From Rhodospirillaceae bacterium (GTDB lineage: Bacteria > Pseudomonadota > Alphaproteobacteria > GCA-2731375): a stretch of DNA of 64,000 nucleotides. Below are positions 1 through 64,000 of this stretch, in pieces. A model generated the notes under the pieces. That model was not told the DNA's origin. It saw only the letters and a program-made list of their open reading frames with translations, and did not search any database. Position numbers and translations under genes: made by a program. The stretch spans positions 1,144 through 65,143 of the forward strand of contig JABJKS010000106.1 in assembly GCA_018660265.1 (NCBI GenBank). Reading direction: 5' to 3'. The stretch's first letter is position 1, and the number at the start of each line of letters is the position of its first letter.

Positions 1-855
1 CAGGCGGAACATCTCGGACGGCGGGCCATGGTATTTGGTCTGATATTTACGGCTCAACACCACTTCAAATATGTCGCCGACGTGCATGCGCTGGCGGGCC
101 ATTTTGACCTTGGCCATATATTCTTCCGGCGTGTGATCCGAGGTGATGGTGCCACTCGAAACCTGGTTCGGGCTGGATAGCGGTACCATGCCCGAGAATG
201 CGGTTTCCCCCTTGCCATGGGTGGTCAGGGCCCGGCGGGTGAATTCATATTCATAGGCATAGGCGACTTCCAGGCGGCGATCCATCACCATGATCCGGTC
301 GGGCAGATACAGATGCAACAGCTTGTCATCCTCGCCCCGGGGCATGGACAGGGGCATCTGCTCAAACTCATAAATCAGATCAAAGCCAAATGCGCCCCAC
401 AGGCCCAGGAAATCGTCATCCATGCCGTTGAATTCGGCCATCATGGCGCGGATCGGGGTGAAGGTCGATGGCTGCCGACTGCGTTCTTCTTCTGTAAAGT
501 GGCGATCCGGGCGGGCGATTTGCAAAAACAAATTCGCCTCATCCTCAGAGGCCAAATCAATATTCGGGTCTTTCAACAACAGCGGCCGCAACATGGCCAG
601 GATCGCAATGCCCCGTTCGTTCAGGGCGGTCAGGCGGAAGGCATCCGCATGGGCGACAATCTCCAATGGAGGGTCGATAAAGCCGAACTCCCAGCGTGAA
701 TATCGGTCCTGATCCTCAACACCGGATGAGAGGAAGGCACCGCGCGTGTTGTCGAGGGCATCGACCAAAAAGTCGATACCGCGTTGAAAATCGATCTTCC
801 GGTCGGTCCGGTCGATAACGATGCCCGAGGGCGAGACGAAAGAGTAATGGGTCAT
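1..855 (-). CDS. trpE: Anthranilate synthase component I, TrpE(G)-type or closely related chorismate-utilising enzyme; N-terminal part only, the gene continues past the window start
   Basis: The reverse-strand translation starts MTHYSFVSPSGIVIDR at 855. It contains DRYSRWEFGFIDPPL, FTEEERSRQPSTF, GLWGAFGFDLIYEFE and GDIFEVVLSRKY, which match conserved TrpE(G) and PhzE-type N-terminal and chorismate-binding motifs. The ORF track missed it because it runs off the window edge. Confidence 0.75.
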   Translation of the reverse strand, partial: MTHYSFVSPSGIVIDRTDRKIDFQRGIDFLVDALDNTRGAFLSSGVEDQDRYSRWEFGFIDPPLEIVAHADAFRLTALNERGIAILAMLRPLLLKDPNIDLASEDEANLFLQIARPDRHFTEEERSRQPSTFTPIRAMMAEFNGMDDDFLGLWGAFGFDLIYEFEQMPLSMPRGEDDKLLHLYLPDRIMVMDRRLEVAYAYEYEFTRRALTTHGKGETAFSGMVPLSSPNQVSSGTITSDHTPEEYMAKVKMARQRMHVGDIFEVVLSRKYQTKYHGPPSEMFRL

Positions 856-1121
856 AACAGGTTTCCTGAAGGCTTACTCCGCGGGCACAACACCTGAAAT
901 TCAGGCTTGGCGCGGTGTGATTATATTCATGGCGATTGAATGGTCGAAATATGACGTATCGGAAGGGGGAGGGCGGTGCTTATATGCCGCCCAGGCAAGC
1001 GAAGAGCCTCACCAAAGAAAGGTGATGAATTTGGGCGGCTGTTGCGCCGCCTCTGATGTGCGCTGTCCTGTCATTTCGCCGCGACGCTAGCACAAGGCCG
1101 CCTGGATGGTAAACTAATTTC

Positions 1122-2642
1122 ATGAGCGACTCATTTTTCCAGGCCCGAGACCAGGCAATCCCTTATCCCAGCCGCCCGGTACCCCTTTCCCATCCCACAC
1201 ACCTTTATGTGGTTGGCCGGCTGCATGGCCTCGACCCGGTTGCGATGGATGGGGCCCCGGCTGCCCCGGTTGCCAGGGTATTGGAATTGGGTTGCGGGGC
1301 GGGGGGCAACCTGTTGCCTATGGCGGCGTCTTTGCCTGGCGTGGAATTCGTCGGTGTCGATTTGTCCGGTCCGCAGATCGATTTGGCCCGTGTCGCAGCG
1401 GTAACCGCAGGCATAAATAACGTTGAATTTCTTGCCGGTGATGCCCTCTCGGCACTGGATGGGCGCGGAGATCTATCCTTTGACTACATAATTTTGCATG
1501 GCCTCTATTCCTGGGTTTCCGCTGCGGTACAGGATGCCCTATTGCCCTTGTGCAGCAAATTTTTGTCCGACAACGGCATTATATATATCAGCTACAACAC
1601 CTACCCCGGCTGGCATGGGCGGGGTCTGATCCGCGATTTGATGTTGCGCGCCTGCGCTGATCTATCCGACCCGACAGAACGTGCCACGGCGGCACGCGGG
1701 GCCCTGGATCGATTGGTTGCGGCCTATGCCCAGCCCGATGATGCCTATGCCAACTTGTTGGCGGAGGAACAGCAACGCGTGGCGGCGTTAGAGGACGGTT
1801 TCCTGCTGCATGATTTATTGGAGGCGGAAAACCACCCCATCTATGTTGACGAATTTCTCCGGCGCGGGGCGGATGCAGGACTGCAATTTGTTTCTGAAAG
1901 CAACGTCGCGGCGTCCCGTGAGGAGAATTTTGCCCCCGGTGTGCGCCTGCATCTGTCCGCCATTGATGATTTGGTGCAGCGGGAACAAAATGTCGACTTT
2001 CTGTTGAACCGTAGTTTTCGCCAATCCGTATTGTGCAAAGCGGGCCACAATGTGCGGCGGCAGATTTCAGCTGAGTGGTTGTCGGGCCTGTATCTTGCCT
2101 CTCCCGTGCGGCCCCTGGGTCAACTGCCCGAGGGTGAACCAGGCGAGGCGTTCTTTGCCACGCCGGACGGTGGCCGCTTTGGCATGACCACGCCCAGCGC
2201 GATTTCAGCGCTCAATCACCTGGCCCTTGCCTGGCCGGACTTCATAGCCCTTGAGGATCTTGCCGCCAAGGTGGGTGATCCGGCTATCGTGGCGCAATTG
2301 GTGATCGATCTGTACCCTCGTAACTGGCTGGATTTGCTGCCCCTAGCCCCCGGTTTTGTCATGCTGCCGGGACCACGGCCAATGGTCACGCCCCTGGCGC
2401 GGGTGCAAATCGTGACGGGGGAGCATGTGACGGATTTGCGCCACCGCAGCGTATTGATCACGGATAGCTTCACCAGACAGCTCATCCCGCACCTGGATGG
2501 GCAAACCGATCGGGCGGATTTGCTGGCAGCGGTCGCCGGGTTCGAAATTAGCGGTCGTCCTCAAATTGCCAATGATGACCCGGAAGCCTTATTGGATGCA
2601 GCCCTGCATCAATTGGCGGAGCGCTGCCTGCTTGTCCAATAG
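1122..2642 (+). CDS. Class I SAM-dependent methyltransferase with a C-terminal methyltransferase regulatory domain
   Basis: A 506 aa protein with the glycine-rich SAM-binding motif VLELGCGAGGN followed by DLS, a type 12 Rossmann fold, and a long C-terminal extension typical of the roughly 500 aa methyltransferase-regulatory-domain family. Confidence 0.65.
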   Translation: MSDSFFQARDQAIPYPSRPVPLSHPTHLYVVGRLHGLDPVAMDGAPAAPVARVLELGCGAGGNLLPMAASLPGVEFVGVDLSGPQIDLARVAAVTAGINNVEFLAGDALSALDGRGDLSFDYIILHGLYSWVSAAVQDALLPLCSKFLSDNGIIYISYNTYPGWHGRGLIRDLMLRACADLSDPTERATAARGALDRLVAAYAQPDDAYANLLAEEQQRVAALEDGFLLHDLLEAENHPIYVDEFLRRGADAGLQFVSESNVAASREENFAPGVRLHLSAIDDLVQREQNVDFLLNRSFRQSVLCKAGHNVRRQISAEWLSGLYLASPVRPLGQLPEGEPGEAFFATPDGGRFGMTTPSAISALNHLALAWPDFIALEDLAAKVGDPAIVAQLVIDLYPRNWLDLLPLAPGFVMLPGPRPMVTPLARVQIVTGEHVTDLRHRSVLITDSFTRQLIPHLDGQTDRADLLAAVAGFEISGRPQIANDDPEALLDAALHQLAERCLLVQ

Positions 2643-2736
2643 GTTGGCCACAGGATATAAGGGCGCCAGACATTTTCAAATTGGGCAGATCGTAAAGGGT
2701 TTCGATCCAATGGAAATTAGAGGGCGGGGATGAATA

Positions 2737-3252
2737 GTGGACGTTGATTGGACCGAGGATAATTTTTCCGTATTGCGTGACTGGCAGGTGCGCCAGGTTG
2801 CTTACGTGCCCGATGCGGGCCATGCGGATTTGATCAATCGCTGTGATCAGGCCGATGATATGCGCCTGGTTCCCCTGACCACGGAGGAAGAGGGCATCGC
2901 CGTCCTTGGTGGTGCCTGGTTGGGTGACCAGCGGGGCGTATTGTTGATGCAATCATCCGGGGTCGGTAATTGCATCAACATGTTGTCCCTGGCCCGGGTC
3001 TGCCGCTTTCCCTTGTTGATGATGGTGACCATGCGCGGCCAGTGGGGGGAGTTCAATCCCTGGCAGGTGCCCATGGGGGCCTTGACGCCGACGGTTTTGG
3101 AGGGGGCGGGCAGCTTAGTGTTTCCGGTTGATGATCCGGCCAAAATGGGTGAGACGACGAACGCTGCGGCGCGTATGGTTTTCGAAGGCCCGACACAGGC
3201 TGCCGTATTGATCGGCCAGTCGGTGATTGGCGCCAAGAGCTTTGGGAAATAG
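2737..3252 (+). CDS. comD: TPP-dependent decarboxylase alpha subunit (sulfopyruvate or phosphonopyruvate decarboxylase ComD-like, TPP N-terminal domain); GTG start
   Basis: A 171 aa protein resembling the N-terminal pyrimidine-binding domain of split TPP enzymes. It lies immediately upstream of a beta subunit gene with a 3 nt gap. The SD-like sequence agggcgggga precedes the GTG start. Confidence 0.65.
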   Translation: MDVDWTEDNFSVLRDWQVRQVAYVPDAGHADLINRCDQADDMRLVPLTTEEEGIAVLGGAWLGDQRGVLLMQSSGVGNCINMLSLARVCRFPLLMMVTMRGQWGEFNPWQVPMGALTPTVLEGAGSLVFPVDDPAKMGETTNAAARMVFEGPTQAAVLIGQSVIGAKSFGK

Positions 3253-3255
3253 GTC

Positions 3256-3879
3256 ATGAATAGTACTTTAAATGGCACTTTGGATCGTAATCGGGCGGCG
3301 GACTATCCCTTGCGCAGACGAGAGGTGGTGGCGGATTTGCTGGCGGATCGCGGCGATATGCTGGTCGTCGCGGGCCTTGGCGCGCCGGTCTGGGATTGTA
3401 CGGCGGTGGAAGACCATCCCCTGAATTTTCCCCTGTGGGGTGCCATGGGCGGTGCTGCCGCTATGGGCCTGGGCCTGGCTATGGCCCAGCCGGAGCGTCG
3501 GGTCCTGGTGATTACCGGCGATGGTGAGATGTTGATGGGCCTGGGTGCGATGACCACCATTGGTTCGCAACAGCCCGAAAACCTGTCGGTCGTGGTCTGT
3601 GACAATGAACGTTATGGGGAAACGGGCATGCAGCTGACCCACACCGCCGGCAACCTGGATCTACCTGCCATGGCCCTGGCCGCCGGCTTTGCCTCTGCCG
3701 CTGCCGTCAGTTCCGACAATGAGTTTAAGGCAGCGCTTCCCGCTATTCGCAACGCCAAGGGACCCGGCTTTTGGTCCATTAAAATCAAGGCGGAAGATAA
3801 CCCCATCGGTGTCATGCCGCCCAAAGACGGTGTTACCCTGAAAGACCGCTTCCGCGCGGCGCTGTTAGGGGCAGCCTGA
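3256..3879 (+). CDS. comE: TPP-dependent decarboxylase beta subunit (sulfopyruvate or phosphonopyruvate decarboxylase ComE-like, TPP-binding domain)
   Basis: A 207 aa protein with a TPP-binding GDG-x(n)-N-type motif (ITGDGEMLMGLGAM...VVVCDNERYGETG). It is translationally coupled to the alpha subunit. Confidence 0.7.
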   Translation: MNSTLNGTLDRNRAADYPLRRREVVADLLADRGDMLVVAGLGAPVWDCTAVEDHPLNFPLWGAMGGAAAMGLGLAMAQPERRVLVITGDGEMLMGLGAMTTIGSQQPENLSVVVCDNERYGETGMQLTHTAGNLDLPAMALAAGFASAAAVSSDNEFKAALPAIRNAKGPGFWSIKIKAEDNPIGVMPPKDGVTLKDRFRAALLGAA

Positions 3880-3928
3880 ATATGCTCCAGGTGCGAAAAA
3901 CCTGACCGCTGGCCGATGCGACGACCGC
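3624..3928 (+). repeat. Direct repeat copy 1: the 3-prime 255 nt of the comE-like gene plus about 50 nt downstream, about 90 percent identical to 5073-5378
   Basis: Direct nucleotide comparison of 3641-3900 with 5081-5340. Homology starts at gggcatgcagct and continues past the stop codon. Confidence 0.8.
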
Positions 3929-3945
3929 GCTTGACCTCGGAGCGG

Positions 3946-4935
3946 TTAAACCGTAACGCGGTTCAGTATGGATTTTGCATCGTTAACTATTTCGTTGATG
4001 ATCTCAGCCGCCGGCTGAACCTTCCGCACCATCGACAGCCCTTGTCCCGCCCACATCGATAACGCTTCAATATTGCCTTCTGCATCAGGACCGGGCGTAT
4101 AACTCTGGTAGCGTAAAATTTCGCCACGAGACGGGGACCTGGCAATTACTTCGCCCTCGCCGGGACGATCACCACTCGGTGGCCTGCCTTCCGTCTCCCA
4201 CAGGTCAACCGTGCTATTACGCAGAACGCGATGCGGTGCGTCGGGCCACCCAACATTAAATAGATCATTGTGATGGGTCGTATCATTTTCGGATGCATCT
4301 AAAACACGCTGCTGGTAGTCGGGATGGATTTCGACTTCTTCGCTGGCAAGAAAACGGGTGCCAATCCAAGCGGCGGATGCGCCAAGTGCTAGAACTGCAG
4401 CCAGCCCCCGACCATCTGCAATGCCACCAGCCGCGATTACTGGAACATCACCGACTGCGTCGACGACAGCTGGCACCAACGGTAATGTCGCAACAGTTCC
4501 ACGGACGTGCCCGCCTGCTTCCCATCCCTGAGCGACGATTGCGTCAACACCACTGTCTACCGCTTTTCGCGCGGCTTCCGCATCCCCAACCGAATGCAAC
4601 ACAATTGCTCCGGCATCCTTTGCCTTCCTAATCAATGGCGTCGGGTCGCGCCAAAAAAAAGAAATGATCGGAACGCCTTCGTCCAAACAAGCGTCTAATA
4701 GTTTTTCCTGTGGGAAATCCATGTTCAAGTTTACGGCAAAAGGCTTTGCCGTGAGCGATTTGGTTTGACGAACAACTTTCCGAAGGTTCTCAACGTCTCC
4801 GCCCCATAATGGCAAAACGCCTAGACCACCGGCGTTGCTGACAGCCGCCGCTAACTTCGCTCCAACAGCTCCGCCCATTGGCGCTAACACAACGGGTAAT
4901 TCGACGCCAACGCATTCGCAAAAACTGGATGCCAT
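3946..4935 (-). CDS. Nitronate monooxygenase (NMO, 2-nitropropane dioxygenase, FMN-dependent TIM barrel) family
   Basis: A 329 aa protein with the LPVVLAPMGG N-terminal motif, a GGIADGRG flavin-binding region and the overall NMO architecture. It sits between the two copies of the comE tail repeat. Confidence 0.8.
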   Translation of the reverse strand: MASSFCECVGVELPVVLAPMGGAVGAKLAAAVSNAGGLGVLPLWGGDVENLRKVVRQTKSLTAKPFAVNLNMDFPQEKLLDACLDEGVPIISFFWRDPTPLIRKAKDAGAIVLHSVGDAEAARKAVDSGVDAIVAQGWEAGGHVRGTVATLPLVPAVVDAVGDVPVIAAGGIADGRGLAAVLALGASAAWIGTRFLASEEVEIHPDYQQRVLDASENDTTHHNDLFNVGWPDAPHRVLRNSTVDLWETEGRPPSGDRPGEGEVIARSPSRGEILRYQSYTPGPDAEGNIEALSMWAGQGLSMVRKVQPAAEIINEIVNDAKSILNRVTV

Positions 4936-5021
4936 TATCTATGTCCCCTTTGTCGTTTGAGCAATCTTAGCGTGCAATTTCCGTCGCGTCTGATTTTAGC
5001 ATGCGAATGTGAGAAGATCTC

Positions 5022-5075
5022 CTTGTGGCAAAAGCAGAACTGTATTCTGTTGCACCCAATATCTGCTGTAGGGGG
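5022..5075 (+). repeat. 55-bp junction repeat (X-repeat) copy 1
   Basis: cttgtggcaaaagcagaactgtattctgttgcacccaatatctgctgtaggggg is about 89 percent identical to 7378-7430. It contains a short hairpin, cagaa..ttctg. A comE-like fragment follows immediately. Confidence 0.7.
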
Positions 5076-5331
5076 CATGCAGCTAACCTATACCGCCGGC
5101 AACCTGGACCTACCCGCGATGGCCTTGGCCGCCGGCTTTGCCTCCGCCGCTGCCGTCAGCTCCGACAACGAGTTTAAGGCAGCGCTTCCCGCTATTCGCA
5201 GCGCCAAAGGCCCCGGTTTCTGGTCCATCAAGATCAGGGCGGAAGATAACCCCATCGGTGTCATGCCGCCAAACGACGGCGTCACCCTAAAAGACCGCTT
5301 CCGCGCGGCGCTGTTAGGGGCAGCTTGAAAA
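5073..5331 (+). pseudogene. Fragment encoding the C-terminal 83 aa of a ComE-like beta subunit, a paralogous remnant with no N-terminal TPP domain
   Basis: Encodes MQLTYTAGNLDLPAMALAAGFASAAAVSSDNEFKAALPAIRSAKGPGFWSIKIRAEDNPIGVMPPNDGVTLKDRFRAALLGAA, which is near-identical to the C-terminus of the 3256-3879 product. The upstream reading frame passes through the unrelated X-repeat. Confidence 0.7.
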
Positions 5332-5529
5332 TGCTCCAGGCGCAAGAAATCCGGCCGCTGGCCGGCGCGACGCCCAATCGTGCCATCGGATCATGTCGGC
5401 TCCATGTGGCCAAGCAGACAATATTCCAGGATGGGTGCGATGACTGCCTTTGACCCGACTCGGATCTTCATCAGCGGTCAATGGGCCGCGAAAATAGTTG
5501 AGAAATTACTTGTTACACAGGGACCCCTA

Positions 5530-7311
5530 TCATTGGTTGCCTTGCTGTTCGGGAAGCGGGCCGTCGTAGACCTCGCGGATTGGGTTTGTGTATTCGTGCC
5601 AAAGGGTTCCTTCACTCCCCGCGCGAAATATAAAGGGGATAGCCGTATCGCTGCTTTGGCGCACCTGCTCAAGTACCGCTTTCGCCCTGCCGATGTCGTT
5701 CAGTCGAACGCAAGCTCCAGCCAAAACGAGTTGGGCGCTGATCATCGTCGAATTTAGGTTGATCGACCTCTCGGCAGCTTCTTTCGCCCCTTCATAATCC
5801 CGATGAAACTGGCGCGATGCAGCTAATAACCACCAAAACATGTACTCGATCGGATCCCTTGGGCTCAGCCGGAATGCCAATTCGCAAAATTCAATACCCT
5901 TTTCGGTCTCGCCAAAAGCTGCGGTTGCATACCCATGCATAGCGTTTGCGAGCGCGGCGTTGGGGTTGAGCTCTATAGCGCGCTGCAGTAGGGGGCGAGC
6001 TTGACGGAACCGACCTAGCCACCAGCACGCAAAACCCACATCCGCCAAAACTGTGGGATCGTTCGGCCCGTGATGCAGCGCTTGTTCGCCATGTCGAAGG
6101 GACTCGCTGGCGGTCGTTTTGAAGTCATCTGTCCAGCCGTTGTAGGAGCGCCATGCCAAAATGTATGCTGACACCGCATGGCCGATCGCATAGTTGGGAT
6201 CGAGGTTCGTAGACCGCTTCGCGAACGGTTCAGCTTCGTCGATATCCTGACGGCGATAGTTCTGCAACAGCGTCTTTGCTCTAACAACGTTGCCCCAGGC
6301 ATCCAGGGCACCGGGCGGCTTACGGCTTAGAAAGCTGGCTTCCGCCATCAACAGGCGTGATTGCAGGGCACCCGCGATGCCCTGGGTCACCTCATCCTGC
6401 ACCGCGAAGATGTCATCCAGTACCCGATCATAGCGGTCGGCCCAGATGTGGTTACCGCTTTCGGCGTCAATGAACTGGGCCGTGACCCGAATGCGATTAC
6501 CGGCCTTGCGCACACTGCCCTCCAGCACATAGCGGACGCCAAGGTCTGCGGCGACTTTTCGCACATCAGGAGATTGGCCTTTGTAGGCGAAGGTAGAATT
6601 GCGGGCGATCACGAATAGGTCCGGCACGCTGGAAAGCAGGGTGATGATGTCCTCTGTCATGCCATCGGCGAAGAATTCCTGCTCGGGGTCACCAGACATA
6701 TTATCGAACGGTAACACCGCGATGGAGGGTTTATCGGGCAACGGCAGTGGCGCATTGATGACTGTCGGAACTTCTGCATCAAATGCAGAGGGCGCCCACT
6801 GCCAGACCCGCACGGATCGCTCAATGTTTTTCAGCTCCCGGTCACCACCATCAACAAATTCGGCCTCAATGCGGCCTTCGACACTGTCATGGGCGTTGCT
6901 TGAAATTGTAACGCAGCCAGTATCACAAATCTCTTGTAGTCGTGCCGAGATGTTGACACCATCGCCGAAGATATCGTCACTTTCGACAATCACGTCGCCG
7001 AGGTGAACGCCAATGCGGAAGCAGATAGCGTCATCATCCCCAATGCCAGAATTGCGGGTCGCCATACCTTCTTGAACAGCAACAACGCATTCGCTTGCCG
7101 CGACGACAGATGGAAACTCAAGCAGCAATCCATCGCCAGTCGTCTTGACGATGCGTCCACCGTGTTTGGCGATCAGTGGGTCAATATGTTCAGAACGGTG
7201 CGCATTCAAACGCCGTAAGGTGCCCGCTTCGTCGCGTCCCATGAGGCGCGAATAGCCAGCCACATCAGCCGACACGATTGCTGCTAATCTGCGTAGGGTT
7301 TTCTCCGTCAT
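5530..7311 (-). CDS. Class III adenylate/guanylate cyclase (CHD domain) fused to a TPR-repeat regulatory domain
   Basis: The N-terminus has LAAIVSADVAGYSRLMGRDE...GDGLLLEFPSVVAASECVVAVQ...RIGVHLGDVIVE, typical of a CHD cyclase. The C-terminal roughly 300 aa are helical TPR-like repeats. This is a common rhizobial CyaD-type architecture. Confidence 0.8.
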   Translation of the reverse strand: MTEKTLRRLAAIVSADVAGYSRLMGRDEAGTLRRLNAHRSEHIDPLIAKHGGRIVKTTGDGLLLEFPSVVAASECVVAVQEGMATRNSGIGDDDAICFRIGVHLGDVIVESDDIFGDGVNISARLQEICDTGCVTISSNAHDSVEGRIEAEFVDGGDRELKNIERSVRVWQWAPSAFDAEVPTVINAPLPLPDKPSIAVLPFDNMSGDPEQEFFADGMTEDIITLLSSVPDLFVIARNSTFAYKGQSPDVRKVAADLGVRYVLEGSVRKAGNRIRVTAQFIDAESGNHIWADRYDRVLDDIFAVQDEVTQGIAGALQSRLLMAEASFLSRKPPGALDAWGNVVRAKTLLQNYRRQDIDEAEPFAKRSTNLDPNYAIGHAVSAYILAWRSYNGWTDDFKTTASESLRHGEQALHHGPNDPTVLADVGFACWWLGRFRQARPLLQRAIELNPNAALANAMHGYATAAFGETEKGIEFCELAFRLSPRDPIEYMFWWLLAASRQFHRDYEGAKEAAERSINLNSTMISAQLVLAGACVRLNDIGRAKAVLEQVRQSSDTAIPFIFRAGSEGTLWHEYTNPIREVYDGPLPEQQGNQ

Positions 7312-7377
7312 GGCGGGTAGTGTAACGGCAAGTGTTCAGCTAATCCAAGCATGATAGATAAGTTGTTGCATGGTCGC

Positions 7378-7430
7378 TTATGGCACAAAGCAGAATTGTA
7401 TCCTGTTGCACCCAACGTCTGCTGTTGGGG
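7378..7430 (+). repeat. 55-bp junction repeat (X-repeat) copy 2
   Basis: cttatggcacaaagcagaattgtatcctgttgcacccaacgtctgctgttgggg. A fragment matching comE at 3298-3362 follows. Confidence 0.7.
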
Positions 7431-7435
7431 TCGAG

Positions 7436-7503
7436 GTGGACTATCGCTGTTAAGCCGGCGCTGGCCGGTGGTGGAGATGCTGGCGGATCGCGGCGCTATT
7501 TGC
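7436..7503 (+). pseudogene. Short fragment homologous to the 5-prime region of the comE-like gene
   Basis: ggactatc...ggtggtggagatgctggcggatcgcggcgctatttg aligns to 3298-3362 (ggactatc...ggtggtggcggatttgctggcggatcgcggcgatatg). Confidence 0.5.
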
Positions 7504-7518
7504 ATAGCCTGACGGGCC

Positions 7519-7962
7519 CTAAACGCCTGACGTGCGGCGTAGGGGTTCGAGGCGGAAGCTTAGGCGAACCCAGTTTTTCTGCAACCGGTCGCCGTCCATC
7601 AAATAGTGGGTGCGCAAGGCGGATATGTCGCGGTAGCAACGCTGTAAGGCTTCACCGTCGTTCATGGCACTGCTGCCACCGGCGATAAATAGAACATCCA
7701 CGACCTTTGCCGTTTACTCCACGCATTGTTGCAGCAGCATTTGCATATGGGCGCGTGTCCCGAAGGCACCCGGCGCAGCGCTTCGCATTCGTTGGCGCGG
7801 GCCCGCAAACCCGGGATCAGGTCGCGGGCCCGTTGGGGCATGACCTCAGAGCTTAGGTTCAGGTCAACTTCGTGGCTATGGTCCGCCCGGCATTGTCCCG
7901 TATTTCTAACCCCGCGACGGCAGTACCACCACGCCGGTGCCTTGGATCGATAGTTCATCATC
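7519..7962 (-). pseudogene. Degraded remnant of an acyl-CoA-dehydrogenase-like flavin monooxygenase: an N-terminal piece and a C-terminal piece, out of frame with each other
   Basis: The minus-strand ORFs encode LIPGLRARANECEALRRVPSGHAP, which is N-terminal-like, and VLFIAGGSSAMNDGEALQRCYRDISALRTHYLMD, which resembles the conserved C-terminal helix of ACAD-fold monooxygenases. There is no intact reading frame. Confidence 0.35.
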
Positions 7963-9060
7963 TTGCTGATGGGCCTTTTGGCTGATCTCTACACAATGGC
8001 GACCATCACCATCGATGAATTTATTGCTCACTTCGCCGTTGATATACAGCACGTCGCCTTCCGGGTTATGGCGGCGGATACGGGTTTTGTGGTTGGCCAG
8101 GAAACCGTCATCGCCCATCCAGTTGGTTAGGTGATGGGTCAGCCAGGAGACCCGCTCCGGCCCATAGTCATAGGCACCGGGGGCACCGACTTCGACTGCG
8201 AAATCGTTCTCCCAATGCACCCGCTCGGGGCAGTCGGGGATGTTAAAGCGGTTGGTAATGCCCAGGCCGGGATGTTTATGGATCTGTTGCCAGGCTAGTT
8301 TGTTGGCACGAATATAAAGCCCACCCCAACCTTGGGCATAGCAGATGAAGCCCGTGGCGGTCATGGGGCCTTTGAGCATCGTGGGTAACTTGTCGCCGAC
8401 GTTGACGTCTTCATAATAACGGGTTTCGCCACCCCGGATTTCTTCCTTGGCATAATGGCGATAGATATCCACCAGCTCTTCCTCGGTATAGCGCAGCTGG
8501 CCTTTTTTTGCGGCGTCATACTTGGTGCCGGCTTCCCGCGCCTTGTCGCGTTCCGTGCGGAAGCACCAGCTGTCGGCGCTGCAGATATTGTCGCCGTCCT
8601 GGTTATAGAATTCCACATGATAGACCTGCTCGATCGCGCGGCCTGAAAATTGTGTGTCGTGGGGGATCAGCTCCTTCAACCAGGCTTCACAATGGACTTC
8701 GTCATTGCGGTTTAGATGCTTATGCCAGTTCCAATCAGCCCCGGCCCACATGGCATGGATGCCGGGCAATCCGCCAACATAGCCGGAGATGATGCGGTTG
8801 GTCGCGAACAGAAATGAGGGCAAGGCGATCAGGCCGTCATATTTGGTCTTCGCGGCATATTCGGGATCACACCACAGGGGATTGTCGTCACCGATGCCGT
8901 GGGCATAGTGGCGGATGTTGTCCCGGGTTGCCTCGTAACACCACGGCTCCGGCATATTCTCGATCTTCACGCCGACGCGTTTTTGTAGATCTTCCAGGCC
9001 CCGTTCGGAGATTTTGGGGAACCGTCCCCCACTTTCGCTGGCTTGGCTTTCGTCGCTCAT
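7906..9060 (-). CDS. Double hot-dog (FAS1-like N-terminal plus MaoC-like C-terminal) acyl dehydratase/hydratase
   Basis: A 384 aa protein. It is a clear paralogue of 38660-39811, sharing RDxIRHxAxGxGDDNPLWxDxxYAAK and later blocks. It lies downstream of a CoA ligase in the same orientation. Confidence 0.7.
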   Translation of the reverse strand: MSDESQASESGGRFPKISERGLEDLQKRVGVKIENMPEPWCYEATRDNIRHYAHGIGDDNPLWCDPEYAAKTKYDGLIALPSFLFATNRIISGYVGGLPGIHAMWAGADWNWHKHLNRNDEVHCEAWLKELIPHDTQFSGRAIEQVYHVEFYNQDGDNICSADSWCFRTERDKAREAGTKYDAAKKGQLRYTEEELVDIYRHYAKEEIRGGETRYYEDVNVGDKLPTMLKGPMTATGFICYAQGWGGLYIRANKLAWQQIHKHPGLGITNRFNIPDCPERVHWENDFAVEVGAPGAYDYGPERVSWLTHHLTNWMGDDGFLANHKTRIRRHNPEGDVLYINGEVSNKFIDGDGRHCVEISQKAHQQDDELSIQGTGVVVLPSRG

Positions 9061-9063
9061 TGT

Positions 9064-10611
9064 CTACTCTCCTCTCGCGGCCGCTTCGCGGTCCCGCAGT
9101 ATTTTACGATTAACTTTGCCCGCCGGCGTCTTTGGCAACTCGTCCGCGAAGGCGACGATGCGGGGATATTCGTGACGGCTCAAATTCTCTTGAGCAAATA
9201 ATTGAAGTTCCTTGATAAAGCTGTCATCACCGTCCCGGTCGCTGATGATGAAAGCCTTGACGACGAGGCCCCGGATGTCGTCGGGAACACCGATCACGGC
9301 GGCTTCCAACACATCCGCATGTTTTAAAAGGGTATCTTCAATTTCCATTGCCGACATGGTCCAGCCGGCGGAAATGATGACGTCGTCGGCCCGCCCGCCG
9401 TGAAAAAAATAACCTTCGGCATCAATGTGCCCGCGATCCTTGGTGGGGAACCAGCCGTCCCGGCGCATGACCATGATCTCGCCCACTTCGTCCGGGGCGC
9501 AATGTTCACCCTTGGGGTTCAGAATGGCGACGTCCTGGCCGGGGATGGGCATGCCCAAAGATCCCAGTTTCGGCGGCAAATCCTCGGCCCCCGGATAACT
9601 ACCCAGCAGGACGCCAACTTCTGTTGTGCCGTAGAAACTGCACGGATACTGGCCAAACGTGGCCTTGGCCCATTCCGCCGTGTCCGTATCCATGGGTTCG
9701 CCGGTAAAGCTGACTTTTTCCAGGTTGAAGTTGTAATTGCCGGAGGTGCCGGCGTTTTTCATCATCCTGAAATGGGTTGCCGCCGCCGACAGATTGCTGA
9801 TCTCAAACTCTTCCAGGGCTGCCATCAACCGCTCCGGATCGAACTTGCCGGCATAAGAGGCCGTGGTAATGCCCAGAGCATGGGGCGACAGGGTGCCGTG
9901 CCAAAGACCATGCCCCCACGCGGTGGAGGAGGGGCACATGAAACGGTCGCCGGGCCTGGTGCCGGTGCCGTACAGGGCGGCCAGCATGACCGTGACAATG
10001 GATTGGTGGCGATGCTTCACGGCATCGGGCAATTCCCGCGTGGTGCCGGAAGTATATTGATACATCGCCATGTCACGGCCGGCGGTGGTCATTTCAAAGG
10101 CCGTATCGTAATTTTCAAGCATGGCCATGAAGTCATCATCTGCGATGGCCGTGTCGCAACCCGCATCTGCGGCCAAATCCGTCTTTTCAGGGGCCAACAG
10201 CAGGAATTTCGGCTGGCAGTCCCCAACCCGTAAACGCAACGCATCGGGGCCGAACAGGGTGAACATGGGCACCGCCACACAGCCGGCCTTCATGGCACCG
10301 TACAGGGCAATATAAAAATGCAATGACGGCTCTACCATCAGGGCAACCCGTTCGCCCGGCGCGATGTCCTGGGCGCGAAGATAGTTGGCGTAACGTCCCG
10401 ACCAGTCGGATATTTCGCCGAACGTGTAGCTTTCCGAACCACCTTCCGCCAAGGCAATCCGCACCGCCACGCGGTCCCGGGGGTGGCGTTCGATACATTC
10501 GTGGGCAATGTTCAGGGCCTCCCGATCGCCATCGAACAATTCCCAAAGTCTTTCTTTGGAACAGTGCTTTTGAGCGTCGGCGAATGAGGTGTAGTCGGTC
10601 AGCAGTGGCAT
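9064..10611 (-). CDS. AMP-dependent synthetase/ligase (acyl-CoA synthetase family)
   Basis: Contains the AMP-binding motif YTSGTTRELP (the YTSGTTG-type box) and a C-terminal PKTPAGKVNRK lysine motif. The start is placed at the ATG at 10611 (MPLLTDY). The ORF-track start at 10671 is a TTG that lies inside the operator motif. Confidence 0.8.
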   Translation of the reverse strand: MPLLTDYTSFADAQKHCSKERLWELFDGDREALNIAHECIERHPRDRVAVRIALAEGGSESYTFGEISDWSGRYANYLRAQDIAPGERVALMVEPSLHFYIALYGAMKAGCVAVPMFTLFGPDALRLRVGDCQPKFLLLAPEKTDLAADAGCDTAIADDDFMAMLENYDTAFEMTTAGRDMAMYQYTSGTTRELPDAVKHRHQSIVTVMLAALYGTGTRPGDRFMCPSSTAWGHGLWHGTLSPHALGITTASYAGKFDPERLMAALEEFEISNLSAAATHFRMMKNAGTSGNYNFNLEKVSFTGEPMDTDTAEWAKATFGQYPCSFYGTTEVGVLLGSYPGAEDLPPKLGSLGMPIPGQDVAILNPKGEHCAPDEVGEIMVMRRDGWFPTKDRGHIDAEGYFFHGGRADDVIISAGWTMSAMEIEDTLLKHADVLEAAVIGVPDDIRGLVVKAFIISDRDGDDSFIKELQLFAQENLSRHEYPRIVAFADELPKTPAGKVNRKILRDREAAARGE

Positions 10612-10663
10612 GGTGGGAACCCGAGTTGCGGCGAAGACAGAGAATTTTAGGATATCTCCAATA

Positions 10664-10698
10664 ATTGTCAATACGCAATAATATTGTCTATAGACAAT
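10664..10698. promoter_or_regulatory. Operator-like 35-bp motif, site 1: ATTGTCAATACGCAATAATATTGTCTATAGACAAT
   Basis: It contains an 18-bp perfect palindrome, TATTGTCTATAGACAATA. The site is centred in the divergent intergenic region between the CoA ligase and the thioesterase genes. It matches 40952-40986 at 30 of 35 positions. Confidence 0.6.
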
Positions 10699-10767
10699 AA
10701 CCGTGCTTGCTTTACCTCGAAACGAAGGGTGGTAACAAAGCCGTCCATAGCGTGCTATGAGAGGGGT

Positions 10768-11715
10768 ATGAACTTACAAGCGCCAGACCTGCCCGGTGAT
10801 ATCACCAGCGACATCCCAGATGGTTTCCAGCCTTTTGTCCACAATGGGCGTTTCGCGGATTGCATTGGTCCGTTCTATGCCAAAGCACTGCCAGAAGGCG
10901 GCTTTCGCTATCTTTTCAAAACAGCCGCCATGCACGCCAATCCCAATGACGTTACCCATGGTGGTGCGTTGTACAGTTTTGCCGATCACATAACCGGACA
11001 TGCCGTCGTCAACGCTACGCACCGGGGTTGCGCCACGATCAAGTTCAAGGTGGAATACCTCTCTCCCGTACCTCTTGGGACCTTGGTCGAAGGGACGGTC
11101 GAATTGGTCCGCATCACCCGCACCATGGCGTTCTTGCGTCTGCGCCTGTTTGCAGGCGATCTAACCCTGATGACCGCCGATGGTGCCTATAAATTGTTCG
11201 CGCCATTTGATCCGGCCATGTTTGATCCCCTAAATCCGGGCCTGGGCAAAGAGGAACCGGCGCAAGGTACGGAAGTGCTGCCAGAGTTGCCGGAGGGATT
11301 TCAACCCTTTCCCAGCCAGGGAAGTTTCCCCGCCTTATGCGGGCCGACCCATTATCGCCGGGACAAAGACGGCGGCTTCATGAACGGCTTTCAGGCCCGG
11401 CAGATGCATGACAACACCAACAACATTGTCCATGGCGGGGTGCTGTTTACCTTCGCCGATGATATTATGGGCCGGGCCAGCTCGGGCATAACACGGCGCA
11501 TGTCCACGACCATTGCCCTGAATGTGGAATATCTGGCGCCGGCACCCCTTGATGCCTGGATCGAAGGCGCCACGGAAATCACCTATATGGATGATCGCTT
11601 TGCCTTTGTCCGCAGTCGCATCTTTCACGGCGACCGCATTCTTCTGACCGCCGATGGCGTCTGGCGCCTGTTACAACCACATAGTTATTCAAAAAAGACG
11701 GAGGCTGCGAAATGA
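10768..11715 (+). CDS. Tandem double PaaI/4HBT-type hot-dog thioesterase
   Basis: Two repeats of the PaaI-like motif (NPNDVTHGGALYSFADHITGHA and NTNNIVHGGVLFTFADDIMGRA). The start is chosen at ATG 10768 with the RBS gagagggg. Confidence 0.65.
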   Translation: MNLQAPDLPGDITSDIPDGFQPFVHNGRFADCIGPFYAKALPEGGFRYLFKTAAMHANPNDVTHGGALYSFADHITGHAVVNATHRGCATIKFKVEYLSPVPLGTLVEGTVELVRITRTMAFLRLRLFAGDLTLMTADGAYKLFAPFDPAMFDPLNPGLGKEEPAQGTEVLPELPEGFQPFPSQGSFPALCGPTHYRRDKDGGFMNGFQARQMHDNTNNIVHGGVLFTFADDIMGRASSGITRRMSTTIALNVEYLAPAPLDAWIEGATEITYMDDRFAFVRSRIFHGDRILLTADGVWRLLQPHSYSKKTEAAK

Positions 11716-12596
11716 GTGTTCCCATCAGTCAGCAGACAATTGGTGCGGCCAGGGTCACAAGGGTGGAGGAGATGGCCGGCCCGGGATTTCGCCTTTCCAC
11801 CATTTTTCCCGACTGGGACGCGGCTGTGTTTGAAGAGCATAAGGACTGGCTGGTGCCCACATATGTCAATCCGGAGAAGATGACCGCCCTGTTGAATATG
11901 CATTCCTGGGTCGTCGAACATAATGGCTTGACCGTGCTGATCGATACCTGTGTCGGCAACGACAAGGACCGCATGCCGGCGGAAAACTGGACCAACAATC
12001 AAGGCCCCTACTTGGAACGCCTGGCGGAGGCGGGATTTCAGCCTGAGGACATTGACATGGTCATGTGCACACATCTGCACGTGGATCATGTGGGTTGGAA
12101 CACAAAGCTGCTGGATGGCCGTTGGGTGCCGACCTTTCCCAATGCCAAGTATCTTTTTTCCCGGGCTGATTTTGAGCATTATCAAGCCCATGCGGAAGAG
12201 GATATGGATCGTTTAAGCTTTGTGGATTCCGTGCTGCCCATCGTCGAACACGGTCTGGCGGAAATGACCGAGGGGGATCATCTTCTGGCGGAAGGCCTGT
12301 TGCTGGAACCGGCACCGGGACATACACCGGGCCATATCACCCTAAAATTGGAATCGGGCGCGGATGCCGCGATTTTCACGGGCGATATTCTGCATCATCC
12401 CTTGCAAGTCTATCATCCCGAATGGAACAGTCGTTTTTGTATTTTGCCGGATGAAGCGCGAACGTCCCGGCGGCGGGTGCTGGATTTTTGCGCTGATCGT
12501 GGTGCCTTGTTGATGCCGGCGCATTTCGGTGCGCCCCATTGCTGCCACATTGACAGGGCAGGGGAAGCCTATAGCCTGCGTTGGCATCACGGTTAG
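11712..12596 (+). CDS. MBL-fold metallo-hydrolase (metallo-beta-lactamase superfamily)
   Basis: Contains the HxHxDH motif CTHLHVDHVG and the downstream His/Asp ligands. It overlaps the thioesterase stop by 4 nt (atga), so the two are likely co-transcribed. Confidence 0.7.
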   Translation: MSVPISQQTIGAARVTRVEEMAGPGFRLSTIFPDWDAAVFEEHKDWLVPTYVNPEKMTALLNMHSWVVEHNGLTVLIDTCVGNDKDRMPAENWTNNQGPYLERLAEAGFQPEDIDMVMCTHLHVDHVGWNTKLLDGRWVPTFPNAKYLFSRADFEHYQAHAEEDMDRLSFVDSVLPIVEHGLAEMTEGDHLLAEGLLLEPAPGHTPGHITLKLESGADAAIFTGDILHHPLQVYHPEWNSRFCILPDEARTSRRRVLDFCADRGALLMPAHFGAPHCCHIDRAGEAYSLRWHHG

Positions 12597-12702
12597 GTGC
12601 CATAATTTTGACGCCACCAATTTGATACCGCAATTAGGTGATCACGATCACACCATCTTGTATGGTTACGGGTTAGTACTTGGTCGAAACCGGAGATTAA
12701 CC

Positions 12703-13251
12703 ATGTACAATACTTTCCGCGCCCCTATCGTGGCGCTTTGCCTTGCCTTCGCTTTCCTGTTTGCCGGCCCTGCCCAATCCGGCCAGGTTGATGCCAGCGA
12801 TATCATTTTCAAGGAGGTGGAGAAGCGCCTGATTGAGGAATATTACGCGTCGCGACGGGCACCAGATAGTCGCTACGAACGTCATCATGACGACGAAGAC
12901 GGCGAACGCCATAGAGATAAGCATGGCAAGTCGGGCAAGTCGGGCAAGCACGGCAAGCACGAAAAATACGGCAAAAAACATCACGGTAAAAATAAGAAAA
13001 ACAAGCATGGCAAACACGGCCTGCCCCCTGGTCTTTCGAAACGACATGGCCTGCCCCCCGGCCTGGCGAAACGCAAACGCCTGCCCCCCGGCCTGGCCAA
13101 GCGTGATCTGCCGCATGATCTGAACGATGTGCTGCCCAGCCCGTCACGCGGGACGGAGCGTGTTGTCATTGACAACAATGTTGTGCTTATACAAAAGGCG
13201 ACGGGGATCGTACTGGATATCTTGTTGGATGCTGTCGCGGATGCCAACTAG
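12703..13251 (+). CDS. Secreted His/Lys-rich low-complexity protein with three HGLPPGLAKR-like repeats
   Basis: The ATG at 12703 has the RBS ggag 9 nt upstream. A signal peptide (MYNTFRAPIVALCLAFAFLFAGPAQS) is followed by a KHGKSGKSGKHGKHEKYGKKHHGKNKKNKHGKHG block, then three LPPGL(S/A)KR repeats. There is no recognisable enzymatic motif. Confidence 0.5.
   Translation: MYNTFRAPIVALCLAFAFLFAGPAQSGQVDASDIIFKEVEKRLIEEYYASRRAPDSRYERHHDDEDGERHRDKHGKSGKSGKHGKHEKYGKKHHGKNKKNKHGKHGLPPGLSKRHGLPPGLAKRKRLPPGLAKRDLPHDLNDVLPSPSRGTERVVIDNNVVLIQKATGIVLDILLDAVADAN
13015..13104 (+). repeat. 3 x 30-bp in-frame tandem repeat (cctgcccccYggYcTKKcgaaacgN) encoding the LPPGLAKR repeats
   Basis: The units at 13015-13044, 13045-13074 and 13075-13104 are visibly near-identical. 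A shorter ggcaagtcg / ggcaagcac triplet repeat lies at 12922-12960. Confidence 0.7.
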
Positions 13252-13287
13252 GCGCGACAATTATATTGCAAAGGAAAGATTGAGATA

Positions 13288-13557
13288 ATGACTGGCAAAT
13301 GGAAGGGCTTGGCTGCCCTGGTTATCGCGCTGCCGCTTTTGACGGGCTGTTTTGAAGACAGCAAGGCCGAAATTCTGGCAAAAACCGAAGGTGTCTCCGA
13401 CAAGTCTGCCCTGACGGACGCTTTGGGCAAACCGGACGATATCTCAAAAGTCGGGCCATTGGAGACCTGGACCTATAATGCCTCCAACGGCACTGTGGCT
13501 TTTGTTATTGCAGGCTCTACCGTGACCTTGCGCACGACGGGCGACAAGGCAGAATAA
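13288..13557 (+). CDS. Small lipoprotein (89 aa)
   Basis: A signal peptide with the lipobox LLTGC (MTGKWKGLAALVIALPLLTGC). Confidence 0.5.
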   Translation: MTGKWKGLAALVIALPLLTGCFEDSKAEILAKTEGVSDKSALTDALGKPDDISKVGPLETWTYNASNGTVAFVIAGSTVTLRTTGDKAE

Positions 13558-13571
13558 ACTGGTTCCGGTCG

Positions 13572-13997
13572 ATGGCTGATCTATTTGATCTTCCAGGATC
13601 GCTTGGTGCCTATGCCCTGCTGATACAACTTCCCCGATCGCTGACACTGCCCATACCGCGGCTGCAAAGTCCGACCCTTGCTCCTGGCCTGTACGTCTAT
13701 TGCGGTAGTGCCCGGGGGCCGGGCGGGTTGGCGGCCCGGGTTGGACGGCATCTTCGTGCAGAGAAACCCATCCGTTGGCATGTCGATCATCTGACCACCG
13801 GGGGAGAAAACGCGGGCCGGGTGCTGGATGTCCTTTGTCTGCCCGATGGTGATGAATGCGAATTGGTCGGGCAGTTGGGGGCCATGTCCGGGGTGGCTGT
13901 CCCGGTGCCGGGCTTTGGCAGCAGCGATTGCCGTCAATGCCGGTCTCATTTACTTTCGGTGCCAACAGGATTTATCCTGCCAACTCATTCCTTTTAA
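13572..13997 (+). CDS. DUF123-like (GIY-YIG superfamily-like) protein of unknown function
   Basis: From memory, the DUF123 signature is YxYVGSA...RIxRHL...xxxHWHIDYL. The motif block GLYVYCGSARGPGGLAARVGRHLRAEKPIRWHVDHL matches it. Confidence 0.45.
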   Translation: MADLFDLPGSLGAYALLIQLPRSLTLPIPRLQSPTLAPGLYVYCGSARGPGGLAARVGRHLRAEKPIRWHVDHLTTGGENAGRVLDVLCLPDGDECELVGQLGAMSGVAVPVPGFGSSDCRQCRSHLLSVPTGFILPTHSF

Positions 13998-14032
13998 GTT
14001 CCCGGTGATTTTTCTGTGATAAGGCCGCAGCC

Positions 14033-15034
14033 ATGACGCTCACCAGATTTCCACGCGTGCCCCTGGGGCATTTCCCAACACCGCTTGAATACCTGCCACG
14101 GTTGACCGCGCAACTGGGTGGCCCGCGCATTCTGGTGAAGCGGGATGATTGTACCGGCCTGGCCCTGGGCGGCAACAAGACCCGCAAGTTGGAATTCCTG
14201 ATGGCTGAGGCGGCGGCCCAGGGCGCAGATACAGTGCTGACCACAGGCGGTGTGCAGTCCAACCATGTGCGCCAGACTGCGGCCGCCTGCGCCAGGGCCG
14301 GGCTGTCATGTCATCTGGTATTAGCCCGCGCCGTAGCATGGGATGACCCGGCGTATGAAACCTCCGGCAATGTGCAATTGGATCATCTGCTTGGTGCGCA
14401 GGTGCATCTGCTGCCCCCTGGCACGGATCGCGATGGGGCCCTGCGGCGCATGGCAAGTGCGCTAAAGAAGAGCGGCAGAACGCCTTATGTCATACCCAGC
14501 GGCGGCTCCAACGCCACTGGCGCATTGGGCTATGTCGCCTGCGCTGAGGAGTTGGAAGCCCAGGCCGACACGGATGGTGAACGGATCGATTATTTGGTCC
14601 ACGCCACGGGTAGTGGCGGTACCCAAGCCGGGCTGATCGCCGGTTTTCAGGCAATCGCCAGTCAGACCGGGGTTCTTGGTGTCGATATCACGGCGCATGC
14701 AGCGGACCTTCGCGGCAAAGTATCGGCTATTGCCAAGGATACCCTGGCACGACTGGGCGGCGGCGACAGATTTTCCAAGGATGCTTTGCAGATTGTCGAA
14801 GGCTACGCCGGCGGCGCCTATGGTATGCCGACAGAGGAAATGCGCGCCGCCGTCCGCCTTGTCGCGCGATTGGAAGGGTTGATCCTGGATCCGGTCTATG
14901 CCGGCAAGGCTATGGCCGGCCTGATTGACCTGGTGGCGAAAGGGCGCTTCAAGGACGATCAGACCGTTGTCTTTCTGCATACTGGTGGAATGCCGGGGCT
15001 GTTTGCCTACAACGACTATTTTCAAGAAAAATGA
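14033..15034 (+). CDS. dcyD: PLP-dependent D-cysteine desulfhydrase / ACC deaminase family enzyme
   Basis: Contains the GGNKTRKLEFL lysine motif that is diagnostic of the ACC-deaminase / D-cysteine desulfhydrase fold. 333 aa. Confidence 0.8.
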   Translation: MTLTRFPRVPLGHFPTPLEYLPRLTAQLGGPRILVKRDDCTGLALGGNKTRKLEFLMAEAAAQGADTVLTTGGVQSNHVRQTAAACARAGLSCHLVLARAVAWDDPAYETSGNVQLDHLLGAQVHLLPPGTDRDGALRRMASALKKSGRTPYVIPSGGSNATGALGYVACAEELEAQADTDGERIDYLVHATGSGGTQAGLIAGFQAIASQTGVLGVDITAHAADLRGKVSAIAKDTLARLGGGDRFSKDALQIVEGYAGGAYGMPTEEMRAAVRLVARLEGLILDPVYAGKAMAGLIDLVAKGRFKDDQTVVFLHTGGMPGLFAYNDYFQEK

Positions 15035-15043
15035 ACCAGGACG

Positions 15044-15835
15044 CTAATCGATGGCGGTAAAGCCGCCGTCGACCACCACTTCCGAGCCGGTCATAAAGCT
15101 GGAAGCCTCGGAAGCCAGGAACAAAATGGCGTTGGCTATATCAATGGCTTGACCCATTCGTCCAATGGGATGCATATCACGCATTTTGTCCAGGACCACC
15201 TGTTGGCGCGCCTCATCGTGGTGGGCGATCATGTCGCGCACCATGGGCGTATCAATGGCACCGGGGTGGACCGAATTGACCCGCACGTTATAGCCGTAGT
15301 GCGCCGCCTCCGCCGCCGCCGCTTTCGTTATCAAACGCACGCCGCCCTTTGATGCCACATAGGCCGATTGCCGAACGAACCCTTTGATACCGGCGATAGA
15401 GGATATGTTGATGATGGAGCCGCCGCCCGCCGCCCGCATCGCAGGCATGGCATATTTCATGCCGAGAAAAACCCCTTCCAGGTTCACGGCGATAATTTTT
15501 TTAAAATCGGAAAGACTGGTGTCCTCTATTTTCGCGGTCATTTCAATGCCCGCCGCATTAACCAGAATATGCACGCCGCCAAATTTTTGTAACGTATCGT
15601 TGACAGCGGCTTCCCATGATGCTTCCTGGATAACATCCAGGGCGATGGGCATGGCTTGGCCGCCTGCGGCCTCGATCGCCGCGGCGTTTTCCTTTGCCAC
15701 CCCTTCGTTGATGTCGGCCACGGCCACCTTTGCCCCATGCGCAGCCAGCAATCTGGCGGTCTCCGCGCCAATGCCGGAGGCACCACCCGTTACCAAAGCC
15801 ACCTTTCCACTCACATCATAAACGCTGCCTGCCAT
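15044..15835 (-). CDS. SDR family NAD(P)-dependent oxidoreductase
   Basis: Has the TGGASGIG cofactor motif, NAAG and the YxxxK catalytic signature (YVASKGG). The start is taken at MAGSVYD. Confidence 0.8.
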   Translation of the reverse strand: MAGSVYDVSGKVALVTGGASGIGAETARLLAAHGAKVAVADINEGVAKENAAAIEAAGGQAMPIALDVIQEASWEAAVNDTLQKFGGVHILVNAAGIEMTAKIEDTSLSDFKKIIAVNLEGVFLGMKYAMPAMRAAGGGSIINISSIAGIKGFVRQSAYVASKGGVRLITKAAAAEAAHYGYNVRVNSVHPGAIDTPMVRDMIAHHDEARQQVVLDKMRDMHPIGRMGQAIDIANAILFLASEASSFMTGSEVVVDGGFTAID

Positions 15836-15994
15836 TCTACCGTTCCATTTCCTATTTGTTACAAAACCCATGAATTCTTATAGCCAATTGCCTACGGCGT
15901 TGTCTCGAATGGAAAAATGCAATCACGCGGTGGTTGCCTTGGTTGATCCAGTCCATTACGGTGACGGCGAATTATAACGAAATGGGAGGCTACA

Positions 15995-17077
15995 ATGAAA
16001 AAATTCGACATGTTTAAGCCTGTCGTTGCAGGGATGATCGCGGGGGCCATGGCCCTTGGTCTAGCGGTTGCACCGGCATCGGCTGAAATGCAGAAAAAGG
16101 AATTCAAGGTTGTTGGAACCTGGGGTTTCCTGGACCATTGGAAAGAGCGTGAAGGTCCGTTTTGGAAAGAGCGTCTGCCTAAGTTGTCGGGCGGCAAGTT
16201 GACCGCCAACGCCAAGTCGCAGACCGAACTAGGTCTTTCCGGCTTTGAAATCATGCGTCTGTTGAAACTCGGCGTGTACGATGCCGTGCATGGCGTGACC
16301 GGTTATGTGGCGCAGGACAGCCCCGCCATTGAAGGCGCTGATCTGTCTGGTGTGATCCAGGATCTGTCCATCTATCGCAAGGCCAACGAGGCCTATCGTC
16401 ACATTATGGCCCGTGAATTTGAAGAAAAATACGGTGCCAAATTGCTGATGATCTATGCCTGGCCCAGTCAACAACTGTGGTGCAACCTTGGCGACAAGAG
16501 CAACAAAAATGTTAGCTTGAAAGACCTAAAGGGTAAGAAAATCCGTACCTACAGCACCACGCTGGGTGATTTCATTGAAGGCATTGGCGGCTCCGCCGTG
16601 ACCATTGCCTTTGCCGAGGTCGTGCCAGCGCTGCAAAAAGGCGTGGCCGATTGCGGCATCACCGGTACCCTGCCGGCATATAACGCCAAGTGGTATCAGG
16701 TAGTGACCCACAATATCCGGGTTCGCCTGGGTTATGCCTCTTCCTTCCTGGCCATGAATACAAAGGTCTGGAACGGCCTAGATGCAGAAACAAAAGCTCT
16801 GCTGAAAAAAGAATTGGCCATTCTGGAAGAAGAGATGTGGGTGGCCACGGCGAAGAACGACGAACGGGGCATGAATTGCAATGCCGCTGGTCCTTGTGAC
16901 GGCCCTACTGGTGGCATGGTTCCCGTGGAACCGAGTATGGCTGACAAGGCCCAATTGAAAGACGTCGTGGAAAACTTCGTCCTGAAGCGTTGGGCCAAAC
17001 GTTGTGGCACGCAGAAATGCCTCGACGAATGGAATGCGACCATCGGAAAAATTTCCGGCATGAAGGCTGCCATGTAA
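15995..17077 (+). CDS. dctP: TRAP transporter substrate-binding protein (DctP family)
   Basis: A 360 aa protein with a signal peptide and a DctP-like fold. DctQ and DctM genes follow. Confidence 0.7.
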   Translation: MKKFDMFKPVVAGMIAGAMALGLAVAPASAEMQKKEFKVVGTWGFLDHWKEREGPFWKERLPKLSGGKLTANAKSQTELGLSGFEIMRLLKLGVYDAVHGVTGYVAQDSPAIEGADLSGVIQDLSIYRKANEAYRHIMAREFEEKYGAKLLMIYAWPSQQLWCNLGDKSNKNVSLKDLKGKKIRTYSTTLGDFIEGIGGSAVTIAFAEVVPALQKGVADCGITGTLPAYNAKWYQVVTHNIRVRLGYASSFLAMNTKVWNGLDAETKALLKKELAILEEEMWVATAKNDERGMNCNAAGPCDGPTGGMVPVEPSMADKAQLKDVVENFVLKRWAKRCGTQKCLDEWNATIGKISGMKAAM

Positions 17078-17089
17078 TTTCCGACACTA

Positions 17090-17121
17090 GACGAACAAGT
17101 TGGCGCCGCGTTTTAAACCGC
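17090..17121 (+). terminator. Intercistronic stem-loop between dctP and dctQ (ttggcgccgcg-loop-cgcggcgccaa followed by tttcg), a possible partial terminator or attenuator
   Basis: A perfect 11-bp inverted repeat with a U-tract. Such structures after the binding-protein gene are typical of TRAP and ABC operons. Confidence 0.5.
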
Positions 17122-17209
17122 GCGGCGCCAATTTCGTAATCCCCGGGCTATTGTTGTATGAAGCCCTATAACAGGGGTCTCCATGATGCCTGGGTCAAGG
17201 ATATAGATT

Positions 17210-17821
17210 ATGTTAGCCAATATTCACAATCGCCTGGAAATTGTGTCCCGTTGGGCCGTCTGGGTGGGCGGTGCGGCGCTGATGGCTGCGGCGCTCATGG
17301 TTACCGTTGATGTTTTAGCTCGCAAATTTGTCGGGATAACCATGAGCGGTTCGGATGAATATTCAGGCTATGTATTTTCCGCGACGACAACCTGGGCTTA
17401 TTCATTTTGTTTATTGCATCGTTCCAACGTGCGGATCGATGCGTTTTATAGCTTGTTGCCCAAGCCGGTTGCCGCCTGTCTTGATGTCGTCGGCTGCATC
17501 CTGTTGTTCTATTACATGTCAGTCATGACTTATTACGCCGGCATATCCTTTGGCAATTCCTGGCAAAGCAATTCCGTATCGATCACCACACTCGGTACGC
17601 CGCAGTGGATCCCACAATTATTCTGGTTTGCCGGATTGCTGCTGTTTTTGATTACTTTGGTATTTGTAACGCTTTACGCCACCCTCAGTCTGTTTCAGCG
17701 CAATTGGGAGCTCGTTGCAAAGCTCATTGGCGTGCCCTCCATCGCAGAAGTTATGGAAGAAGAAACACATGGCCAGGACGTGGTCCTGGCAACTGGCGAC
17801 GGCGCCGAGGGGACGAGATAA
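17210..17821 (+). CDS. dctQ: TRAP transporter small permease (DctQ family)
   Basis: A 203 aa protein with four predicted transmembrane segments, positioned between dctP and dctM. Confidence 0.7.
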   Translation: MLANIHNRLEIVSRWAVWVGGAALMAAALMVTVDVLARKFVGITMSGSDEYSGYVFSATTTWAYSFCLLHRSNVRIDAFYSLLPKPVAACLDVVGCILLFYYMSVMTYYAGISFGNSWQSNSVSITTLGTPQWIPQLFWFAGLLLFLITLVFVTLYATLSLFQRNWELVAKLIGVPSIAEVMEEETHGQDVVLATGDGAEGTR

Positions 17822-17825
17822 GACG

Positions 17826-19124
17826 ATGGTTATCGGAATTGTAGTAGGTTTACTTGTACTTGTACTCTCCGCCGTACCGGTAGCGGCTGTACTTGGTATA
17901 TTGAGTTTTGTCCTTGATGAAGTCGCCATGGACGGCAGATTGACCGCCGCCCTGGCGGAGATTTATTGGGACAAGAGCAAGGAATTCATCCTCGTTGCCG
18001 TGCCCATGTTTATCCTGCTGGGTGAGATCATGCTGCGCGCCGGCATCGCACGGCGGATGTATGGCGCGGTCATTCAATGGCTGTCATGGCTACCCGGCGG
18101 CTTGATGCATGCCAATATCGGCTCCTGCACCATATTCGCCGCCTCTTCGGGATCCAGCGTGGCGACGGCTGCAACGGTGGGCACGGTTGCCTATCCGGAA
18201 ATCGAAAAAAGAAAATATAACGAGCGCCTGTTCCTCGGTTCCCTGGCGGCGGGCGGTACTTTGGGTATCCTGGTGCCGCCGTCCATTAATTTAATCATCT
18301 ATGGCTTGTTGACCGATACCTCGGTGCCCGAGCTTTATCTCGCGGGCATTTTCCCAGGCTTGATGCTTGCGGGGCTTTTCATGGTGGCGATTATCGGGGC
18401 CTGCATATACCGGCCATCCTGGGGTGGCGTCAAGGTTGAGACCAATTGGACCGACCGCATCAGAACCCTGCCTGACCTGTTGCCGCCAATCGTCTTATTT
18501 ACCGCCGTTGTCGGCTCCATTTATGCCGGCATAGCCACGCCGACGGAAGCCGCGTCCATCGGCGTCATGGTCGCGCTCATTATCGCCGCCTCCTTCAAAA
18601 GCCTGAATTTCAAGATGCTTCGGGATTCCTTCGAAGGCACCATGCGCACCACGGCCATGATCATGTTGATCGTGTTCGCGGCAATATTTTTGAACTTTGT
18701 TCTTGGCTTCATGGGTATCACCCAGGCGATGCTGGCTTTTATCGCTGATATGGGGCTGACGCCAATACAAACGATCTATTTGATCGTGGCCTTCTATTTG
18801 CTGCTGGGCATGTTCATGGAAACCTTATCCATGATGCTGACTACGATCCCCATCGTCTTTCCCATCGTGATGAAATTGGGCGTGCCGGAATTTTCCGATG
18901 TTTGGTTTGGCATTCTCATTACCTTGCTCATGGAAGCGGCCTTGATCACGCCGCCCATCGGTGTCAATCTTTACGTAGTTCAAGGCATCCGGACCCGGGG
19001 CGGTAAGTTCAACGACGTGGCCATTGGTGCCATTCCCTTTGTCGTCTCCATGCTGTTCATGATCGTGATTTTGATCAGTTGGCCGTCGGTTGCGACCTGG
19101 TTGCCAAATCAGGTTTATCACTAG
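17826..19124 (+). CDS. dctM: TRAP transporter large permease (DctM family)
   Basis: The ATG at 17826 lies 4 nt after the dctQ stop. The protein is about 432 aa, polytopic and DctM-like. Confidence 0.8.
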   Translation: MVIGIVVGLLVLVLSAVPVAAVLGILSFVLDEVAMDGRLTAALAEIYWDKSKEFILVAVPMFILLGEIMLRAGIARRMYGAVIQWLSWLPGGLMHANIGSCTIFAASSGSSVATAATVGTVAYPEIEKRKYNERLFLGSLAAGGTLGILVPPSINLIIYGLLTDTSVPELYLAGIFPGLMLAGLFMVAIIGACIYRPSWGGVKVETNWTDRIRTLPDLLPPIVLFTAVVGSIYAGIATPTEAASIGVMVALIIAASFKSLNFKMLRDSFEGTMRTTAMIMLIVFAAIFLNFVLGFMGITQAMLAFIADMGLTPIQTIYLIVAFYLLLGMFMETLSMMLTTIPIVFPIVMKLGVPEFSDVWFGILITLLMEAALITPPIGVNLYVVQGIRTRGGKFNDVAIGAIPFVVSMLFMIVILISWPSVATWLPNQVYH

Positions 19125-19199
19125 GTTTTATTGTTGGGAATTGGCGCAGGGGATTAGCAGGCAAATTAGCCCCTTGTCATGATTTAGGTGGAGTGAACG

Positions 19200-21251
19200 A
19201 TGGCCTGGATCATCGGCGTTGATGTCGGCGGAACTTTTACGGATTTTCACGTTTATGACGATGAAAGCGGTGAGCTGCGCATCCATAAGACCCCTTCGAC
19301 ACCGGATAACCCGGCCAGGGCGGTCCTGAACGGCATTAATGAGCTGTCTGATGATATGAAGCTGGCGGATGTCAGCCGCCTATCCCACGGCACTACCGTG
19401 GCCACCAATGCCCTGATCCAGCGCCGTGGCGGCAAAGTGGCCTTGCTGGTCACCGAAGGGTTTCGTGATCTGCTGGAAATTGGCCGGCAAATCCGCCCCC
19501 ACATGTTCAGTTTTCAACAGGATCACCCAACCCCCCTGGTGCCGCGAGAGAGGCGTTTGGAGGTGGCCGAACGTATTCTTTTTGACGGCTCGGTTCATCG
19601 GCCTTTAACTCAAGCCGCAATCGATGGTGCCGTCGTCGCCGTACGGGAAAGCGGTGCCGATTGCCTGGCGATTTGTTTGATATTCGGCTTCATCAATCCC
19701 GATCACGAGAGGCGATTGCGCGACGCCCTTACATCGGCCCTGCCGGATCTACAGATCTCTATCTCATCAGAGGTGCAGCCGGAGTTTCGCGAGTACGAGC
19801 GTCTGTCCACGACCGTCCTGAATGCCTTTCTACAGCCAATCATGGGCAGCTATCTGACCGAATTCGAGGATCAACTGACCAAGTTGATGCCCAATGCAGA
19901 CCTGGGCATCAACCAATCCGCCGGCGGCCTGATGACACCCAGCCGGGCCCGGCAGCTGCCCATTCGCACGGCCCTATCGGGGCCGGCGGCAGGCGTCGTC
20001 GGGGCGGTTGATGCCGCGCGCTCCGCCGATCTGACCAACGTTATCACGCTTGATATGGGCGGTACCTCGGCCGATGTCTGCCTGATCCGCGATTTAGAGG
20101 CTGATGTGGCCTATGACCGCTGGATTGAAGGCTACCCGGTGCGCCTGGCCAGTGTGGATGTGAACGCGGTTGGCGCGGGGGGTGGTTCCATCGCCTGGTT
20201 TGAACGGGATGGTCTGATGAAGGTGGGACCACAAAGTGCAGGCGCGGTGCCTGGCCCGGCCTGTTATGGTCAGGGCGGTACGGAGCCGACGGTTTCGGAC
20301 GCCAATCTGGTGCTGGGCCGGTTATCACCGAAAGGTCTGTTGGGCGGCGGTATGGCTCTTGACGTTGACGCCGCGCGCGCCTCCCTGACACCAGCCGCAG
20401 AACGCCTGGGCATGACAATTGAGCGCACGGCGCATGGTATTCTAGGTATTGTTGCTGCCAATATGGTCCGCGCCATCCGAACTATATCCGTCGAACGGGG
20501 CCATGATCCCCGTGATTTTGTCTTGCTGCCGTTCGGCGGTGCTGGGCCGTTGCATGCAGTTGATGTGGCCCGTGCGCTTGGTATCAACCGGATGTTGGTG
20601 CCCATGGCACCGGGCATTCTGTGCGCTCGTGGATTGGTGGTGTCCGATTTGCGGGAAGGTTTCGTTATTAGCCGGGTGATGCCGTTGGTGGCAGACGCCA
20701 TGGGCGACATCACGGCCAATCTTGTGGATTTGGGACGGCAAGCAGCAGCTTGGTTCGCGCAGGCGGGCATTGATGCGGACGACCGGCAAACCATGTTCAG
20801 CCTGGATATGCGCTATATCGGGCAAAATTACGAATTGCAGGTGGACCTTGATGATGCCCAGGCCCAGGTGCCCGCGCTTTCGGTCCTGGCGGAAAAATTC
20901 TTCGCCGCTCATGAACGCAGCTATGGCTATCATAATCCCGAAGACCCGGTGGAAGTTGTGAACCTGCGGGTTACGGCCATTGGTCGCTTGGCAGGTCCAG
21001 GTGATGGGGGCTGGCAGGCGATGGCAGCGCCGGGTACCAAGGCGCAGGCGGATACCACCCGACAGGTCTGGTTCAGTGGTGATACCTCGGTAGAGACACC
21101 GGTCTATGATCGGGCCAAGTTGCTGCCGGGTCATGAATTTGACGGTCCTGCGGTAATAGAGCAACTGGATGCCACCACGATTTTGGCCCCAGGGGATCAA
21201 TGCCGCATTGACCAAGCCGGCAATCTATATGTGGAGCTAAGCCATGAATAG
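19200..21251 (+). CDS. hyuA: Hydantoinase/oxoprolinase family A subunit (HyuA-like; N-methylhydantoinase A, caprolactamase alpha or 5-oxoprolinase A family)
   Basis: The N-terminus MAWIIGVDVGGTFTDFHVYDDESG is the hallmark Hydant_A_N motif. 683 aa. Confidence 0.85.
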   Translation: MAWIIGVDVGGTFTDFHVYDDESGELRIHKTPSTPDNPARAVLNGINELSDDMKLADVSRLSHGTTVATNALIQRRGGKVALLVTEGFRDLLEIGRQIRPHMFSFQQDHPTPLVPRERRLEVAERILFDGSVHRPLTQAAIDGAVVAVRESGADCLAICLIFGFINPDHERRLRDALTSALPDLQISISSEVQPEFREYERLSTTVLNAFLQPIMGSYLTEFEDQLTKLMPNADLGINQSAGGLMTPSRARQLPIRTALSGPAAGVVGAVDAARSADLTNVITLDMGGTSADVCLIRDLEADVAYDRWIEGYPVRLASVDVNAVGAGGGSIAWFERDGLMKVGPQSAGAVPGPACYGQGGTEPTVSDANLVLGRLSPKGLLGGGMALDVDAARASLTPAAERLGMTIERTAHGILGIVAANMVRAIRTISVERGHDPRDFVLLPFGGAGPLHAVDVARALGINRMLVPMAPGILCARGLVVSDLREGFVISRVMPLVADAMGDITANLVDLGRQAAAWFAQAGIDADDRQTMFSLDMRYIGQNYELQVDLDDAQAQVPALSVLAEKFFAAHERSYGYHNPEDPVEVVNLRVTAIGRLAGPGDGGWQAMAAPGTKAQADTTRQVWFSGDTSVETPVYDRAKLLPGHEFDGPAVIEQLDATTILAPGDQCRIDQAGNLYVELSHE

Positions 21252-22950
21252 TACAGCGACGCCTGACACCGCGGAAATTGACCCCATCACCCTGGAAATT
21301 TTGCGAAACAGCCTGCGTTCGATCACCGATGAAAGCTATATCGCCCTGACCAAGGCGGCCTATTCCACCAACATCAAGGAACGCCGGGATCATTCAATTG
21401 CCATTACCGACGCCCGGGGGCGGTTGGTGGTGCAATCGGAAAACTCCCTGCCCATCCATCTCGCCTCCATGCTGGGGATGATGGAAGCCCTGACCGCGAA
21501 ATACAGCGCCGACGACATGACGCCGGGCGATATTTTCGTTGCCAATGATCCATATGTCGCGGGCGGCACCCATTTACCGGACGTCAATTTAGCGATGCCG
21601 GTCTTCATTGACGGGGAACTGTTGGGCTTCGTCTGTAATATCGCGCACCATGCGGACATTGGCGGCATGACGCCCGGCAGTATGGCTGGTGGGATGTCGG
21701 AGATTTATCAGGAAGGTCTGCGTATTCCCCTGGTACGCCTGTTTGCGGGCGGCGAGTTGGTGCAGGATATTTTCGATCTGCTGTTATTGAACGTCCGGGT
21801 GCCGCATGAACGCCGGGGTGATTATTTCGCCCAGGTCGCGGCCTGCCGCCTTGGTTCCCGCCGAATGGCGGAATTGGCCCAGCGCTATGCGCCTGAAATG
21901 CTGGTGCGTTCGTTTGATGCCATTATGGATCGAACGGAAGGCCGCCTGCGTGACGGCATTCGTACTATTCCCGATGGGGTCTACGAATTTGCCGATCTGC
22001 TGGATAACGATGGTATGGGCACGGTGGATATCCCCATTGCTGTCCGTATCGAGGTGAAGGGCGCGGATATTGCCTTTGATTTTGCCGGTACGGGCGACCA
22101 AATGAAGGGCAATTTCAACATGACCTTCAACGCCGCGCAATCGGCGGTGTACTACGTCCTGAAGGCGATGCTGGACCCTGATTTGCCCAACAATTACGGC
22201 TTGATCCGGGCAGTGGAGATTAGCGCGCCACTGGGTTGTCTGGTCAATGCAGTTCACCCGGGCGCGGTGGCGGGCCGGGCCAATACCTCGCAACGGGTCG
22301 TCGATGTGCTGATCGGTGCCATGGCACAGGCCTTGCCCGAACAAGCCGTGGGCGCTGCCAATGGGGCCAATGTGACAGCAGTATTTTTTGGCCACGATCC
22401 CCGCCACGACCGGCCTTACTTATACCTGGAGACCCTGGGCGGCGGCTTTGGTGGCCGTTTTACCAAGGATGGAAAAGATGGCGTGCAGGTGCATATTACC
22501 AACACCTCCAACCTGCCCGTAGAATCAATCGAGGCGGAGTATCCCCTGCTGGTGGAAAGTTATGGCCTGATCCCGGATTCGGGCGGTGCCGGCAAATATC
22601 GGGGCGGCCTGGGCATTCGCCGGGTGGTGCGGCCTTTGGGGCACGAGACCGTTTTCTCAGGCATGGGTGAACGCTTCAAGCATCAGCCGTGGGGTATTTT
22701 TGGCGGCGGGCCCGGCGGAACGGGACGTTTCTCTGTCCAGGGTCCCAGCCATAATGACGAGACCTTGCCCGACAAACCGAACCATGTACCCCTCGGCCCT
22801 GAAGATGCTGTGATCATCGAAACTCCAGGTGCCGGCGGCTATGGTGAACCGCGTGAGCGGGAGGCCGAAGCCTTGGCCGCCGACTATCGCGACGGTAAGT
22901 TCAGCGCGGAATACCTGCGCCAACATTACGGTTTTGAGCCTGCGGAATAG
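21244..22950 (+). CDS. hyuB: Hydantoinase B/oxoprolinase family subunit (HyuB-like)
   Basis: A 568 aa protein overlapping hyuA by 8 nt, with conserved Hydantoinase_B blocks (DPYVAGGTHLPD, GGGFGGR). Confidence 0.85.
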   Translation: MNSTATPDTAEIDPITLEILRNSLRSITDESYIALTKAAYSTNIKERRDHSIAITDARGRLVVQSENSLPIHLASMLGMMEALTAKYSADDMTPGDIFVANDPYVAGGTHLPDVNLAMPVFIDGELLGFVCNIAHHADIGGMTPGSMAGGMSEIYQEGLRIPLVRLFAGGELVQDIFDLLLLNVRVPHERRGDYFAQVAACRLGSRRMAELAQRYAPEMLVRSFDAIMDRTEGRLRDGIRTIPDGVYEFADLLDNDGMGTVDIPIAVRIEVKGADIAFDFAGTGDQMKGNFNMTFNAAQSAVYYVLKAMLDPDLPNNYGLIRAVEISAPLGCLVNAVHPGAVAGRANTSQRVVDVLIGAMAQALPEQAVGAANGANVTAVFFGHDPRHDRPYLYLETLGGGFGGRFTKDGKDGVQVHITNTSNLPVESIEAEYPLLVESYGLIPDSGGAGKYRGGLGIRRVVRPLGHETVFSGMGERFKHQPWGIFGGGPGGTGRFSVQGPSHNDETLPDKPNHVPLGPEDAVIIETPGAGGYGEPREREAEALAADYRDGKFSAEYLRQHYGFEPAE

Positions 22951-22963
22951 GAGCTGCTGTCTG

Positions 22964-24064
22964 ATGGATATGGCGCGCCCCGCGTGGATAGAGATCGATT
23001 TGGCCGCCCTACGCTATAACGTTGGCCTGCTGCATGAACGGGTTGGAGCGGACGTCGAGGTTATGGCCGTCATCAAAAGCGACGGTTTTGGCTGTGGTGC
23101 CGCCGTGATCGCGGCGGCTGTGTTGGACGGGGGTGCCGAAAGCCTTGCCGTCGGCAACCCTGACGATGCCCGCGCCGTTCGTGATGCCGGCATTGACGCG
23201 CCGATGTTGCTTTATGCATCGACCCCACCAAGTGCTGCGGCACAGGTCGCGGCCCTGGACGTGATCGCCACAGTACACGATCTGGAAAGCCTGGCGGCTT
23301 TTGATGGGTTAGGAAAACCCATGGATGTGCAATTCAAGATCGAGGCCGGTTTGGGCCGTTTGGGCTTGAACCCCGACGATTGGCAGGCCGCATACGGGGC
23401 GGTTCAGGCGTCTGATAATCTGCGCCTGGTGGGGATCTATACCCACCTTAACGGGCCTGACAATCCTGCCTCTATCAAACGCCAGATTGCCGAGTTCGAC
23501 CGCGCCTACAAAATCGGTCTGGGCGCGGGCTTTAATAATCTTCGGCGTATGGTGGCATCGTCGAACGTCGTCCTGGGTTATCCGGAACTGAACTATGATG
23601 CGGTCAATGCGGGTCGCTTGATGTTCCATCTGTTAGATGGCAAATGGGCCGATATGATCGATACCCGGCCCGTCATGTCGGCAGTGAAAAGCGCCATCAT
23701 CCAGGTTAAGGAATTTCCTGCCGGTGCTGTCGTTGGCTTTCTGGGCCCGGAACCGATTGCGAAACCAACCCGTTTGGCGGTAATGCCCATCGGCTTTGGC
23801 GATGGTTTCAAGCATCGTCCGCCCTTGGGTGAAGTTCTGGTGCATGCTCAGCGTGCGCCTGTGGTCGGTCGCCGGGGCATCGAACACACTGTGATCGACG
23901 TTACCGATATCGGCGCGGCATCTGTCGGTGATGAAGTGGTATTGTTGGGCCAGCAAGACGGGGCTGAGATTAGCGGCACGGAACTGGGTGACTGGCTTGA
24001 CCTGCCGCTGATGGAAATTTTGCCCCGTCTGGCCCGAACCCTGCCAAAGGTCTATCTGGGCTGA
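22964..24064 (+). CDS. Alanine racemase-fold PLP enzyme (amino-acid racemase family)
   Basis: Contains VIKSDGFGCG with the PLP-binding lysine, at the Ala-racemase N-terminal motif position. The ATG at 22964 has the RBS ggag. Confidence 0.7.
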   Translation: MDMARPAWIEIDLAALRYNVGLLHERVGADVEVMAVIKSDGFGCGAAVIAAAVLDGGAESLAVGNPDDARAVRDAGIDAPMLLYASTPPSAAAQVAALDVIATVHDLESLAAFDGLGKPMDVQFKIEAGLGRLGLNPDDWQAAYGAVQASDNLRLVGIYTHLNGPDNPASIKRQIAEFDRAYKIGLGAGFNNLRRMVASSNVVLGYPELNYDAVNAGRLMFHLLDGKWADMIDTRPVMSAVKSAIIQVKEFPAGAVVGFLGPEPIAKPTRLAVMPIGFGDGFKHRPPLGEVLVHAQRAPVVGRRGIEHTVIDVTDIGAASVGDEVVLLGQQDGAEISGTELGDWLDLPLMEILPRLARTLPKVYLG

Positions 24065-24082
24065 TCCAAAGCTTCAATAGCG

Positions 24083-25633
24083 CTATTGCTTCTTTGAATT
24101 CCCAAGCATGAACGCGGGCACCAAGGCGAAGATGAAGACGACAGCGGTGATCAAAAAGCTATCCTGGAAGCCCATGGTATAGGCCTGGGCCTCAATCACA
24201 CGGCCCAGAAAATGTAATGATCCGGGCTGTAACAGGGCATCGGATGCGCCACCGCGGGCTAGAAGTTCTGCAATCTGGTCGAGGAGTAGCCTACTTTGCG
24301 GATTGTCGTGGGTTTGTGTGGTTGTCAGTGCGGCTGAATGGATTTCCGTCCGTTTTTCCATAAAGACAACCAGCAGATTAACGCCAAAGGCACCGCCCAT
24401 CAAACGCACGAAATTGATCGTGCCTGATGCGTTATTGAGTTTTTCAGGCGGCAATGCGTTGAGTGCGGAGACATTGATGGCCGGTAACATAATACTCTGA
24501 CCAATACGTCCGACGATCACATAGACAACCAGTGTTAAAAAGGCGGTGTTGACGTCTGTCAGATGCAGCAAAACGGAGCCAAAGGCAAACAGCAGCAGGC
24601 CGATGATGGTCAAATTGCGGGCCGGAAAAACATCTACCATACGACCGGCAATGGGAAAGAACAGCATCACAACAAAGCCCGCGGGCATGGTCACCAGGCC
24701 GGCATCTGTTGGGGTGAAGTTCTGCACGGTTTGTACGAAGACCGGTATCAAATAGATTGTCGCAAAATTCCCAGCCCCAAAGACGAAGCCAAGCGCCGCC
24801 GCCGCAGCGAATTGGCGATAGCGAAAGACGGCGAAGTCTAGAATGGGCGCACTTGCGCGCAACTGCGACATTACGAAGGCAACGAACAGGCCGATGCCCA
24901 TGAAGCCTAACAACAGGATCTTGTCGGATGTCCAGCCATCCCTATGGCCGTTGGCAATGGCGGTCATGGCGCAAATAATGGCACCGACAATCAGGCCATA
25001 GCCGATCCAATTAAACGGCAGTCGCGCACTCTCCTCATCCCGTGTCGGCATGAACAAAGTACCGAGAACGATGGAGAGGCCGGCAAACGGCAACGGAATA
25101 AAGAACATATAGCGCCAGCTGATGGCATCGATCGTTATGCCGCCAACGACCGGCCCCATGACCGGTGCCAGCATGATGCCCATGCCATAAAGGCTGAGGG
25201 CCAGGCCTCGATTTTGGATGGGGAAAGCGCGAAAAATTGTCACCATCACAATCGGTTGCACAATCCCGGCGGCCACCCCCTGCAAAGTTCGCGCCGCAAT
25301 GAGGACGTCAATATTAGGTGCCACTGCGCCAAGCAGTGAACCGGCAATGAACAATGCCACCGCGCCAAGGTATCCGCCTCGTGGTCCGGCCACCGACATA
25401 GCCCAGGCACCCAGCAGCTGGCTGGCCGTCATTGCCGACAGAAACGCCGTGGACATCCACTGTGCTTCGCCTTGCCCAACGCCGAATGTTCCCATGATTG
25501 AGGGCACGGCGACGTTTACCATTGTCGATGACAAAATCATCGTCATGGCCGCCATCATGCCCGTCACGGCAACAATCCATCGATACGAAGGACCATAGCG
25601 TGCGCGCAATGTCTCGACAGTCTCCGTCGTCAA
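24083..25633 (-). CDS. MFS transporter, DHA2 (14-TMS EmrB/QacA-like) family
   Basis: A 516 aa protein with 14 predicted transmembrane segments and the DHA2-like motif MVNVAVPSI. The start codon at 25633 is TTG, so the exact start is uncertain. Confidence 0.75.
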   Translation of the reverse strand: MTTETVETLRARYGPSYRWIVAVTGMMAAMTMILSSTMVNVAVPSIMGTFGVGQGEAQWMSTAFLSAMTASQLLGAWAMSVAGPRGGYLGAVALFIAGSLLGAVAPNIDVLIAARTLQGVAAGIVQPIVMVTIFRAFPIQNRGLALSLYGMGIMLAPVMGPVVGGITIDAISWRYMFFIPLPFAGLSIVLGTLFMPTRDEESARLPFNWIGYGLIVGAIICAMTAIANGHRDGWTSDKILLLGFMGIGLFVAFVMSQLRASAPILDFAVFRYRQFAAAAALGFVFGAGNFATIYLIPVFVQTVQNFTPTDAGLVTMPAGFVVMLFFPIAGRMVDVFPARNLTIIGLLLFAFGSVLLHLTDVNTAFLTLVVYVIVGRIGQSIMLPAINVSALNALPPEKLNNASGTINFVRLMGGAFGVNLLVVFMEKRTEIHSAALTTTQTHDNPQSRLLLDQIAELLARGGASDALLQPGSLHFLGRVIEAQAYTMGFQDSFLITAVVFIFALVPAFMLGNSKKQ

Positions 25634-25779
25634 TCCACGCCTGACTTTCAGTAAATGGGCAAATAGGGATTTGCCCTATTTGGATCTAGCTGGTGCTTAC
25701 CTGCAGAACCAGAATATCCCATATATCCCGGTGTATACGCCAGCCCGCCGCCCACCAGCCGCTAAATTCGCTAAATCCG

Positions 25780-27354
25780 CTAAATGGGGGAAATTGGGCG
25801 CACCCTTGGCGGGCCCATGTCGGGCCGGCGCGCCGGGCAGGAGGCGAACGTTTCGATCAGGATCTGCCGTGTGTCGCGCGGGTCGATGACATCATCAATG
25901 CCGAAGTCACGGGCCGCGTCCATAGCCCCGGTCTGAGCCTTAATTCGCTCAATCATGCCGGTGCGGGCAGCATCGGGATCGTCCGCTGCCATGTAATATT
26001 TTTTGTAGGCGACATCCACGGCACCTTCGATGGACATGGCGCAAATCTCTGCCGTGGGCCAGGCGAAGGCGGCATCCGCATCAAAGGCGCGCCCGCCGCC
26101 CATGGCGTAATAACCGCCGCCGTAACCTTTTCGCAGCACCACGGAAACCCGCGGCACCGTCGCCACGCCCATCTCAAAGAACAGCCGGCCGCTGCGCTGG
26201 CCCAGGCCGGTATCTTCGGCGTCAGGCCCAATGGCGATACCGGGAATATCGATCAACGATACCAGGGGCAGGCCGAAGGCATCACACATGGCAATAAAAT
26301 GCGCCACTTTTTCGCACGCAGGGGTGTCCAGAATACCGCCCTTGCGCAAGGGTTGATTGGCGAAAAAGCCAACCGGGCGGCCATCCAGCCGGGCAAAGCA
26401 GGTGATGATATTGCGGGCGTAGTCCGGTTTCAGCTCAAACGTACTATCCACATCGGCGATGATCTTGATCACCTTGCGCATGTCATAGACCTTGCGGGGG
26501 GACGCCGTGACCAGGTCCAACAGTTTATCGTCCCGGCGGTCAATGGGGTCATCGCATGCCGTAATGGGCAAGGGCTGTGCGGAATTTTGCGGCAGGTAGG
26601 ACAGGAATTTCCGCACGGCTTCCAGGCATTCTTCCTCCGTATCCACGGCCAAATCGGCGATACCTTGTTCTTCGGCCTGGCGTTTGGCACCGCCCAGGTC
26701 CTCCTTGGAAATATCTATGCCCATTCCCGCCTTGACCAGTGCTGGGCCCGCAATGCCCATGGTGGATTTGCCGCGCAACATAACGACGAAGTCGGCCAGG
26801 GAAGCATAGGCCGTGGGTCCGGCAAAGCCCTGGCCCATCATGGCGACAACGTTAGGCACCCAGCCGGACAGCTTGCACATATTATTGAAAACGGGGGATG
26901 CGGCAGCGAAATGGGCCGCGTTCATGCCATCCTGAATTCGGTGGCCGCCACCTTCCAACATCATCACCATGGGCAGGCCGCGCACGACGCTGCGCTGTAT
27001 CAGGCGGCCAACTTTGTTATCGGCGACCGAGCCGATGCTGCCGCCATGAACCGTGAAGTCCTGGCCAAAGATACAAACCTCCCGCCCATCGACCTTGGCG
27101 GTGCCGGTAATCGCGCCATCGGCAGGTGCGATCAGATCGCGGCTTAACTCGTTACTGCGTTCCGGTTCCACCAAAGCGCCCATTTCGCGAAAACTATCCG
27201 CATCGACAAATTGTTCAATGCGTTCCCGTGCCGTGCCCATGTCAAAGGCCCGGCGTTTGGCCACGGCCTCGGGGCGTCCCTCGTCCATCACCTTGGTTCT
27301 GGCAGCCTGCAGTTGTTCCAGTTTGTCCCGTGATGTGGGCTCGGTCATGCTCAA
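25780..27354 (-). CDS. Acyl-CoA carboxylase carboxyltransferase beta subunit (PccB / MccB / AtuC-like)
   Basis: A 524 aa protein with the two-domain carboxyltransferase architecture and conserved glycine-rich oxyanion regions. Confidence 0.85.
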   Translation of the reverse strand: MSMTEPTSRDKLEQLQAARTKVMDEGRPEAVAKRRAFDMGTARERIEQFVDADSFREMGALVEPERSNELSRDLIAPADGAITGTAKVDGREVCIFGQDFTVHGGSIGSVADNKVGRLIQRSVVRGLPMVMMLEGGGHRIQDGMNAAHFAAASPVFNNMCKLSGWVPNVVAMMGQGFAGPTAYASLADFVVMLRGKSTMGIAGPALVKAGMGIDISKEDLGGAKRQAEEQGIADLAVDTEEECLEAVRKFLSYLPQNSAQPLPITACDDPIDRRDDKLLDLVTASPRKVYDMRKVIKIIADVDSTFELKPDYARNIITCFARLDGRPVGFFANQPLRKGGILDTPACEKVAHFIAMCDAFGLPLVSLIDIPGIAIGPDAEDTGLGQRSGRLFFEMGVATVPRVSVVLRKGYGGGYYAMGGGRAFDADAAFAWPTAEICAMSIEGAVDVAYKKYYMAADDPDAARTGMIERIKAQTGAMDAARDFGIDDVIDPRDTRQILIETFASCPARRPDMGPPRVRPISPI

Positions 27355-27379
27355 TACGCTCCTACTACAAATTCAATCT

Positions 27380-28186
27380 TCACCTCGTCCACACTGGCTT
27401 GCGTTTTTCAATGAACGAGGCAACACCTTCCCGGCCTTCATCCGATAGCATGCATTCCGCAAAGCCTTTTGCGGACAGATCAAGCATGTCTTCTCTATTC
27501 AGATGGCGTGTGGCCAGGGCGATTTCCTTGGTCACGGCATTGGCACCAGGGGCGCAGCGCAACACCTGCTTCCGGATATCGGCCTCGATGGCATCTAATC
27601 CGGCGGCATCATCGACGACATAGTCAGCCAGACCCAGTCTGCCGGCCTCTTCCCCATCGAAACGGGATGCCGTTAGCATCAAACGCCGGGCCGTGCGCAG
27701 GCCAAGGCGCTGGACCACAAAGGGCGCGATCTGCGCCGGCGGCAGGCCAATGGCGGTCTCCGTCATGGCAAAACGCGCGTCCTTGGTGACGGCGACAATA
27801 TCGGCTGTGCAGACCATGCCGAGGCCACCGGCCATGGCGGCACCCTCAACCAGAATGACGACAACTTGCGGCATCTCGTTGATGGTATCGAACATGCCGC
27901 CCGCTGCACGGTTGGCGGCGGCGATATCAGCCGTTGTCTGTACGCCGCCCTGAAAGTTGGATTTGAAGCCTTTCAAGTCGCCACCAGCGCAAAACCAACC
28001 ACCCTTGCCGCGAATGGTAATGCCGCGCACGGTGCGGTCATCGCGCACAGCAGCCAGCACGGCGCGCAATTCCGCCGTCATCTCGTGGGCCAGGGCGTTG
28101 CGGGATTCTGGGCGATTGAACCAAATGGTCAACCAATCAGCGTCCTGGTCCAGGATCAGGTCTTTGACTTCGGGTAATGTCGTCAT
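27380..28186 (-). CDS. Enoyl-CoA hydratase/isomerase (crotonase) family
   Basis: A 268 aa protein with the crotonase fold motifs (ILVEGAAMAGGLGM). Confidence 0.8.
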   Translation of the reverse strand: MTTLPEVKDLILDQDADWLTIWFNRPESRNALAHEMTAELRAVLAAVRDDRTVRGITIRGKGGWFCAGGDLKGFKSNFQGGVQTTADIAAANRAAGGMFDTINEMPQVVVILVEGAAMAGGLGMVCTADIVAVTKDARFAMTETAIGLPPAQIAPFVVQRLGLRTARRLMLTASRFDGEEAGRLGLADYVVDDAAGLDAIEADIRKQVLRCAPGANAVTKEIALATRHLNREDMLDLSAKGFAECMLSDEGREGVASFIEKRKPVWTR

Positions 28187-30024
28187 GTCAGGTCCTCAGC
28201 GATTTGTTTTGATATAGGGATCGGGTGATCCAGCAATATTTGGGCATAACCTTTCGCCAGGGCGTCGTTGCGCAGGCTGGCAACACCGCCGCCGCCCAGG
28301 ACGTTGTGCAAAAAGAAATTAATGGCGTTGGGGCCGGGTAGGTAAAAGCGCTCTACCCCTCCTTCGAGGAAATGGCTGAAGCGATCGGCAACCGCGTCTT
28401 CATTCAGCGCCGCCCAGATATACGGCATGTATTCCGCCTTGCGGGCAATAATGCCTACATTGGCGTTGTTGCCTTTATCGCCACTACGGCCCCAGGCCAG
28501 CTCAATCAGCGGCACCGTCACCATTTCATCGCCGCTGGACGGCGCAGATGGTATTTCAGGGCGCTTCATATCTGCGGGGCCTGTTGTGGCGTCGGTGCCG
28601 GCATCAAACGAAGTCCGCCGGTCGCCAAAATCGATCTCGATGCCCAGGTCATCCTTTGGGATCAGAAAGGAAAACAGCCGGACCACGGGAGACGGCTTCG
28701 CCCTGGTGCCAAAGAAGCCTGATAGCCCAGGGGGAGATGACAAACCCATGCCGGCAGCTTCCTTCAGCAGAATGCCAATGCCGGCCTTATCCGGGTGCCA
28801 GGCGGCATATTTCACCACGACTTCCCGGGTATCATCGGCCCGTCCATGGCTGCCGAACTGGCTATCTGCGCCCAGAATTTCGATGCTGGTGTCAGTGAAG
28901 TCGCCCAGGTTCGATGCCCGCAGGACCGTGCGGGCCCGTTTAAATGTGGCCTCGGCAAAGGCCTGGCCCTTTCGCCGGGCATCGACACCATAGAAGGTCA
29001 TGTAGGACCCGGCCCGCCAGCCGTCGCTAAATGTGGCGCTGACTTTATAGCTGTCGGTGGCCGGGTACCCCTTGGCTCCACTAACATTCACCCGATCACT
29101 GGATACTTGGTTGATGGCTACGCCGGAAAAATCACAGACCACATCCGGCACGATATAGGCTTGCGGATCGCCGATTTCATAGATCATCTGTTCCGAGACT
29201 GTGCCGACATTGACGATGCCCCCTGTTCCAGGCGGTTTCGTGATATCAAAGCTGCCGTCGGGGTGAACCTCGCAAATGGGATAGCCGATGGTATCGATGG
29301 TCTCCACAGCCAGATGCCAGTCGGTAAAGTTCCCGCCCGTGGCCTGGGGACCACATTCCAGTAAATGTCCCGCCAATGTCCCGCCCGACAAATAATCCAC
29401 ATCGTTCGGACCCCAGCCAAATTCATGGATGCAAGCGCCCAACGTGACGGCACTGTCGACGGAGCGCCCGGTGATGACGATGTCCGCACCCTCGGCCAAA
29501 GCCTTGGCGATGGGAAATGCGCCTAGGTAGGCGTTGATGCTGACCAGATTTTCAGGATCGGGAAAGGCCTCACCGGAAAACATCTCCTTGGCGGTGACAC
29601 TGTCTTTTTGATCGATCAGGTCGTCTCCCAGAACGACCGCGACTTTTAAATCCAGGCCCTGTTCCGCGATCAGGGCGCGGGCGGCCTCTCCGCATGCGGT
29701 CGGGTTAACGCCACCTGCGTTGGAGATGACTTTCACATTCTGCCGGGCGATCTCACCCAGGTTCTGTTTTAGGACCACCGAAATGAAATCACGGGCGTAG
29801 CCCATTTTCGGATCCTGGGCCCGGGCCCGTGCCATGATCGACATGGTGACTTCCGCCAGATAGTCATAGACCAGATAGTCCAGGTCGCCGGCCAGATCGC
29901 CGGCCAGGTCGCCGGATTTCAACAATTGCGGCGTGGCCATGGCGCTATCGCCCCAATAACCGCTGGCACCGCCAATTCTGATGTTTGTTTTGCTCACGTT
30001 ACGGCTCTTTTCGAATTCATACAT
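28183..30024 (-). CDS. atuA: AtuA family protein (DUF1446, acyclic terpene utilisation-like)
   Basis: A 613 aa protein whose length and sequence character fit the DUF1446/AtuA family. It overlaps the downstream hydratase gene by 4 nt. Confidence 0.65.
   Translation of the reverse strand: MYEFEKSRNVSKTNIRIGGASGYWGDSAMATPQLLKSGDLAGDLAGDLDYLVYDYLAEVTMSIMARARAQDPKMGYARDFISVVLKQNLGEIARQNVKVISNAGGVNPTACGEAARALIAEQGLDLKVAVVLGDDLIDQKDSVTAKEMFSGEAFPDPENLVSINAYLGAFPIAKALAEGADIVITGRSVDSAVTLGACIHEFGWGPNDVDYLSGGTLAGHLLECGPQATGGNFTDWHLAVETIDTIGYPICEVHPDGSFDITKPPGTGGIVNVGTVSEQMIYEIGDPQAYIVPDVVCDFSGVAINQVSSDRVNVSGAKGYPATDSYKVSATFSDGWRAGSYMTFYGVDARRKGQAFAEATFKRARTVLRASNLGDFTDTSIEILGADSQFGSHGRADDTREVVVKYAAWHPDKAGIGILLKEAAGMGLSSPPGLSGFFGTRAKPSPVVRLFSFLIPKDDLGIEIDFGDRRTSFDAGTDATTGPADMKRPEIPSAPSSGDEMVTVPLIELAWGRSGDKGNNANVGIIARKAEYMPYIWAALNEDAVADRFSHFLEGGVERFYLPGPNAINFFLHNVLGGGGVASLRNDALAKGYAQILLDHPIPISKQIAEDLT
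29880..29915 (-). repeat. 3 x 12-bp in-frame tandem repeat (ccagRtcgccgg) encoding (DLAG)3 near the AtuA N-terminus
   Basis: Visible as ccaggtcgccgg ccagatcgccgg ccaggtcgccgg. Confidence 0.7.
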
Positions 30025-30117
30025 TTCATCACAACATGCAGTATATTTGCCATATCTGAAACAACTTGATTTTGCTATCGTCGATCACAGCATTCAACAA
30101 GATGATAGGAACATTCA

Positions 30118-30552
30118 ATGGCAGACTATATTCCCCCTACCCTGGACTGGGTGCGTGAACAGGTTGAAATTTACGAAGGTTCCGGCGGTAAGGAAGGAAC
30201 CACATTGCGGGACACCGGTCTTCCTTGCATCATTGTTACGCATGAAGGCAACAAGACGGGCGGTACGCGGAAAATTCCTTTGATGCGGGTTGAGGTGGAT
30301 GGTGCCTATGTGCTCGTCGGCTCCTATGGCGGGCGTCCTGCCAACCCTGTTTGGGTCTATAACATTCGGGCCAACCCGGACGTGGAAATCCGCGATAAGA
30401 CCGTGGTCACCAAGATGCGCGTTCGCGAGGTTGAGGATGATCCCGAACGGGCCCGCCTGTGGGCCGCCAGTGCGGAGGCTTTTCCGCCCTATCTCGAATA
30501 TCAGGAAAAAACCTCGCGCAAGATCCCGGTGTTTATTGCCGAACCGATCTAA
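30118..30552 (+). CDS. Ddn-like nitroreductase-family deazaflavin(F420H2)-dependent oxidoreductase (PNPOx-like split beta-barrel)
   Basis: A 144 aa protein with strong similarity of motif order to mycobacterial Ddn: TGGTRKIPLMRVEVDGAYVLVGSYGGRPANPVWVYNIRANP ... FPPYLEYQEKTSRKIPVF. Confidence 0.65.
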   Translation: MADYIPPTLDWVREQVEIYEGSGGKEGTTLRDTGLPCIIVTHEGNKTGGTRKIPLMRVEVDGAYVLVGSYGGRPANPVWVYNIRANPDVEIRDKTVVTKMRVREVEDDPERARLWAASAEAFPPYLEYQEKTSRKIPVFIAEPI

Positions 30553-30561
30553 CCCTACCAA

Positions 30562-31209
30562 CTACTTCCAGGGCGGCGATTGGCCCCAGCGGTCCCATGA
30601 CGTCGTCTCGGAAGTGGGCAAGCGGGAGGTCGGCCCAAAGTTACCTCGTGGGTAGCCAAGGGGGATGCAGCAGTGAAAGGCCATGTCTTCGGGCACACCG
30701 AACATGGCGTTGACCCGCTCCATCACCTCCGGGTGCAGGGTCGTCAACACGGTGCCCAGGCCCAGGGCGCGGGCGGATAACAACAGGTTCTGCACGCCTG
30801 GAAAGGTGGATGAGGCGGCAACGCCCGATGCCGCGGAATAGACCAGGATGACTGTCGGTGCGTTGACCATTTCATCCGCCAGCAAGGCGGGCAGGTGGTA
30901 GACGGAACCCTCGGGAATATCCGCCTTGGAGCTCCAGCCATAGGCATCCCGTCGTTTGGCCCACCATGCCTCGAAATAAAGCTTGCCGAATTCGGCAATT
31001 GCGGCGCGGTCGCGCACGACCAGATAGCGTGCCGGTTGGGCATTGCCGCCGTTTGGTGCTTTTGAGGCGGCGTTCAAAATAATCTCTATCTGCGCATCCG
31101 TGACCTCTCGGTCCGGATCCAGCCGGCGAATGGCGCGTTGCGAGAACATCGCCTCGCCAATAGGCATCGTCAGTTCTGCGGGCGGGTCGAGGCGGACCAT
31201 ATCCATCAT
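30562..31209 (-). CDS. Nitroreductase family (FMN-dependent) protein
   Basis: A 215 aa protein with the classical nitroreductase fold pattern (R..R.., SxxNxQP-like, GYP). Confidence 0.65.
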   Translation of the reverse strand: MMDMVRLDPPAELTMPIGEAMFSQRAIRRLDPDREVTDAQIEIILNAASKAPNGGNAQPARYLVVRDRAAIAEFGKLYFEAWWAKRRDAYGWSSKADIPEGSVYHLPALLADEMVNAPTVILVYSAASGVAASSTFPGVQNLLLSARALGLGTVLTTLHPEVMERVNAMFGVPEDMAFHCCIPLGYPRGNFGPTSRLPTSETTSWDRWGQSPPWK

Positions 31210-31354
31210 GATATTCCTTAAGTTTGAAGCTTATAATTACCGCCATCATACGTAGATTATCCTGGCGGCCAAAGCGAAACTGAACTCACGACGCGGCGCT
31301 GGAAAGATATTGCGATGCCTTGTCGCGCGCCGGGTTGCCGGCATAACCGTTAGC

Positions 31355-32971
31355 CTAATCCAACCCATCAGGCGTTATGAAGCCTTCGGCTAGATCAGCG
31401 TTAATCGCTGTTTGCGCGCGGTCTTTCGGATCGCCGAAACCACCCCCCCCCGCTTCAATCAGGGTGATACGGTCACCCGGCGCTAATTCATAGTGGCCTT
31501 TCGGGTCCACAGTGACATCGTTGACCCGGTGTTCCCTGGCCTGGCCGGGGGCACCGCCCATAAGGCCCAGGGGTGGAAACTCCGTCCGATTGGCCATACA
31601 AAAGACGGTCATCAGATGGCCGCTATCATTGCGGATCACCACCTCTTGGCCCAAACCGCCACGAAATTCCCCGGCCCCGCCTGAATTGGGCAGCAATGCC
31701 TTATGCTCGATGCTGGTGGAGGTCAGGGTCTCCCATACTTCAACCGGGACCACAGCCATATTGGACGGCCCGGGTGTCGTCTCCGCCCCGTCCATGCCGG
31801 CCAAGGCACCGAAACCACCGGAGGCGAAATAGATCGTTGAGACGTCATGGCCGTCCCGGTGTTTGCCCTGAAAGGTCATCAAATCCATCATGCCGCAATC
31901 GGCCTGAATGCTGTCGGGAACAGCCGCTGCCAAGGCACCAAAAACCAGGGGCGAGACGAAATGGCCGATCATATGGCGCGCACCGGTGGCTGAAGGGGGC
32001 TGGGCATCCAGCAGGCAACCGGTTGGTGCGGTGACGGTGATGGGCACCACAGAGCCGCCATTGTTGGGCAATTCGGGCACGGTCAGACACTTCATGGAAT
32101 ACAGCACCATGGCGCGGGTATAACAAAACGGTACGTTGATGCCCCGGCGCACGCAGGGATCGGTGCCGGTGAAATCGACACTCATGGTATCGCCGGTGAT
32201 CTCTATTGAACAAGCCAGGGTCAACGGGCCATCCACGCCCTCTATCTGAATTTCGTTCTGATAGATGCCATCGGCCATATCGGCGATGCGCAGGCGGGTC
32301 GCCGCCTCGGACCGGCCGCGAATTTCACCGGACAGGTCCGCAAAATCCGGCAGATCGAATTCATTGAGAAAATCCGTCAACATGGTCTCGCCGGCCTTGG
32401 TCGCGGTGACATTGGCCATCAGATCACCGATAACTTGATCAGGTGCCCGCACATTGGTCCGCATCAATTCGATGATGAAATCGTTCTGCAGGCCGGCGTC
32501 GAACAATTTGCAAACCGGCAGGCGCAGACCTTCGTGATAGATCTCCCGCGCTGCCGCGCCAAAACCCAAACCACCAATGTCGGGTAAATGGGTGATGGAA
32601 ATGACGTAGGCAACGATAGTGCCGGCAAAGAATATTGGCCGCATGACATTGATATCGAACGTATGCCCGGTGCCCAACCAGGGATCGTTGGTGATCACCA
32701 CATCGCCGGGCTGCAGGCTGTCGGCGGGATAGACATCCAGCATATGCTGCAGGGTTGCAGGCGCGGTGCCCATGAAAACCGGTACGCTGTAGGTGCCCTG
32801 GGCCATCAATTGACCTTGCGCATCCAGCAGGGCGACGGTCAGATCATAACTTTCGCTTACGATGGTGGAGAATGATGTGCGTACCAACGTCGATACAATT
32901 TCGTCGGAGACCGCAACCAGCCGATCCCACATGATGCCGACGCTGACGGCGTCCAAGGTTTTGGCGGTCAT
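31355..32971 (-). CDS. hyuB: Hydantoinase B/oxoprolinase family subunit (HyuB-like), second copy
   Basis: A 538 aa protein with Hydantoinase_B conserved blocks. It overlaps the upstream hyuA by 4 nt. Confidence 0.85.
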   Translation of the reverse strand: MTAKTLDAVSVGIMWDRLVAVSDEIVSTLVRTSFSTIVSESYDLTVALLDAQGQLMAQGTYSVPVFMGTAPATLQHMLDVYPADSLQPGDVVITNDPWLGTGHTFDINVMRPIFFAGTIVAYVISITHLPDIGGLGFGAAAREIYHEGLRLPVCKLFDAGLQNDFIIELMRTNVRAPDQVIGDLMANVTATKAGETMLTDFLNEFDLPDFADLSGEIRGRSEAATRLRIADMADGIYQNEIQIEGVDGPLTLACSIEITGDTMSVDFTGTDPCVRRGINVPFCYTRAMVLYSMKCLTVPELPNNGGSVVPITVTAPTGCLLDAQPPSATGARHMIGHFVSPLVFGALAAAVPDSIQADCGMMDLMTFQGKHRDGHDVSTIYFASGGFGALAGMDGAETTPGPSNMAVVPVEVWETLTSTSIEHKALLPNSGGAGEFRGGLGQEVVIRNDSGHLMTVFCMANRTEFPPLGLMGGAPGQAREHRVNDVTVDPKGHYELAPGDRITLIEAGGGGFGDPKDRAQTAINADLAEGFITPDGLD

Positions 32972-35037
32972 GATCCTGCCTCCAACTCCGCGATCAGATT
33001 GCCGAACTCATCCACTTCGACCTTATCACCAGGGCCAATTACAACGGTGGATTCCCGTTCTTCGATCAAGGCAGGCCCATCTATGACCGCGCCCATGGCC
33101 AAGCTATAGCGGTCATAGACCAGCGTCGTCATATAATCTTCACCAAAATAGGCCTGACGGCTCCCCTTGGGCCTCGCCGTGCCTTGTGCATCAGGTGCTG
33201 CTGTCGTCAACTCCGGGGCGGTTGCCGTGGCTTCCACCTTCCAGGTCGTAATGACCAAAGGTGCATCCAGTAATGCCGCGCCGTGTACAGTGGCGTAATG
33301 ATCCCGGAAGATATCCGGTAATGCCCCAATATCCGAACCTGTGGGCAGGGTAACCTCTATCTCGTGGCCCTGGCCGTGATAACGCATGTCCAGCCGTTGG
33401 ATGACCGACAAATCCGTGCCGGCGCTCTGCAATGGTGCCTTTGCCTCAATTTCCAGGTCCGCCAGGGTGGCCGCGAAATCCTCGGCGCTTAGGTCCGCGA
33501 CAAAGGCCTGTTTGGTGCGCGCAACTTCAAACGTCAAGGGGCTGGCCAGCAATCCCAGGGCGGACATGACACCGGCGGCGACGGGGAATATCACCCGTGG
33601 AATGCCCAGTTTGCGGGCCACGCCCATGGCATGCACCGGGCCGGAACCGCCAAACGCCACCATGGAGCTGCCGCGATAGTCAAAACCGCGTTCCGAGGCG
33701 TGAATGCGAAAGGCCCGCGCCACATCTTCATCAACAATTTCGTGAATCCCCCAAGCCGCCCGCGCCAGGGATAGCTTCAGCGGCCCCGCGATTTGCGTTT
33801 TGATCACCTGTTCGGCGGCGGCCACATCCAATGCCATGGCACCGCCGAGAAAGAAATTCGGGTCCAGATAACCCAGCACCACATTGGCATCGGTCAACGT
33901 AGCGGCCTGACCGCCCTGGCCATAGCAGGCGGGCCCTGGATCGGCGCCTGCACTATGCGGCCCGACACGAATTGTGCCGCGTACATCGACCGCGGCGATA
34001 GAGCCACCGCCTGCACCGATCTCGATCATATCAATGACCGGGCTTTTCACGGGCAGACCGCTGCCGGCCTTAAAATCGTGCACCCGGGCGACTTCCTGGA
34101 AATAGACCTTGATGGCTTCGCCGCCACGTATCAGGGCGCCCTTGGCGGTGGTGCCCCCCATATCGAACGACAGCAATTCCGGGCGCTTTAGGGCCCGGCC
34201 ATGAAAGGCAGACATTTGCGCGCCTGCCGCCGGGCCGGATTCAATAACCCGGGCCGGAAACTTTCGTGCCGTTTCAGGTGTCAACGTGCCGCCGCTGGAA
34301 GACATCACGAACAACTGCCCGGCAAATCCCAGATCATTCAGACCGCTTTCCAAGCGTCGTAGATATTGATCGAACATGGGCTGGGTAAAGGCATTGATGC
34401 ATGTGGTGGTGAACCGTTCATATTCACGCCATTCCGGGCAGACCTCCGATGACAGGGATATGTTCAGGTCAGGAAAAGTCGCCGCCGCCATGTCTCCCAG
34501 GGCCCGCTCGTGATCAGGATTGGCATAGCCATGGAGGAGACATATGGCCAGCGACGTGATGCCCTCGCGGCGCACAAGGTCCGCCAACGTCGCCCGCGCT
34601 GCGTCCAGATCCAGGGTTTGTTCGATGGTGCCGTCATAATGCACCCGTTCCGCGACCTCAACCCGGCGGCGGCGCGGCACCAGGGGTTCGGGGAAAACCA
34701 GACGCAGATCGAACACGTCGTATCGTTTCTCCTGGCGCATATCCAGGATGTCGCGAAAGCCTGCCGTGGTCAGCATACCGGTGACAGCGCCCTTACGCTC
34801 GATCACCGCATTGGTTACCAGGGTGGTGCCATGGACGATTTCGACCACGGGGGATAAATCAAGGCCCTGTTGGCCCAGCAACGCCATCGTACCTTCCAGC
34901 ACGGCGCGGGCGGGGTCATCGGGTGTGGTGAGCTGTTTATGGATGGCAAAACTGCCGCCTGCCTCGTCATAGAGGGCGAAATCAGTGAACGTACCGCCGA
35001 TATCGATGCCCAGTCGGTAGGTGGAGCGGGCGGCCAT
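32968..35037 (-). CDS. hyuA: Hydantoinase/oxoprolinase family A subunit (HyuA-like), second copy
   Basis: The N-terminus is LGIDIGGTFTDFALYDEAGG. 689 aa. Confidence 0.85.
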   Translation of the reverse strand: MAARSTYRLGIDIGGTFTDFALYDEAGGSFAIHKQLTTPDDPARAVLEGTMALLGQQGLDLSPVVEIVHGTTLVTNAVIERKGAVTGMLTTAGFRDILDMRQEKRYDVFDLRLVFPEPLVPRRRRVEVAERVHYDGTIEQTLDLDAARATLADLVRREGITSLAICLLHGYANPDHERALGDMAAATFPDLNISLSSEVCPEWREYERFTTTCINAFTQPMFDQYLRRLESGLNDLGFAGQLFVMSSSGGTLTPETARKFPARVIESGPAAGAQMSAFHGRALKRPELLSFDMGGTTAKGALIRGGEAIKVYFQEVARVHDFKAGSGLPVKSPVIDMIEIGAGGGSIAAVDVRGTIRVGPHSAGADPGPACYGQGGQAATLTDANVVLGYLDPNFFLGGAMALDVAAAEQVIKTQIAGPLKLSLARAAWGIHEIVDEDVARAFRIHASERGFDYRGSSMVAFGGSGPVHAMGVARKLGIPRVIFPVAAGVMSALGLLASPLTFEVARTKQAFVADLSAEDFAATLADLEIEAKAPLQSAGTDLSVIQRLDMRYHGQGHEIEVTLPTGSDIGALPDIFRDHYATVHGAALLDAPLVITTWKVEATATAPELTTAAPDAQGTARPKGSRQAYFGEDYMTTLVYDRYSLAMGAVIDGPALIEERESTVVIGPGDKVEVDEFGNLIAELEAGS

Positions 35038-36632
35038 CAGCGATTGTCCGGCAATACGTCGATGGCATCGCCAACGCCGCGCTCTCGCAATTCATGGCGG
35101 GCGATTTCATTCTTGGTCATGGTACGGGGAAAATCTGCGACGAACTCCATATAACGGGGGACCTTGAAAAAGGCGATGCGATCCTGACACCATTCCACCA
35201 GCTCCATTGGTTCCGGCGTCGCCTCGTCCTCCGACAGCTGGATGTAGGCTTTGATGTCTTCTTCGCCAATGTCCGATGGCACGCCGACGACGGCGCAGTC
35301 GATCACGGCAGGGTGGGCCGTCATTGCCTTTTCCACTTCGAAGGCGGAGACGTTTTCGCCCCGACGGCGGATCCAGTGGGCCTCCCGTCCAACGAAATAG
35401 AGAAAGCCATCGTCGTCCAGATAACCCAGATCACCACTGTGGTACCAAAGGTTCTTCCAGGCCGCCAAAGTCTCGGTCGGTTTGTTGATATACTCGATCA
35501 TGTAAGTGTTGGGTACTTTGGGGCGCAGGAGGATCTGCCCGGTGGTGTTCGCCGGCACCGGGTTGTCGTCCGCATCCACGATCATCACCTCTGTCCAGCC
35601 GTGGGGCCGGCCACAGGAACCAAGACGGCGATCAAAGGTCCGCTCGCTACAGATCAGCACGCCCATCTCGGTCATGGAATAGACTTCCATCATGGGTGTG
35701 CCGAAACGTTCCTCAAACTCATCGCGCAGATCCCGGCGCACCTGGCCGGCGGCAATGCCAACGCCGATGCGAACTTTATGGTTCTTATCCTGATCGGATG
35801 CAGGGGCCCGCAACAACACCGCCATCATGGTGCCCAAGGGATCGATGACCGTGACGCCATATTTGCGGATAATCTTCCAGTAGTTGGAGGCCGAGAACCA
35901 TTTTTCCATGATCCCGGTCATGCCGAGATAAAGGGGGGAGGTGATGGCGAATTGCTGACCGCCAATATGGAAGAAATGTGAATTCGCAAAATGCACATCG
36001 TCCTCCGTCGCCTCGGCAATATCGCCATAGCGGATCGCGGCGGCGATATAATACAGATGCGACACCAAAACACCCTTGGGCATGGACGTGCTGCCGCCCG
36101 TATAGACGATGCACATAGGGTCGGCGGCGGCGACGTCGGCATCAGGCAGGGTTTCATCATCGCCCATCAGATCGCTAAAGGGCAGGGTGCCGGGACCGGG
36201 AACGGCGGCCACATCGCCCAGGACCAGGACCTCCGGATCGCCGGTCAGGTCCGGTTTGGCGGCGTTATAGGCAGGGGCCAGTTCTTCATCCACCACCAAC
36301 AGCTTTGCGCCGGTGTCGTTCAGGCTGTAACACATATCATCCTTGACCAGGCTGACATTCAGGGAGGCGTAGATCGCGCCGATCTTTGCACAGCCGAACC
36401 AGATCAAGGCCTGTTCAAGGGAATTGTACATCAGGGTGGCGACCACATCGCCCTTGCCGATACCGTGGGCCAGCAGGCGATTGGCGACCTTGTTTGACAG
36501 ACGGTCGGCGTCTGCGTATGTCAGCGTTTCATCACGGCAGATCAGATAGGGTTTGTCGCCATAGCTGGCGCGCATGACGATCAGGTCGCGCAAGGTTGTT
36601 GCGTGGGGTGTGCGGCCAAGGATATCGATCAT
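35037..36632 (-). CDS. AMP-dependent synthetase/ligase (acyl-CoA synthetase family)
   Basis: Contains the AMP-binding box IVYTGGSTSMPKGV and a C-terminal lysine. 531 aa. Confidence 0.8.
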   Translation of the reverse strand: MIDILGRTPHATTLRDLIVMRASYGDKPYLICRDETLTYADADRLSNKVANRLLAHGIGKGDVVATLMYNSLEQALIWFGCAKIGAIYASLNVSLVKDDMCYSLNDTGAKLLVVDEELAPAYNAAKPDLTGDPEVLVLGDVAAVPGPGTLPFSDLMGDDETLPDADVAAADPMCIVYTGGSTSMPKGVLVSHLYYIAAAIRYGDIAEATEDDVHFANSHFFHIGGQQFAITSPLYLGMTGIMEKWFSASNYWKIIRKYGVTVIDPLGTMMAVLLRAPASDQDKNHKVRIGVGIAAGQVRRDLRDEFEERFGTPMMEVYSMTEMGVLICSERTFDRRLGSCGRPHGWTEVMIVDADDNPVPANTTGQILLRPKVPNTYMIEYINKPTETLAAWKNLWYHSGDLGYLDDDGFLYFVGREAHWIRRRGENVSAFEVEKAMTAHPAVIDCAVVGVPSDIGEEDIKAYIQLSEDEATPEPMELVEWCQDRIAFFKVPRYMEFVADFPRTMTKNEIARHELRERGVGDAIDVLPDNR

Positions 36633-36647
36633 GGTTGTGCCTCTGCT

Positions 36648-38663
36648 TTATTCAAAATGTCCGGCGATGCCAACAACGCCTGCCGCCTTTAACGAGTCTA
36701 TCTCATCATCCGGCAGGGAGAGAACCCGGCGCAAGACGAAATCATCGCCCTCCCCCAACAGCGGTGCCGTCTTGCGCAGGCCGGGGCGATGGCTGTTAAC
36801 CCGCCAAGGGGCAGCGACCAGGGCCTCATCCCCCGTGTAGGGGTGGGTGGAGGATATCCAACCGGAACAGTCCGCAAATACTGCCGAATTGTCGGTCTCA
36901 TCCAGTTCCAACAAATCTGCCCAGTGCCCGCCTAATGCGGTGCAGCGCTCAACAATATCAGCCCGGCTTAAACCCTCGAAATTTTCATCAGCGGCATCGC
37001 AGGGCACGGAGACGGCAATGAAAGATCCGTCTTTTGCCGTGACGATGGCATCACGGGTCGCGAGCGGTGGTGTCGGGGTTGCCGCCAATGTCGCGGCGGC
37101 CTCAATTTGGGAGACGTCAAAGGCCCGGCCCGTGCCGTCTTCTCCCGCAGCCAGGACGCCCGCCAGGAGGCCCATAGCCCCGAAGGCAGCTGCGTTGGGG
37201 TCGGAGAGGGAGAATGTGGGGGAGCCTAGGAATTCGCCGTCCTTGGTGATCAAATCCTCTGCCCCGCCCAGGGCGCTGAGCACCAGGCCGTAAGATCGCA
37301 GCTTTTCCACGGCTGAGCCTCGGCCGGGCCCGCTCATGGACATTTGTACCAAGGTCGGGTTGGCCTGAGCAAGATCGTCGGGACCCAGGCCAAGGCGCTC
37401 CATTGTGCCGACGGTGAAGTTCTCGATCAACAGATCGGACACGGCGGCCAGTTCCAGGGCCGTCTTGCGACCGTCGGGATGTTTCAGGTCAAGGGCCAGG
37501 CCGGTTTTGTTGCGGTTCAGGCTATGGAAATACAGGGAAGATTCGATGCGGGCCTTTTCCGGCATTTTTTTGCGCAGGGCTTCCAGGCCACGGGTGCGGT
37601 AGAGGTCAAAACGCCCAGGCGCTTCCATCTTGATGACTTCGGCTCCAAGGTCAGCCAGGATTTGACCGACCATGGGCCCAGACCAGACCCAGCACAATTC
37701 CAGACAACGCAGGCCCGCCAGGGGCGAACCGGCGACATCGTCATGTACACGCCGCTGCCGGTCCCGCGCTGCACCACCCGTCAGGGGTTGGATTTGGAAC
37801 GGCATCGCCGGTATGTCGTCAACAATGAAATTGTCGCGAAAAACGTCCCGGGCGGCAGCCTCCGCCTGACTATAGACCGGCGCGATCACAGCACCTTCGG
37901 CCAGGCCCCGTTGCAGCAACTCGTCCCGGCCCAAAGCCGACAAGGTGCCTTCCAGCAACCGGTCCGCCGCCGCACTGTCCCGCGCCAACACGAAAGGGTC
38001 CTGATAGGCTTCACCTTTGGCCCAGTCAGGATCGCCAACGGCTTTGCGGATGTTGTGCCAATCCCGCCGCGACCGTCCCAATAAGGCCACATAGCCATCT
38101 TTACAGGCGTAGAACCCCATGGGAAAGATGCCGCCGTGCTCAACGCACAGGCGACCATTGCGTCGCCAGGAGCGGACCATTTCTTCTGGCCCGCCGGAAT
38201 TTTGCAGGGAGAAGGAGCGCATAATATCGGCGGCGGAGACATCGTAGCGAACAGGCTTGCGCGCTTTGCCGTTGCCATTGCCATTTCGTTGCCGCCAGAC
38301 TTCAGCCAATGCCAGGATCACGCCATAGATACCGCACCATTTTTCGGGCATGTCGCTGGGCAGGGGGACGCCGGGGCCCCCTTTGTGACCAATCACGGCC
38401 GCGGCCCCTGATACAGCCGAGGCCAAGGCACCGGTGCCCGGATGCCCGACCTGGTAATCCCAAAGACGAATGACACAGTTGGCATCAGATGCCGTATCCC
38501 CGCCGACGACGGCAATATCCGTATCAGCCACGGCGGCATCGTCCCCGCCACCCAACATTCGCAGCCATTGCCGTGCGTAGGAGGTTGAGCGGTTGCTGGC
38601 AGTTACCGTAATTTCTGCTGCCGCTGAAAGGGGAACCTGTCTTGTTTTGCAGTCCTGGCTCAT
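36648..38663 (-). CDS. CoA-transferase family III (CaiB/BaiF-like), double-length 671 aa form
   Basis: The C-terminal half contains LRCLELCWVWSGPMVGQILADLGAEVIKMEAPGRFD, the CoA-transferase III N-terminal motif. The N-terminal half is divergent but of similar size. Confidence 0.7.
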   Translation of the reverse strand: MSQDCKTRQVPLSAAAEITVTASNRSTSYARQWLRMLGGGDDAAVADTDIAVVGGDTASDANCVIRLWDYQVGHPGTGALASAVSGAAAVIGHKGGPGVPLPSDMPEKWCGIYGVILALAEVWRQRNGNGNGKARKPVRYDVSAADIMRSFSLQNSGGPEEMVRSWRRNGRLCVEHGGIFPMGFYACKDGYVALLGRSRRDWHNIRKAVGDPDWAKGEAYQDPFVLARDSAAADRLLEGTLSALGRDELLQRGLAEGAVIAPVYSQAEAAARDVFRDNFIVDDIPAMPFQIQPLTGGAARDRQRRVHDDVAGSPLAGLRCLELCWVWSGPMVGQILADLGAEVIKMEAPGRFDLYRTRGLEALRKKMPEKARIESSLYFHSLNRNKTGLALDLKHPDGRKTALELAAVSDLLIENFTVGTMERLGLGPDDLAQANPTLVQMSMSGPGRGSAVEKLRSYGLVLSALGGAEDLITKDGEFLGSPTFSLSDPNAAAFGAMGLLAGVLAAGEDGTGRAFDVSQIEAAATLAATPTPPLATRDAIVTAKDGSFIAVSVPCDAADENFEGLSRADIVERCTALGGHWADLLELDETDNSAVFADCSGWISSTHPYTGDEALVAAPWRVNSHRPGLRKTAPLLGEGDDFVLRRVLSLPDDEIDSLKAAGVVGIAGHFE

Positions 38664-39811
38664 GCGGGCGCGAGCGGTAATGGAACGGGGCCATCCTGTC
38701 GTGAGGGCAAAGCAACCACGGCTGTGCCCGAGGCCGATAACAAGTCAGATTGATTGCGGGCTTCTACTTTTAGATCGAGGAACTTGGCAGCGCCCACCTC
38801 CCGTTTGCCCAGAACTTCGCCACGCCACCAGATCGTATCGCCGACCATGTTCGGCTGCAGCACATTGACTTTTAGTTGATGCAGAAAGCCGTGATCGCCG
38901 ATCCAGTTGGTCAGCATGTGCTGGCCCCAGGCGATACGTTGTGGCCCGACGTCATAGGCCCCGCCCATGCCGACGTCCCGGCCTGTTGAGGCCTCCAAAT
39001 GGCCGCGCCCGGCGGAATCCTTGGCACCTGTTTCCGCATTGATATGGTAATCGTCGTGGCGGCGGCGATAGCGCAAGGCATCGCCATGCACCCCACCATA
39101 ATGCAACGCGCCTTGGGCGGCGGCATACCAGGCCAGGATATCGGTGATGGTCAACGGACCCTTGATAACGGGGGGTACATGGGCACCCACGTCCACATCT
39201 TCCCAATATAAGGGTACGTTCCCTTGCCGGGGTTCGGCTAGAACCTGTTCTTCAATGTCCGCCAGTTCCGCCGGTTCATAGCGATAAGCCACATGGCCTT
39301 TGGGTTCTTCACCGTCCTTACGTTTGCGACCGTCGCCACGGGGCGTGCGGGCGCATTTTCCGATGGCCTCGGCGATCAGATTTCCGTCCTGGTTCCGATA
39401 AGACAGGGCACCGGTCTGTAACGCCCATTTGCCAAACCGGCGGCCGGTCTTCACCTCCTGCTTGATCAGTTTGACATCAATTTTGAAGCTGTCGTTGATG
39501 CGGATATGGTCGTACCAGGTCCATTCCGTACCGGCATAGATCCATTGCACCCCGGCCAATTTTGGTGCCACGATTGTGCAGTCCACGGCGTAAAGTATGC
39601 AGGGCGGGGCCAAAATTGTACCTGCAGGAGATTTAGCGGCATAGTCCGCATCAAACCACAGGGGATTGTCGTCGCCGACGCCCCAGGCGAAATGGCGGAT
39701 GGTGTCCCGCGTGGTGGCCTCAATCCACTGCATACGGTCGCGGCGCAGGGGCACACCGATCAATTCAGCCGCCGCTGCCAGGGTCTCATCGTTTATCTGC
39801 CCCCAAGTCAT
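38660..39811 (-). CDS. Double hot-dog (FAS1-like plus MaoC-like) acyl dehydratase/hydratase, a paralogue of 7906-9060
   Basis: A 383 aa protein that shares conserved blocks with the 7906-9060 product. Confidence 0.7.
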   Translation of the reverse strand: MTWGQINDETLAAAAELIGVPLRRDRMQWIEATTRDTIRHFAWGVGDDNPLWFDADYAAKSPAGTILAPPCILYAVDCTIVAPKLAGVQWIYAGTEWTWYDHIRINDSFKIDVKLIKQEVKTGRRFGKWALQTGALSYRNQDGNLIAEAIGKCARTPRGDGRKRKDGEEPKGHVAYRYEPAELADIEEQVLAEPRQGNVPLYWEDVDVGAHVPPVIKGPLTITDILAWYAAAQGALHYGGVHGDALRYRRRHDDYHINAETGAKDSAGRGHLEASTGRDVGMGGAYDVGPQRIAWGQHMLTNWIGDHGFLHQLKVNVLQPNMVGDTIWWRGEVLGKREVGAAKFLDLKVEARNQSDLLSASGTAVVALPSRQDGPVPLPLAPA

Positions 39812-39839
39812 GTCGTCACCTGCCTATTTTCTCCACCGG

Positions 39840-40889
39840 TTAGCTTTGGACATGGGGCATGACTTCTTTGGCGAACAGACGCAGCATATCCAGGCACTGT
39901 TGCACCCCATAGTAGGGCGGGTAATGCAGCATCAGGGAGGTGACGCCGATTTTCTCCAGCTCTTTAATGCGGCGGATCACGGTGTCGGGAGAGCCATGGA
40001 TAATGGTGGTATCCACCAAATTGTCGTAGGCAAACTGTGAAGCGTCATCTTTTTCCGTGACATCACCTAAATATCCGGCGGTATCACCCGACAGAAATGT
40101 CTTCATATGATAGGTGATGGCCGCCTCGCTCTCCTCCTTAGCCTTGGCATCGGTGGCTGCGACATAGACCATGCGGACAACGTCAAACTGTCCAAATGCC
40201 GGGTTCTGGTTTAGGGGTGCGGGTGCCGTTTTCATATGTTTTTGATAAAATTCGATGTTCTTGCCCAGCACCTCAATTGAAGGCAGAGAGCCCTGCATCA
40301 GGCCAAAGCCTTTTTCCGCTGCTAATTGCATAGAGTTTTCCGTGCCCGCGCCCATGAAAAAAGGCGGGTGGGGCCGTTGGACAGGTTGCGGGAAAATCTC
40401 GTAGCTTTCATCCATCTTGAACTTGAAGAATTTGCCGTCGGAATTGACCCGTTTTTTGTGGAAACCGTCCAATATCAGGTCTACCGCTTCGGCCTGACGC
40501 TCCCGCCGGCTGTCAAAATCAACACCCAGACCTTCGAATTCATATGGCCGATAGCCGGAACCAAGGCCCAACTGAAAGCGCCCCTCGCTCAAAATATCAA
40601 CAAAGGCGGCGTTTTCCACAATGCGCATGGGATGGTGCAAAGGCACCACCATTACTGCCGCCCCCAGTTTGATCCGCGTCGTTTTCGCGGCGAGATAGCT
40701 GAGATAGGCAAATGGATCCGGCATAATGCCGTAACGGTTGGAAAAATGATGCTCGGCGATCCAGATGCTATCAAAGCCTAATTCCTCGGCCTCAACGATT
40801 TCCCGTGTTACCCGCTCATGAATGGCTTGATGGGGGTAGACCTCTGTCTCCGGGTCCGGGTGGGACGTGAACAAAATACCAAACTTCAT
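39840..40889 (-). CDS. LLM-class (luciferase-like) flavin-dependent monooxygenase/oxidoreductase
   Basis: A 349 aa TIM barrel with the LLM signature (FDSIWIAEHHF). It is the first gene of the minus-strand operon. Confidence 0.8.
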   Translation of the reverse strand: MKFGILFTSHPDPETEVYPHQAIHERVTREIVEAEELGFDSIWIAEHHFSNRYGIMPDPFAYLSYLAAKTTRIKLGAAVMVVPLHHPMRIVENAAFVDILSEGRFQLGLGSGYRPYEFEGLGVDFDSRRERQAEAVDLILDGFHKKRVNSDGKFFKFKMDESYEIFPQPVQRPHPPFFMGAGTENSMQLAAEKGFGLMQGSLPSIEVLGKNIEFYQKHMKTAPAPLNQNPAFGQFDVVRMVYVAATDAKAKEESEAAITYHMKTFLSGDTAGYLGDVTEKDDASQFAYDNLVDTTIIHGSPDTVIRRIKELEKIGVTSLMLHYPPYYGVQQCLDMLRLFAKEVMPHVQS

Positions 40890-40951
40890 TTTGGTGCTTC
40901 CTCTATTTGCATCAACCTGACAGCAGCAAAATCATTATGGAACTGGACATA

Positions 40952-40986
40952 GTTGTCAATGTGCAATACTGTTGTCTATAGACAAT
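40952..40986. promoter_or_regulatory. Operator-like 35-bp motif, site 2: GTTGTCAATGTGCAATACTGTTGTCTATAGACAAT
   Basis: It has the 14-bp perfect palindrome TTGTCTATAGACAA at its core. It lies 12 to 46 nt upstream of the iclR start and inside the divergent promoter region of the LLM operon. Confidence 0.6.
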
Positions 40987-40997
40987 GGAATGACATA

Positions 40998-41798
40998 ATG
41001 ACCAATGCCGATGGGGCACGATCACAATCGAAATCATCAGGGGCCCCGGGGTCTGCAGGCCCCGCACGGCCCGTCACGGCGGTAAGCCGTGCTGCCAGCA
41101 TACTACGCTATTTAGGGCGTAGTCAGGTACCCCTGGGGGTCAATCGTATTGCCAGGGATTTGGATATTATCCCCAGCACGGCCCTGCATATCTTGCGCAC
41201 GTTGGCGCATGAAGATTTGGTGGTTTTTGATCCCAATACAAAGCGCTATGGACTTGGTGTCGGCGTTTTGGGTATCGCCCGCAACATGTTGGGCGGTAGT
41301 GGTTTTGTACAGGCGGCACAGGGCCATCTGAACGCCATTGCCGCGGAATTCGATATGGCTGCCATTGCCGTGGAATTGGACAGTCATGACCATATGGTGG
41401 TGACGGCTTTGGCGCGCTCCGGACTGGATCTGAGTATCCATGTCAATATTGGCAGCCATTTCCCGGCCTTGATTTCCGCGACGGGACGCTGCATCGCCGC
41501 CCAGCGCAACTGGGACCGGAAAGAATTGGCCGGGCGGTTCAAGGATTTACGCTGGCAGAACCCGCCGTCGTTCGAGGTTTGGCTGGAGGAGATTGAGGCG
41601 GCCCGTCGGAACGGCTTTGCCATTGATGACGGCAATTATATTCGGGGCATCATCATCGTGGCCGCACCCATTACCCAACCCCCAGGGGCACCCAGCCGGG
41701 CCATTGTTGCCGTCGGCGTGACCGGGCAGCTGGACGCTGGCCAACGCCAGACCCTGGCGCAAAAACTGCGGGCGGCAGCCGACAGTCTAGCTGCTTAG
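40998..41798 (+). CDS. IclR family transcriptional regulator
   Basis: The N-terminal HTH region (RAASILRYLGRSQVPLGVNRIARDLDIIPSTALHILRTL) and the C-terminal effector domain are typical of IclR proteins. Confidence 0.8.
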   Translation: MTNADGARSQSKSSGAPGSAGPARPVTAVSRAASILRYLGRSQVPLGVNRIARDLDIIPSTALHILRTLAHEDLVVFDPNTKRYGLGVGVLGIARNMLGGSGFVQAAQGHLNAIAAEFDMAAIAVELDSHDHMVVTALARSGLDLSIHVNIGSHFPALISATGRCIAAQRNWDRKELAGRFKDLRWQNPPSFEVWLEEIEAARRNGFAIDDGNYIRGIIIVAAPITQPPGAPSRAIVAVGVTGQLDAGQRQTLAQKLRAAADSLAA

Positions 41799-44134
41799 AT
41801 TTTTCCCAGCGCCCGTAGCAGCCGGGGCGGCGTGATGGGCGTTTCAGCGATTGAGGCCTTAAACGGTGCAATAGCATCGTTGACCGCATTCAGCACTGCG
41901 CCCACCGCACCCGCCGTTCCCGCTTCCCCCGCGCCCTTTGCCCCCAGTTCAGAGGTCTTGGTGGGGGTCTCAAGGTGGGCGACTTCAATATCGGGCATTT
42001 CACCGGCCATGGGGACCAGATAATCGGCGAAGCTGCCGGTCATGAGGTGGCCGTCTTCGTCATAGCGCAGCTCCTCGTACAAGGCCGCGCCTATACCTTG
42101 TACGACACCGCCGCGCACTTGTTCGCGCACCAACAAGGGGTTCAGGATACGACCGCAATCATGCACCACCAAATGGCGCAGGGGCGTGACGATGCCGCTG
42201 TCCACATCTACTTCCACAACGGCAATCTGTAGGCCGTTGCCCGCCAGGAACATGCGGTCACGGCTGCCGTAACGCTCCACCACCGTAAGATCGGCCGATA
42301 CGCCATCGGGGATCGTATAGGGTTGAAAGTGGCCAATGCGCCCGATCTCAGAGACCGCCATGTGCCGGCTGCCAGACGCGGCATCGATCACCACGCCCTG
42401 TTCGATGCTCAAATCGTTTGGCTCTTTTTGCAACAGGCTGGCCGCAATATTCAGGATATTGCCGCGCAATGTGCGCGCGGCCCCCAAGGCGGCTTCGCCG
42501 CCAAGGGCCGCACCACGGGAGCCCCAGGAACCGCCGCCCACGGGGCAAAGCGCGCTGTCTCCACTGATTACCTCGACGTCCGCCAGGGGGAGGCCCATAA
42601 CGCCGGCAACGACCTGTTGGATGCCGGTATCGATACCCTGGCCCTGGTCCGTAACGCCTGTATAGCAGCGCACGGTGCCGGAACCTTCCAAGCGTAACAG
42701 GCAGGTTTCCTGGGCCGAGATATGCTGGCCGCCTTCGCCATAATATTCCGGGCCAATCGCCGTCAGCTCCACGAAGGTGGCAATGCCGATGCCGCGATAG
42801 ATGCCTTGTTGGCCTAGTGCAGTCTGTGTCTCCCGAAACCCGGGCACATCGATCATCTGCAACGCTTTGTCCAGGCAACCGTTGAAGGACAGGCTTTCAA
42901 ATTCAACACCGCCCGCAGAGGTTCTGGGAAAATCGTCGTCGCTTAGATAGTTCATGCGCCGGACTTCGATAGGATCAAGACCAAAATCAGCCGCCCCCAT
43001 GTCCAGCAATCTTTCCGCCACGGCGCAGGCGATGGGGTGGCCCACGGATCGAATATGGCCCAGTATGCTTTTATTCAGGAAGGCCATGCGCAGACCTGCC
43101 CGATAATGTTCGTGGCCATAAGGTGCGCCGGTGAGGCGGGTAATCTGGTTGCCTTCGGCAATGGACGTGCGGGGATATTGGCCGTAGGCCCCGGCATTAA
43201 ACAGATCATCAACCTCAATGCCCAGAATTTTCCCGGCGGCGGAAAAGGCCATGCGGGCGTGCACCTCGTGATCCCGGCAGTGAATGTCGGAGAGGAAGCT
43301 TTCCAACCGGTCTGCAATGTATTTGACCGGACGGCACAATAGGCGGGCGGCCACGCAGGCGACCAGTTCATCGGCCATCAGGTGATGCTTCAGACCAAAG
43401 GCACCGCCCACGTCGGGACAGATCACCCGCACCTTGTGTTCGGGCAAAGCCAGTAGGCGGGCGTAAAGGTCTTGTTGTTGATGTGGGGTTTGGTGGGATT
43501 GGTGCACGGTCAGACGGTTTTCGCCTGGTTCAAATTCGGCAATGATGCCCCGGGGTTCCAGACTGACACCGGAATGACGGTTGAAGCGAAAATGCTCCTC
43601 AACCACGTGCGCTGCGTCCCTAAACGCCAAGGCCACATCGCCCGTCACAATTTCGGTTGAGAAGGCGAGGTTCGTGGTCATATCGTCATGCAGAACAGCG
43701 GCATCGGTGGCCAGGGCAGCCTTGGCATCGGTAACCGCCGGCAGTTCGTGCCAGGTGACGGCAACATGTTCCGCAGCGTCCTCGGCCTGGGCGCGGCTTT
43801 CGGCGACGACGGCAGCAACAGCTTCGCCCTGCCAGCGCGCGGTTTCCTTCGCCAGCGCATGCTGTTCCGGTGCCGCCATGGTTGGGAACAGCTTGTGTTC
43901 GGGCCGCCATGAGGAGACGGCGTCCTCCAGTTCCTTGGCGGTATAGACCGCGATCACACCCGGCATCGATATGGCTCCAGCCGTATCAATGGCTTCGATC
44001 CGGGCATGGGCATAGGGGCTTCGGACAAAGGCCAGATGCAGCATGCGGGGCAACTGAATATCATCCACGAACCGGCCACGGCCCGTCAGTAAGCGTTTCG
44101 CCCGATCCCTGGGAACTTCGGCACCGATGCTCAT
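41795..44134 (-). CDS. Xanthine dehydrogenase family molybdopterin-binding large subunit (CoxL/aldehyde oxidase-like)
   Basis: A 779 aa protein with the molybdopterin-binding domain architecture of this family. Confidence 0.85.
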   Translation of the reverse strand: MSIGAEVPRDRAKRLLTGRGRFVDDIQLPRMLHLAFVRSPYAHARIEAIDTAGAISMPGVIAVYTAKELEDAVSSWRPEHKLFPTMAAPEQHALAKETARWQGEAVAAVVAESRAQAEDAAEHVAVTWHELPAVTDAKAALATDAAVLHDDMTTNLAFSTEIVTGDVALAFRDAAHVVEEHFRFNRHSGVSLEPRGIIAEFEPGENRLTVHQSHQTPHQQQDLYARLLALPEHKVRVICPDVGGAFGLKHHLMADELVACVAARLLCRPVKYIADRLESFLSDIHCRDHEVHARMAFSAAGKILGIEVDDLFNAGAYGQYPRTSIAEGNQITRLTGAPYGHEHYRAGLRMAFLNKSILGHIRSVGHPIACAVAERLLDMGAADFGLDPIEVRRMNYLSDDDFPRTSAGGVEFESLSFNGCLDKALQMIDVPGFRETQTALGQQGIYRGIGIATFVELTAIGPEYYGEGGQHISAQETCLLRLEGSGTVRCYTGVTDQGQGIDTGIQQVVAGVMGLPLADVEVISGDSALCPVGGGSWGSRGAALGGEAALGAARTLRGNILNIAASLLQKEPNDLSIEQGVVIDAASGSRHMAVSEIGRIGHFQPYTIPDGVSADLTVVERYGSRDRMFLAGNGLQIAVVEVDVDSGIVTPLRHLVVHDCGRILNPLLVREQVRGGVVQGIGAALYEELRYDEDGHLMTGSFADYLVPMAGEMPDIEVAHLETPTKTSELGAKGAGEAGTAGAVGAVLNAVNDAIAPFKASIAETPITPPRLLRALGKI

Positions 44135-44598
44135 GATCTGCGCGCCTTGGCGACGGTTTCAACAGCATCGACAATGGCCTGATAGCCGGTGCAGCGGCAG
44201 AAGTTGCCTGAAAGGTAGTCGCGTATGTCATCACGGCTGGGGTCGGGGTTGGCGCGCAACAACTCCGCCGCGCTCAACAACATGCCCGGTGTGCAGAAAC
44301 CGCATTGCAGGGCATTCAAGGTATGGAACATCTGACGCAGGTCATCATCGACGCCGCCCTCGATTGTTTCAATCGCGCAGCCGTCTGCTTGGACGGCCAG
44401 GACCAGACAGCCGCGCACGGTCTCGCCGTCCATGACAATTGTGCAGGCCCCGCAGGCACCTTGCTCACAGCCCACATGGCTGCCGGTGAAGCCCAGATCA
44501 TGGCGCAGGAAATCCACCAGGTTCAGGCGTACGGGTACTTCGCGGGCGATCGCTTCACCATTCACCGTCAGGGCTATGCGCCAGTGTTTTGCCGTCAT
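44131..44598 (-). CDS. (2Fe-2S)-binding small subunit of a molybdenum hydroxylase (CoxS-like)
   Basis: Contains CEQGACGACT and C..C..C ferredoxin motifs plus a second cluster CGFCTPG. Confidence 0.85.
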   Translation of the reverse strand: MTAKHWRIALTVNGEAIAREVPVRLNLVDFLRHDLGFTGSHVGCEQGACGACTIVMDGETVRGCLVLAVQADGCAIETIEGGVDDDLRQMFHTLNALQCGFCTPGMLLSAAELLRANPDPSRDDIRDYLSGNFCRCTGYQAIVDAVETVAKARRS

Positions 44599-45425
44599 TG
44601 GGGTAGCCTCGAAAGGGCGCGGCGCAACAGCACCTGGACCAGATGGCGGCGATAGGCCGGGGGATAGGCAGGATCATCGGGCGGTTCAATCTCAGTTGCG
44701 ATCATCTCCATGGCCGCATCAACGGCTGTTGGGTTGGCAGATAGAAGCGCCATCGTCTGCCCCGCCAGGACAGGACGGTCGGCAACGCCAAGCAAGGCAA
44801 TGCGCAAACTGTTTGGTGCCGCAACCAGGGCCAGGCCGGCCATGGCGAAATCCCCGCGACGGCGGGCGATCTCCTCAAAGACGCTGATGCTATTGCGAAC
44901 GGGTTTCGGGATGCGGATTGCGGTCAGAATTTCATCTGGTTGCAGCGCTGTTTCATAGACCCCCTTGAAGAAATCCGACGCGGCAACCCAGCGTTGCTCC
45001 CGTCCCGAGAGCAGAGAAAATGCACCGTCCAGTGCTAGGCAACAGGCACCCAGTTCGGCGGCAGGATCGGCCATGGCCAGGCTGCCGCCAATGGTACCGC
45101 GGTGGCGCACCGCCGGGTGAGCGATATGGTTGATGGCTTGATGCAACAGGGGTAAATCCCGGCCTATCAGTGGACTATCCGCCAGATCGCAATGGCGCAA
45201 CAGCGCGCCAATCTCGATATAGTCGTCGCCTTCAGTAATCTGTTTCAAATCGTCCAGGCGACCGATATCGATCAACAGTTCCGGCGCGGCGAGGCGAAAG
45301 TTCAGGATCGGCAACAGGCTTTGCCCACCGGCGACGATGGCCGCATCGTCACCATGGCGGGCCAGCAGGCCCAGGGCGTCGGCCATGGATTCGGGCCTTT
45401 GATAGTCGAAGTCCGGGGCCTTCAA
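44595..45425 (-). CDS. FAD-binding medium subunit of a molybdenum hydroxylase (CoxM-like)
   Basis: A 276 aa protein with an FAD_binding_5 type fold (AGGQSLLP). Confidence 0.8.
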   Translation of the reverse strand: MKAPDFDYQRPESMADALGLLARHGDDAAIVAGGQSLLPILNFRLAAPELLIDIGRLDDLKQITEGDDYIEIGALLRHCDLADSPLIGRDLPLLHQAINHIAHPAVRHRGTIGGSLAMADPAAELGACCLALDGAFSLLSGREQRWVAASDFFKGVYETALQPDEILTAIRIPKPVRNSISVFEEIARRRGDFAMAGLALVAAPNSLRIALLGVADRPVLAGQTMALLSANPTAVDAAMEMIATEIEPPDDPAYPPAYRRHLVQVLLRRALSRLPQ

Positions 45426-45434
45426 GTGGGCGCC

Positions 45435-46013
45435 CTATTCGGCAGCGTCTTGATCCGGCAGGGAGATGGGGCAGTTATCTTCCCGGCTGACCAGATCAAA
45501 GACAAACAGGAACTTCGCCATTCCCACCAGGACGGCGAGGCAGACGCCCAGCTCAAATATCTCGCCATCATCAAAATGCTCCGACAGCGCCTGGTACAAC
45601 GGGCCGTTCATATAGCCATCCATGTTGGCCAGGGTCATTTCCTCACACAGCTCCAGGACGGCACGCTCCCGCGCATCGAAAACCGCATTGTCTGGGTCGA
45701 ACAGGGCATCCAATTGCGCCTGGGTCACGCCGTCGGCCAATGCGGCCTTGGAATTGCCACGGTTGCAAAAGGCGCAGCCGTGCATGGTGGACAGCTTCAT
45801 CCGCGCCAATTGCTTGATGCGTATATCTATCCGGCCACCATGGAACATCTGGGCGTAAAAGCTGTTGTAATACCAATCCAGCACTTCCGGGGCATTGCCC
45901 GCGACTTCAATCAACGTCGCCTCGTCCCGGTCGCGCATGGCATTGTCCCACAGAACCTGCAGGTCGGGGGGCAATTGGTCTCTGGAAACTTTTTTCAGTC
46001 GTGGATCAGGCAT
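45435..46013 (-). CDS. Carboxymuconolactone decarboxylase (AhpD-like) family protein
   Basis: A 192 aa protein with the CxxC-like motif HGCAFC in an AhpD-like helical fold. Confidence 0.6.
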   Translation of the reverse strand: MPDPRLKKVSRDQLPPDLQVLWDNAMRDRDEATLIEVAGNAPEVLDWYYNSFYAQMFHGGRIDIRIKQLARMKLSTMHGCAFCNRGNSKAALADGVTQAQLDALFDPDNAVFDARERAVLELCEEMTLANMDGYMNGPLYQALSEHFDDGEIFELGVCLAVLVGMAKFLFVFDLVSREDNCPISLPDQDAAE

Positions 46014-46028
46014 GCTCGTGCTCCTTCA

Positions 46029-47138
46029 TTAGCCCCAGACATCGTCGGCAACTTCGACGATCAGGCGCAGTTTGGCAATCTCATCCTCCACGGTAATCTT
46101 GTTGCCGTGATGGGTGGAGGAGAAACCGCATTGCGGACTAAGGCAAAGGCGGTCCAGATCAATATACTGGGCTGCCTCGTCAATCCGCCGTTTCAATGTG
46201 TCCTTGGCCTCAAGCTCGGGCGTTTTCGTGGTGACTAGGCCCAGGACCACCAACTTGTCTTTCGGCACGAACCGCAAGGGTTCGAAGCCGCCCGCCCGCG
46301 CGCTATCATATTCCATGAACAGGGCGTCGATATTGACTGTATTGAAAACCCTCTCCGCCACCGGCTCGTAACCGCCCTGCGCCGCCCAGGTACTTTGAAA
46401 ATTACCCCGGCACATATGCATGGTGGTGGAGACATCTTCCGGCAAATCACGGATGGCATCGTTCAGGGCCTGGGCATAGGTCAGGGCCAGCTCGTCCGCA
46501 TCGTCGCCCCTGGATTTCAGATTGGCACGAATGTCGTCATCGCACAGGTATGCGTAAGAAATATCGTCCAGCTGTAGATAGCGGCAACCCTGGTCTGCCA
46601 GATCGCCCAATTCCACCCTATAGGCCGCTGTTAAATCAGCCCAGAATTCGGCCAGGTCAGGATAGGCTGCCTGCGAGATGCCCTCGCGTCCGGCCCTAAA
46701 ATGCGCCATAGAGGGGCCGGGCACGGTGAATTTCGCCATCCGGTCCGTCAAACCATTGAGGTAGCTAAAATGGTCCACCATGACGGGCTTTGTGCGGGCC
46801 AGTTTGCCGGTGATCATGGCCCGGGGTGGTTGTTCCTCACTGCCCTGAAAGGTGCCTTTGTCCAGGGGTTCGCCCAATTCAAACCCGTCAAAACCGCTGA
46901 GGAAATCAAAGTGCCACCAGGTGCGGCGGAATTCCCCATCCGTGATGCCTTGCAGACCAAGGCTTTCCTGAAGCGTCACCACTTCGCGAATGGCAGCGTC
47001 CTCAACCGCGCGCAAAGCCATAGCATCGATCTCACCCCGCGCTGCCTTGGCACGGGCCTCGTGCAGGACGGCTGGGCGCAACAGGCTGCCCACATGGTCA
47101 GCGCGGAAGGGAGGTTTCTGTCGTTTAGTCGGCATCAA
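46029..47138 (-). CDS. Cobalamin-independent methionine synthase (MetE C-terminal domain-like) family protein
   Basis: A 369 aa protein. The N-terminal motif ADHVGSLLRP and the overall CIMS/UroD-like pattern are present. Confidence 0.6.
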   Translation of the reverse strand: MMPTKRQKPPFRADHVGSLLRPAVLHEARAKAARGEIDAMALRAVEDAAIREVVTLQESLGLQGITDGEFRRTWWHFDFLSGFDGFELGEPLDKGTFQGSEEQPPRAMITGKLARTKPVMVDHFSYLNGLTDRMAKFTVPGPSMAHFRAGREGISQAAYPDLAEFWADLTAAYRVELGDLADQGCRYLQLDDISYAYLCDDDIRANLKSRGDDADELALTYAQALNDAIRDLPEDVSTTMHMCRGNFQSTWAAQGGYEPVAERVFNTVNIDALFMEYDSARAGGFEPLRFVPKDKLVVLGLVTTKTPELEAKDTLKRRIDEAAQYIDLDRLCLSPQCGFSSTHHGNKITVEDEIAKLRLIVEVADDVWG

Positions 47139-48057
47139 TCACCGCCTGGGCGTCTTTTGGATCGACGGCAAAGTCCAGGCCCGCGCGTTCCTGTTGCAAC
47201 AGCATGGACACCCGGCTATCCCGGTCTTCCCAGCCCCGGCCCAGGGCCTCGGTCATTTCCGCAACCGTCTGGTCGATCAGGCGCATGGGCACACCCATTT
47301 CACGGCCCAGTTCAGCCGCTAACGATACGTCCTTGTGGGCCAGCTTCAGGGCAAAGCTGGGGGGATCGTATTGATTGATCAGGTAATGTTCCGCGAGGCT
47401 GTCAAAAGTACGCTGCCGCCCCCTGGCACCTTGGCGCACCGCCTCGAACAAGGCCAATGGCTCAACCCCCGCTTTCACGCCAACGGAAAAGACCTCCGCC
47501 AAGGCCGTTTGGATCGCGTATCCAGCCGCGTTATGTACCAGCTTGGCCACCGACCCGGCACCGATCTCGCCAATATAGCGGACCTGATCACCCAGGGCGT
47601 CCAGAGCACCGCGATTGGCTTCGAATATGGCTTTGTCACCACCGACCCAGATCGCCAGCTTGCCTGACGCCGCCCCCTTCGGGCCGCCACTGACCGGGGC
47701 ATCGAGGCAGTGCATGCCCCGTTCCGCCATTACAGCTGCCACTTTCCGCACCGTGGTGGGGGAGTTCGTGGAGAGATCAAAATAGACCGCGCCCGGCTTC
47801 ATGCCCGCGATCAGGCCATCCGCCTCATCCAGGGCCACGGACTCAACTTCCCGTGGGCCCGGCAGGGAGGTCAATATGACGTCTGATGCAGCGGCCAATT
47901 CCCGTGGGGTTTCGGCCCATTTGGCACCTGCCTTCAGGTGCGGTTCGGCAACCTGGCGATGCAGATCGCTGACGGTCACATCCATGCCTGCCTTGATCAG
48001 GTTGGTGGCAAAGCTGGCCCCCATGGTGCCCAGGCCGATAAATCCAATTTTTGTCAT
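47125..48057 (-). CDS. NAD(P)-dependent 3-hydroxyisobutyrate dehydrogenase (beta-hydroxyacid dehydrogenase) family oxidoreductase
   Basis: Contains the Rossmann motif IGFIGLGTMG. 310 aa. Confidence 0.8.
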   Translation of the reverse strand: MTKIGFIGLGTMGASFATNLIKAGMDVTVSDLHRQVAEPHLKAGAKWAETPRELAAASDVILTSLPGPREVESVALDEADGLIAGMKPGAVYFDLSTNSPTTVRKVAAVMAERGMHCLDAPVSGGPKGAASGKLAIWVGGDKAIFEANRGALDALGDQVRYIGEIGAGSVAKLVHNAAGYAIQTALAEVFSVGVKAGVEPLALFEAVRQGARGRQRTFDSLAEHYLINQYDPPSFALKLAHKDVSLAAELGREMGVPMRLIDQTVAEMTEALGRGWEDRDSRVSMLLQQERAGLDFAVDPKDAQAVIDAD

Positions 48058-48072
48058 TTTACCAATTACTCC

Positions 48073-48381
48073 CTAATCCTGGCCTTCGAATACTTCCAAC
48101 GCGACACGTCCCGCGTTCACCGCCGTCGGCCACCCGGAATAGAAGGCAAGGTGGGTAATCAGGCCAAACAGCTCCTCTTTGGTGACGCCGTTGTCTACGG
48201 CGCGGGCCATGTGACCTTTCAACTCTTCGGTCCTGTACAGTGCGATCAACACTGCCACTGTGGCCAGGCTGCGGTCACGTTTTGATAGCTCCGGCTGCTC
48301 CCAAACGTCACCGAACAGAACCTCGTCCCGCAATTTTCCTAGTTGGGGGATTAGATCATAAGGTGTTTTCTTCGCTGCCAT
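48073..48381 (-). CDS. Carboxymuconolactone decarboxylase family protein (PcaC-like gamma-CMD)
   Basis: A 102 aa protein with the typical short CMD domain. Confidence 0.65.
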   Translation of the reverse strand: MAAKKTPYDLIPQLGKLRDEVLFGDVWEQPELSKRDRSLATVAVLIALYRTEELKGHMARAVDNGVTKEELFGLITHLAFYSGWPTAVNAGRVALEVFEGQD

Positions 48382-48480
48382 GGCTCGCTCTCCTACATTA
48401 TCTGGTATTGTTTGTTTCTGACAAGATCATGGCACGGATCATGGCATTCTGGGGCTGTAATAAAAAGGGTCGGTTCAAAT

Positions 48481-49416
48481 ATGGCGCACATCTTGGTAAC
48501 GGGAGCCTCTGGATTCGTGGGCGCGGCAGTGGTTGCGGCCCTGGCGGCGCGAGGGGATCAGGTCACGGCGTTTGATGTTGCGCTTTCCCCGGCCCTGCAA
48601 AAGATAGCGGCACAGCATGACAACGTGCGCCCGGTTATCGGCGAGGTAACGGAGTGCCCGACAGTGATGGCGCTGTTTCAGGCCGACCTGCCTGATTGTG
48701 TCTTTCACGCAGCCGCCATCGTGGGTGTCGTTGCCTCCGTCAGAACGCCGCTACGGACGTTTGCGGTCAATGTCCAGGGCAGCATTAACCTGTTTGAGGC
48801 CATGCGCCTGTTCGGGACCACCCGTATGGTGCATATGAGTTCGGAAGAGACCTATGGCCCCTTCGAAAGCCCGGTGATCAACGAAGACCACCCGCAAAAC
48901 CCCATCCACCCCTACGGGGTATCAAAGTTGTCGGTGGAGCATCTGGGCCGTGGCTATCGGGAACAATATGGCCTGGAGGTTATTCATCTGCGCGCCATTT
49001 GGGTCTATGGCCCGGATCTGCCCCGCGCCCGTGTGCCCAATACGTTCATCAATGCGGCCATGGCGGGGGAAGCATTCCACCAGCCGTTTGGCGCGGATTT
49101 TGTCTGCGATCATACCTATATCGATGATGTGGTTGATTTGGCGCTTTTGGCTATCGACAAGGAAAATCATGCTTATGATGCCTACAACGTCGGCACCGGC
49201 CAAGGCGTCAGTCTGCGCCAGATCGCCGAGATCGCCGCAGACCTGGTGCCCGGCGCGCAATTAAGCGTTGGCAACGAACCCTTCCGCCACGGGGATGCCA
49301 GCTTCAACGTTGAATGCGTGCAAAAAGGCGCCCTGGACATCAGCCGGGCGCGGGACGCCTTGGGCTATGACCCCAAATACGATATCCGAAAAGGCTTGGC
49401 GACTTTCCTGCCCTAA
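48481..49416 (+). CDS. NAD-dependent epimerase/dehydratase family protein
   Basis: The start is set at ILVTGASGFVGAAVV. An extended SDR fold follows, with YxxxK (YGVSK). Confidence 0.7.
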   Translation: MAHILVTGASGFVGAAVVAALAARGDQVTAFDVALSPALQKIAAQHDNVRPVIGEVTECPTVMALFQADLPDCVFHAAAIVGVVASVRTPLRTFAVNVQGSINLFEAMRLFGTTRMVHMSSEETYGPFESPVINEDHPQNPIHPYGVSKLSVEHLGRGYREQYGLEVIHLRAIWVYGPDLPRARVPNTFINAAMAGEAFHQPFGADFVCDHTYIDDVVDLALLAIDKENHAYDAYNVGTGQGVSLRQIAEIAADLVPGAQLSVGNEPFRHGDASFNVECVQKGALDISRARDALGYDPKYDIRKGLATFLP

Positions 49417-50231
49417 CCTTTTACCCGCACATTGGGCGGCACATCGAGGCGCGCCACGATACCTTCCAACGCGGGGCTGGGTGCGGGATAGCGTTCCAGG
49501 ACCGCCGGATCGTGCCCCGGTACGATGTGGCTGTTGTCAGGGGCCAGGGCGCGTAGCTTGCGGTGGCTTTCCATCATCTCAAATAGGTTTTCGTGGGTCA
49601 GAAACGGCGTTTCCTCCTCAAAACTTTCGTAATAATGCGCCACGTCTGAGGCCAGGACGACCGGGCCCCGTTGGGTTAGGACGCGCACGGCCTGCAAGCC
49701 CCGGGTATGGCCGGGCAGATGATGCACGGTGACGCCTGGGGCGATCTGTTCCTCGCCGGCGTGAAAGACCACCCGGTCGCCATAGGTCAGGCGGACCATT
49801 TCCAGCACATCATCCAGGCGGAAGGCGTGGCGCAGGCCAACATGGGTCATGGCCCGCCCGGTGACAAACGACATCTCCTCATCCTGGATGTGAAAGCGGG
49901 CTTTCGGGAAAAGTTCCAAATTGCCCGCGTGGTCATAGTGCATGTGTGTGATGATGACGTCTTCAATCTCGTTGGCATCTATATCCAACAGCGCCAGACC
50001 TTCTACCGGGGAACGCAGGAAACTGCGGCCGCGACCCTCACCCTCCGCCTTGCCATAGCCCACATCGATGACGATGGTGCGTTGCTCACTGCGTATGACC
50101 CAGATGTAATAGTCCATGGCCATGGGCGCATCGTGGGGGTCGCCGTGCACGAACATGGTGCCCCTCTCACCCATACGGTCGCCGTATTTAATGGCGTAAA
50201 TTTCATACGTCTCGTCAGTCTTGTCCGGCAT
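49413..50231 (-). CDS. MBL-fold metallo-hydrolase, N-acyl-homoserine-lactonase (AttM/AiiB)-like
   Basis: Contains the HxHxDH motif ITHMHYDHAG. The start is set at the ATG at 50231 (MPDKTDETYEIY) with the RBS agaggaa. The longer ORF-track start is upstream. Confidence 0.7.
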   Translation of the reverse strand: MPDKTDETYEIYAIKYGDRMGERGTMFVHGDPHDAPMAMDYYIWVIRSEQRTIVIDVGYGKAEGEGRGRSFLRSPVEGLALLDIDANEIEDVIITHMHYDHAGNLELFPKARFHIQDEEMSFVTGRAMTHVGLRHAFRLDDVLEMVRLTYGDRVVFHAGEEQIAPGVTVHHLPGHTRGLQAVRVLTQRGPVVLASDVAHYYESFEEETPFLTHENLFEMMESHRKLRALAPDNSHIVPGHDPAVLERYPAPSPALEGIVARLDVPPNVRVKG

Positions 50232-50288
50232 GGCTATTCCTCTGCTGATCATTGCAAAAGTAGTGTAGCATTGTCCGTCAGTAGGGGG

Positions 50289-51266
50289 ATGTCTATGCGA
50301 TATATTATATACGGTGCCGGTGGCGTTGGCGGGGTTATCGGTGCGCAATTGTTTCAAGGTGATGTGGAGGTGGTATTGATCGCCCGCGGCGATCATCTGG
50401 CCGCCATTCAACGGAACGGCCTGCGCTACGAAACGCCGGAAAAACCAATGACCCTACCGATTGCAGCGGTCGGCCATCCGAATGAGATTGAATTCCGCCC
50501 CGATGACGTTGTCATCCTGACCATGAAGACCCAGCATACGGAAGCCGCCTTGGACGACCTGCGCGCCGCAGCTGGTGATGAAATTCCCATTTTCTGCTGT
50601 CAAAATGGCGTAGCCAATGAACGCATGGCCCAGCGCCGGTTTCAAAATGTCCACGCCATGATGGTTTATCTGCCCGCAATGGCGTTGGAACCGGGCGTGG
50701 TACAAACCCATGCCAGTAGGAAGACCGGCGTTCTGGATGCCAGTATCTATCCCACGGGCAGCAATGATCTGGTTGCCGAAGTCACGGGAGCGTTGGACAA
50801 AGTGAATTTCTCCGCCGTGCCGAATCCTACCGTGATGCGCTTTAAATACGGCAAGCTGATCATGAACCTGGGCAACGCCATGGCCGCCGTATCCCCCCCC
50901 GGCGACGAGACGAAGGAAATTCGCGGTCTGATGCGGCGCGAGGCAGAGGCTTGTTTCCAGGCAGCCGGCATCGATTACGCCAGCCCGGCGGAGGAAAAGG
51001 CGCGCCGGGGTGATTTGATGAAATCCGCGCCTGTGGCGGGTGAAGACCGGGGCGGGGGGTCATCCTGGCAAAGTCTGGTGCGGGGCACGGGAAATATTGA
51101 GGCGGATTATCTAAACGGCGAAATTGTCATGCTGGGGCGTCAATACGGCATACCGACCCCGGCCAATCTGACCCTACAGCGCCTGGCCAACAGGCTGGCC
51201 GCAGAACGCGGCGCGCCCCAGAGTATTCCGCTGCAAGAGTTGCTACGGCAAATAGATCAAACTTGA
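50289..51266 (+). CDS. panE: 2-dehydropantoate 2-reductase (ketopantoate reductase, ApbA/PanE family)
   Basis: Contains the motif IIYGAGGVGGVIGAQL and the ApbA domain organisation. The longer upstream ORF overlaps the convergent MBL gene and is rejected. Confidence 0.7.
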   Translation: MSMRYIIYGAGGVGGVIGAQLFQGDVEVVLIARGDHLAAIQRNGLRYETPEKPMTLPIAAVGHPNEIEFRPDDVVILTMKTQHTEAALDDLRAAAGDEIPIFCCQNGVANERMAQRRFQNVHAMMVYLPAMALEPGVVQTHASRKTGVLDASIYPTGSNDLVAEVTGALDKVNFSAVPNPTVMRFKYGKLIMNLGNAMAAVSPPGDETKEIRGLMRREAEACFQAAGIDYASPAEEKARRGDLMKSAPVAGEDRGGGSSWQSLVRGTGNIEADYLNGEIVMLGRQYGIPTPANLTLQRLANRLAAERGAPQSIPLQELLRQIDQT

Positions 51267-51276
51267 ACGAGGGAAT

Positions 51277-54200
51277 ATGACCATGAGCCTGAAACAGAAA
51301 ATATCCAAGATCATGGTCGCCAATCGTGGTGAAATCGCCATCCGGGTCCTGCGCGCGGCCAATGAATTGGGCTTGCGCACCGTGGCCGTCTTTGCCGAGG
51401 AAGACAAGTTGGCCCTGCATCGTTTCAAGGCCGATGAGACCTATCAAATCGGCGCCGGTCTGGGTGCCATCAGGGCCTATCTGTCTATAGAGGAAATGAT
51501 CCGCGTGGCGCGGGAGGCCGGTGTGGATGCGATCCATCCCGGCTATGGCTTCCTTTCGGAAAATCCGGACTTCGCCGATGCCTGTGCCGCGGCGGGGATT
51601 ATCTTTATCGGCCCGACACCGGATATCATGCGCCGCCTGGGCAACAAGGTATCGGCCCGGAACGTCGCTGTGCAGGCTGGCACGCCGGTGATGCCGGCCA
51701 CGGGTCCCTTGTCGACGGACCCAGGTGAGATACGCCGCCAGGCCGATAAAGTCGGTTATCCCGTGATGCTAAAGGCGTCGTGGGGCGGCGGCGGGCGCGG
51801 CATGCGGGTCATCGAGGATGAGGGCGCGTTGTTGGAGGAAGTGGAGGCTGGCCGAAGGGAAGCCGGTGCCGCCTTTGGCAATGACGAGGTCTATTTAGAG
51901 AAACTGGTGCGCCGGGCCTTGCATGTGGAGGTTCAGTTGCTGGGCGACCATCACGGTAATGTGGTGCATCTGTTCGAGCGGGACTGCACGGTGCAGCGGC
52001 GCAATCAAAAAGTGGTGGAGCGCGCGCCCGCGCCCTTCCTTAGCGACGCCCGCCGCGAAGATCTTTGTCAGGCGGCCCTGCGCCTGGCCCGGCAATCGGG
52101 CTATGTGAATGCGGGCACGGCAGAATTCCTGATGGATGCCGATAACGGCGAATTCTACTTTATTGAGGTCAACCCCCGCATTCAGGTCGAACATACGGTG
52201 ACCGAGGAAGTGACCGGCATTGACATCGTCAAGGCACAGATCCGTATCGCTGCCGGTGCCCGTATTGGTGATGTCGCGGCATCGGGTGTGCCTGCCCAGG
52301 AAGACATCCACCTGCGTGGCCATGCCCTGCAATGCCGGGTCACGACGGAGGATCCGGAGCAGAATTTTATCCCCGATTATGGCCGCATCACAGCCTATCG
52401 CGGGGCAAACGGTTTCGGCATTCGCCTGGATGGGGGCACCGCCTATTCCGGTGCGGTGATCACCCGCTATTACGACAGTTTGCTTGAAAAGGTTACCGCC
52501 TGGGCCCCGACGCCGGGGGAAGCCATCGCGCGGATGGACCGGGCCCTGCGCGAATTCCGTATTCGCGGCGTCACCACCAACCTGACCTTTGTCGAAGGCC
52601 TGATCAATCATCCGAAATTCAAAACGGCCGACTATACGACACGCTTTATCGACGACACGCCGGAGCTGTTTAAGCTGAGCCATCGTCGGGACCGGGCAAC
52701 GCGCCTGCTGCGTTTCATCGCCGATGTCACCATTAACGGAAATGACGAGGTTGCAGGCCGCCCCAAGCCGACCACCTCACGCATACCTAAAGTACCGGCG
52801 CGTCTTGTAGAGGTATTGCCCAAGGGTACGAAGCAGTTGCTGGATGATCTGGGCCCGGAGAAATTCAGCGCCTGGATGCTGGCACAGGATCGATTGCTGG
52901 TGACAGACACCACCATGCGTGATGCCCACCAATCCTTGTTGGCAACACGCATGCGCACCTATGACATCGTCCAGGTGGCGGATGCCTACGCCCACAATCT
53001 TCCGCAAATGTTTTCCCTGGAATGCTGGGGCGGGGCCACATTCGATGTGGCCATGCGCTTTTTGAACGAAAGCCCGTGGGACAGACTGCGTCAAGTAAGG
53101 GCCAAGGTGCCGAACATCCTATTACAGATGCTGTTGCGCGGCGCCAACGGCGTTGGCTACACCACTTATCCCGACAACGTGGTGCAGGAATTCGTCAAAC
53201 AGGCGGCCAGCTCCGGCGTTGATCTGTTCCGGGTCTTTGACAGCCTGAACTGGGTCGAGAATATGCGCGTCGCCATGGATGCGGTATTGGAAAGCGGCAA
53301 GCTGCTGGAAGGCACGATCTGCTATACAGGCGATCTGCATGATCCGGCCCGCCCGAAATATGACCTGAAATATTATGTGACGATGGCACGGGAGCTGTCG
53401 GCTGCAGGCAGTCATATCATCGGCCTGAAGGACATGGCAGGTCTGGCCAAGCCTGATGCCATCACCACATTGGTGCGGGTGTTGAAAGAAGAAACCGGCC
53501 TGCCGGTGCATTTTCACACCCATGATACCTCCGGCATTGCAGCCGCGAGTGTATTGGCGGCATCAGCCGCGGGTGCCGATGCGGTTGATCTGGCTATGGA
53601 TAGCCTGTCGGGCTTAACATCACAGCCCAATCTGGGCTCTGTCGTCGGGGCCCTGCGGGGGCGGGAGCGTGACCCCGGCATCGACGCCGGTCAAATCCGG
53701 GCGTTTTCCGATTATTGGGAAGGGGTGCGGGCGCAGTACGCCGCGTTTGAAAGCGATCTGAGGTTTGGCGCGTCCGAGGTCTATCTCCACGAAATGCCCG
53801 GCGGGCAATTCACCAATTTGAAGGAACAGGCGCGATCCTTAGGGCTGGAAGAACGCTGGCACGACGTGGCCCGGGCCTATGCGGACGTCAACGACATGTT
53901 GGGTGATATCGTCAAAGTCACACCGTCGTCGAAGATGGTCGGCGATATGGCGTTGATGATGGTCAGCGCCGATATCAGCCGGGATGAGGTGCAGGACCCG
54001 GACAAGGAAATTGCCTTTCCTGACTCCGTACGCTCCTTCTTCAGGGGTGAACTGGGCCAACCGCCCGGCGGATTTCCCAGCGCCCTGCAAAAGAAGGTCC
54101 TGGCAGGTGAGGCGGCAATGACCGATCGCCCCGGCGCCAATGTGCCATCTGCTGATCTGAACGCTTTGCGGGCGGAGGCAGAGAAAAAGATTGCCCGGCG

Positions 54201-54744
54201 GGTCTCGGATGAGGAATTCAACGCTTATCTTATGTACCCGGACGTCTTCACGACCTACGCCGCCCACCGCCGCGAATACGGCCCCGTGGATGTCCTGCCC
54301 AGCAATACTTTCTTCTATGGCATGCAGCCCGATGAGGAAATTTCCGTGGAATTGGAGGCGGGCAAAATCCTGGTCATCCGCTATCAGGCTATGGGCGAGA
54401 CGGATGAAGATGGCTTTGTGAAAATGTTTTTTGAACTCAACGGCCAGCCCCGCACCATCCGTGTTCCGAACCGGGAGATTGCAGCTTCGGTCGAGCGTCA
54501 CCCCCAGGCGGAGGAGGGCAATCCCGATCAGGTAGCAGCGCCCATGCCCGGCGTCATTGGTACCATCGCGGTGACCCAGGGTCAGGACGTGGAAAGCGGT
54601 GATTTGTTAATGAATATCGAAGCCATGAAAATGGAAACCGCTATCCGTGCCGCGCGCCCCGGTCGCATCCACGCCATTGCCGTAAAAGCCGGTATGTCGG
54701 TGGATGCCAAAGACCTGTTGTTGGAATACGCCCCGTCCACCTGA
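51277..54744 (+). CDS. pyc: Pyruvate carboxylase (single-chain: biotin carboxylase, carboxyltransferase and biotinyl domains)
   Basis: A 1155 aa protein. The N-terminus IMVANRGEIAIRVLRAANELGL is the biotin carboxylase domain. The central TIM barrel has the HFHTHDTSG metal site. The C-terminus has the biotinylation motif EAMKME. Confidence 0.9.
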   Translation: MTMSLKQKISKIMVANRGEIAIRVLRAANELGLRTVAVFAEEDKLALHRFKADETYQIGAGLGAIRAYLSIEEMIRVAREAGVDAIHPGYGFLSENPDFADACAAAGIIFIGPTPDIMRRLGNKVSARNVAVQAGTPVMPATGPLSTDPGEIRRQADKVGYPVMLKASWGGGGRGMRVIEDEGALLEEVEAGRREAGAAFGNDEVYLEKLVRRALHVEVQLLGDHHGNVVHLFERDCTVQRRNQKVVERAPAPFLSDARREDLCQAALRLARQSGYVNAGTAEFLMDADNGEFYFIEVNPRIQVEHTVTEEVTGIDIVKAQIRIAAGARIGDVAASGVPAQEDIHLRGHALQCRVTTEDPEQNFIPDYGRITAYRGANGFGIRLDGGTAYSGAVITRYYDSLLEKVTAWAPTPGEAIARMDRALREFRIRGVTTNLTFVEGLINHPKFKTADYTTRFIDDTPELFKLSHRRDRATRLLRFIADVTINGNDEVAGRPKPTTSRIPKVPARLVEVLPKGTKQLLDDLGPEKFSAWMLAQDRLLVTDTTMRDAHQSLLATRMRTYDIVQVADAYAHNLPQMFSLECWGGATFDVAMRFLNESPWDRLRQVRAKVPNILLQMLLRGANGVGYTTYPDNVVQEFVKQAASSGVDLFRVFDSLNWVENMRVAMDAVLESGKLLEGTICYTGDLHDPARPKYDLKYYVTMARELSAAGSHIIGLKDMAGLAKPDAITTLVRVLKEETGLPVHFHTHDTSGIAAASVLAASAAGADAVDLAMDSLSGLTSQPNLGSVVGALRGRERDPGIDAGQIRAFSDYWEGVRAQYAAFESDLRFGASEVYLHEMPGGQFTNLKEQARSLGLEERWHDVARAYADVNDMLGDIVKVTPSSKMVGDMALMMVSADISRDEVQDPDKEIAFPDSVRSFFRGELGQPPGGFPSALQKKVLAGEAAMTDRPGANVPSADLNALRAEAEKKIARRVSDEEFNAYLMYPDVFTTYAAHRREYGPVDVLPSNTFFYGMQPDEEISVELEAGKILVIRYQAMGETDEDGFVKMFFELNGQPRTIRVPNREIAASVERHPQAEEGNPDQVAAPMPGVIGTIAVTQGQDVESGDLLMNIEAMKMETAIRAARPGRIHAIAVKAGMSVDAKDLLLEYAPST

Positions 54745-54911
54745 TTAGAGCGGAATGATCTGGAGAAATTTTGAATTAATGGCCGTCGCTCTCGCGACCC
54801 AAATGATTGCCTCTCACCAATCCCAGCGGCTCATTGTTAAGGTTATTGTCGGGAAAAGGGCTGGAATTCCTGGCGTCCTGGAACGGGTAAATTAATGAAA
54901 AAGGAGAAAAC

Positions 54912-55682
54912 ATGAAAAAAATTCACATTCATTATTTTATCACGACAAGCGCTCTTGCTGCCGCGATGACATTTGTTGCGGCCCCGTCCCTAGTGCCGTC
55001 TTTGGCCCGAGCCGACGGAGAGCCGCCTATGCGGACTGAAATTTGGGATATTGCCCGTGGCGGCCGACTCTACGATAAATGGTGGGCCGTTCTGGAGATC
55101 GCCCCCCCCAAGACGACCCATCCGGCCTATCCTGCCGCCGGCAAGAAGAAAGGTTCCGGCACCTGGCGCTGCAAGGAATGCCACGGGTGGGACTACAAGG
55201 GTAAGGATGGCACCTACGCCAAGGGCTCGCACTTCAGCGGCGTCAAAGGCGTGCGCGGCGTTGTCGGTATGGATCCCGACAAGATCCACCAAATTCTGAT
55301 GGACGACACCCACGCCCTGAAAAATACCGGGATCAGCCACAGCGCGATGGAGAAGATGGCGGTCTTCCTGTCCCGCGGACAGATTGATGTCGATCGCTAC
55401 ATCGACCGCAAGACCAAGGTTGCGAGAGGCAATCCCCGTCGTGGTGCGCAGTTTTATCAAACGGTCTGCGCCGTCTGCCACGGCTTTGATGGCAAGGAGC
55501 TTAACTTCAAGGACGAAAAGTCACCCGAGTACGTCGGAACGGTCGCCGTCAAAAACCCTTGGGAGGCTCTGCACAAGATACGCTTTGGCCAGCCCGGGGT
55601 CGGGATGATCGCGTTGACCGTCCTCGACATTGAGGACTTGGTCGATATCGTGGCTTATACCCAGACATTGCCAACGAAATAG
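54912..55682 (+). CDS. Dihaem cytochrome c (periplasmic)
   Basis: A signal peptide plus two CxxCH haem-binding motifs (CKECH, CAVCH). Confidence 0.75.
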   Translation: MKKIHIHYFITTSALAAAMTFVAAPSLVPSLARADGEPPMRTEIWDIARGGRLYDKWWAVLEIAPPKTTHPAYPAAGKKKGSGTWRCKECHGWDYKGKDGTYAKGSHFSGVKGVRGVVGMDPDKIHQILMDDTHALKNTGISHSAMEKMAVFLSRGQIDVDRYIDRKTKVARGNPRRGAQFYQTVCAVCHGFDGKELNFKDEKSPEYVGTVAVKNPWEALHKIRFGQPGVGMIALTVLDIEDLVDIVAYTQTLPTK

Positions 55683-55779
55683 CGAAGATTTCTCCAACCG
55701 GGGCCGGGTCGCCGAACAAGTTGGCTATCTGGCCTTCGGTGGAGGATGCGCTTACCCCCGGGGCGAATTTCGCCCGGTA

Positions 55780-56955
55780 CTAGATTTCGGAAAAATAGGC
55801 CTCACGAAAGCCGACTTCCTCAATTTCGTCGTCGGTAAATCGCGCCTTGATCGTTTCGATTTCGGATAGATTCTCGATCAATGCGTTGACACATCTGGGA
55901 TCAAGCATAGTGCCTGATTTGTCTTTCAGGAACTGTAGGGCCCGCTCGACGCTCCAGGCTTCCTTGTAGGGTCGCTTACTGGTCAGGGCATCAAAGATAT
56001 CCGCAACCATGACAATGCGCGCTTCCAGGGGAATGGCTTCGCCAATCAAACCCTCCATATATCCGTTGCCATCAAAACACTCGTGATGAAAGCGGACAAT
56101 ATTTCGCAGCATTTCCGTGTGTGGCAGATCCGTCAGGCCAAAGTCACCGATTATGGCATCGACCATTCTGACGCCTTTGGTGACGTGGGTTTTCATAATT
56201 GCGAATTCAGCCTCTGTTAGCTGGGCCGGTTTTAACAAAATGCTGTCTTCTATGCCGATCTTGCCAATATCGTGCAGGGGCGAAAAAAGGAAGACGAACT
56301 CCACAAACTCATCCGACAGCGCCTTTTCTACGGCGATATCGTTGGCAATGACGCGGGCATAGCGCGACATCCGGTCAAGATGGGCACCGGTCTCCTGGTC
56401 CCGGTAACGGCTTAAATCGCGCGCCACATTGACCGAGGAACGAAGCATCTGCGCGGGCGTCAAACCGTTGATCACCAGCAGGGATATCAGATGTGAAAAA
56501 GTCGAAAGATGATGCAGGGTAATATTGTCGAAATACGCCTTCTTCCGCGCATCAAAAAACAAAAAACCGATGAGTTGGCCGCGGTTAAAGAAGGGCCGGG
56601 TGTAGCTGGACAGGTAACCGGCTTCGATGACCTTTTGGCTGCGCACGTGGTCCGGGCCAAGGACGGTCAGATCGCTGACCCGCCTGTCCTGATGTGCTGC
56701 TGCCAGACTGGCCAGAATGGGGACCTCACCCAGGGCTGCCTCGTAATGGGAGAATGGCACCGCCCCTTCGGTGCTGTGAATGAAGGTCTTCAGGCGGTCG
56801 GTCCCGTGGTCATAGATCGCGACGGCGACACGTGCGATCTCAGGAAATGCTTCTTTCATATTGCTATGCACAGTTTCCAGCTGCTGCTGGACCGAGGCGG
56901 CGGTGTCGCCATCGTTTATGATGACCTGCTGTCCGGTATTCTCAAGTGATTGCAT
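55780..56955 (-). CDS. HD-GYP domain protein with an N-terminal GAF-like sensor (probable c-di-GMP phosphodiesterase)
   Basis: Contains HD...HHE.FDGNGYMEG motifs (HDIGKIG, HHECFDGNGYMEGL). Confidence 0.75.
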   Translation of the reverse strand: MQSLENTGQQVIINDGDTAASVQQQLETVHSNMKEAFPEIARVAVAIYDHGTDRLKTFIHSTEGAVPFSHYEAALGEVPILASLAAAHQDRRVSDLTVLGPDHVRSQKVIEAGYLSSYTRPFFNRGQLIGFLFFDARKKAYFDNITLHHLSTFSHLISLLVINGLTPAQMLRSSVNVARDLSRYRDQETGAHLDRMSRYARVIANDIAVEKALSDEFVEFVFLFSPLHDIGKIGIEDSILLKPAQLTEAEFAIMKTHVTKGVRMVDAIIGDFGLTDLPHTEMLRNIVRFHHECFDGNGYMEGLIGEAIPLEARIVMVADIFDALTSKRPYKEAWSVERALQFLKDKSGTMLDPRCVNALIENLSEIETIKARFTDDEIEEVGFREAYFSEI

Positions 56956-57091
56956 GGCTGAAACTCAACACGGATACAAATTTTCTGCGGCAAGACGGCG
57001 TTGCGTTTGCCGCCAGGGAGCGCTTCACGTCATCAAATTATTCGGAAAGTCTTAAGGTAGTCTGAAGGTGCGATCAGTCCACACATGGCGC

Positions 57092-57146
57092 TCAAAAAAA
57101 CGGCCCCGATGCAGCTGCATTCGCAGCCGCATTTGGGGCCGTTTCA
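57092..57146 (-). terminator. Rho-independent terminator downstream of the CDGSH gene
   Basis: On the minus strand, aaacggcccc ... ggggccgttt forms a GC-rich stem with an internal palindrome atgcagctgcat, followed by ttttttt. Confidence 0.6.
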
Positions 57147-57164
57147 ATAGCTGTGGCGCGCGAT

Positions 57165-57404
57165 CTATAGGCGGTTATGGGCACCATTGCAGAAAGGTTG
57201 GCCGTCGTTGCGCTTGCAGCCGCACAAAGCATAAGACTTGGCCTTGTCTACCTGAAACTTCACTGGCGTGAAGTCGGAGCCTTTGTGGCTGCCGTCGCAC
57301 AATGGCTGCTTCGAGCTTTTGCCACAGCTACACCAATAATAATCTTTGCCCGCTTCCAAATCCGTCATGTAGGGGAATTCCTGGGCGATAACGGCTTCTG
57401 ACAT
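57165..57404 (-). CDS. CDGSH iron-sulfur domain protein (two CDGSH motifs)
   Basis: Contains CSCGKSSKQPLCDGSH and CGCKRNDGQPFCNGAH. Confidence 0.75.
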   Translation of the reverse strand: MSEAVIAQEFPYMTDLEAGKDYYWCSCGKSSKQPLCDGSHKGSDFTPVKFQVDKAKSYALCGCKRNDGQPFCNGAHNRL

Positions 57405-57512
57405 GAATAGTGCTCCTATGGATTTATGAACTGTTGTTGATAGGTAGAGGGTTGCCTGTGCGAAGACAACGGTACGCCGGTGAACAATATTGTTTCCTGA
57501 TGGGGATAATCT

Positions 57513-58658
57513 TTACAGCACGTCTGATAATACATTGATCAATCGGTCTATGTCCGCTTCGTTGTTAAAAAGATGCGGCGTCACGCGCATGGATTGACCA
57601 CGCACGGAAACATAGACGTTGTTTGCACCCAGGCGTTCGGGCAGGCCATCGGGGACATCACCTGGAAAACCCAGGCCCAGAAAATGATCGGCCCGCAGAC
57701 TGGGGGCTGATGCCCAGAGGCCCAAAGGCGCGGCGCGTTCGGCAATTGTCGCAGTCATCGCCGCCAGTGTTTCCTGAATATTCTCGACGCCCCATTCCAA
57801 CAATTGTTCCAGGGCTGTGACTGCCATGGGCATGGCGGTGAAGTTGGCACTTTCTCCCATGTCAAAACGCCGGGCGCCAGGTTGAAATTCAGATTTGTAG
57901 TCGACCAGACCGGCAAAGTTCTCACTGTCCTTGCGGGCGATCCAGTTGTGTTCCAGGGGCCGGCCGTTCTGATACTTCGGCGCGACATATAAAAAGCCTA
58001 ATGTATAGGGGCCCATCATCCATTTGTACCCGGCTGCGATGGCGAAATCAGGCTGGATTGCTTCTACATCGAACGGCAACGCGCCGATGGATTGGGTGAT
58101 GTCCAGGACGAGGGCGGCACCATTTTCACGGCACCTTTGGCCGACGGCCACCAAATCGATCAGGCCGCCGTCGGTCCAATGACAGTGTGGCAAGGCAACC
58201 AGGGCCGTATTCTGATCGATGGCATTGAGGATGCGCGGGGTCCAGCCGTCATTGCCGCCCCGAGGCATGCTGCGGGGGATGGTTACAATTTCCGCGCCGC
58301 GGTCTGTTGCCAATTCCCGCCAGGGATAGACGTTTGAGGGGAATTGATCCTGTAACACCACCATTGTCTGGCCTTTGGCCACGGGAATATTCTGCGCCGC
58401 CGTGGCGGTGCCGTAGCTGCAGCTGGGAATTATGGCGATATCATCGGCCTGGGCATGGATCAGTTGCCCGAACAATGTCCGTGCCCGTTCAGGGGTGGTA
58501 AAGAAATCCGGTGGGCTGATCTGCCAGGGTTGCGCCTTTAACGCCACCGCCTCCCGCCCGGCAGCGACCACTTTATGCATCAGGGGGGACATATAGGCGC
58601 AATTGAAATAGGCGATGTCGTCGGGAATATCGAACAGGTGTCGCTGGCAGGGGATCAT
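57513..58658 (-). CDS. Aminotransferase class V-fold PLP-dependent enzyme
   Basis: A protein of about 381 aa with the class V aminotransferase pattern. The start is set at the ATG at 58658 (MIPCQRHLF). Confidence 0.7.
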   Translation of the reverse strand: MIPCQRHLFDIPDDIAYFNCAYMSPLMHKVVAAGREAVALKAQPWQISPPDFFTTPERARTLFGQLIHAQADDIAIIPSCSYGTATAAQNIPVAKGQTMVVLQDQFPSNVYPWRELATDRGAEIVTIPRSMPRGGNDGWTPRILNAIDQNTALVALPHCHWTDGGLIDLVAVGQRCRENGAALVLDITQSIGALPFDVEAIQPDFAIAAGYKWMMGPYTLGFLYVAPKYQNGRPLEHNWIARKDSENFAGLVDYKSEFQPGARRFDMGESANFTAMPMAVTALEQLLEWGVENIQETLAAMTATIAERAAPLGLWASAPSLRADHFLGLGFPGDVPDGLPERLGANNVYVSVRGQSMRVTPHLFNNEADIDRLINVLSDVL

Positions 58659-58887
58659 TGGGATTTTCCACTCGTTATTTGTTGTCGCGCTCGGGTCTTG
58701 GAGCAGGTTGGGGGCATTGGGGACCGGCAGTAGATAGGATGTCAGATGCGACCTTATGTTGCAGTGCGGCAAAACACGGTTGACAGGGCAGGGCGGGGAC
58801 GTAAACTCCGCCCCCGTTCTCAGACGACTATCAAACGACCATATACCGCAAGTATACTTTGCGGGCCATTTTTAAGGACTTGGTGCC

Positions 58888-60063
58888 ATGCGCCCAAACC
58901 AGAAGCCTGACCGTAAACCCGATCGGCCGAATTTTTCGTCCGGCCCTTGTGCAAAACGCCCAGGGTGGAGCCCCGATGCTCTGGCCAATGCGTCTCTGGG
59001 CCGCTCGCATCGCTCTGCCGAAGGCAAGGCGCGGCTGTTGTCCGCGATAGAGGGTACGCGCGAGGTCCTGGGCGTGCCCGATGACTATCGCATCGCCATT
59101 GTACCGGCATCGGATACCGGCGCGGTGGAGATGGCATTGTGGTCCTTGCTGGGTGCCCGGGGCGTGGATGTCCTGGCCTGGGAAAGCTTCGGTGCCGGCT
59201 GGGCGACGGATATCACGAAACAACTGAAACTGCCTGATACCCGGTTGCTGGATGCTGACTATGGTTTGCTGCCGGATCTGGGCGAGGTCAATTTCGACAA
59301 CGATGTGGTGTTCTGCTGGAACGGCACCACCTCCGGTGTGCGCCTGGCAGACGCTGACTGGATCCCCGATGATCGTGCCGGCCTGGCTATTTGCGATGCT
59401 ACTTCTGCGGCTTTCGCCATGGAATTGCCCTGGGACAAGCTGGATGTGGTGACCTTCAGCTGGCAAAAAGTGCTGGGGGGTGAGGCGGCCCACGGCATGT
59501 TGATCCTGGGCCCTCGTGCCGTAGAACGGTTGGAAAGCCATACCCCGTCCTGGCCCCTGCCGAAAATCTTCCGCCTGACCAAAGGCGGCAAGCTACAGGA
59601 AGGCCCGTTTAAGGGAGAGACCATCAACACCCCGTCCATGCTGTGCGTGGAGGATTACCTCGATACCCTGGCCTGGGCCAGATCGGTGGGTGGTCTGGAG
59701 GGTTTGATCAAACGCGTCAACGGCAATGCCGGCGTGCTGGAAGGCTGGGTGGCCAAAACAGATTGGATTGGCTATGTCGCCAGGGATGGGGCTAACCGCT
59801 CTACCACGTCCGTCTGCCTGTCCATTGTGGATGACTGGTTTACCGCTCTGTCCGATGCCGATGGCAACGCTGTCGCCAAGCAGTTGGTCGCGTTGTTGGA
59901 ATCCGAGGCTGCCGCCCTGGATATCGGTGGTCACCGGGATGCGCCGACCGGCCTGCGCATCTGGTGTGGCGCGACGGTGGAGCAGTCTGATTTAGAGGCC
60001 TTGTTGCCATGGCTGGATTGGGCCTATGGCGAAGTGAAGGCGAAATTTTCCCCAGCCGCCTAG
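58888..60063 (+). CDS. serC: Phosphoserine aminotransferase
   Basis: A 391 aa alphaproteobacterial-type SerC ([14 protein letters not shown]). The serA gene follows. Confidence 0.85.
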
Positions 60064-60112
60064 CGAAAGCTTTGTCGGCGGCCACGTACGACCGTTAGGG
60101 ATATTGTAGATT

Positions 60113-61708
60113 ATGGCTAAAGTTCTGATTTCCGATAAAATGAGCCCCCGCGCTGCGGAAGTATTTCGTGATCGCGGCGTGGAAGTTGATGAAAAACCAG
60201 GCCTGACACCGGAAGGTCTGGCAGAGATCATTGATCAATATGATGGCTTGGCGATCCGATCCTCCACCACGGTGACGCCGGAAATCCTGGCGGCCGCGAA
60301 GGGCAACCTGAAGGTCATTGGCCGGGCCGGTATCGGCGTCGATAACATCGACCAGGAAGCCGCAACCGCCCAGGGCGTCTGTGTCATGAACACGCCTTTT
60401 GGCAATTCCATCACTACTGCTGAACATGCCATTTCCATGATGATGGCCCTGGCCCGGCAAATCCCCGCCGCTGACCGCTCCACCCACGAAGGCAAGTGGG
60501 AGAAGAATCGCTTCATGGGGGTGGAACTATACGGCAAAGTATTGGGCGTGATCGGCTGTGGTAATATTGGTGCCATTGTTTGTGATCGGGCCATTGGCCT
60601 GAAAATGCGGGTTGTCGCATTTGATCCCTACCTCTCGGAAGAACGCGCGCTTGATCTTGGGGTGGAGCGCGTGGATTTGGATACTTTGTTCGCCCGGGCT
60701 GATTTTATCACCCTGCACACGCCCTTAAACGATGCCACGCGCGGCATCATCAATGCCGACAGCATTGCCAAGATGAAGACCGGTGTTCGCATCATCAATT
60801 GTGCCCGAGGTGGGCTGTTGGTGGAAGAAGATCTGCGCGCCGCGATAGATGCGGGACAGGTCGCCGGTGCTGCGGTGGATGTTTTTTCGTCGGAACCGGC
60901 AAAGGAAAACGCCTTGTTCGGCTCTGATGCCGTTGTTGCAACGCCGCACTTGGGTGCCTCCACCACCGAGGCGCAGGTCAATGTCGCCGTGCAGGTGGCC
61001 GAACAGATGGCCGATTATCTGTTGACCGGTGCTATTACCAATGCCTTGAACATGGCCTCCGTCTCGGCGGAAGAAGCGCCGCGTCTGAAGCCCTATTTCA
61101 GCCTGGCGCGGGAATTAGGCAGCTTTGCCGGGCAGTTGACCGAAAGCGCCCTGCAGTCGGTGCATATAGAATATCAAGGCCATGTCGCCGGCCTTAATAC
61201 CCGTCCGCTGACGGCCATAGTTCTCGAAGGTCTGTTGCGGCCTTTGATCTCGAACGTAAACATGATCAATGCGCCCATCGTTGCCAAAGACAGGGGCATA
61301 GAGGTCAAGGAAACCCGAAGCGAAGGGGTCGGTGATTATCAAACCTTGGTTCGCGTCTCCGTCACCACGGAAAACCAAAGCAGGGATGTTGCCGGGACTT
61401 TGTTCGCCGATAATCGGCCGCGCATCGTCCAGGTCAAGGGCATCAAGCTGGAGGCGGAGCTGGTCGGCCATATGCTGTATCTGACGAATGAAGATCAGCC
61501 GGGCCTGATTGGTGCCCTGGGAACTGTGCTGGGTGATAATGGCGTCAACGTCGCCACGTTCCATCTGGGCCGGGCTGAAGAGGGCGGCGATGCCATCGCC
61601 CTGATCGGTGTTGACCAGCCCATTAATGACGCGGTCTTGACGGCGGTCCGTGCCTTGCCCCATGTAGGGCAGGCAAAGGCGCTCAACTTTCTAGGCTCCC
61701 TAAATTAA
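60113..61708 (+). CDS. serA: D-3-phosphoglycerate dehydrogenase
   Basis: A 531 aa protein with a 2-hydroxyacid dehydrogenase core (VLGVIGCGNIG) plus ASB and ACT C-terminal domains. Confidence 0.9.
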   Translation: MAKVLISDKMSPRAAEVFRDRGVEVDEKPGLTPEGLAEIIDQYDGLAIRSSTTVTPEILAAAKGNLKVIGRAGIGVDNIDQEAATAQGVCVMNTPFGNSITTAEHAISMMMALARQIPAADRSTHEGKWEKNRFMGVELYGKVLGVIGCGNIGAIVCDRAIGLKMRVVAFDPYLSEERALDLGVERVDLDTLFARADFITLHTPLNDATRGIINADSIAKMKTGVRIINCARGGLLVEEDLRAAIDAGQVAGAAVDVFSSEPAKENALFGSDAVVATPHLGASTTEAQVNVAVQVAEQMADYLLTGAITNALNMASVSAEEAPRLKPYFSLARELGSFAGQLTESALQSVHIEYQGHVAGLNTRPLTAIVLEGLLRPLISNVNMINAPIVAKDRGIEVKETRSEGVGDYQTLVRVSVTTENQSRDVAGTLFADNRPRIVQVKGIKLEAELVGHMLYLTNEDQPGLIGALGTVLGDNGVNVATFHLGRAEEGGDAIALIGVDQPINDAVLTAVRALPHVGQAKALNFLGSLN

Positions 61709-61712
61709 GACC

Positions 61713-62867
61713 ATGACCCAGATGACTGGCTACGCTGAATTGGCATTACTGCCCGAAGGTCTGCACGATGACCTCGCCCCGTTTGCCGGGCACGAGGCCC
61801 GCTCTGTTGCCCAACTTGTGGCGCAGTTCGAGGGGCATGGGTACCAGCAGGTGAAGCCGCCCCTGATCGAGTTTGAGGAAAGTCTGCTGGCCGGCCCCGG
61901 CGCTGGTGTTGCCCGGCATATGTTCCGCCTGATGGACCCTATATCACAGCGCATGATGGGCTTGCGGGCCGACATGACGACCCAAGTCGCCCGGATTGCG
62001 GCGACCCGGCTAAAGGATGCGCCCCGGCCCCTGCGTTTGTGTTACGCGGGCCAGGTCTTGCGGGTGCGGGGCAGCCAATTGCGACCCGAACGACAATACG
62101 CCCAGGCCGGCGTGGAATTGATCGGGGCCGAAAGCGTTGCGGGTGATGCCGAGGTGGTGTTGTTGGCGGCGGAGGTCTTGCAAGATCTTGGCGTGCAAGG
62201 CCTGTCTGTTGATTTAACTGTGCCGTCTTTAGTACCGTTGTTGACCCAGGCTTTGGGCCTGAAAGGGGCAGAAGGCGAAGCCGCCCGTCAGGCCCTGGAC
62301 GAACGTGATGGCGCCGCGATTGAGGCATTGGCACCTGGCGTGCGGCAACAGCTTGGCGCTGTGATGCGCGCAGCGGGTCCTGCTGACCGCGCGATCAAGG
62401 CTTTGGCGGACCTGGATTTGCCTGATACCGCCCGTGCCTTGTGCGACTATCTGGCGGAATTGATCGCCTGCCTGAAGAAAGACAATGGCGGCCTGACCTT
62501 GACCGTTGATCCCGGCGAAAGCCGGGGCTTTGAATATCAAACGGGGATGAGTTTCAGCCTGTTTGCCGAAGGCGTACGCGGCGAACTGGGCCGGGGCGGG
62601 CGCTATCCCCTGGCCAACGGTGAAAGCGCCATTGGCTTCACCCTGTATCTTGATAGTCTGATGCGCGCCATACCGGACCAGAAAGCGCCACGGCGGCTAT
62701 ATCTGCCTTTCGGCACTTTGGGCGAACGTGCCCGGCAATTACGGGCTGAGGGCTGGGTTACCATTCAGTGCCTGGATGACAAGGTTGACCCGGCGGCTGA
62801 GGCGAAGACCCTCGGCTGTGACCATATTTTGCGCGATGATCAGGCTGTCGCTGTGGTTCTGTCCTGA
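61713..62867 (+). CDS. hisZ: ATP phosphoribosyltransferase regulatory subunit
   Basis: A 384 aa class II aaRS-like HisZ (MFRLMDPISQRMMGLRADMT). Confidence 0.8.
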   Translation: MTQMTGYAELALLPEGLHDDLAPFAGHEARSVAQLVAQFEGHGYQQVKPPLIEFEESLLAGPGAGVARHMFRLMDPISQRMMGLRADMTTQVARIAATRLKDAPRPLRLCYAGQVLRVRGSQLRPERQYAQAGVELIGAESVAGDAEVVLLAAEVLQDLGVQGLSVDLTVPSLVPLLTQALGLKGAEGEAARQALDERDGAAIEALAPGVRQQLGAVMRAAGPADRAIKALADLDLPDTARALCDYLAELIACLKKDNGGLTLTVDPGESRGFEYQTGMSFSLFAEGVRGELGRGGRYPLANGESAIGFTLYLDSLMRAIPDQKAPRRLYLPFGTLGERARQLRAEGWVTIQCLDDKVDPAAEAKTLGCDHILRDDQAVAVVLS

Positions 62868-62905
62868 ACGTAGACAATATTTTTTAGCTTTGGAACGGTA
62901 AGAAT

Positions 62906-64000
62906 ATGGCGAATGTAGCGGTAGTGGGTGCCCAGTGGGGCGACGAAGGCAAAGGCAAGATCGTTGACTGGTTGTCCGAACGGGCCTCTGTCGTGGTGCG
63001 TTTTCAGGGCGGCCATAACGCGGGCCATACCTTGGTTATCGACGGCGCGGTCTATAAGTTGAGCCTGCTGCCGTCGGGCATCGTGCGCAAAGGCAAGCTT
63101 TCGATCATTGGCAATGGTGTCGTGGTTGATCCTTGGGCTTTGCTGTCGGAAATGGAAAGCCTGCGGACACAGGGCGTGGAAATCACACCATCGTCGCTAC
63201 GGCTGGCCTTCAACGCGGCCCTGATATTACCGTTGCATTCCGAACTGGACGGCTTTCGCGAGGATGCCAATACATCCCGCAAGATCGGCACCACCCGGCG
63301 TGGCATCGGCCCGGCTTATGAAGATAAGGTCGGCCGTCGGGCCATTCGGGTCTGTGATCTGTCGGACCTGGATACCCTGCCGGAAAAGGTTGAACAGCTT
63401 TTACTGCACCACAACGCCCTACGCCGGGGCCTGGGCCATGCCGAGGTTGATGCCGATAGCGTGGTTGAGATCTTGCGGGAGGTAGCCCCGAAAATCCTGC
63501 CCTTCGCGTCCAACGTCTGGCGCGACCTGGATGAAGCCCGCCGCGCCGGCCATCGTATTCTTTTCGAAGGTGCCCAGGCGGCGATGCTGGATATTGATCA
63601 CGGCACCTATCCGTATGTGACCTCGTCCAACACCCTGGCCGGACAGGTTGGTGCGGGCGCGGGCATTGGTGTGGATGCCATCGACTATGTCTTGGGCATC
63701 ACCAAAGCCTATACAACACGGGTTGGTGAGGGGCCGTTCCCCACCGAACTACATGATGACGTGGGCCGGGGCCTGGGCGAACGGGGCAAGGAATTCGGTA
63801 CCGTTACGGGGCGTTCCCGCCGTTGCGGCTGGTTTGATGCGGTCATGGTGCGTCAGGCCATCAAGGTTGGCGGCATCACCGGTATTGCCCTGACCAAGCT
63901 GGATGTGCTGGATGGTATGTCGGAGATTAAGGTCTGCACCCGTTATCGGGTTGACGGTATGGAGGTGGATTACCTGCCGGCCGAGATGAGCCGCCAAGCC
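62906..64000 (+). CDS. purA: Adenylosuccinate synthetase (partial, continues past the window end)
   Basis: The N-terminus [16 protein letters not shown] contains the P-loop. GHN.GHT and later PurA motifs are also present. Confidence 0.9.

Follow-up and report, generated by a model that had tools for sequence, protein, structure and literature searches.

A single gene for a nitronate monooxygenase (NMO)-family protein lies between two copies of the 3′ end of its neighbour, a comE-like gene, and the question is how such an arrangement came about. The DNA analysed, a stretch of 64,000 nt from a Rhodospirillaceae bacterium (hereafter the window), had previously been interpreted without database searches, and this sequence-only reading described a duplication of about 300 bp of the comE tail, bracketing one NMO gene on the opposite strand. 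Self-comparison of the window by blastn bore out both observations: the two copies form an ungapped direct repeat of 303 nt with 88.8% identity (34 mismatches, E 7.6e-110), and the NMO-family ORF is the sole gene between them. The coordinates reported earlier agree with ours apart from the 3′ ends of the copies, which were 2-3 nt off. A repeat search likewise returned one two-copy direct family (3624-3923 and 5073-5372, 89% identity, spacing 1449 nt), and the 5′ boundary of the repeat was sharp in a MAFFT alignment. The repeat comprises the final 256 nt of the comE-like ORF, stop codon included, and a 47-nt downstream tail (named T hereafter); the identical runs common to both copies reach 31, 33 and 35 nt, the last being the longest. 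The features of the locus are collected in Table 1.

Table 1. Features of the comE-like locus, with positions in the window
Feature	Position	Strand	Description
comD-like gene	2737-3252	+	Alpha subunit of a two-subunit TPP-dependent decarboxylase; Pfam TPP_enzyme_N; syntenic in relatives
comE-like gene, intact	3256-3879	+	Beta subunit, 207 aa; Pfam TPP_enzyme_C
Repeat copy 1	3624-3926	+	comE nt 369-624 plus tail T1 (3880-3926)
NMO/FabK-family FMN oxidoreductase gene	3946-4935	-	329 aa; Pfam NMO; cargo of the putatively younger module
Motif M	5022-5074	+	About 53-54 nt; directly abuts the 5′ edge of copy 2
Repeat copy 2	5073-5375	+	Orphan comE 3′ fragment, codons 124-207 (5073-5328), plus tail T2 (5329-5375)
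Class III adenylate/guanylate cyclase-TPR protein gene	5530-7311	-	593 aa; Pfam Guanylate_cyc and TPR; cargo of the putatively older module
Motif M′	7377-7430	+	Twin of M, 87% identical
Decayed orphan comE 5′ fragment	7435-7499	+	Matches comE nt 42-104 (window 3297-3359)
HsaA-like (acyl-CoA-dehydrogenase-fold) monooxygenase pseudogene, internally deleted	7519-7840	-	Directly downstream of FAS1_DH
FAS1_DH/MaoC-like hydratase gene	7906-9060	-	Conserved right flank, convergent with comE; Pfam

Co-assembly of strains typically yields repeats of about 90% identity, and an assembler that chained two strain variants of the comE tail could create such a pair. The identical layout was, however, found in at least 15 contigs assembled independently of one another (NCBI MAGs, ENA metaSPAdes and MEGAHIT assemblies, and one JGI contig), which agree at 99.9-100% identity and come from different samples and three assemblers, and unique sequence, the NMO gene and M, separates the copies. 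There is therefore next to no chance that the repeat is an assembly artefact. Across the contigs compared, the locus is essentially clonal and copy 2 is without any variant.

Judged by profile scores, the decarboxylase pair is best described as ComDE-like. The best NCBIfam match of the comD-like product is sulfopyruvate decarboxylase alpha, at 103.8 bits under a curated cut-off of 147.95, and the comE-like product reaches 140.7 bits against sulfopy_beta (cut-off 221.5); both subunits score below these equivalog cut-offs, which are those of TIGR03845 and TIGR03846. The intact ComE has the same length as its homologues at 86-93% amino-acid identity. The NMO product scores 191.3 bits against the Pfam NMO family (PF03060, cut-off 28) and 218 bits against the FabK equivalog, short of the cut-off of 453, and we would assign it at the family level. 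Tail T1 contains a terminator-like hairpin in the minus-strand reading. The HsaA-like pseudogene matches the C-terminal end of Pfam Acyl-CoA_dh_2 (E 8.8e-5) and positions 326-376 of 383 in NCBIfam HsaA (E 2.3e-5); its N-terminal part is tentative, with a weak match to positions 3-26 (E 0.08).

Comparison with relatives delimits what has been added. The comE-like gene and the FAS1_DH hydratase gene converge in five related species; where ComE is 86-93% identical the order is MT-comD-comE, followed by convergent FAS1_DH-AMP-binding, and FAS1_DH itself has 86-90% amino-acid identity and conserved synteny in the relatives L010-L013 and L090. The gap between comE and FAS1_DH measures 85-210 nt (L010, L012, L013) and otherwise carries a vapBC-type toxin-antitoxin (PhdYeFM/PIN) module or remnants of one (L011, L090, L093, L010, L012). 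Neither the NMO gene, the cyclase gene, M, nor a repeat or extra comE piece was found at this locus in the relatives examined, and window positions 3880-7905 therefore represent a lineage-specific insert of 4.0 kb. The base composition of this insert is not distinct from that of its surroundings. The absence of NMO from every related genome examined, none of which carries two intact comE paralogues, upholds the earlier suggestion of a gene-sized insertion or recombination, with the repeat as its footprint. The accompanying expectation that comE in relatives would be followed directly by the sequence flanking position 5378 proved wrong, as convergent FAS1_DH or a toxin-antitoxin module follows instead. 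Since this flank, which leads into the cyclase gene, does not follow comE in the relatives, it is itself part of a probably older insertion. Among uncultured marine Rhodospirillaceae-like bacteria of one clade, the comE/FAS1_DH intergenic spot is thus a hot spot of gain and loss, holding toxin-antitoxin modules in some species and NMO and the cyclase gene in this lineage.

Within the insert, two nested modules have the same design, in which a comE 3′ piece with a 47-nt tail T is combined with one accessory gene, encoded on the other strand, and with motif M. No similarity between the two cargos was detected by blastn. M is present in only two copies in the window (up to three mismatches allowed, 0 expected). 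At joint J1 (5072-5075) the end of M meets comE nt 369 with a 2-nt GG overlap, at a GCATGC palindrome, and at joint J2 the end of M′ meets comE at about nt 34-42, any overlap being no longer recognisable after decay. In both cases it is the right end of M that meets comE, the two positions agreeing to within 0-6 nt. The comE fragment beyond J2 aligns with comE by local blastn at 48 of 65 positions with a 2-nt indel (E 8e-8), including a 33-nt core at 88%; when aligned together with the relatives it is frameshifted, and is 75% identical to the intact comE and 72% to that of L010. M, M′ and this second, decayed comE fragment, none of which figured in the earlier interpretation, show what appears to be a nested two-step history.

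M shows partial dyad symmetry. Several identities for the motif were considered and rejected. A dispersed repeat or mobile-element end does not fit a sequence with two copies in the window, none in the loci fetched from outside this species and a single metagenome match that is the same locus. As to an RNA or structured element, no Rfam match was obtained in 2600-9200 and the DNA fold was no better than that of shuffled sequences (z -1.1). An NMO-linked regulatory site was likewise discarded, M being missing upstream of six NMO orthologue loci.

The way in which the two repeat copies differ bears on the source of copy 2. The 252 coding nucleotides differ at 24 sites, of which 20 are third codon positions, giving dN 0.022, dS 0.40 and a dN/dS of 0.054, which falls inside the range of true orthologue pairs (0.03-0.14). 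Derived synonymous changes are split evenly between the copies (7 versus 6), and copy 2 extends over 84 codons without indel or stop. If copy 2 had evolved neutrally after an in-situ duplication, about 62% of the changes would be expected to be non-synonymous, against 4 of 24 observed (P about 8e-6), and decay of copy 2 in place was rejected on these grounds. As the differences are almost all synonymous, copy 2 must have diverged inside a working gene and been truncated recently. All four amino-acid replacements lie on the copy-2 branch, and two of them affect residues invariant in every homologue inspected (H to Y in QLTHTAG and K to N in MPPKDG). Copy 2 is accordingly a C-terminal fragment corresponding to ComE residues 124-207, as had been recognised before. 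Of the two explanations offered earlier for the roughly 10% divergence, a diverged functional copy brought in by recombination is favoured and an old event followed by decay is not. The proposal that this copy came from a paralogue stands only in part, in that recombination with a diverged copy is retained but no full-length paralogue was found; tblastn revealed no extra comE paralogues within the window, and the copy-2-type tail occurs in no database protein. The donor may instead have been an orthologue from another lineage. The non-coding tails T1 and T2 have 37 of their 47 nucleotides in common (21% diverged), and M and M′ are 13% diverged. Similar divergence of T and of M/M′, with unrelated cargo between them, is as expected if these are two allelic versions of one locus. 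A comparison of the 5′ part of the intact comE with its tail, against relatives, gave a mixed picture of mosaicism, dS hinting at a grouping of the 5′ part with copy 2 and raw distances giving no such hint.

The low dN/dS and the open frame without stop or indel could also be read as the mark of a living small gene, i.e. an 83-codon ORF (ATG at 5077) encoding a stand-alone C-terminal TPP-domain peptide under purifying selection, with no recent transfer; gene callers do give an ORF of 83 or 118 aa here. However, the four replacements all fall on the copy-2 branch, two at invariant residues, and a possible ribosome-binding G-run stops 1 nt before the ATG. Furthermore, the cyclase and NMO genes on either side are encoded on the strand opposite to that of the ORF, no promoter-like site was found upstream, and no stand-alone homologue was found among the loci of relatives. 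We consider a functional peptide very improbable.

Searches for the source of the insert and for its precursor returned the finished arrangement only. Among the genomes and contigs examined, none was of the donor type (comE-T-NMO-M in a different setting) or of the pre-insertion type (a full comE that has the copy-2 tail and is followed by the cyclase gene), and every contig with the exact ComE, NMO or cyclase protein shows the finished layout. The closest NMO orthologues (84% amino-acid identity) were rejected as donors, being not beside comE, without M and in other contexts; nucleotide homology to them (81-82%) is limited to 3941-4946 and ends at the gene ends. The nearest cyclase homologue is only 64% identical and lies in an unrelated context beside a DDE transposase. 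A plasmid or phage origin of the insert was also discarded, with only weak cyclase-family matches on rhizobial replicons and none in phages.

Taken together, we propose, with a probability of roughly 0.55, that the locus arose by serial, homology-anchored additive integration of DNA from relatives about 10% diverged, either through a single crossover with a circularised 1,449-bp fragment or through an HFIR-like event, each integration leaving an orphan comE piece. DNA from a relative, with a comE about 10% different (dS 0.40), would have carried the comE tail, T, NMO and M in that order, and would have recombined with the resident comE via the shared tail. Homology being one-sided, DNA would have been added, not swapped. 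By the simplest route, a fragment of 1,449 bp (one repeat plus 3927-5072) would have been circularised via an illegitimate joint between the end of M and comE nt 369, with the 2-nt overlap, and the circle would have entered through a single RecA-type (Campbell-type) crossover, so that the 303-bp homologous segment was left as a direct repeat on either side of the insert. One tail would then complete the working comE, leaving its counterpart orphaned further downstream. The product would be no different had linear DNA entered from one end in an HFIR-like event. The cyclase gene would have arrived earlier in a similar way, with the joint between M′ and comE nt about 34-42, and the orphan comE piece of that event would since have been reduced to 65 nt and decayed. 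No present-day function of the repeat itself is implied.

The geometry of the locus matches this proposal. The insert and one repeat make up a closed unit of 1,449 nt with a single non-collinear joint (5072-5075), and the repeats flank 3927-5072, as is expected when a circularised fragment enters by a single crossover. By the minimal pairing lengths of RecA, identical runs of 31, 33 and 35 nt suffice for a RecA-type crossover. Moreover, the second joint, beside an internally deleted pseudogene, shows what look like repeated events and deletions at one spot. Besides the finished layout of every such contig and the differing settings of the closest NMO orthologues, further points count against additive integration: simple random breakage would not predict the common M end at both joints, the overlap at J1 is 2 nt, below the 3-10 bp usual for HFIR, and recombination across 11% divergence is inefficient. 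Alternatively, an already composite locus may have been imported en bloc.

Other origins would account for the M end common to both joints. If the M-comE joint formed once and was then copied, as in a tandem duplication by unequal or illegitimate sister-chromatid exchange, the shared end follows, and such a duplication likewise gives an end-to-start joint and direct repeats; the cargo of one unit would then have been replaced and the stranded copy would have decayed. Deletions are indeed evident at the locus, in the HsaA-like pseudogene and in the toxin-antitoxin remnants of relatives. Yet decay predicts mostly non-synonymous changes, indels and stops, at odds with the substitution pattern of copy 2 described above, and the two units carry dissimilar cargos, so that a duplication in situ seems unlikely. 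A variant in which a comE-T-NMO-M unit was later overwritten by allelic recombination with a diverged strain would still need inter-lineage recombination, together with a deletion whose left end fell within about 6 nt of the older joint.

The shared end would also be explained if M ended a small, integrase-less element that uses the comE 3′ end as attachment site and brings a replacement tail, two such elements lying in tandem with the recombinase elsewhere or lost. Integrative elements classically supply a gene tail that keeps the target intact, and they accrete in tandem; the partial dyad symmetry of M would suit such an element. We nevertheless give this site-specific origin little credence. 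No integrase, transposase or relaxase was called within about 10 kb by Pfam, in agreement with the sequence-only reading, which had noted no transposase or integrase. One joint falls at nt 369 of comE and the other at about nt 34-42, which speaks against a fixed target core. The repeat is 303 nt at 89% and not a short identical core. Leaving aside this locus, M was found nowhere else in the window, the 119 fetched loci or the metagenome scan, its hairpin is no better than shuffled sequence, and neither terminal inverted repeats nor target duplications are present. A further reading, which we hold to be decidedly improbable, takes the right end of M as a specific, reusable DNA end and the modules as integrase-free, homology-anchored cassettes, moved between related genomes by RecA crossover within the neighbouring gene and stacking behind it. 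Here a single accessory gene would undergo cleavage or nicking at M and then be linked to part of the adjacent housekeeping gene; if true, cassette-like gene accretion outside integrons would have a route that has so far gone unrecognised.

Under additive integration, the repeat is the scar of a recombinational gene addition, an instructive but ordinary kind of genome scar. The locus would offer a clean natural example of accessory genes added beside a conserved gene without dedicated mobile-element machinery, with the orphan tail as the fossil of another comE allele, that of the donor or of the recipient. It also lets the divergence between lineages (dS about 0.4) be told apart from the age of the event, which the four orphan-branch replacements put at about 0.01-0.02 substitutions per site. 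Current understanding is unchanged by it; its use lies in providing a worked case and a caution to annotators about the 83-codon pseudo-ORF.

Among known systems, some can be set aside. An insertion sequence, MITE or transposon was rejected, there being no inverted repeat at the module ends and M occurring only twice, both times at this locus; an integron gene cassette was rejected too, with no attC-like core in M by eye, a fold not above shuffles and no integrase. Genomic islands at gene 3′ ends, with their att duplication, resemble the locus in that a direct repeat of the gene's 3′ end stands at both borders and the target gene is intact, but here there is neither an integrase nor a short identical att core, and the position of the joint in comE varies.

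Parallels are also found in T6SS effector and Rhs loci, where orphaned remnants of earlier copies lie behind an intact gene, pushed downstream by successive incoming modules, an arrangement attributed to HFIR-like displacement (Kirchberger et al. 2017, Vibrio cholerae, PMC5361080). Similarly, an intact comE is followed by orphans at 5073-5328 and 7435-7499, the incoming modules presumably being anchored in the conserved upstream part. In the Rhs and T6SS arrays, the displaced 3′ ends are differing toxin domains with immunity genes, kept by selection, whereas unlike in those and CDI arrays the orphans here are TPP-domain pieces with homology to the working gene, which seem to be of no use and alternate with unrelated cargo, the NMO-family enzyme and the cyclase. 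In canonical HFIR recipient DNA is replaced, insertion and deletion going together, and the microhomology amounts to 3-10 bp (de Vries & Wackernagel 2002; Prudhomme et al. 2002, summarised in PMC3240628). The locus shares with it a homologous anchor on one side only (the comE tail and T), an illegitimate joint at the other end and the addition of foreign DNA beside a conserved gene; the right side (M and the NMO flank) is without counterpart in recipient-type sequence. It departs from HFIR in that the recipient tail has been kept and duplicated, not deleted, and possibly in its overlap, 2 nt at J1.

Another close match is with E. coli, in which linear DNA with one-sided homology was mostly circularised and integrated by a single crossover, the part of the homologous segment that was duplicated measuring 109-950 bp (Amarir-Bouhram et al. 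2011, PMC3240628). As in that Campbell-type integration, the insert is flanked by a duplicated homologous segment, 303 bp in this case, with one illegitimate closure joint inside, and a dedicated recombinase is unneeded. Unlike in E. coli, the circle is deduced from its product, not seen, and the present locus records what would be a natural event between lineages about 10% diverged, with an older event nested beside it.

A single long direct repeat was found in the first 9 kb (3624-3923 versus 5073-5372, 89% identity, 1449 nt from start to start), and self-blastn set its limits at 3624-3926 (copy 1) and 5073-5375 (copy 2), i.e. 303 nt aligned without gaps at 88.8% identity (34 mismatches, E 7.6e-110). 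These searches confirmed the sequence-only reading of a direct repeat bracketing a single NMO gene, which was right to within 2-3 nt. Copy 1 consists of the final 256 nt of the comE-like ORF plus 47 nt beyond it (tail T, named T1 and T2 in the two copies). The best NCBIfam matches of this ORF and its upstream partner were the two subunits of sulfopyruvate decarboxylase; because both fell under the curated cut-offs, only 'ComDE-like' is a fair name for the pair. Tail T carries a terminator-like hairpin reading on the minus strand, which looks like the terminator of whichever gene converges on comE. At least 15 contigs, assembled with different programs from different samples, carry this layout at 99.9-100% identity, which excludes an assembly artefact; the source annotation of the cyclase protein gives the organism as an uncultured Rhodospirillaceae bacterium. 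Elsewhere in the window, two distant genes share a 95-nt inverted match (20223-20317 versus 33966-33872, 75% identity, E 2e-10), probably paralogous coding sequence.

Features of the comE-like locus and of the DNA lying between it and FAS1_DH
Feature	Coordinates	Strand	Description
comE-like ORF	3256-3879	+	207 codons; Pfam TPP_enzyme_C domain; preceded by a 171-codon TPP_enzyme_N ORF
NMO-family ORF	3946-4935	-	329 codons; strong Pfam NMO match; sole gene between the repeat copies
Motif M	5022-5074		53 nt; directly 5′ of copy 2
Class III cyclase-TPR gene	5530-7311	-	593 codons
Motif M′	7377-7430		87% identical to M; on the far side of the cyclase gene
Putative HsaA-like (acyl-CoA-dehydrogenase-fold) monooxygenase pseudogene, internally deleted	7519-7840	-	directly 3′ of FAS1_DH

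A scan of one genome per species, together with ComE homologue look-ups, yielded six related loci with ComE 86-93% identical (L010-L014, L090/L091 and L093). Wherever the contig extends far enough, the gene order is that of the window, namely methyltransferase, comD and comE, then convergent FAS1_DH (a conserved hydratase gene) and AMP-binding, then 4HBT and Lactamase_B. The distance from the comE stop to the FAS1_DH stop is ~85 nt in L010, 125 nt in L013, 210 nt in L012 and ~700 nt in L011 and L090, where the gap holds a PhdYeFM-antitoxin/PIN-toxin pair (vapBC-like; L011 7060-7700, L090 1580-2196). Of this module, L010 (10621-10704) and L012 (10619-10826) have kept no more than the final codons or both ends, L093 has a weak PIN match immediately 3′ of comE (719-937), and L013 has no such module between comE and FAS1_DH. 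Because the relatives hold at this spot a toxin-antitoxin module, its remnants or nothing, the intergenic region undergoes repeated turnover, with different cargo gained and lost across the clade. NMO, the cyclase gene, motif M and a second comE piece were found in none of the six loci, and nucleotide homology between window and relatives ends at the comE stop codon and restarts at the FAS1_DH stop, so window 3880-7905 is a 4.0-kb lineage-specific insert. The sequence-only reading had pictured relatives without NMO in which comE is followed directly by the flank at 5378; NMO is indeed absent from all of them, but that junction is not what they show.

In the L011 MAG, codon 61 of the comE orthologue (6385-7008), W in homologues, is an in-frame stop that follows ...HPLNFPL and points either to a pseudogene or to a sequencing error. 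A second FAS1_DH paralogue (38660-39811) is clustered in the window with CoA-transferase, luciferase-like monooxygenase and IclR regulator genes (38660-41798), and a 38-nt motif just upstream of this IclR gene (40949-40986) is 87% identical to one in the AMP-binding/4HBT divergent promoter region (10661-10698). At the corresponding place of the first cluster, an IclR gene is present in L090 and absent from the window.

From left to right, the window reads comE with T1, NMO, M joined to comE from nt 369 to its end with T2, the cyclase gene, M′ joined to comE nt ~42-104, gene remnants, and FAS1_DH on the minus strand. The last comE piece, a 65-nt stretch starting 4 nt after M′, matches comE nt 42-104 (48 of 65 positions identical, 2-nt indel, local-search E 8e-8; 33-nt core at 88%); aligned with the relatives, it is frameshifted and 75% identical to comE1, the intact gene, and 72% to L010. 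Among the remnants, a C-terminal HsaA-like match (Pfam E 8.8e-5; NCBIfam HsaA positions 326-376 of 383, E 2.3e-5) and a weak match to the first 26 residues (E 0.08) together indicate an internally deleted pseudogene, solid in its C-terminal and weak in its N-terminal part, within which gene callers list a 60-aa ORF. The NMO and cyclase cargos have no mutual relationship, whereas the module borders, the comE tail with T at the left and M at the right, show homology and a comparable degree of divergence, so that the modules look like two alleles of a single locus that differ in cargo and now stand in tandem.

Duplication in situ followed by decay would leave a different record in the copies. Across their 252 common coding nt the copies differ at 24 sites, of which 20 are third codon positions (dN 0.022, dS 0.40, dN/dS 0.054; the range for orthologue pairs over the same segment is 0.03-0.14), and neither an indel nor a stop occurs across 84 codons. 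For a dead duplicate, ~62% of the differences are expected to be non-synonymous, and four or fewer out of 24 has P ~8e-6. This pattern contradicts in-situ duplication with decay and means that the bulk of the 10% divergence built up while both copies belonged to working genes; copy 2 was orphaned only recently and has since evolved under relaxed constraint for roughly 0.01-0.02 substitutions per site. When polarised with six outgroups, seven derived synonymous changes fell to copy 1, six to copy 2 and six were ambiguous, and all four amino-acid replacements lay on the copy-2 branch, including H to Y in QLTHTAG and K to N in MPPKDG, residues invariant in every homologue inspected. Such replacements also make it unlikely that copy 2 is a living 83-codon gene, as do a G-run that stops 1 nt before the ATG, its position antisense to the neighbours and the lack of a promoter-like site upstream. 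An open frame on the plus strand (4957-5328, 123 codons), starting with TTG at 4957 and running through M into copy 2, is listed as an 83- or 118-aa hypothetical protein depending on the gene caller, and is most likely a pseudo-ORF that will spread in annotations. The nearest relative of each copy is the other (p 0.095, versus at least 0.143 to any other sequence), which places both source lineages within this clade; T1 and T2 differ at 10/47 positions, in line with the split seen in the coding part. The lineage-specific insert and the working-gene mode of divergence support the earlier view of an insertion or recombination footprint with a diverged copy. That view was incomplete, as it had not taken in M, M′ and the second comE piece, and the footprint appears to be the younger of two nested events in a 4-kb island at a hot spot.

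The insert and one homologous segment form a 1,449-nt unit with one non-collinear joint (J1, the end of M against comE nt 369), the geometry that results when a circular molecule enters the chromosome through one homologous crossover. In E. coli, linear DNA homologous at one end was mostly circularised and then integrated by recA-dependent single crossover, duplicating 109-950 bp of the homologous segment, whereas true homology-facilitated illegitimate recombination (HFIR) couples insertion to deletion at 3-10 bp of microhomology (PMC3240628). Crossover substrates would be available in stretches of 31, 33 and 35 nt over which the copies are identical. At J1 itself the two sides overlap by 2 nt (GG), at a palindromic hexamer, GCATGC, that is native to comE (5072-5080, 3620-3632); that a restriction-type cut set this fragment end is pure speculation. 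We therefore favour an additive integration, anchored by homology, of DNA that came from a relative ~10% diverged, in its simplest variant by Campbell-type entry of a circularised fragment, or alternatively by a linear HFIR-like event. The older joint, M′ against comE nt ~34-42, would then mark an earlier event of the same kind, whose orphan was deleted and decayed. Three observations contradict a site-specific integrative element: there is no integrase or other recombinase gene near the modules, the two events have their joints at different positions in comE, and a short identical core is lacking.

Neither a donor-type nor a pre-insertion genome came to light; all contigs with the exact ComE, NMO or cyclase protein have the finished layout, and the population at the locus is nearly clonal. 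When comE1 was examined for mosaicism (5′ part against tail), dS hinted at a grouping of the 5′ part with copy 2, and raw distances did not. The nearest NMO orthologues (84% aa) lie in other contexts, with homology only across the NMO gene (3941-4946); for the cyclase, the closest homologue is 64% identical. L099, from a distant genome, has an NMO orthologue (76% aa) in divergent orientation beside two genes with homology to the central and TPR portions of the cyclase (1816-4744; window 6373-6713 matches L099 2625-2965 at 65%), and a functional link between the two cargo genes is possible on account of this neighbourhood.

The right end of M is the same in both illegitimate joints, to within 0-6 nt, which is not predicted by random breakage; a one-off joint followed by deletion would require the deletion endpoint to fall on the old joint. 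A preferred DNA end at M, and with it a mobilisation process of greater specificity, is possible, this coincidence being the one observation in its favour. By searches for further copies, M is not a dispersed repeat; it has neither an Rfam match nor a significant fold, and it does not occur upstream of NMO orthologues. Only the recurrent M end could lead to something new here, the locus being otherwise a further example of an already known type of recombination scar. The closest described natural pattern is the serial displacement known from Rhs and T6SS effector loci, where each new module is anchored in the conserved upstream region and pushes pieces of the previous gene downstream (PMC5361080).

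Follow-up and report, generated by a model that had tools for sequence, protein, structure and literature searches.

A two-box palindromic element at two divergent promoter regions is a predicted operator of an autoregulated IclR-family protein

What protein reads a 35-bp non-coding element that recurs almost unchanged in two promoter regions of one stretch of DNA, and what would it control there? The question is raised by a 64-kb sequence (the window, i.e., the whole stretch that we analysed), which matches contigs of uncultured marine alphaproteobacterial MAGs (e.g., GCA_018671365.1). An earlier note on this DNA had singled out the 35-mers at 10664-10698 (hereafter site A) and 40952-40986 (site B); both coordinates are right and the two share 30 of 35 positions. 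An independent repeat search stretches the pair to 38 nt with 87% identity (10661-10698 versus 40949-40986), and the flanks outside this block show no alignment between the two sites. Given the size and composition of the window, about 6e-4 pairs of 35-mers with at least 30 matches are expected, which upholds the view that the likeness is unlikely to be due to chance. The 64 kb contain just two copies of the 14-bp core TTGTCTATAGACAA; with up to three mismatches the core has five matches as against 0.78 expected, a count that none of 100 shuffles reached. A position weight matrix (PWM) scan of the window with the box 2 matrix (see below for the boxes) returned no third site, the next-best matches reaching at most 12.4 bits, within the range of the shuffles.

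In each element a 3-nt linker joins two 16-bp palindromes, the first of them imperfect (box 1) and the second built around the core TTGTCTATAGACAA (box 2), and the whole 35 bp displays an overall dyad symmetry around the linker; at both sites of the window, the centres of the boxes are 19 bp apart. At site A, box 1 (10664-10679; ATTGTCAATACGCAAT) carries TTGACA on its reverse strand, the linker AAT (10680-10682) forms with its neighbours the hexamer TAATAT (10679-10684), which is -10-like for rightward transcription, and box 2 (10683-10698; ATTGTCTATAGACAAT) is a perfect palindrome over all 16 bp. Site B has box 1 at 40952-40967 (GTTGTCAATGTGCAAT) and box 2 at 40971-40986 (GTTGTCTATAGACAAT), the latter centred about 20 nt before the start codon of an IclR gene and ending 12 nt ahead of it. 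The earlier description of a perfect palindrome at both sites thus stands for the full box at site A; at site B, where the first A is replaced by G, it applies to the 14-bp core only.

Pfam scans of the long open reading frames bear out the genes that had been assigned to either side, with both sites lying in divergent intergenic regions. Site A separates an AMP-binding CoA ligase on the minus strand from a double-hotdog thioesterase on the plus strand. The leftward operon (7906-10611, minus strand) comprises the ligase (9064-10611) and a 384-aa MaoC-like/FAS1_DH_region protein (7906-9060), and the rightward genes (10768-12596, plus strand) code for the 4HBT thioesterase (10768-11715) and a metallo-beta-lactamase-fold protein (11712-12596), a pair that in relatives is preceded at site A by an IclR gene. 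Site B lies between a luciferase-like monooxygenase (LLM) operon on the minus strand (31355-40889) and the IclR gene on the plus strand; the operon runs from the LLM (39840-40889) through a MaoC-like protein (38660-39811), a family III CoA-transferase (36648-38663) and an AMP-binding ligase (35037-36632) to hydantoinase A (32968-35037) and hydantoinase B (31355-32971). The MaoC-like proteins of the two sites are full-length paralogues (34% identical over 373 aa, E = 5e-65), such that both operons have in common a paralogue of this unusual 380-aa protein and an acyl-CoA ligase. Sequence comparison found no relative of solved structure for the MaoC-like protein of site A. None of the ten regulon proteins scored above cut-off against NCBIfam and, as a result, no substrate can be named.

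The surroundings hold further features of note. At 41795-41798 the IclR gene (plus strand) and a Mo-hydroxylase large-subunit gene (minus strand) converge with a 4-bp overlap. Two separate hydantoinase A/B gene pairs are present (19200-22950 and 31355-35037), and the window also encodes AtuA, a carboxyltransferase, an enoyl-CoA hydratase, a nitroreductase and an F420H2-dependent quinone reductase, which makes this a region rich in uncharacterised catabolic genes. A 300-nt direct repeat of 89% identity (3624-3923 versus 5073-5372) is present as well; its second copy duplicates the 3′ end of a TPP_enzyme_C gene (3256-3879) together with downstream sequence and lies beyond a nitronate monooxygenase (NMO) gene (3946-4935, minus strand), a placement that suggests an insertion or duplication event. 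Further, a 44-nt element, AAAGCAGAAYTGTATYCTGTTGCACCCAAYRTCTGCTGTWGGGG, occurs at 5031-5074 and 7387-7430 (89% identical), each copy about 75-100 bp upstream of the start of a minus-strand gene (the NMO gene and an adenylate-cyclase/TPR gene), and could be another regulatory element that two promoters have in common.

As binder of the two sites we propose the 266-aa product of the IclR gene (40998-41798, plus strand). It is, by its domains, a bona fide member of the IclR family, with an HTH domain (PF09339, HTH_IclR; residues 28-79, 38.2 bits against a cut-off of 22) followed by an effector-binding domain (PF01614, IclR_C; residues 103-264, 52.7 bits against 24), and it matches IclR-family proteins of solved structure (5tjj, E = 4.9e-18; BlcR 3mq0, E = 1.7e-8). 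Among the named IclR subfamilies in NCBIfam, BhcR, PcaR/PcaU/PobR, AllR and KdgR all fall far below their cut-offs; membership in the PcaR/PcaU/PobR subfamily (TIGR02431) was thus rejected at 62.8 bits against 284.75. The earlier note had named this protein as the candidate regulator, and the Pfam scans of the open reading frames of the window found no other HTH or DNA-binding regulator.

Comparative evidence ties the element to this protein. As a matrix derived from a pattern scan is biased at the positions that the pattern specifies, we based the conservation claim on a protein-anchored set, namely 80 metagenome loci fetched by IclR protein similarity alone. TTGT-N6-ACAA is present in 58 of the 66 distinct regions upstream of IclR orthologues (46-84% identity), and has a single match in the remaining 342 kb of these loci; the eight upstream regions from which the strict core is absent count against an operator of IclR. 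The recognition-helix region, PST[AC]LHILR, hardly varies across orthologues that are 47-100% identical. Orthologues from soil and freshwater (46-51% identical) feature TTGTAYATATACAA-type palindromes, usually accompanied by an upstream half-site, TTGTACAA or TTGTCAAA, 20 bp away. The core TTGTCTATAGACAA is found unchanged in the isolate Paraburkholderia sp. Ac-20347, whose IclR is 48% identical and which has TTTTGTCAAATACG followed 20 bp on by TTTTGTCTATAGACAAAA; on a Pseudosulfitobacter plasmid, ATTGTCAAT is followed 20 bp on by GTTGTATATAGACAAT, immediately before the IclR gene. The distant orthologues thus have box centres 20 nt apart, one more than the 19 nt of the window and its close relatives. 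Site A of the window and that of the MAG ANT-29 are identical at 33 of 33 positions and have a strongly diverged right-hand flank; evolutionary constraint falls on the predicted operator itself.

The boxes vary in some lineages. Three loci (L052, L054 and L055; IclR 72-75% identical) have TTGTTTATTGACAA or similar as box 2, which is nearly the reverse complement of box 1, i.e., an inverted duplicate takes the place of the usual box 2 core. In an abundant marine lineage (L044, at 3900-3990, and L047), an IclR orthologue (77% identical) lies directly beside hydantoinase A, box 2 is lost along with the LLM, MaoC-like, CoA-transferase and ligase genes, and a remnant, ATTGCAATATATGC, is left. The loss of box 2 in this lineage despite retention of IclR counts against the IclR-operator reading.

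The position of the IclR gene itself is informative. In most close relatives (e.g., L011, L013 and L019), an IclR gene whose product is 74-81% identical is located at site A, with the operator on one side and the thioesterase gene on the other, and three such genomes display a second copy of the operator at a site B without IclR (L027, L031 and L041). The window and ANT-29 are the mirror image of these, with IclR at site B and a site A that lacks the gene and keeps the operator; no genome of the close group showed the gene at both sites. That one regulator gene is found at either of the operator-bearing promoters, and that the vacated promoter keeps its operator, is hard to explain unless the regulator serves both. 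Together with the occurrence of the core in 58 of the 66 upstream regions, this exchange of sites supports the earlier proposal that one DNA-binding protein, probably the adjacent IclR, acts on both loci. In the relatives with an IclR-less site B, a mere 16-24 bp separate the operator from where the Mo-hydroxylase gene ends.

IclRs encoded at site A share 74-83% identity with those encoded at site B, which is also the range among IclRs from one and the same site; a left flank of 15 nt, ATTATGGAACTGGACA, goes with the gene at whichever site it occupies; and the IclR-less site A of the window retains an exact 11-nt match, GCGTGCTATGA, flanked by weak similarity, to the iclR 3′ end of relatives and to their spacer between iclR and the thioesterase gene, which, although the alignments are short, is plausibly a deletion scar. 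On these grounds we tentatively entertain, as a possibility that we would not favour, that, in one clade of marine Alphaproteobacteria, a single autoregulated iclR cassette (-35 element, operator and gene) moved between the promoters, with the shared operator as the homology for ectopic recombination, rather than that two old paralogues were lost reciprocally. A neighbour-joining tree of the IclR proteins did not separate relocation from duplication with reciprocal loss. The arrangement of the ligase and MaoC-like genes divergent from IclR and thioesterase recurs in cultured Beta- and Alphaproteobacteria and at almost every orthologue locus of soil, freshwater or marine origin, and is, on the comparative evidence, ancient. 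Two more distant marine genomes encode two paralogous IclRs each, one per site type (A-type and B-type): the MAG JAKZTB (L020 and L032, 62% identical to each other) and the contig WLWD01000040.1 (L058 and L061). The operators of these paralogues are nearly identical and their recognition helices the same, making cross-regulation between them likely.

The element is interwoven with putative promoters, all of them called as consensus matches only. A sigma-70-type promoter of the ligase operon is predicted at 10644-10671 (minus strand), with TTGACA inside box 1, 16 nt and TAAAAT (11 of 12 consensus positions), and that of the LLM operon at 40931-40959 (minus strand), with TTGACA again inside box 1, 17 nt and AATGAT (10 of 12). 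In the other direction, a predicted iclR promoter, confined to IclR-bearing sites, would use the -35-like TGGACA (40944-40949, plus strand) 17 nt before a -10 element, TACTGT (40967-40972), in the linker. Across the close group, TTGACA, the leftward -35 inside box 1, is present at 19 of 20 sites, and the rightward -35-like hexamer 9 nt before box 1 at all 15 IclR-bearing sites (TGGACA at 13, a one-base variant at two); after a 17-nt spacer, the latter is paired with a TAnnAT-like -10 that spans the linker and reaches into box 1 on one side and box 2 on the other. These hexamers could account for part of the conservation seen in box 1 and the linker.

We consider it likely, with good though not full confidence, that the 35-bp element is the operator of the IclR encoded at 40998-41798 and serves both sites as one regulon. 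An IclR tetramer, as a dimer of dimers, would sit on the two 16-bp palindromes, whose centres, 19 bp or about two helical turns apart, would place it on the same face of the DNA. The same protein would bind its own promoter at site B and the ligase/thioesterase copy at site A, joining the two divergent promoter pairs in one small regulon that is potentially devoted to the CoA-dependent catabolism of a carboxylic acid. When bound to both boxes it would mask the -35 of one promoter and, in the opposite one, the spacer, the -10 and the start site. Because the operator overlaps predicted promoter elements in both directions, repression is the most likely mode; the layout suggests repression rather than activation, with both operons and iclR itself as the targets and with release by a small-molecule effector. 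Binding by IclR, the tetrameric stoichiometry and the existence of an effector are all deduced from the DNA and its comparison across genomes.

Several other explanations of the element have to be weighed against an IclR operator. The earlier note had itself named a high-copy dispersed repeat as the outcome that would undo its proposal, and we accordingly scanned 185,579 species-representative genomes with a strict two-box pattern, TTGTNNATNNNCAATN{4,5}TTGNCNNTAGACAA, of 21 specified bases, which misses single-box or degenerate sites and was run over MAGs that are incomplete. It gave 26 matches, at most two per genome, of which 24 come from marine Alphaproteobacteria or Rhodospirillaceae MAGs and lie at orthologous intergenic regions, between the ligase and (IclR)/thioesterase genes or between the LLM/MaoC-like and (IclR)/Mo-hydroxylase genes. 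Two sites are present in each of the MAGs ANT-29, PW8, PW10 and CAYFPL. The remaining two, outside Alphaproteobacteria, are from Paraglaciecola and Desulfotalea and are both unrelated, the context in Desulfotalea being uninformative. In 377 kb of related marine loci, matches of at least 16 bits sit at known two-box sites, with the exceptions of one extra 17.7-bit match just past an IclR gene (L061:4920) and of the unrelated loci L017 and L028; no further PWM matches were seen at other promoters there. The low copy number and the orthologous promoter context reject a dispersed repeat, and Pfam found no transposase domains in the genes flanking either site. What speaks for a mobile repeat (REP or MITE) or a Tn7-like transposon end is the near-identical tandem TTGTCCATAGACAAT repeat beside a TnsA-like gene in Paraglaciecola chathamensis (L028, 3338-3371), which resembles such an end and whose likeness to the operator is coincidental; we give this origin practically no credence. 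A hairpin in the 5′ leader of an RNA is just as hard to credit. At either site the 40-nt plus strand does fold, at about -9 kcal/mol, and the z-score for site A is -4.6, but this is the automatic result of two similar palindromes in tandem; the z-score at site B is only -1.65, its minus strand does not fold, neither intergenic region matches Rfam, the predicted starts leave box 1 outside both transcripts, and asymmetric variants that break the pairing (e.g., TTGTATATAGACAA) are common among the orthologues. Nor does it seem at all probable that a promoter module was copied, so that shared ancestry and promoter hexamers explain the likeness with no dedicated operator. Such copying would account for the TTGACA in box 1 and the -10-like hexamer in the linker, and the presence of the IclR gene with its flank ATTATGGAACTGGACA at either site in different genomes implies that part of site B is homologous by descent to site A modules elsewhere. 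Yet box 2, which is not a promoter hexamer, is the best-conserved part, persists between Alpha- and Betaproteobacteria and is still there at sites with neither the IclR gene nor the left flank; moreover, orthologous sites are more alike than the two sites of one genome, which gives no sign of recent conversion.

Two further alternatives concern the identity and the mode of action of the regulator. Sites of GntR/HutC-type regulators often have a GT-N-TA-N-AC core, and the core GTCTATAGAC presumably resembles those of HutC type, which would fit a different regulator encoded elsewhere (e.g., of the GntR/HutC type), with the adjacency of IclR being incidental. The motif is as closely associated with the ligase/MaoC-like operon as it is with IclR, and the lineage with IclR but without box 2 (L044/L047) points the same way. 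We nevertheless hold a different regulator to be very unlikely: neither the window nor the conserved neighbourhoods yielded a gene of GntR or another HTH type, the motif goes with the IclR gene to site B, a place without the ligase operon of site A, and a tandem layout of 19-20 nt placed about 20 nt before the IclR start codon is typical of the IclR family. It is also unlikely, if less strikingly so, that IclR binds the element but activates the leftward operons with an effector, in the manner of PobR and PcaU, and represses only its own gene. In favour of activation, box 2 lies at about -45 to -60 from the predicted leftward starts, a position that activators use, and the best NCBIfam similarities of the protein, though far below cut-off, include the PcaR/PcaU/PobR subfamily. 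Likewise, the palindrome of the distant orthologues with its one extra upstream half-site resembles three-box PcaU-type sites (PMC8222616). Against this, the leftward promoters are close to the consensus as they stand (10-11 of 12 positions), and since a perfect -35 lies inside box 1, occupancy of that box should block RNA polymerase.

With IclR as the probable repressor at both sites, the operator TTGTC-TATA-GACAA and its two-box layout are now defined, as a prediction, for a widespread and uncharacterised group of IclR orthologues. The group is tied to a conserved module of an acyl-CoA ligase, the 380-aa MaoC-like protein, a family III CoA-transferase and a thioesterase, which ranges from soil Burkholderiales to uncultured marine Rhodospirillaceae-like bacteria. 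Two carriers in culture, Pseudosulfitobacter sp. DSM 107133 (IclR orthologue WP_114295097.1) and Paraburkholderia sp. Ac-20347, offer a direct route to the inducer and hence to the substrate of the pathway. As an autoregulated IclR operator with a two-promoter regulon, the predicted system is real but ordinary, of a kind that the field of transcription regulation would expect.

In the literature, a full-text search for six variants of the operator core returned only unrelated work on synthetic UTRs, a search that combined IclR with MaoC, CoA ligase and repressor gave nothing relevant, and the core variants are absent from the supplementary tables of the main survey of IclR sites (PMC8222616). 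That survey, which like our analysis infers sites by phylogenetic footprinting, covers 94 orthologous groups of IclR regulators and predicted tandem palindromes with centres 18-22 nt apart, mostly 19-21, consistent with tetramers on one face of the DNA, with site centres peaking near -22 from the start codon (Suvorova & Gelfand 2021, PMC8222616). The element described here shares with these sites a palindrome of about 16 bp, tandem placement at 19-20 nt, a position about 20 nt before the start of the regulator gene and a location in a divergent promoter region. The main consensus types published are GKTYCRYW3-4RYGRAMC (TGT-11-ACA and relatives) and TGRAACAN1-2TGTTYCA (PMC8222616). Neither fits the half-sites of the window, TTGTC/GACAA with 4 nt between them (TGT-6-ACA), which are 5 nt closer. 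Published consensuses of this kind describe the main types and are no requirement of the family.

Among individual systems, PobR and PcaU of Acinetobacter baylyi are similar in that an IclR regulator is divergent from its target and an extra repeat lies beside the palindrome, and the PobR operator, TTGTCCGATSATCGGACAR (tabulated in PMC8222616), has the outer bases TTGT...ACAA like those of the window. They differ in being activators of aromatic-acid catabolism with a longer palindrome (19-21 bp). BlcR (AttJ) of Agrobacterium tumefaciens, the structure noted above (3mq0), is the closest functionally named solved relative of the window IclR. It is a repressor that binds as a tetramer to two adjacent inverted-repeat sites and is released by a small ligand. 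TtgV of Pseudomonas putida is likewise a tetrameric repressor with two adjacent inverted-repeat sites and release by a small ligand (PMC8222616). To both, the similarity is distant and the operator sequences are unrelated, and their pathways, gamma-butyrolactone catabolism and an efflux pump, respectively, differ from that of the window. Set beside these systems, the predicted operator is typical of the IclR family in its symmetry, tandem spacing and position, and differs from the main published types in the spacing of its half-sites.

Follow-up and report, generated by a model that had tools for sequence, protein, structure and literature searches.

A CoA-linked module joined to a HyuA/HyuB pair in a marine alphaproteobacterium: probably a composite operon

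Judged by gene content, the iaa operon for anaerobic indoleacetate degradation in Aromatoleum aromaticum appears to be the closest precedent for the locus described here, with a hydantoinase-like enzyme (IaaCE), a CoA ligase (IaaB) and a CoA-transferase (IaaL) (PMC8360864; PMC8453981 Table 1). It is the sole described pathway that we found with a Hyu-type enzyme in a CoA-linked route. An earlier note on this DNA did not recognise the six-gene combination as a described pathway. A Hyu-type hydrolase, a CoA ligase and a CoA-transferase do meet in one known pathway, that of the iaa operon (PMC8360864; PMC8453981). For the six-gene combination as a whole, and for the module defined below, our literature search found no publication. 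The camphor pathway uses diketocamphane monooxygenases of the luciferase-like (LLM) type, a CoA ligase and OTEMO. DddD, the DMSP CoA-transferase/lyase, is one polypeptide of about 830 aa with two tandem full CaiB-like domains. This tandem architecture has been described (PMC5395668). The note had the ring-opened acid of the caprolactam pathway go straight to CoA activation. This has to be corrected, since transamination comes first (PMC6061476).

The present locus is a six-gene operon at 31355-40889 on the minus strand of a 64-kb stretch of DNA (hereafter the window) from an uncultured marine alphaproteobacterium. All six ORFs reported before are present and their Pfam families agree. From the 5' end the order is LLM, MaoC-like, CoA_transf_3 (CaiB), AMP-ligase, HyuA and HyuB. 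The features of the operon and its borders are:

40953..41798, plus strand: IclR-family regulator, divergent from the operon (Pfam HTH_IclR and IclR_C)
40972..40985, no strand assigned: putative IclR operator, perfect 14-bp palindrome TTGTCTATAGACAA, conserved 5' of the module
40931..40959, minus strand: sigma-70-like promoter candidate, TTGACA-17-AATGAT, between the operator and the LLM start
39840..40889, minus strand: luciferase-like flavin monooxygenase (LLM; LuxA-like, probably FMN type), 349 aa, PF00296, 222 bits
38660..39811, minus strand: divergent MaoC-like double-hotdog protein, putative enoyl-CoA hydratase/dehydratase, 383 aa, PF13452, 37 bits
36648..38663, minus strand: fused two-domain family-III CoA-transferase, 671 aa, PF02515, 244 bits
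35037..36632, minus strand: AMP-forming acyl-CoA ligase, 531 aa, PF00501 and PF13193
32968..35037, minus strand: HyuA, ATPase subunit of an ATP-dependent lactamase-family hydrolase, 689 aa, three Pfam Hydantoinase_A domains
31355..32971, minus strand: HyuB, metal-dependent hydrolytic subunit, 538 aa, PF02538, 449 bits (above the gathering cut-off)
30562..31209, minus strand: nitroreductase-family flavoprotein, PF00881

The genes are tightly packed. Three 4-nt overlaps had been counted; overlaps are indeed found at three junctions, but only two of them measure 4 nt (MaoC/CaiB and HyuA/HyuB), and the ligase/HyuA overlap is 1 nt (cTGATGg). The other two junctions are gaps of 28 nt (LLM/MaoC) and 15 nt (CaiB/ligase), in line with the limit of 28 nt given before. 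Co-transcription of the six genes, as proposed in the note, is likely in view of this spacing, the conserved coupling and one promoter-like site plus operator 5' of LLM. The promoter candidate is kept in locus L007. It is weak on its own because sigma-70-like sites are not more numerous in the region than in shuffled sequence. A separate promoter for HyuAB was not detected in the window. Related loci with the six-gene arrangement number nine, and in all of them the ligase/HyuA junction is -1, -4 or +10 nt; since the arrangement recurs in this way, it is no assembly accident. The conserved coupling could reflect a real metabolic link within this clade, a point against the composite reading proposed below.

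Like iaa, the window pairs a two-subunit hydantoinase-like hydrolase with its own CoA ligase and with a CoA-transferase of the family-III type, the one in iaa serving a substituted succinate. The window differs in having LLM and MaoC while lacking the B12 mutase (IaaGH) and the benzylmalonyl-CoA dehydrogenase (IaaF). A Pfam search of about 38 window ORFs, covering the operon and both flanks (1-5500 and 46000-60000 only in part), found no mutase or acyl-CoA dehydrogenase domain. Moreover, the Hyu pair of the window is dispensable for the module across genomes, and the two systems are likened by gene content only.

HyuA contains the Hydant_A_N, Hydantoinase_A and Hydant_A_C domains (167, 275 and 50 bits, all above the gathering cut-offs) and the motifs GIDIGGT, DMGGTT and GADPGP. 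Against PDB sequences it scores 397 bits with N-methylhydantoinase and 319 bits with caprolactamase alpha. In HyuB, none of the residues D43, H103, D106 and H128 varies over 15 orthologues, and their spacing is that of the CapB metal tetrad (D41, H99, D102, H124), which is shared with the carboxylases (PMC8453981). With ATP motifs and metal tetrad intact, the pair looks competent. It resembles the ATP-dependent lactamases (CapAB, 5-oxoprolinase, N-methylhydantoinase) in two-subunit architecture, Pfam domains, ATP motifs, metal tetrad and sizes, and one orthologue (L080) has a class-III aminotransferase gene as its neighbour, an arrangement also seen in the caprolactam cluster. It differs from CapAB in falling well under the caprolactamase equivalog cut-offs (NF050156/NF050157; HyuA 463 bits, HyuB 198 bits, cut-off 1000 for both). 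HyuB is a divergent branch, with 449 bits on PF02538 compared with 608 for the second HyuB of the window. Its scores are 172 bits against 6yra_B and 163 bits against 7hk5, both lactamases, and 66-73 bits against PDB Apc/Acx chains. No small gamma-subunit ORF was found downstream of HyuB among the window ORFs. The sequence comparisons thus support the assignment to the hydrolase type (lactamase, oxoprolinase, hydantoinase) rather than to a carboxylase-like one, and the view of the earlier note, which had put the pair among these enzymes by its size and the missing gamma subunit, is borne out. In these comparisons HyuB is far closer to caprolactamase and N-methylhydantoinase than to Apc/Acx.

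The CoA-transferase departs from the single domain of about 400 aa, assembled as an interlocked homodimer, that is normal for family III, being about 270 aa longer, with two domains. Residues 1-310 correspond to a shortened second subunit and residues 311-671 to the catalytic subunit. In Foldseek its AF2 model (pTM 0.91) matches whole SUGCT, Frc and BbsEF chains with a TM of about 0.7. The two halves match two adjacent L064 genes in swapped order, with 41% and 46% identity; in Sphingobium and Paraburkholderia the split form consists of two genes (380 and 323 aa), in the order opposite to the window fusion. The best PDB sequence match is the BbsEF chain 9fn0_B, and the nearest relatives of the CaiB domain act on dicarboxylates (SUGCT, BbsEF, mesaconate). 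The invariant D488 (SDPNAA) lies in the region where HMMER alignments to solved transferases place the active site, and is a candidate equivalent of the catalytic Asp169 of Frc.

BbsEF, the benzylsuccinate CoA-transferase, belongs to family III and has two subunits, as does the split form. In the carnitine system (CaiB/CaiC/CaiD), too, a ligase does the priming, a family-III transferase recycles CoA and a hydratase completes the set. In contrast to both, the second subunit here is shortened to about 310-320 aa and, in the window, N-terminally fused. The CaiB and CaiC models are far under their cut-offs (32 bits against 413, and 314 bits against 651), and the hydratase here is a MaoC hotdog protein, not a crotonase. 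DddD, compared by description only, also has two tandem CaiB-like domains in a single chain, but the N-terminal domain of the window protein is shortened and its MaoC/ligase/oxygenase context is unrelated to ddd clusters. The ligase is the most conserved gene of the module (69-95% identity over module loci). It reaches the cut-off of no NCBIfam equivalog, and its highest score is 400 bits, with PRK06155.

The MaoC-like protein scores 19.6 bits on PF01575, under the gathering cut-off of 27, and was identified through PF13452 and its predicted fold. Its AF2 model (pLDDT 75) has a double-hotdog fold. Foldseek ranks double-hotdog hydratases at the top, those for mesaconyl-CoA and itaconyl-CoA among them (probability 1.0 to 5i7n, 4e3e, MeaC, PaIch and MFE-2 hydratase 2). 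Throughout the module family the protein is 63-92% identical. Its motif is G-D-D-N-P-L-W, with an invariant Trp52 at the place of the catalytic His in the hydratase-2 motif, G-D-x-N-P-x-H with catalytic Asp and His. Because of this Trp and a poorly modelled, conserved C-terminal region, the protein is possibly no simple hydratase. Several members of the family are fused to AMP-binding domains, which would argue for a MaoC-ligase partnership and so for the module, and one member is fused to a PrpD/MmgE domain.

LLM carries an EHHF motif (aa 46-49). Its best solved relatives are FMN enzymes, namely the Enhygromyxa LuxA 8cbb, the poly(acrylic acid) monooxygenase 8k74 and 7bip, and its best NCBIfam match is the F420 family TIGR03619 (142 bits, under the cut-off of 167). 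The nearest solved relatives are oxygenases of the luciferase type that act on aldehydes, so LLM may just as well oxidise an aldehyde to an acid as form a lactone. Baeyer-Villiger routes for alicyclic ketones are similar in that an LLM or a type-I BVMO works together with an enzyme that hydrolyses the lactone, and the acid from the opened ring is activated with CoA; the split-CaiB clusters described below hold BVMO, lactonase and ligase. Comparable logic has been predicted for SAR202 FMNO pathways acting on marine refractory organic matter (PMC5395668). On the other hand, LLM is distant from diketocamphane monooxygenase (50 bits), and the window's own operon is without a lactonase. We know of no alicyclic-ketone route with a two-domain family-III transferase or a member of this MaoC family.

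We compared 69 genome loci and 84 metagenome loci. About 45 of the 69 genome loci, all alphaproteobacterial and all without HyuAB, contain the module LLM-MaoC-CaiB-ligase in an unchanged gene order. The four genes are rearranged but still adjacent in L063, L065 and L069 (Betaproteobacteria, Hyphomonadaceae) and stand alone in a 4-Mb MAG. A related cluster with split CaiB comprises IclR, CaiB1, CaiB2, MaoC, SMP-30 lactonase, FMO-type BVMO and ligase; it is found in 9-11 loci plus Paraburkholderia, and cultured Sphingobium and Paraburkholderia carry it. A bona fide BVMO family thus takes the LLM slot in this form. An SMP-30 lactonase adjoins the module in 13 loci, and in about 20 module loci a lactonase is absent from the vicinity. 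HyuA and HyuB follow the ligase in the window's own clade only, which spans 81-100% HyuB identity with tight ligase/HyuA coupling, and they occupy the exact position of the lactonase in sister lineages.

Conversely, HyuB orthologues (57-90% identity) lie away from the module in 82 of 84 loci, with ligase or CaiB next door in the other 2. Their contexts include a class-III aminotransferase, an OpuAC/ABC/ADI set and, in about 15 loci, paralogous Hyu pairs. Two close relatives, L084 and L085, share the neighbourhood without module and operator, in the layout Mo-hydroxylase, IclR, HyuA, HyuB, Alr, HyuB2, HyuA2, TRAP, and fall inside the module-bearing clade in a neighbour-joining tree of HyuA plus HyuB that has no support values. 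Directly past IclR, the window and the loci L007, L012, L014 and L015 have a Mo-hydroxylase of three subunits, and such genes accompany HyuAB in its closest relatives only. The second Hyu pair of the window, HyuA2B2, shares its operon with DctPQM and a gene of the alanine racemase family, on the strand opposite to HyuAB and about 8 kb away.

The IclR ORF opens at a TTG at 40953, and public gene calls start at 40998 (266 aa). Orthologues with 54-81% identity are divergent from LLM in L007, L020, L021 and L035, and homologues with 29-39% identity lie upstream of split CaiB in L062-L075. The palindrome TTGTCTATAGACAA has two perfect copies in the 64 kb and, at up to 2 mismatches, 3 matches where shuffles give 0.06. 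With 0-2 mismatches it is directly 5' of the module in L007, L010, L012, L014-L017, L020, L021 and L035, it forms tandem copies 5' of split CaiB in Sphingobium and Paraburkholderia, and a search of L084 and L085 did not find it. From marine MAGs to Sphingobium and Paraburkholderia, the regulator and the putative operator track the module, not HyuAB.

The other copies of the palindrome lie beside a paralogous pair of module genes:

10684..10697, no strand assigned: second perfect operator palindrome copy, match to TTGTCTATAGACAA
10665-10678, no strand assigned: degenerate operator copy TTGTCAATACGCAA, beside the second perfect copy
9064-10671, minus strand: AMP-ligase 2 (LIG2; Pfam), in the paralogous pair 7906..10671
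7906-9060, minus strand: MaoC-like 2 (MaoC2; Pfam), in the paralogous pair 7906..10671
10768-11715, plus strand: double 4HBT thioesterase (Pfam 4HBT), divergent from LIG2
11712-12596, plus strand: MBL-fold lactonase-like hydrolase (Pfam Lactamase_B), divergent from LIG2

MaoC2 is 34% identical to MaoC over the full length and LIG2 is 23% identical to the ligase. The thioesterase ORF is open from 10684, with a likely ATG at 10768. For the MBL protein, every one of the best NCBIfam matches is a lactonase (AidB, YtnP, 4-pyridoxolactonase, AiiA, AttM), under its cut-off in each case. This gene would be controlled by the second operator, in keeping with a lactone theme of the module.

We suggest that the operon is probably a composite of two separable units, an IclR-controlled CoA module and an autonomous HyuAB passenger. 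The first unit (IclR, operator, LLM, MaoC, CoA-transferase and ligase) would be a catabolic module for a carbonyl-bearing organic acid, probably a cyclic ketone; its chemical steps are all proposed from family membership and gene context. The ligase would make the first acyl-CoA at the expense of ATP. The LuxA-like oxygenase, probably FMNH2-dependent, may then insert oxygen beside the carbonyl in Baeyer-Villiger style to give a lactone or ester, which a lactonase would open, SMP-30 in sister lineages and, as a candidate here, the MBL-fold protein at the second operator. The MaoC double-hotdog enzyme would hydrate or dehydrate an enoyl-CoA, and the two-domain transferase would hand the CoA of the product on to a further substrate molecule, or load a dicarboxylate with CoA taken from succinyl-CoA. 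Once primed, the module would need no further ATP, as in the CaiB/CaiC, BbsEF and IaaL systems. In the second unit, HyuA would phosphorylate a cyclic amide and HyuB would hydrolyse it at its metal site. In the window's clade, translational coupling ties HyuAB to the last gene of the module, so that the pair would be co-expressed under the module's regulator, and it would be no obligatory step of the module.

The earlier note had instead read the six genes as one HyuAB-centred pathway, in which HyuAB opens a lactam or cyclic imide with ATP, the acid is CoA-activated by ligase or transferase, and MaoC and LLM follow. To this model one may add that the Mo-hydroxylase upstream could supply the lactam by acting on an N-heterocycle, much as has been suggested for indoleacetate. 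The kept ligase-HyuA coupling in nine loci, the place of HyuAB in the slot of a ring-opening lactonase, the Mo-hydroxylase beyond IclR and the iaa precedent speak for it, and since CaiB relatives use dicarboxylates, opening of a carboxylated lactam would yield a suitable substrate. We nevertheless find it doubtful. About 45 loci have the module and no HyuAB, 82 of 84 have HyuAB and no module, regulator and operator follow the module, L084 and L085 kept HyuAB after loss of module and operator, orthologues with about 70% identity have unrelated contexts, and no B12 mutase or IaaF-type dehydrogenase was found among the window ORFs searched. These two relatives suggest another assignment, in which HyuAB belongs to their backbone (Mo-hydroxylase, second Hyu pair, TRAP, racemase) in a pathway for a lactam or N-heterocyclic carboxylate, and the linkage to the CoA module is positional. 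Their exact backbone without the module, the paralogous Hyu pairs beside HyuAB orthologues and the gene content of the HyuA2B2 operon agree with this. It is rather unlikely all the same, as Mo-hydroxylase genes lie beside HyuAB in the closest relatives only, the two Hyu pairs are on opposite strands, and HyuAB is coupled to the ligase with no promoter of its own detected. A ketone carboxylase of the acetone/acetophenone type, forming a beta-keto acid that is then CoA-activated, is hardly credible and was rejected as the identity of HyuAB: superfamily and metal tetrad are common to both, yet there is no gamma gene, HyuB is short compared with carboxylase catalytic subunits of 684-776 aa, its Apc/Acx scores are low, and the ApcD model gives 73 bits against a cut-off of 1500.

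For the module itself, a C5-dicarboxylate route (itaconate, mesaconate or citramalate; Ict/Ich- or Mct/Mch-like) without lactone chemistry is quite improbable. MeaC and PaIch are among the fold matches of MaoC, the CaiB domain matches succinyl-CoA:mesaconate transferase and SUGCT, and the PrpD/MmgE fusion fits. However, identity to those enzymes is 11-16%, all NCBIfam scores are far under cut-off, the clusters have no citramalyl-CoA lyase, and the recurrent oxygenase (LLM or BVMO), lactonase and ligase are left unexplained. Returning to the composite operon, a bolder idea for its passenger, and one to which we give little credence, is that HyuAB replaced the SMP-30 lactonase and opens, driven by ATP, the module's own cyclic intermediate, which would be a lactone or a lactam with a carboxylate or CoA thioester attached. 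If true, no Hyu-family enzyme would have been shown before to act in a Baeyer-Villiger/CoA pathway or on a ring other than an amide.

Downstream of the operon, the nitroreductase-family flavoprotein is a possible FMN reductase partner for LLM, though the link is weak. Its gene follows HyuB after a gap of 145 nt, in which no clear terminator was found, and is near the operon in the closest relatives only.

What is conserved at this locus is a set of four genes with their regulator rather than all six genes. An operon of six minus-strand genes had been described in the earlier note, and all six open reading frames were found in place, with their families confirmed by Pfam:

39840-40889, minus strand: LLM protein, 349 aa (PF00296)
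38660-39811, minus strand: MaoC-like protein, 383 aa (PF13452; PF01575 at only 19.6 bits)
36648-38663, minus strand: family-III CoA-transferase (CaiB), 671 aa (PF02515)
35037-36632, minus strand: AMP-ligase, 531 aa (PF00501 and PF13193)
32968-35037, minus strand: HyuA, 689 aa (Hydantoinase_A domains)
31355-32971, minus strand: HyuB, 538 aa (PF02538)

The junctions from LLM to HyuB are +28, -4, +15, -1 and -4 nt, one base being common to the ligase stop and the HyuA start (cTGATGg). A terminator scan gave no convincing terminator after HyuB or between the operon genes, with counts at shuffle level. Close packing of this kind is no proof of a common pathway, even where one gene's stop codon overlaps the next one's start. 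All six proteins fall in known superfamilies, none reaches a curated equivalog cut-off of the NCBIfam models, and they are also present in marine metagenome assemblies. A divergent IclR gene lies upstream of the operon and faces, in convergent orientation, the genes for a three-subunit molybdenum hydroxylase. These subunits (L/S/M), whose closest models are glyceraldehyde dehydrogenase and CODH group-5, below cut-off, belong to an eight-gene minus-strand cluster (41795-48057) that also encodes two carboxymuconolactone-decarboxylase-family proteins, a HIBADH-like dehydrogenase and a MetE-like Meth_synt_2 protein (PRK06520, 466 bits, above cut-off). The last gene of this cluster overlaps the IclR 3' end by 4 nt.

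When one genome per species was searched using an alignment built on the 671-aa transferase, 69 loci were recovered, all but a few of them from uncultured Alphaproteobacteria. The order LLM-MaoC-CaiB-ligase is kept in about 45 of them (tblastn with the window proteins). In three loci from Betaproteobacteria and Hyphomonadaceae (L063, L065 and L069), the four genes are reordered and still adjoin one another, and in one 4-Mb MAG they stand alone with unrelated genes on either side. Only the nearest relatives, with CaiB identity of at least 67%, have HyuA and HyuB after the ligase (L007, L008, L011, L012, L016, L017 and L018).

Between IclR and the LLM gene lies a perfect 14-bp palindrome, TTGTCTATAGACAA (40972-40985), the putative IclR operator ("operator" below). 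It recurs with 0-2 mismatches directly upstream of the module in marine loci, and as two tandem copies upstream of a distant form with a split transferase in Sphingobium, Rhizobiaceae, Hoeflea and Paraburkholderia. The operator is conserved in deep-sea Alphaproteobacteria and as far as cultured Sphingobium and Paraburkholderia. The module is a widespread, well-delimited cluster with a recognisable regulator and operator; among its products are an atypical MaoC and a family-III CoA-transferase of an unusual kind, with two domains or two subunits. In our full-text literature search no published description of the module, the operator, the two-subunit or fused transferase or the atypical MaoC was found, in agreement with the earlier note, which did not recognise the six-gene combination as a described pathway. 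The module does fit a scheme that has been predicted for marine bacteria rich in FMNO and CaiB (PMC5395668). Oxygenase/CoA-transferase sets in uncultured marine bacteria are thought to attack refractory dissolved organic matter. Because cultured carriers exist in Sphingobium (S. aquiterrae DSM 106441 and S. phenoxybenzoativorans SC_3) and Paraburkholderia (MaoC WP_266260770.1), the substrate of the module should be findable by genetics, and the answer could then apply to uncultured bacteria that are abundant in the sea.

We clustered every ORF in the neighbourhoods of the 69 loci. A single extra gene recurs around the module, encoding an SMP-30/gluconolactonase-family protein. In 13 loci it either follows the ligase directly or stands just ahead of the LLM gene; tblastn found no SMP-30 lactonase in the window. 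In the distant group, where the transferase is split into two overlapping genes, the cluster consists of IclR, CaiB1, CaiB2, MaoC, an SMP-30 lactonase, an FMO-type Baeyer-Villiger monooxygenase (BVMO) and an AMP-ligase. Frequent extras there are a thiolase-like/DUF35 pair, an SDR, a crotonase, an aldehyde dehydrogenase and a TRAP or TonB transporter. Comparison of the two cluster types indicates that the oxygenase slot is filled by either an LLM protein or a classical BVMO, and that the lactonase accompanies both. The LLM protein has a LuxA-like EHHF motif, and its best solved relatives are all FMN enzymes, namely 8cbb (LuxA of Enhygromyxa), 8k74 (a poly(acrylic acid) monooxygenase) and 7bip (rishirilide biosynthesis).

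At no more than two mismatches the window holds three operator matches, compared with 0.06 expected from shuffles. A second perfect copy lies between a ligase/MaoC pair and a thioesterase/MBL pair:

10684-10697: second perfect operator copy, with a degenerate tandem copy at 10665-10678
9064-10671: paralogous ligase, beside the second operator
7906-9060: MaoC2, beside the second operator, 34% identical to MaoC

On its other side, up to 12596, are a double-4HBT thioesterase and an MBL-fold hydrolase whose best family matches are all lactonases, all below cut-off. This second site suggests a small set of IclR-controlled genes for lactone-related reactions, with 7906-12596 as its putative second member. 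A third operator-like site, TTGGCTATCGACAA (49147-49160, two mismatches), falls within, or at the border of, ORFs 48412-49416 and 49413-50411.

Besides the operon pair (HyuAB), the window carries a second Hyu pair within an apparent plus-strand operon (15995-24064):

19200-21251, plus strand: HyuA2
21244-22950, plus strand: HyuB2

The same operon encodes a DctPQM TRAP transporter and an alanine-racemase-family protein (TIGR00492, 201 bits, above cut-off). This gene content suggests that a carboxylated lactam, e.g., 5-oxoproline, is taken up and opened in an ATP-dependent reaction. The block adjoins HyuAB in L008, L016, L017, L084, L085 and L089. Relative to L085, L008 and L016, an Atu-like minus-strand block (25780-30024) is inserted between the two pairs; it encodes an AtuA with a ferredoxin-like domain, a gamma-carboxygeranoyl-CoA hydratase-like crotonase and an mmdA-like carboxyltransferase, but no gene for a biotin carboxylase lies close by. 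Within 30118-31209 the minus strand encodes a nitroreductase-family protein and the plus strand a member of the PF04075 "F420H2-dependent quinone reductase" family.

HyuAB is an autonomous unit. In 80 metagenome loci with HyuB orthologues (57-90% identity) and four further contexts, a ligase or CaiB stands beside HyuB in only two of the 84 (L090 and L154). The other neighbourhoods of the orthologues include a class-III aminotransferase (an arrangement also seen in the caprolactam cluster), an OpuAC/ABC/ADI-DDAH set, flanking IS66 elements and paralogous Hyu pairs. The loci L084 and L085, whose HyuB is 85-86% identical to that of the window, share its backbone (Meth_synt_2, Mo-hydroxylase M/S/L, IclR, HyuA, HyuB, racemase, HyuB2, HyuA2, TRAP). 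The four-gene module and operator are missing there, and the IclR-HyuA intergenic region is not homologous to that of the window. Since both loci nest inside the module-bearing clade in a neighbour-joining tree of HyuA and HyuB, computed without support values, we suggest that the module was lost and HyuAB kept.

The enzyme looks functional from its residues. HyuA has the motifs GIDIGGT, DMGGTT and GADPGP, and D43, H103, D106 and H128 of HyuB match the CapB metal tetrad, which is essential by mutagenesis (PMC8453981). Against PDB chains, HyuA scores 397 bits with N-methylhydantoinase, 319 with caprolactamase and 161-246 with carboxylases; for HyuB the values are 163, 172 and 66-73. Both are below the caprolactamase equivalog cut-offs. 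By these scores, and with no gamma subunit present, HyuAB is of the hydrolase type, in line with the 5-oxoprolinase, N-methylhydantoinase or caprolactamase type proposed earlier from size and the lack of a gamma subunit; the placement, by bit scores with PDB chains and with NCBIfam models, approximates the Hyu phylogeny asked for in the note.

Do the six genes serve one route? In the clade of the window, the spacing between ligase and HyuA is -1, -4 or +10 nt in each of the nine loci, and HyuAB occupies the slot held by the lactonase in sister lineages. Because of this conserved coupling and position, HyuAB and the module are likely co-expressed in this clade, and to this extent the co-transcription claimed in the earlier note stands. 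Both observations also speak for a single pathway, for which the iaa operon is a precedent, as it shows that one route can combine a hydrolase of the Hyu type with a CoA ligase and a CoA-transferase of the succinate type (PMC8360864; PMC8453981 Table 1). However, the module and HyuAB each occur without the other, and the regulator and operator track the module only. We thus consider a single six-gene pathway, as the note had proposed, unlikely, and think it probable that two separable units have been joined in one operon.

The transferase of the module is itself composite. Residues 311-671 correspond to the first Sphingobium split gene (46% identity) and residues 1-310 to the second (41%). Since the halves match the two genes in swapped order, the protein is a reversed-order fusion of both subunits; the same pairwise comparison rules out a circular permutation. 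Its AF2 model (pTM 0.91) matches the folds of SUGCT, of formyl-CoA transferase and of BbsEF, the heteromeric transferase for benzylsuccinate, and D488 (SDPNAA) is invariant. Conservation in the shortened N-domain (residues 1-310) equals that of the catalytic domain: PEKWC (106-110), HGGIFPMGF (176-184) and GRSRRDW (196-202) are invariant, and the position that aligns with the catalytic Asp holds a conserved acidic residue. This domain may have a second activity.

MaoC is highly conserved and keeps 63-66% identity in loci where that of CaiB falls to 45%. Its model is a double hotdog, with mesaconyl-CoA and itaconyl-CoA hydratases among the nearest folds (11-16% identity), and a Trp takes the position of the hydratase-motif His. 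The family comprises about 295 clusters at 50% identity (E <= 1e-30). Members of about 1,000 aa proved not to be MaoC-CaiB fusions; in this set (P0430, P0454, P0463, P0476, P0479 and P0500) MaoC is fused N-terminally to NRPS-like AMP-binding (adenylation)/carrier domains, with condensation, thioesterase or nitroreductase domains as well, and in one protein C-terminally to a PrpD/MmgE domain. These fusions support a probable partnership between MaoC and an adenylating enzyme.
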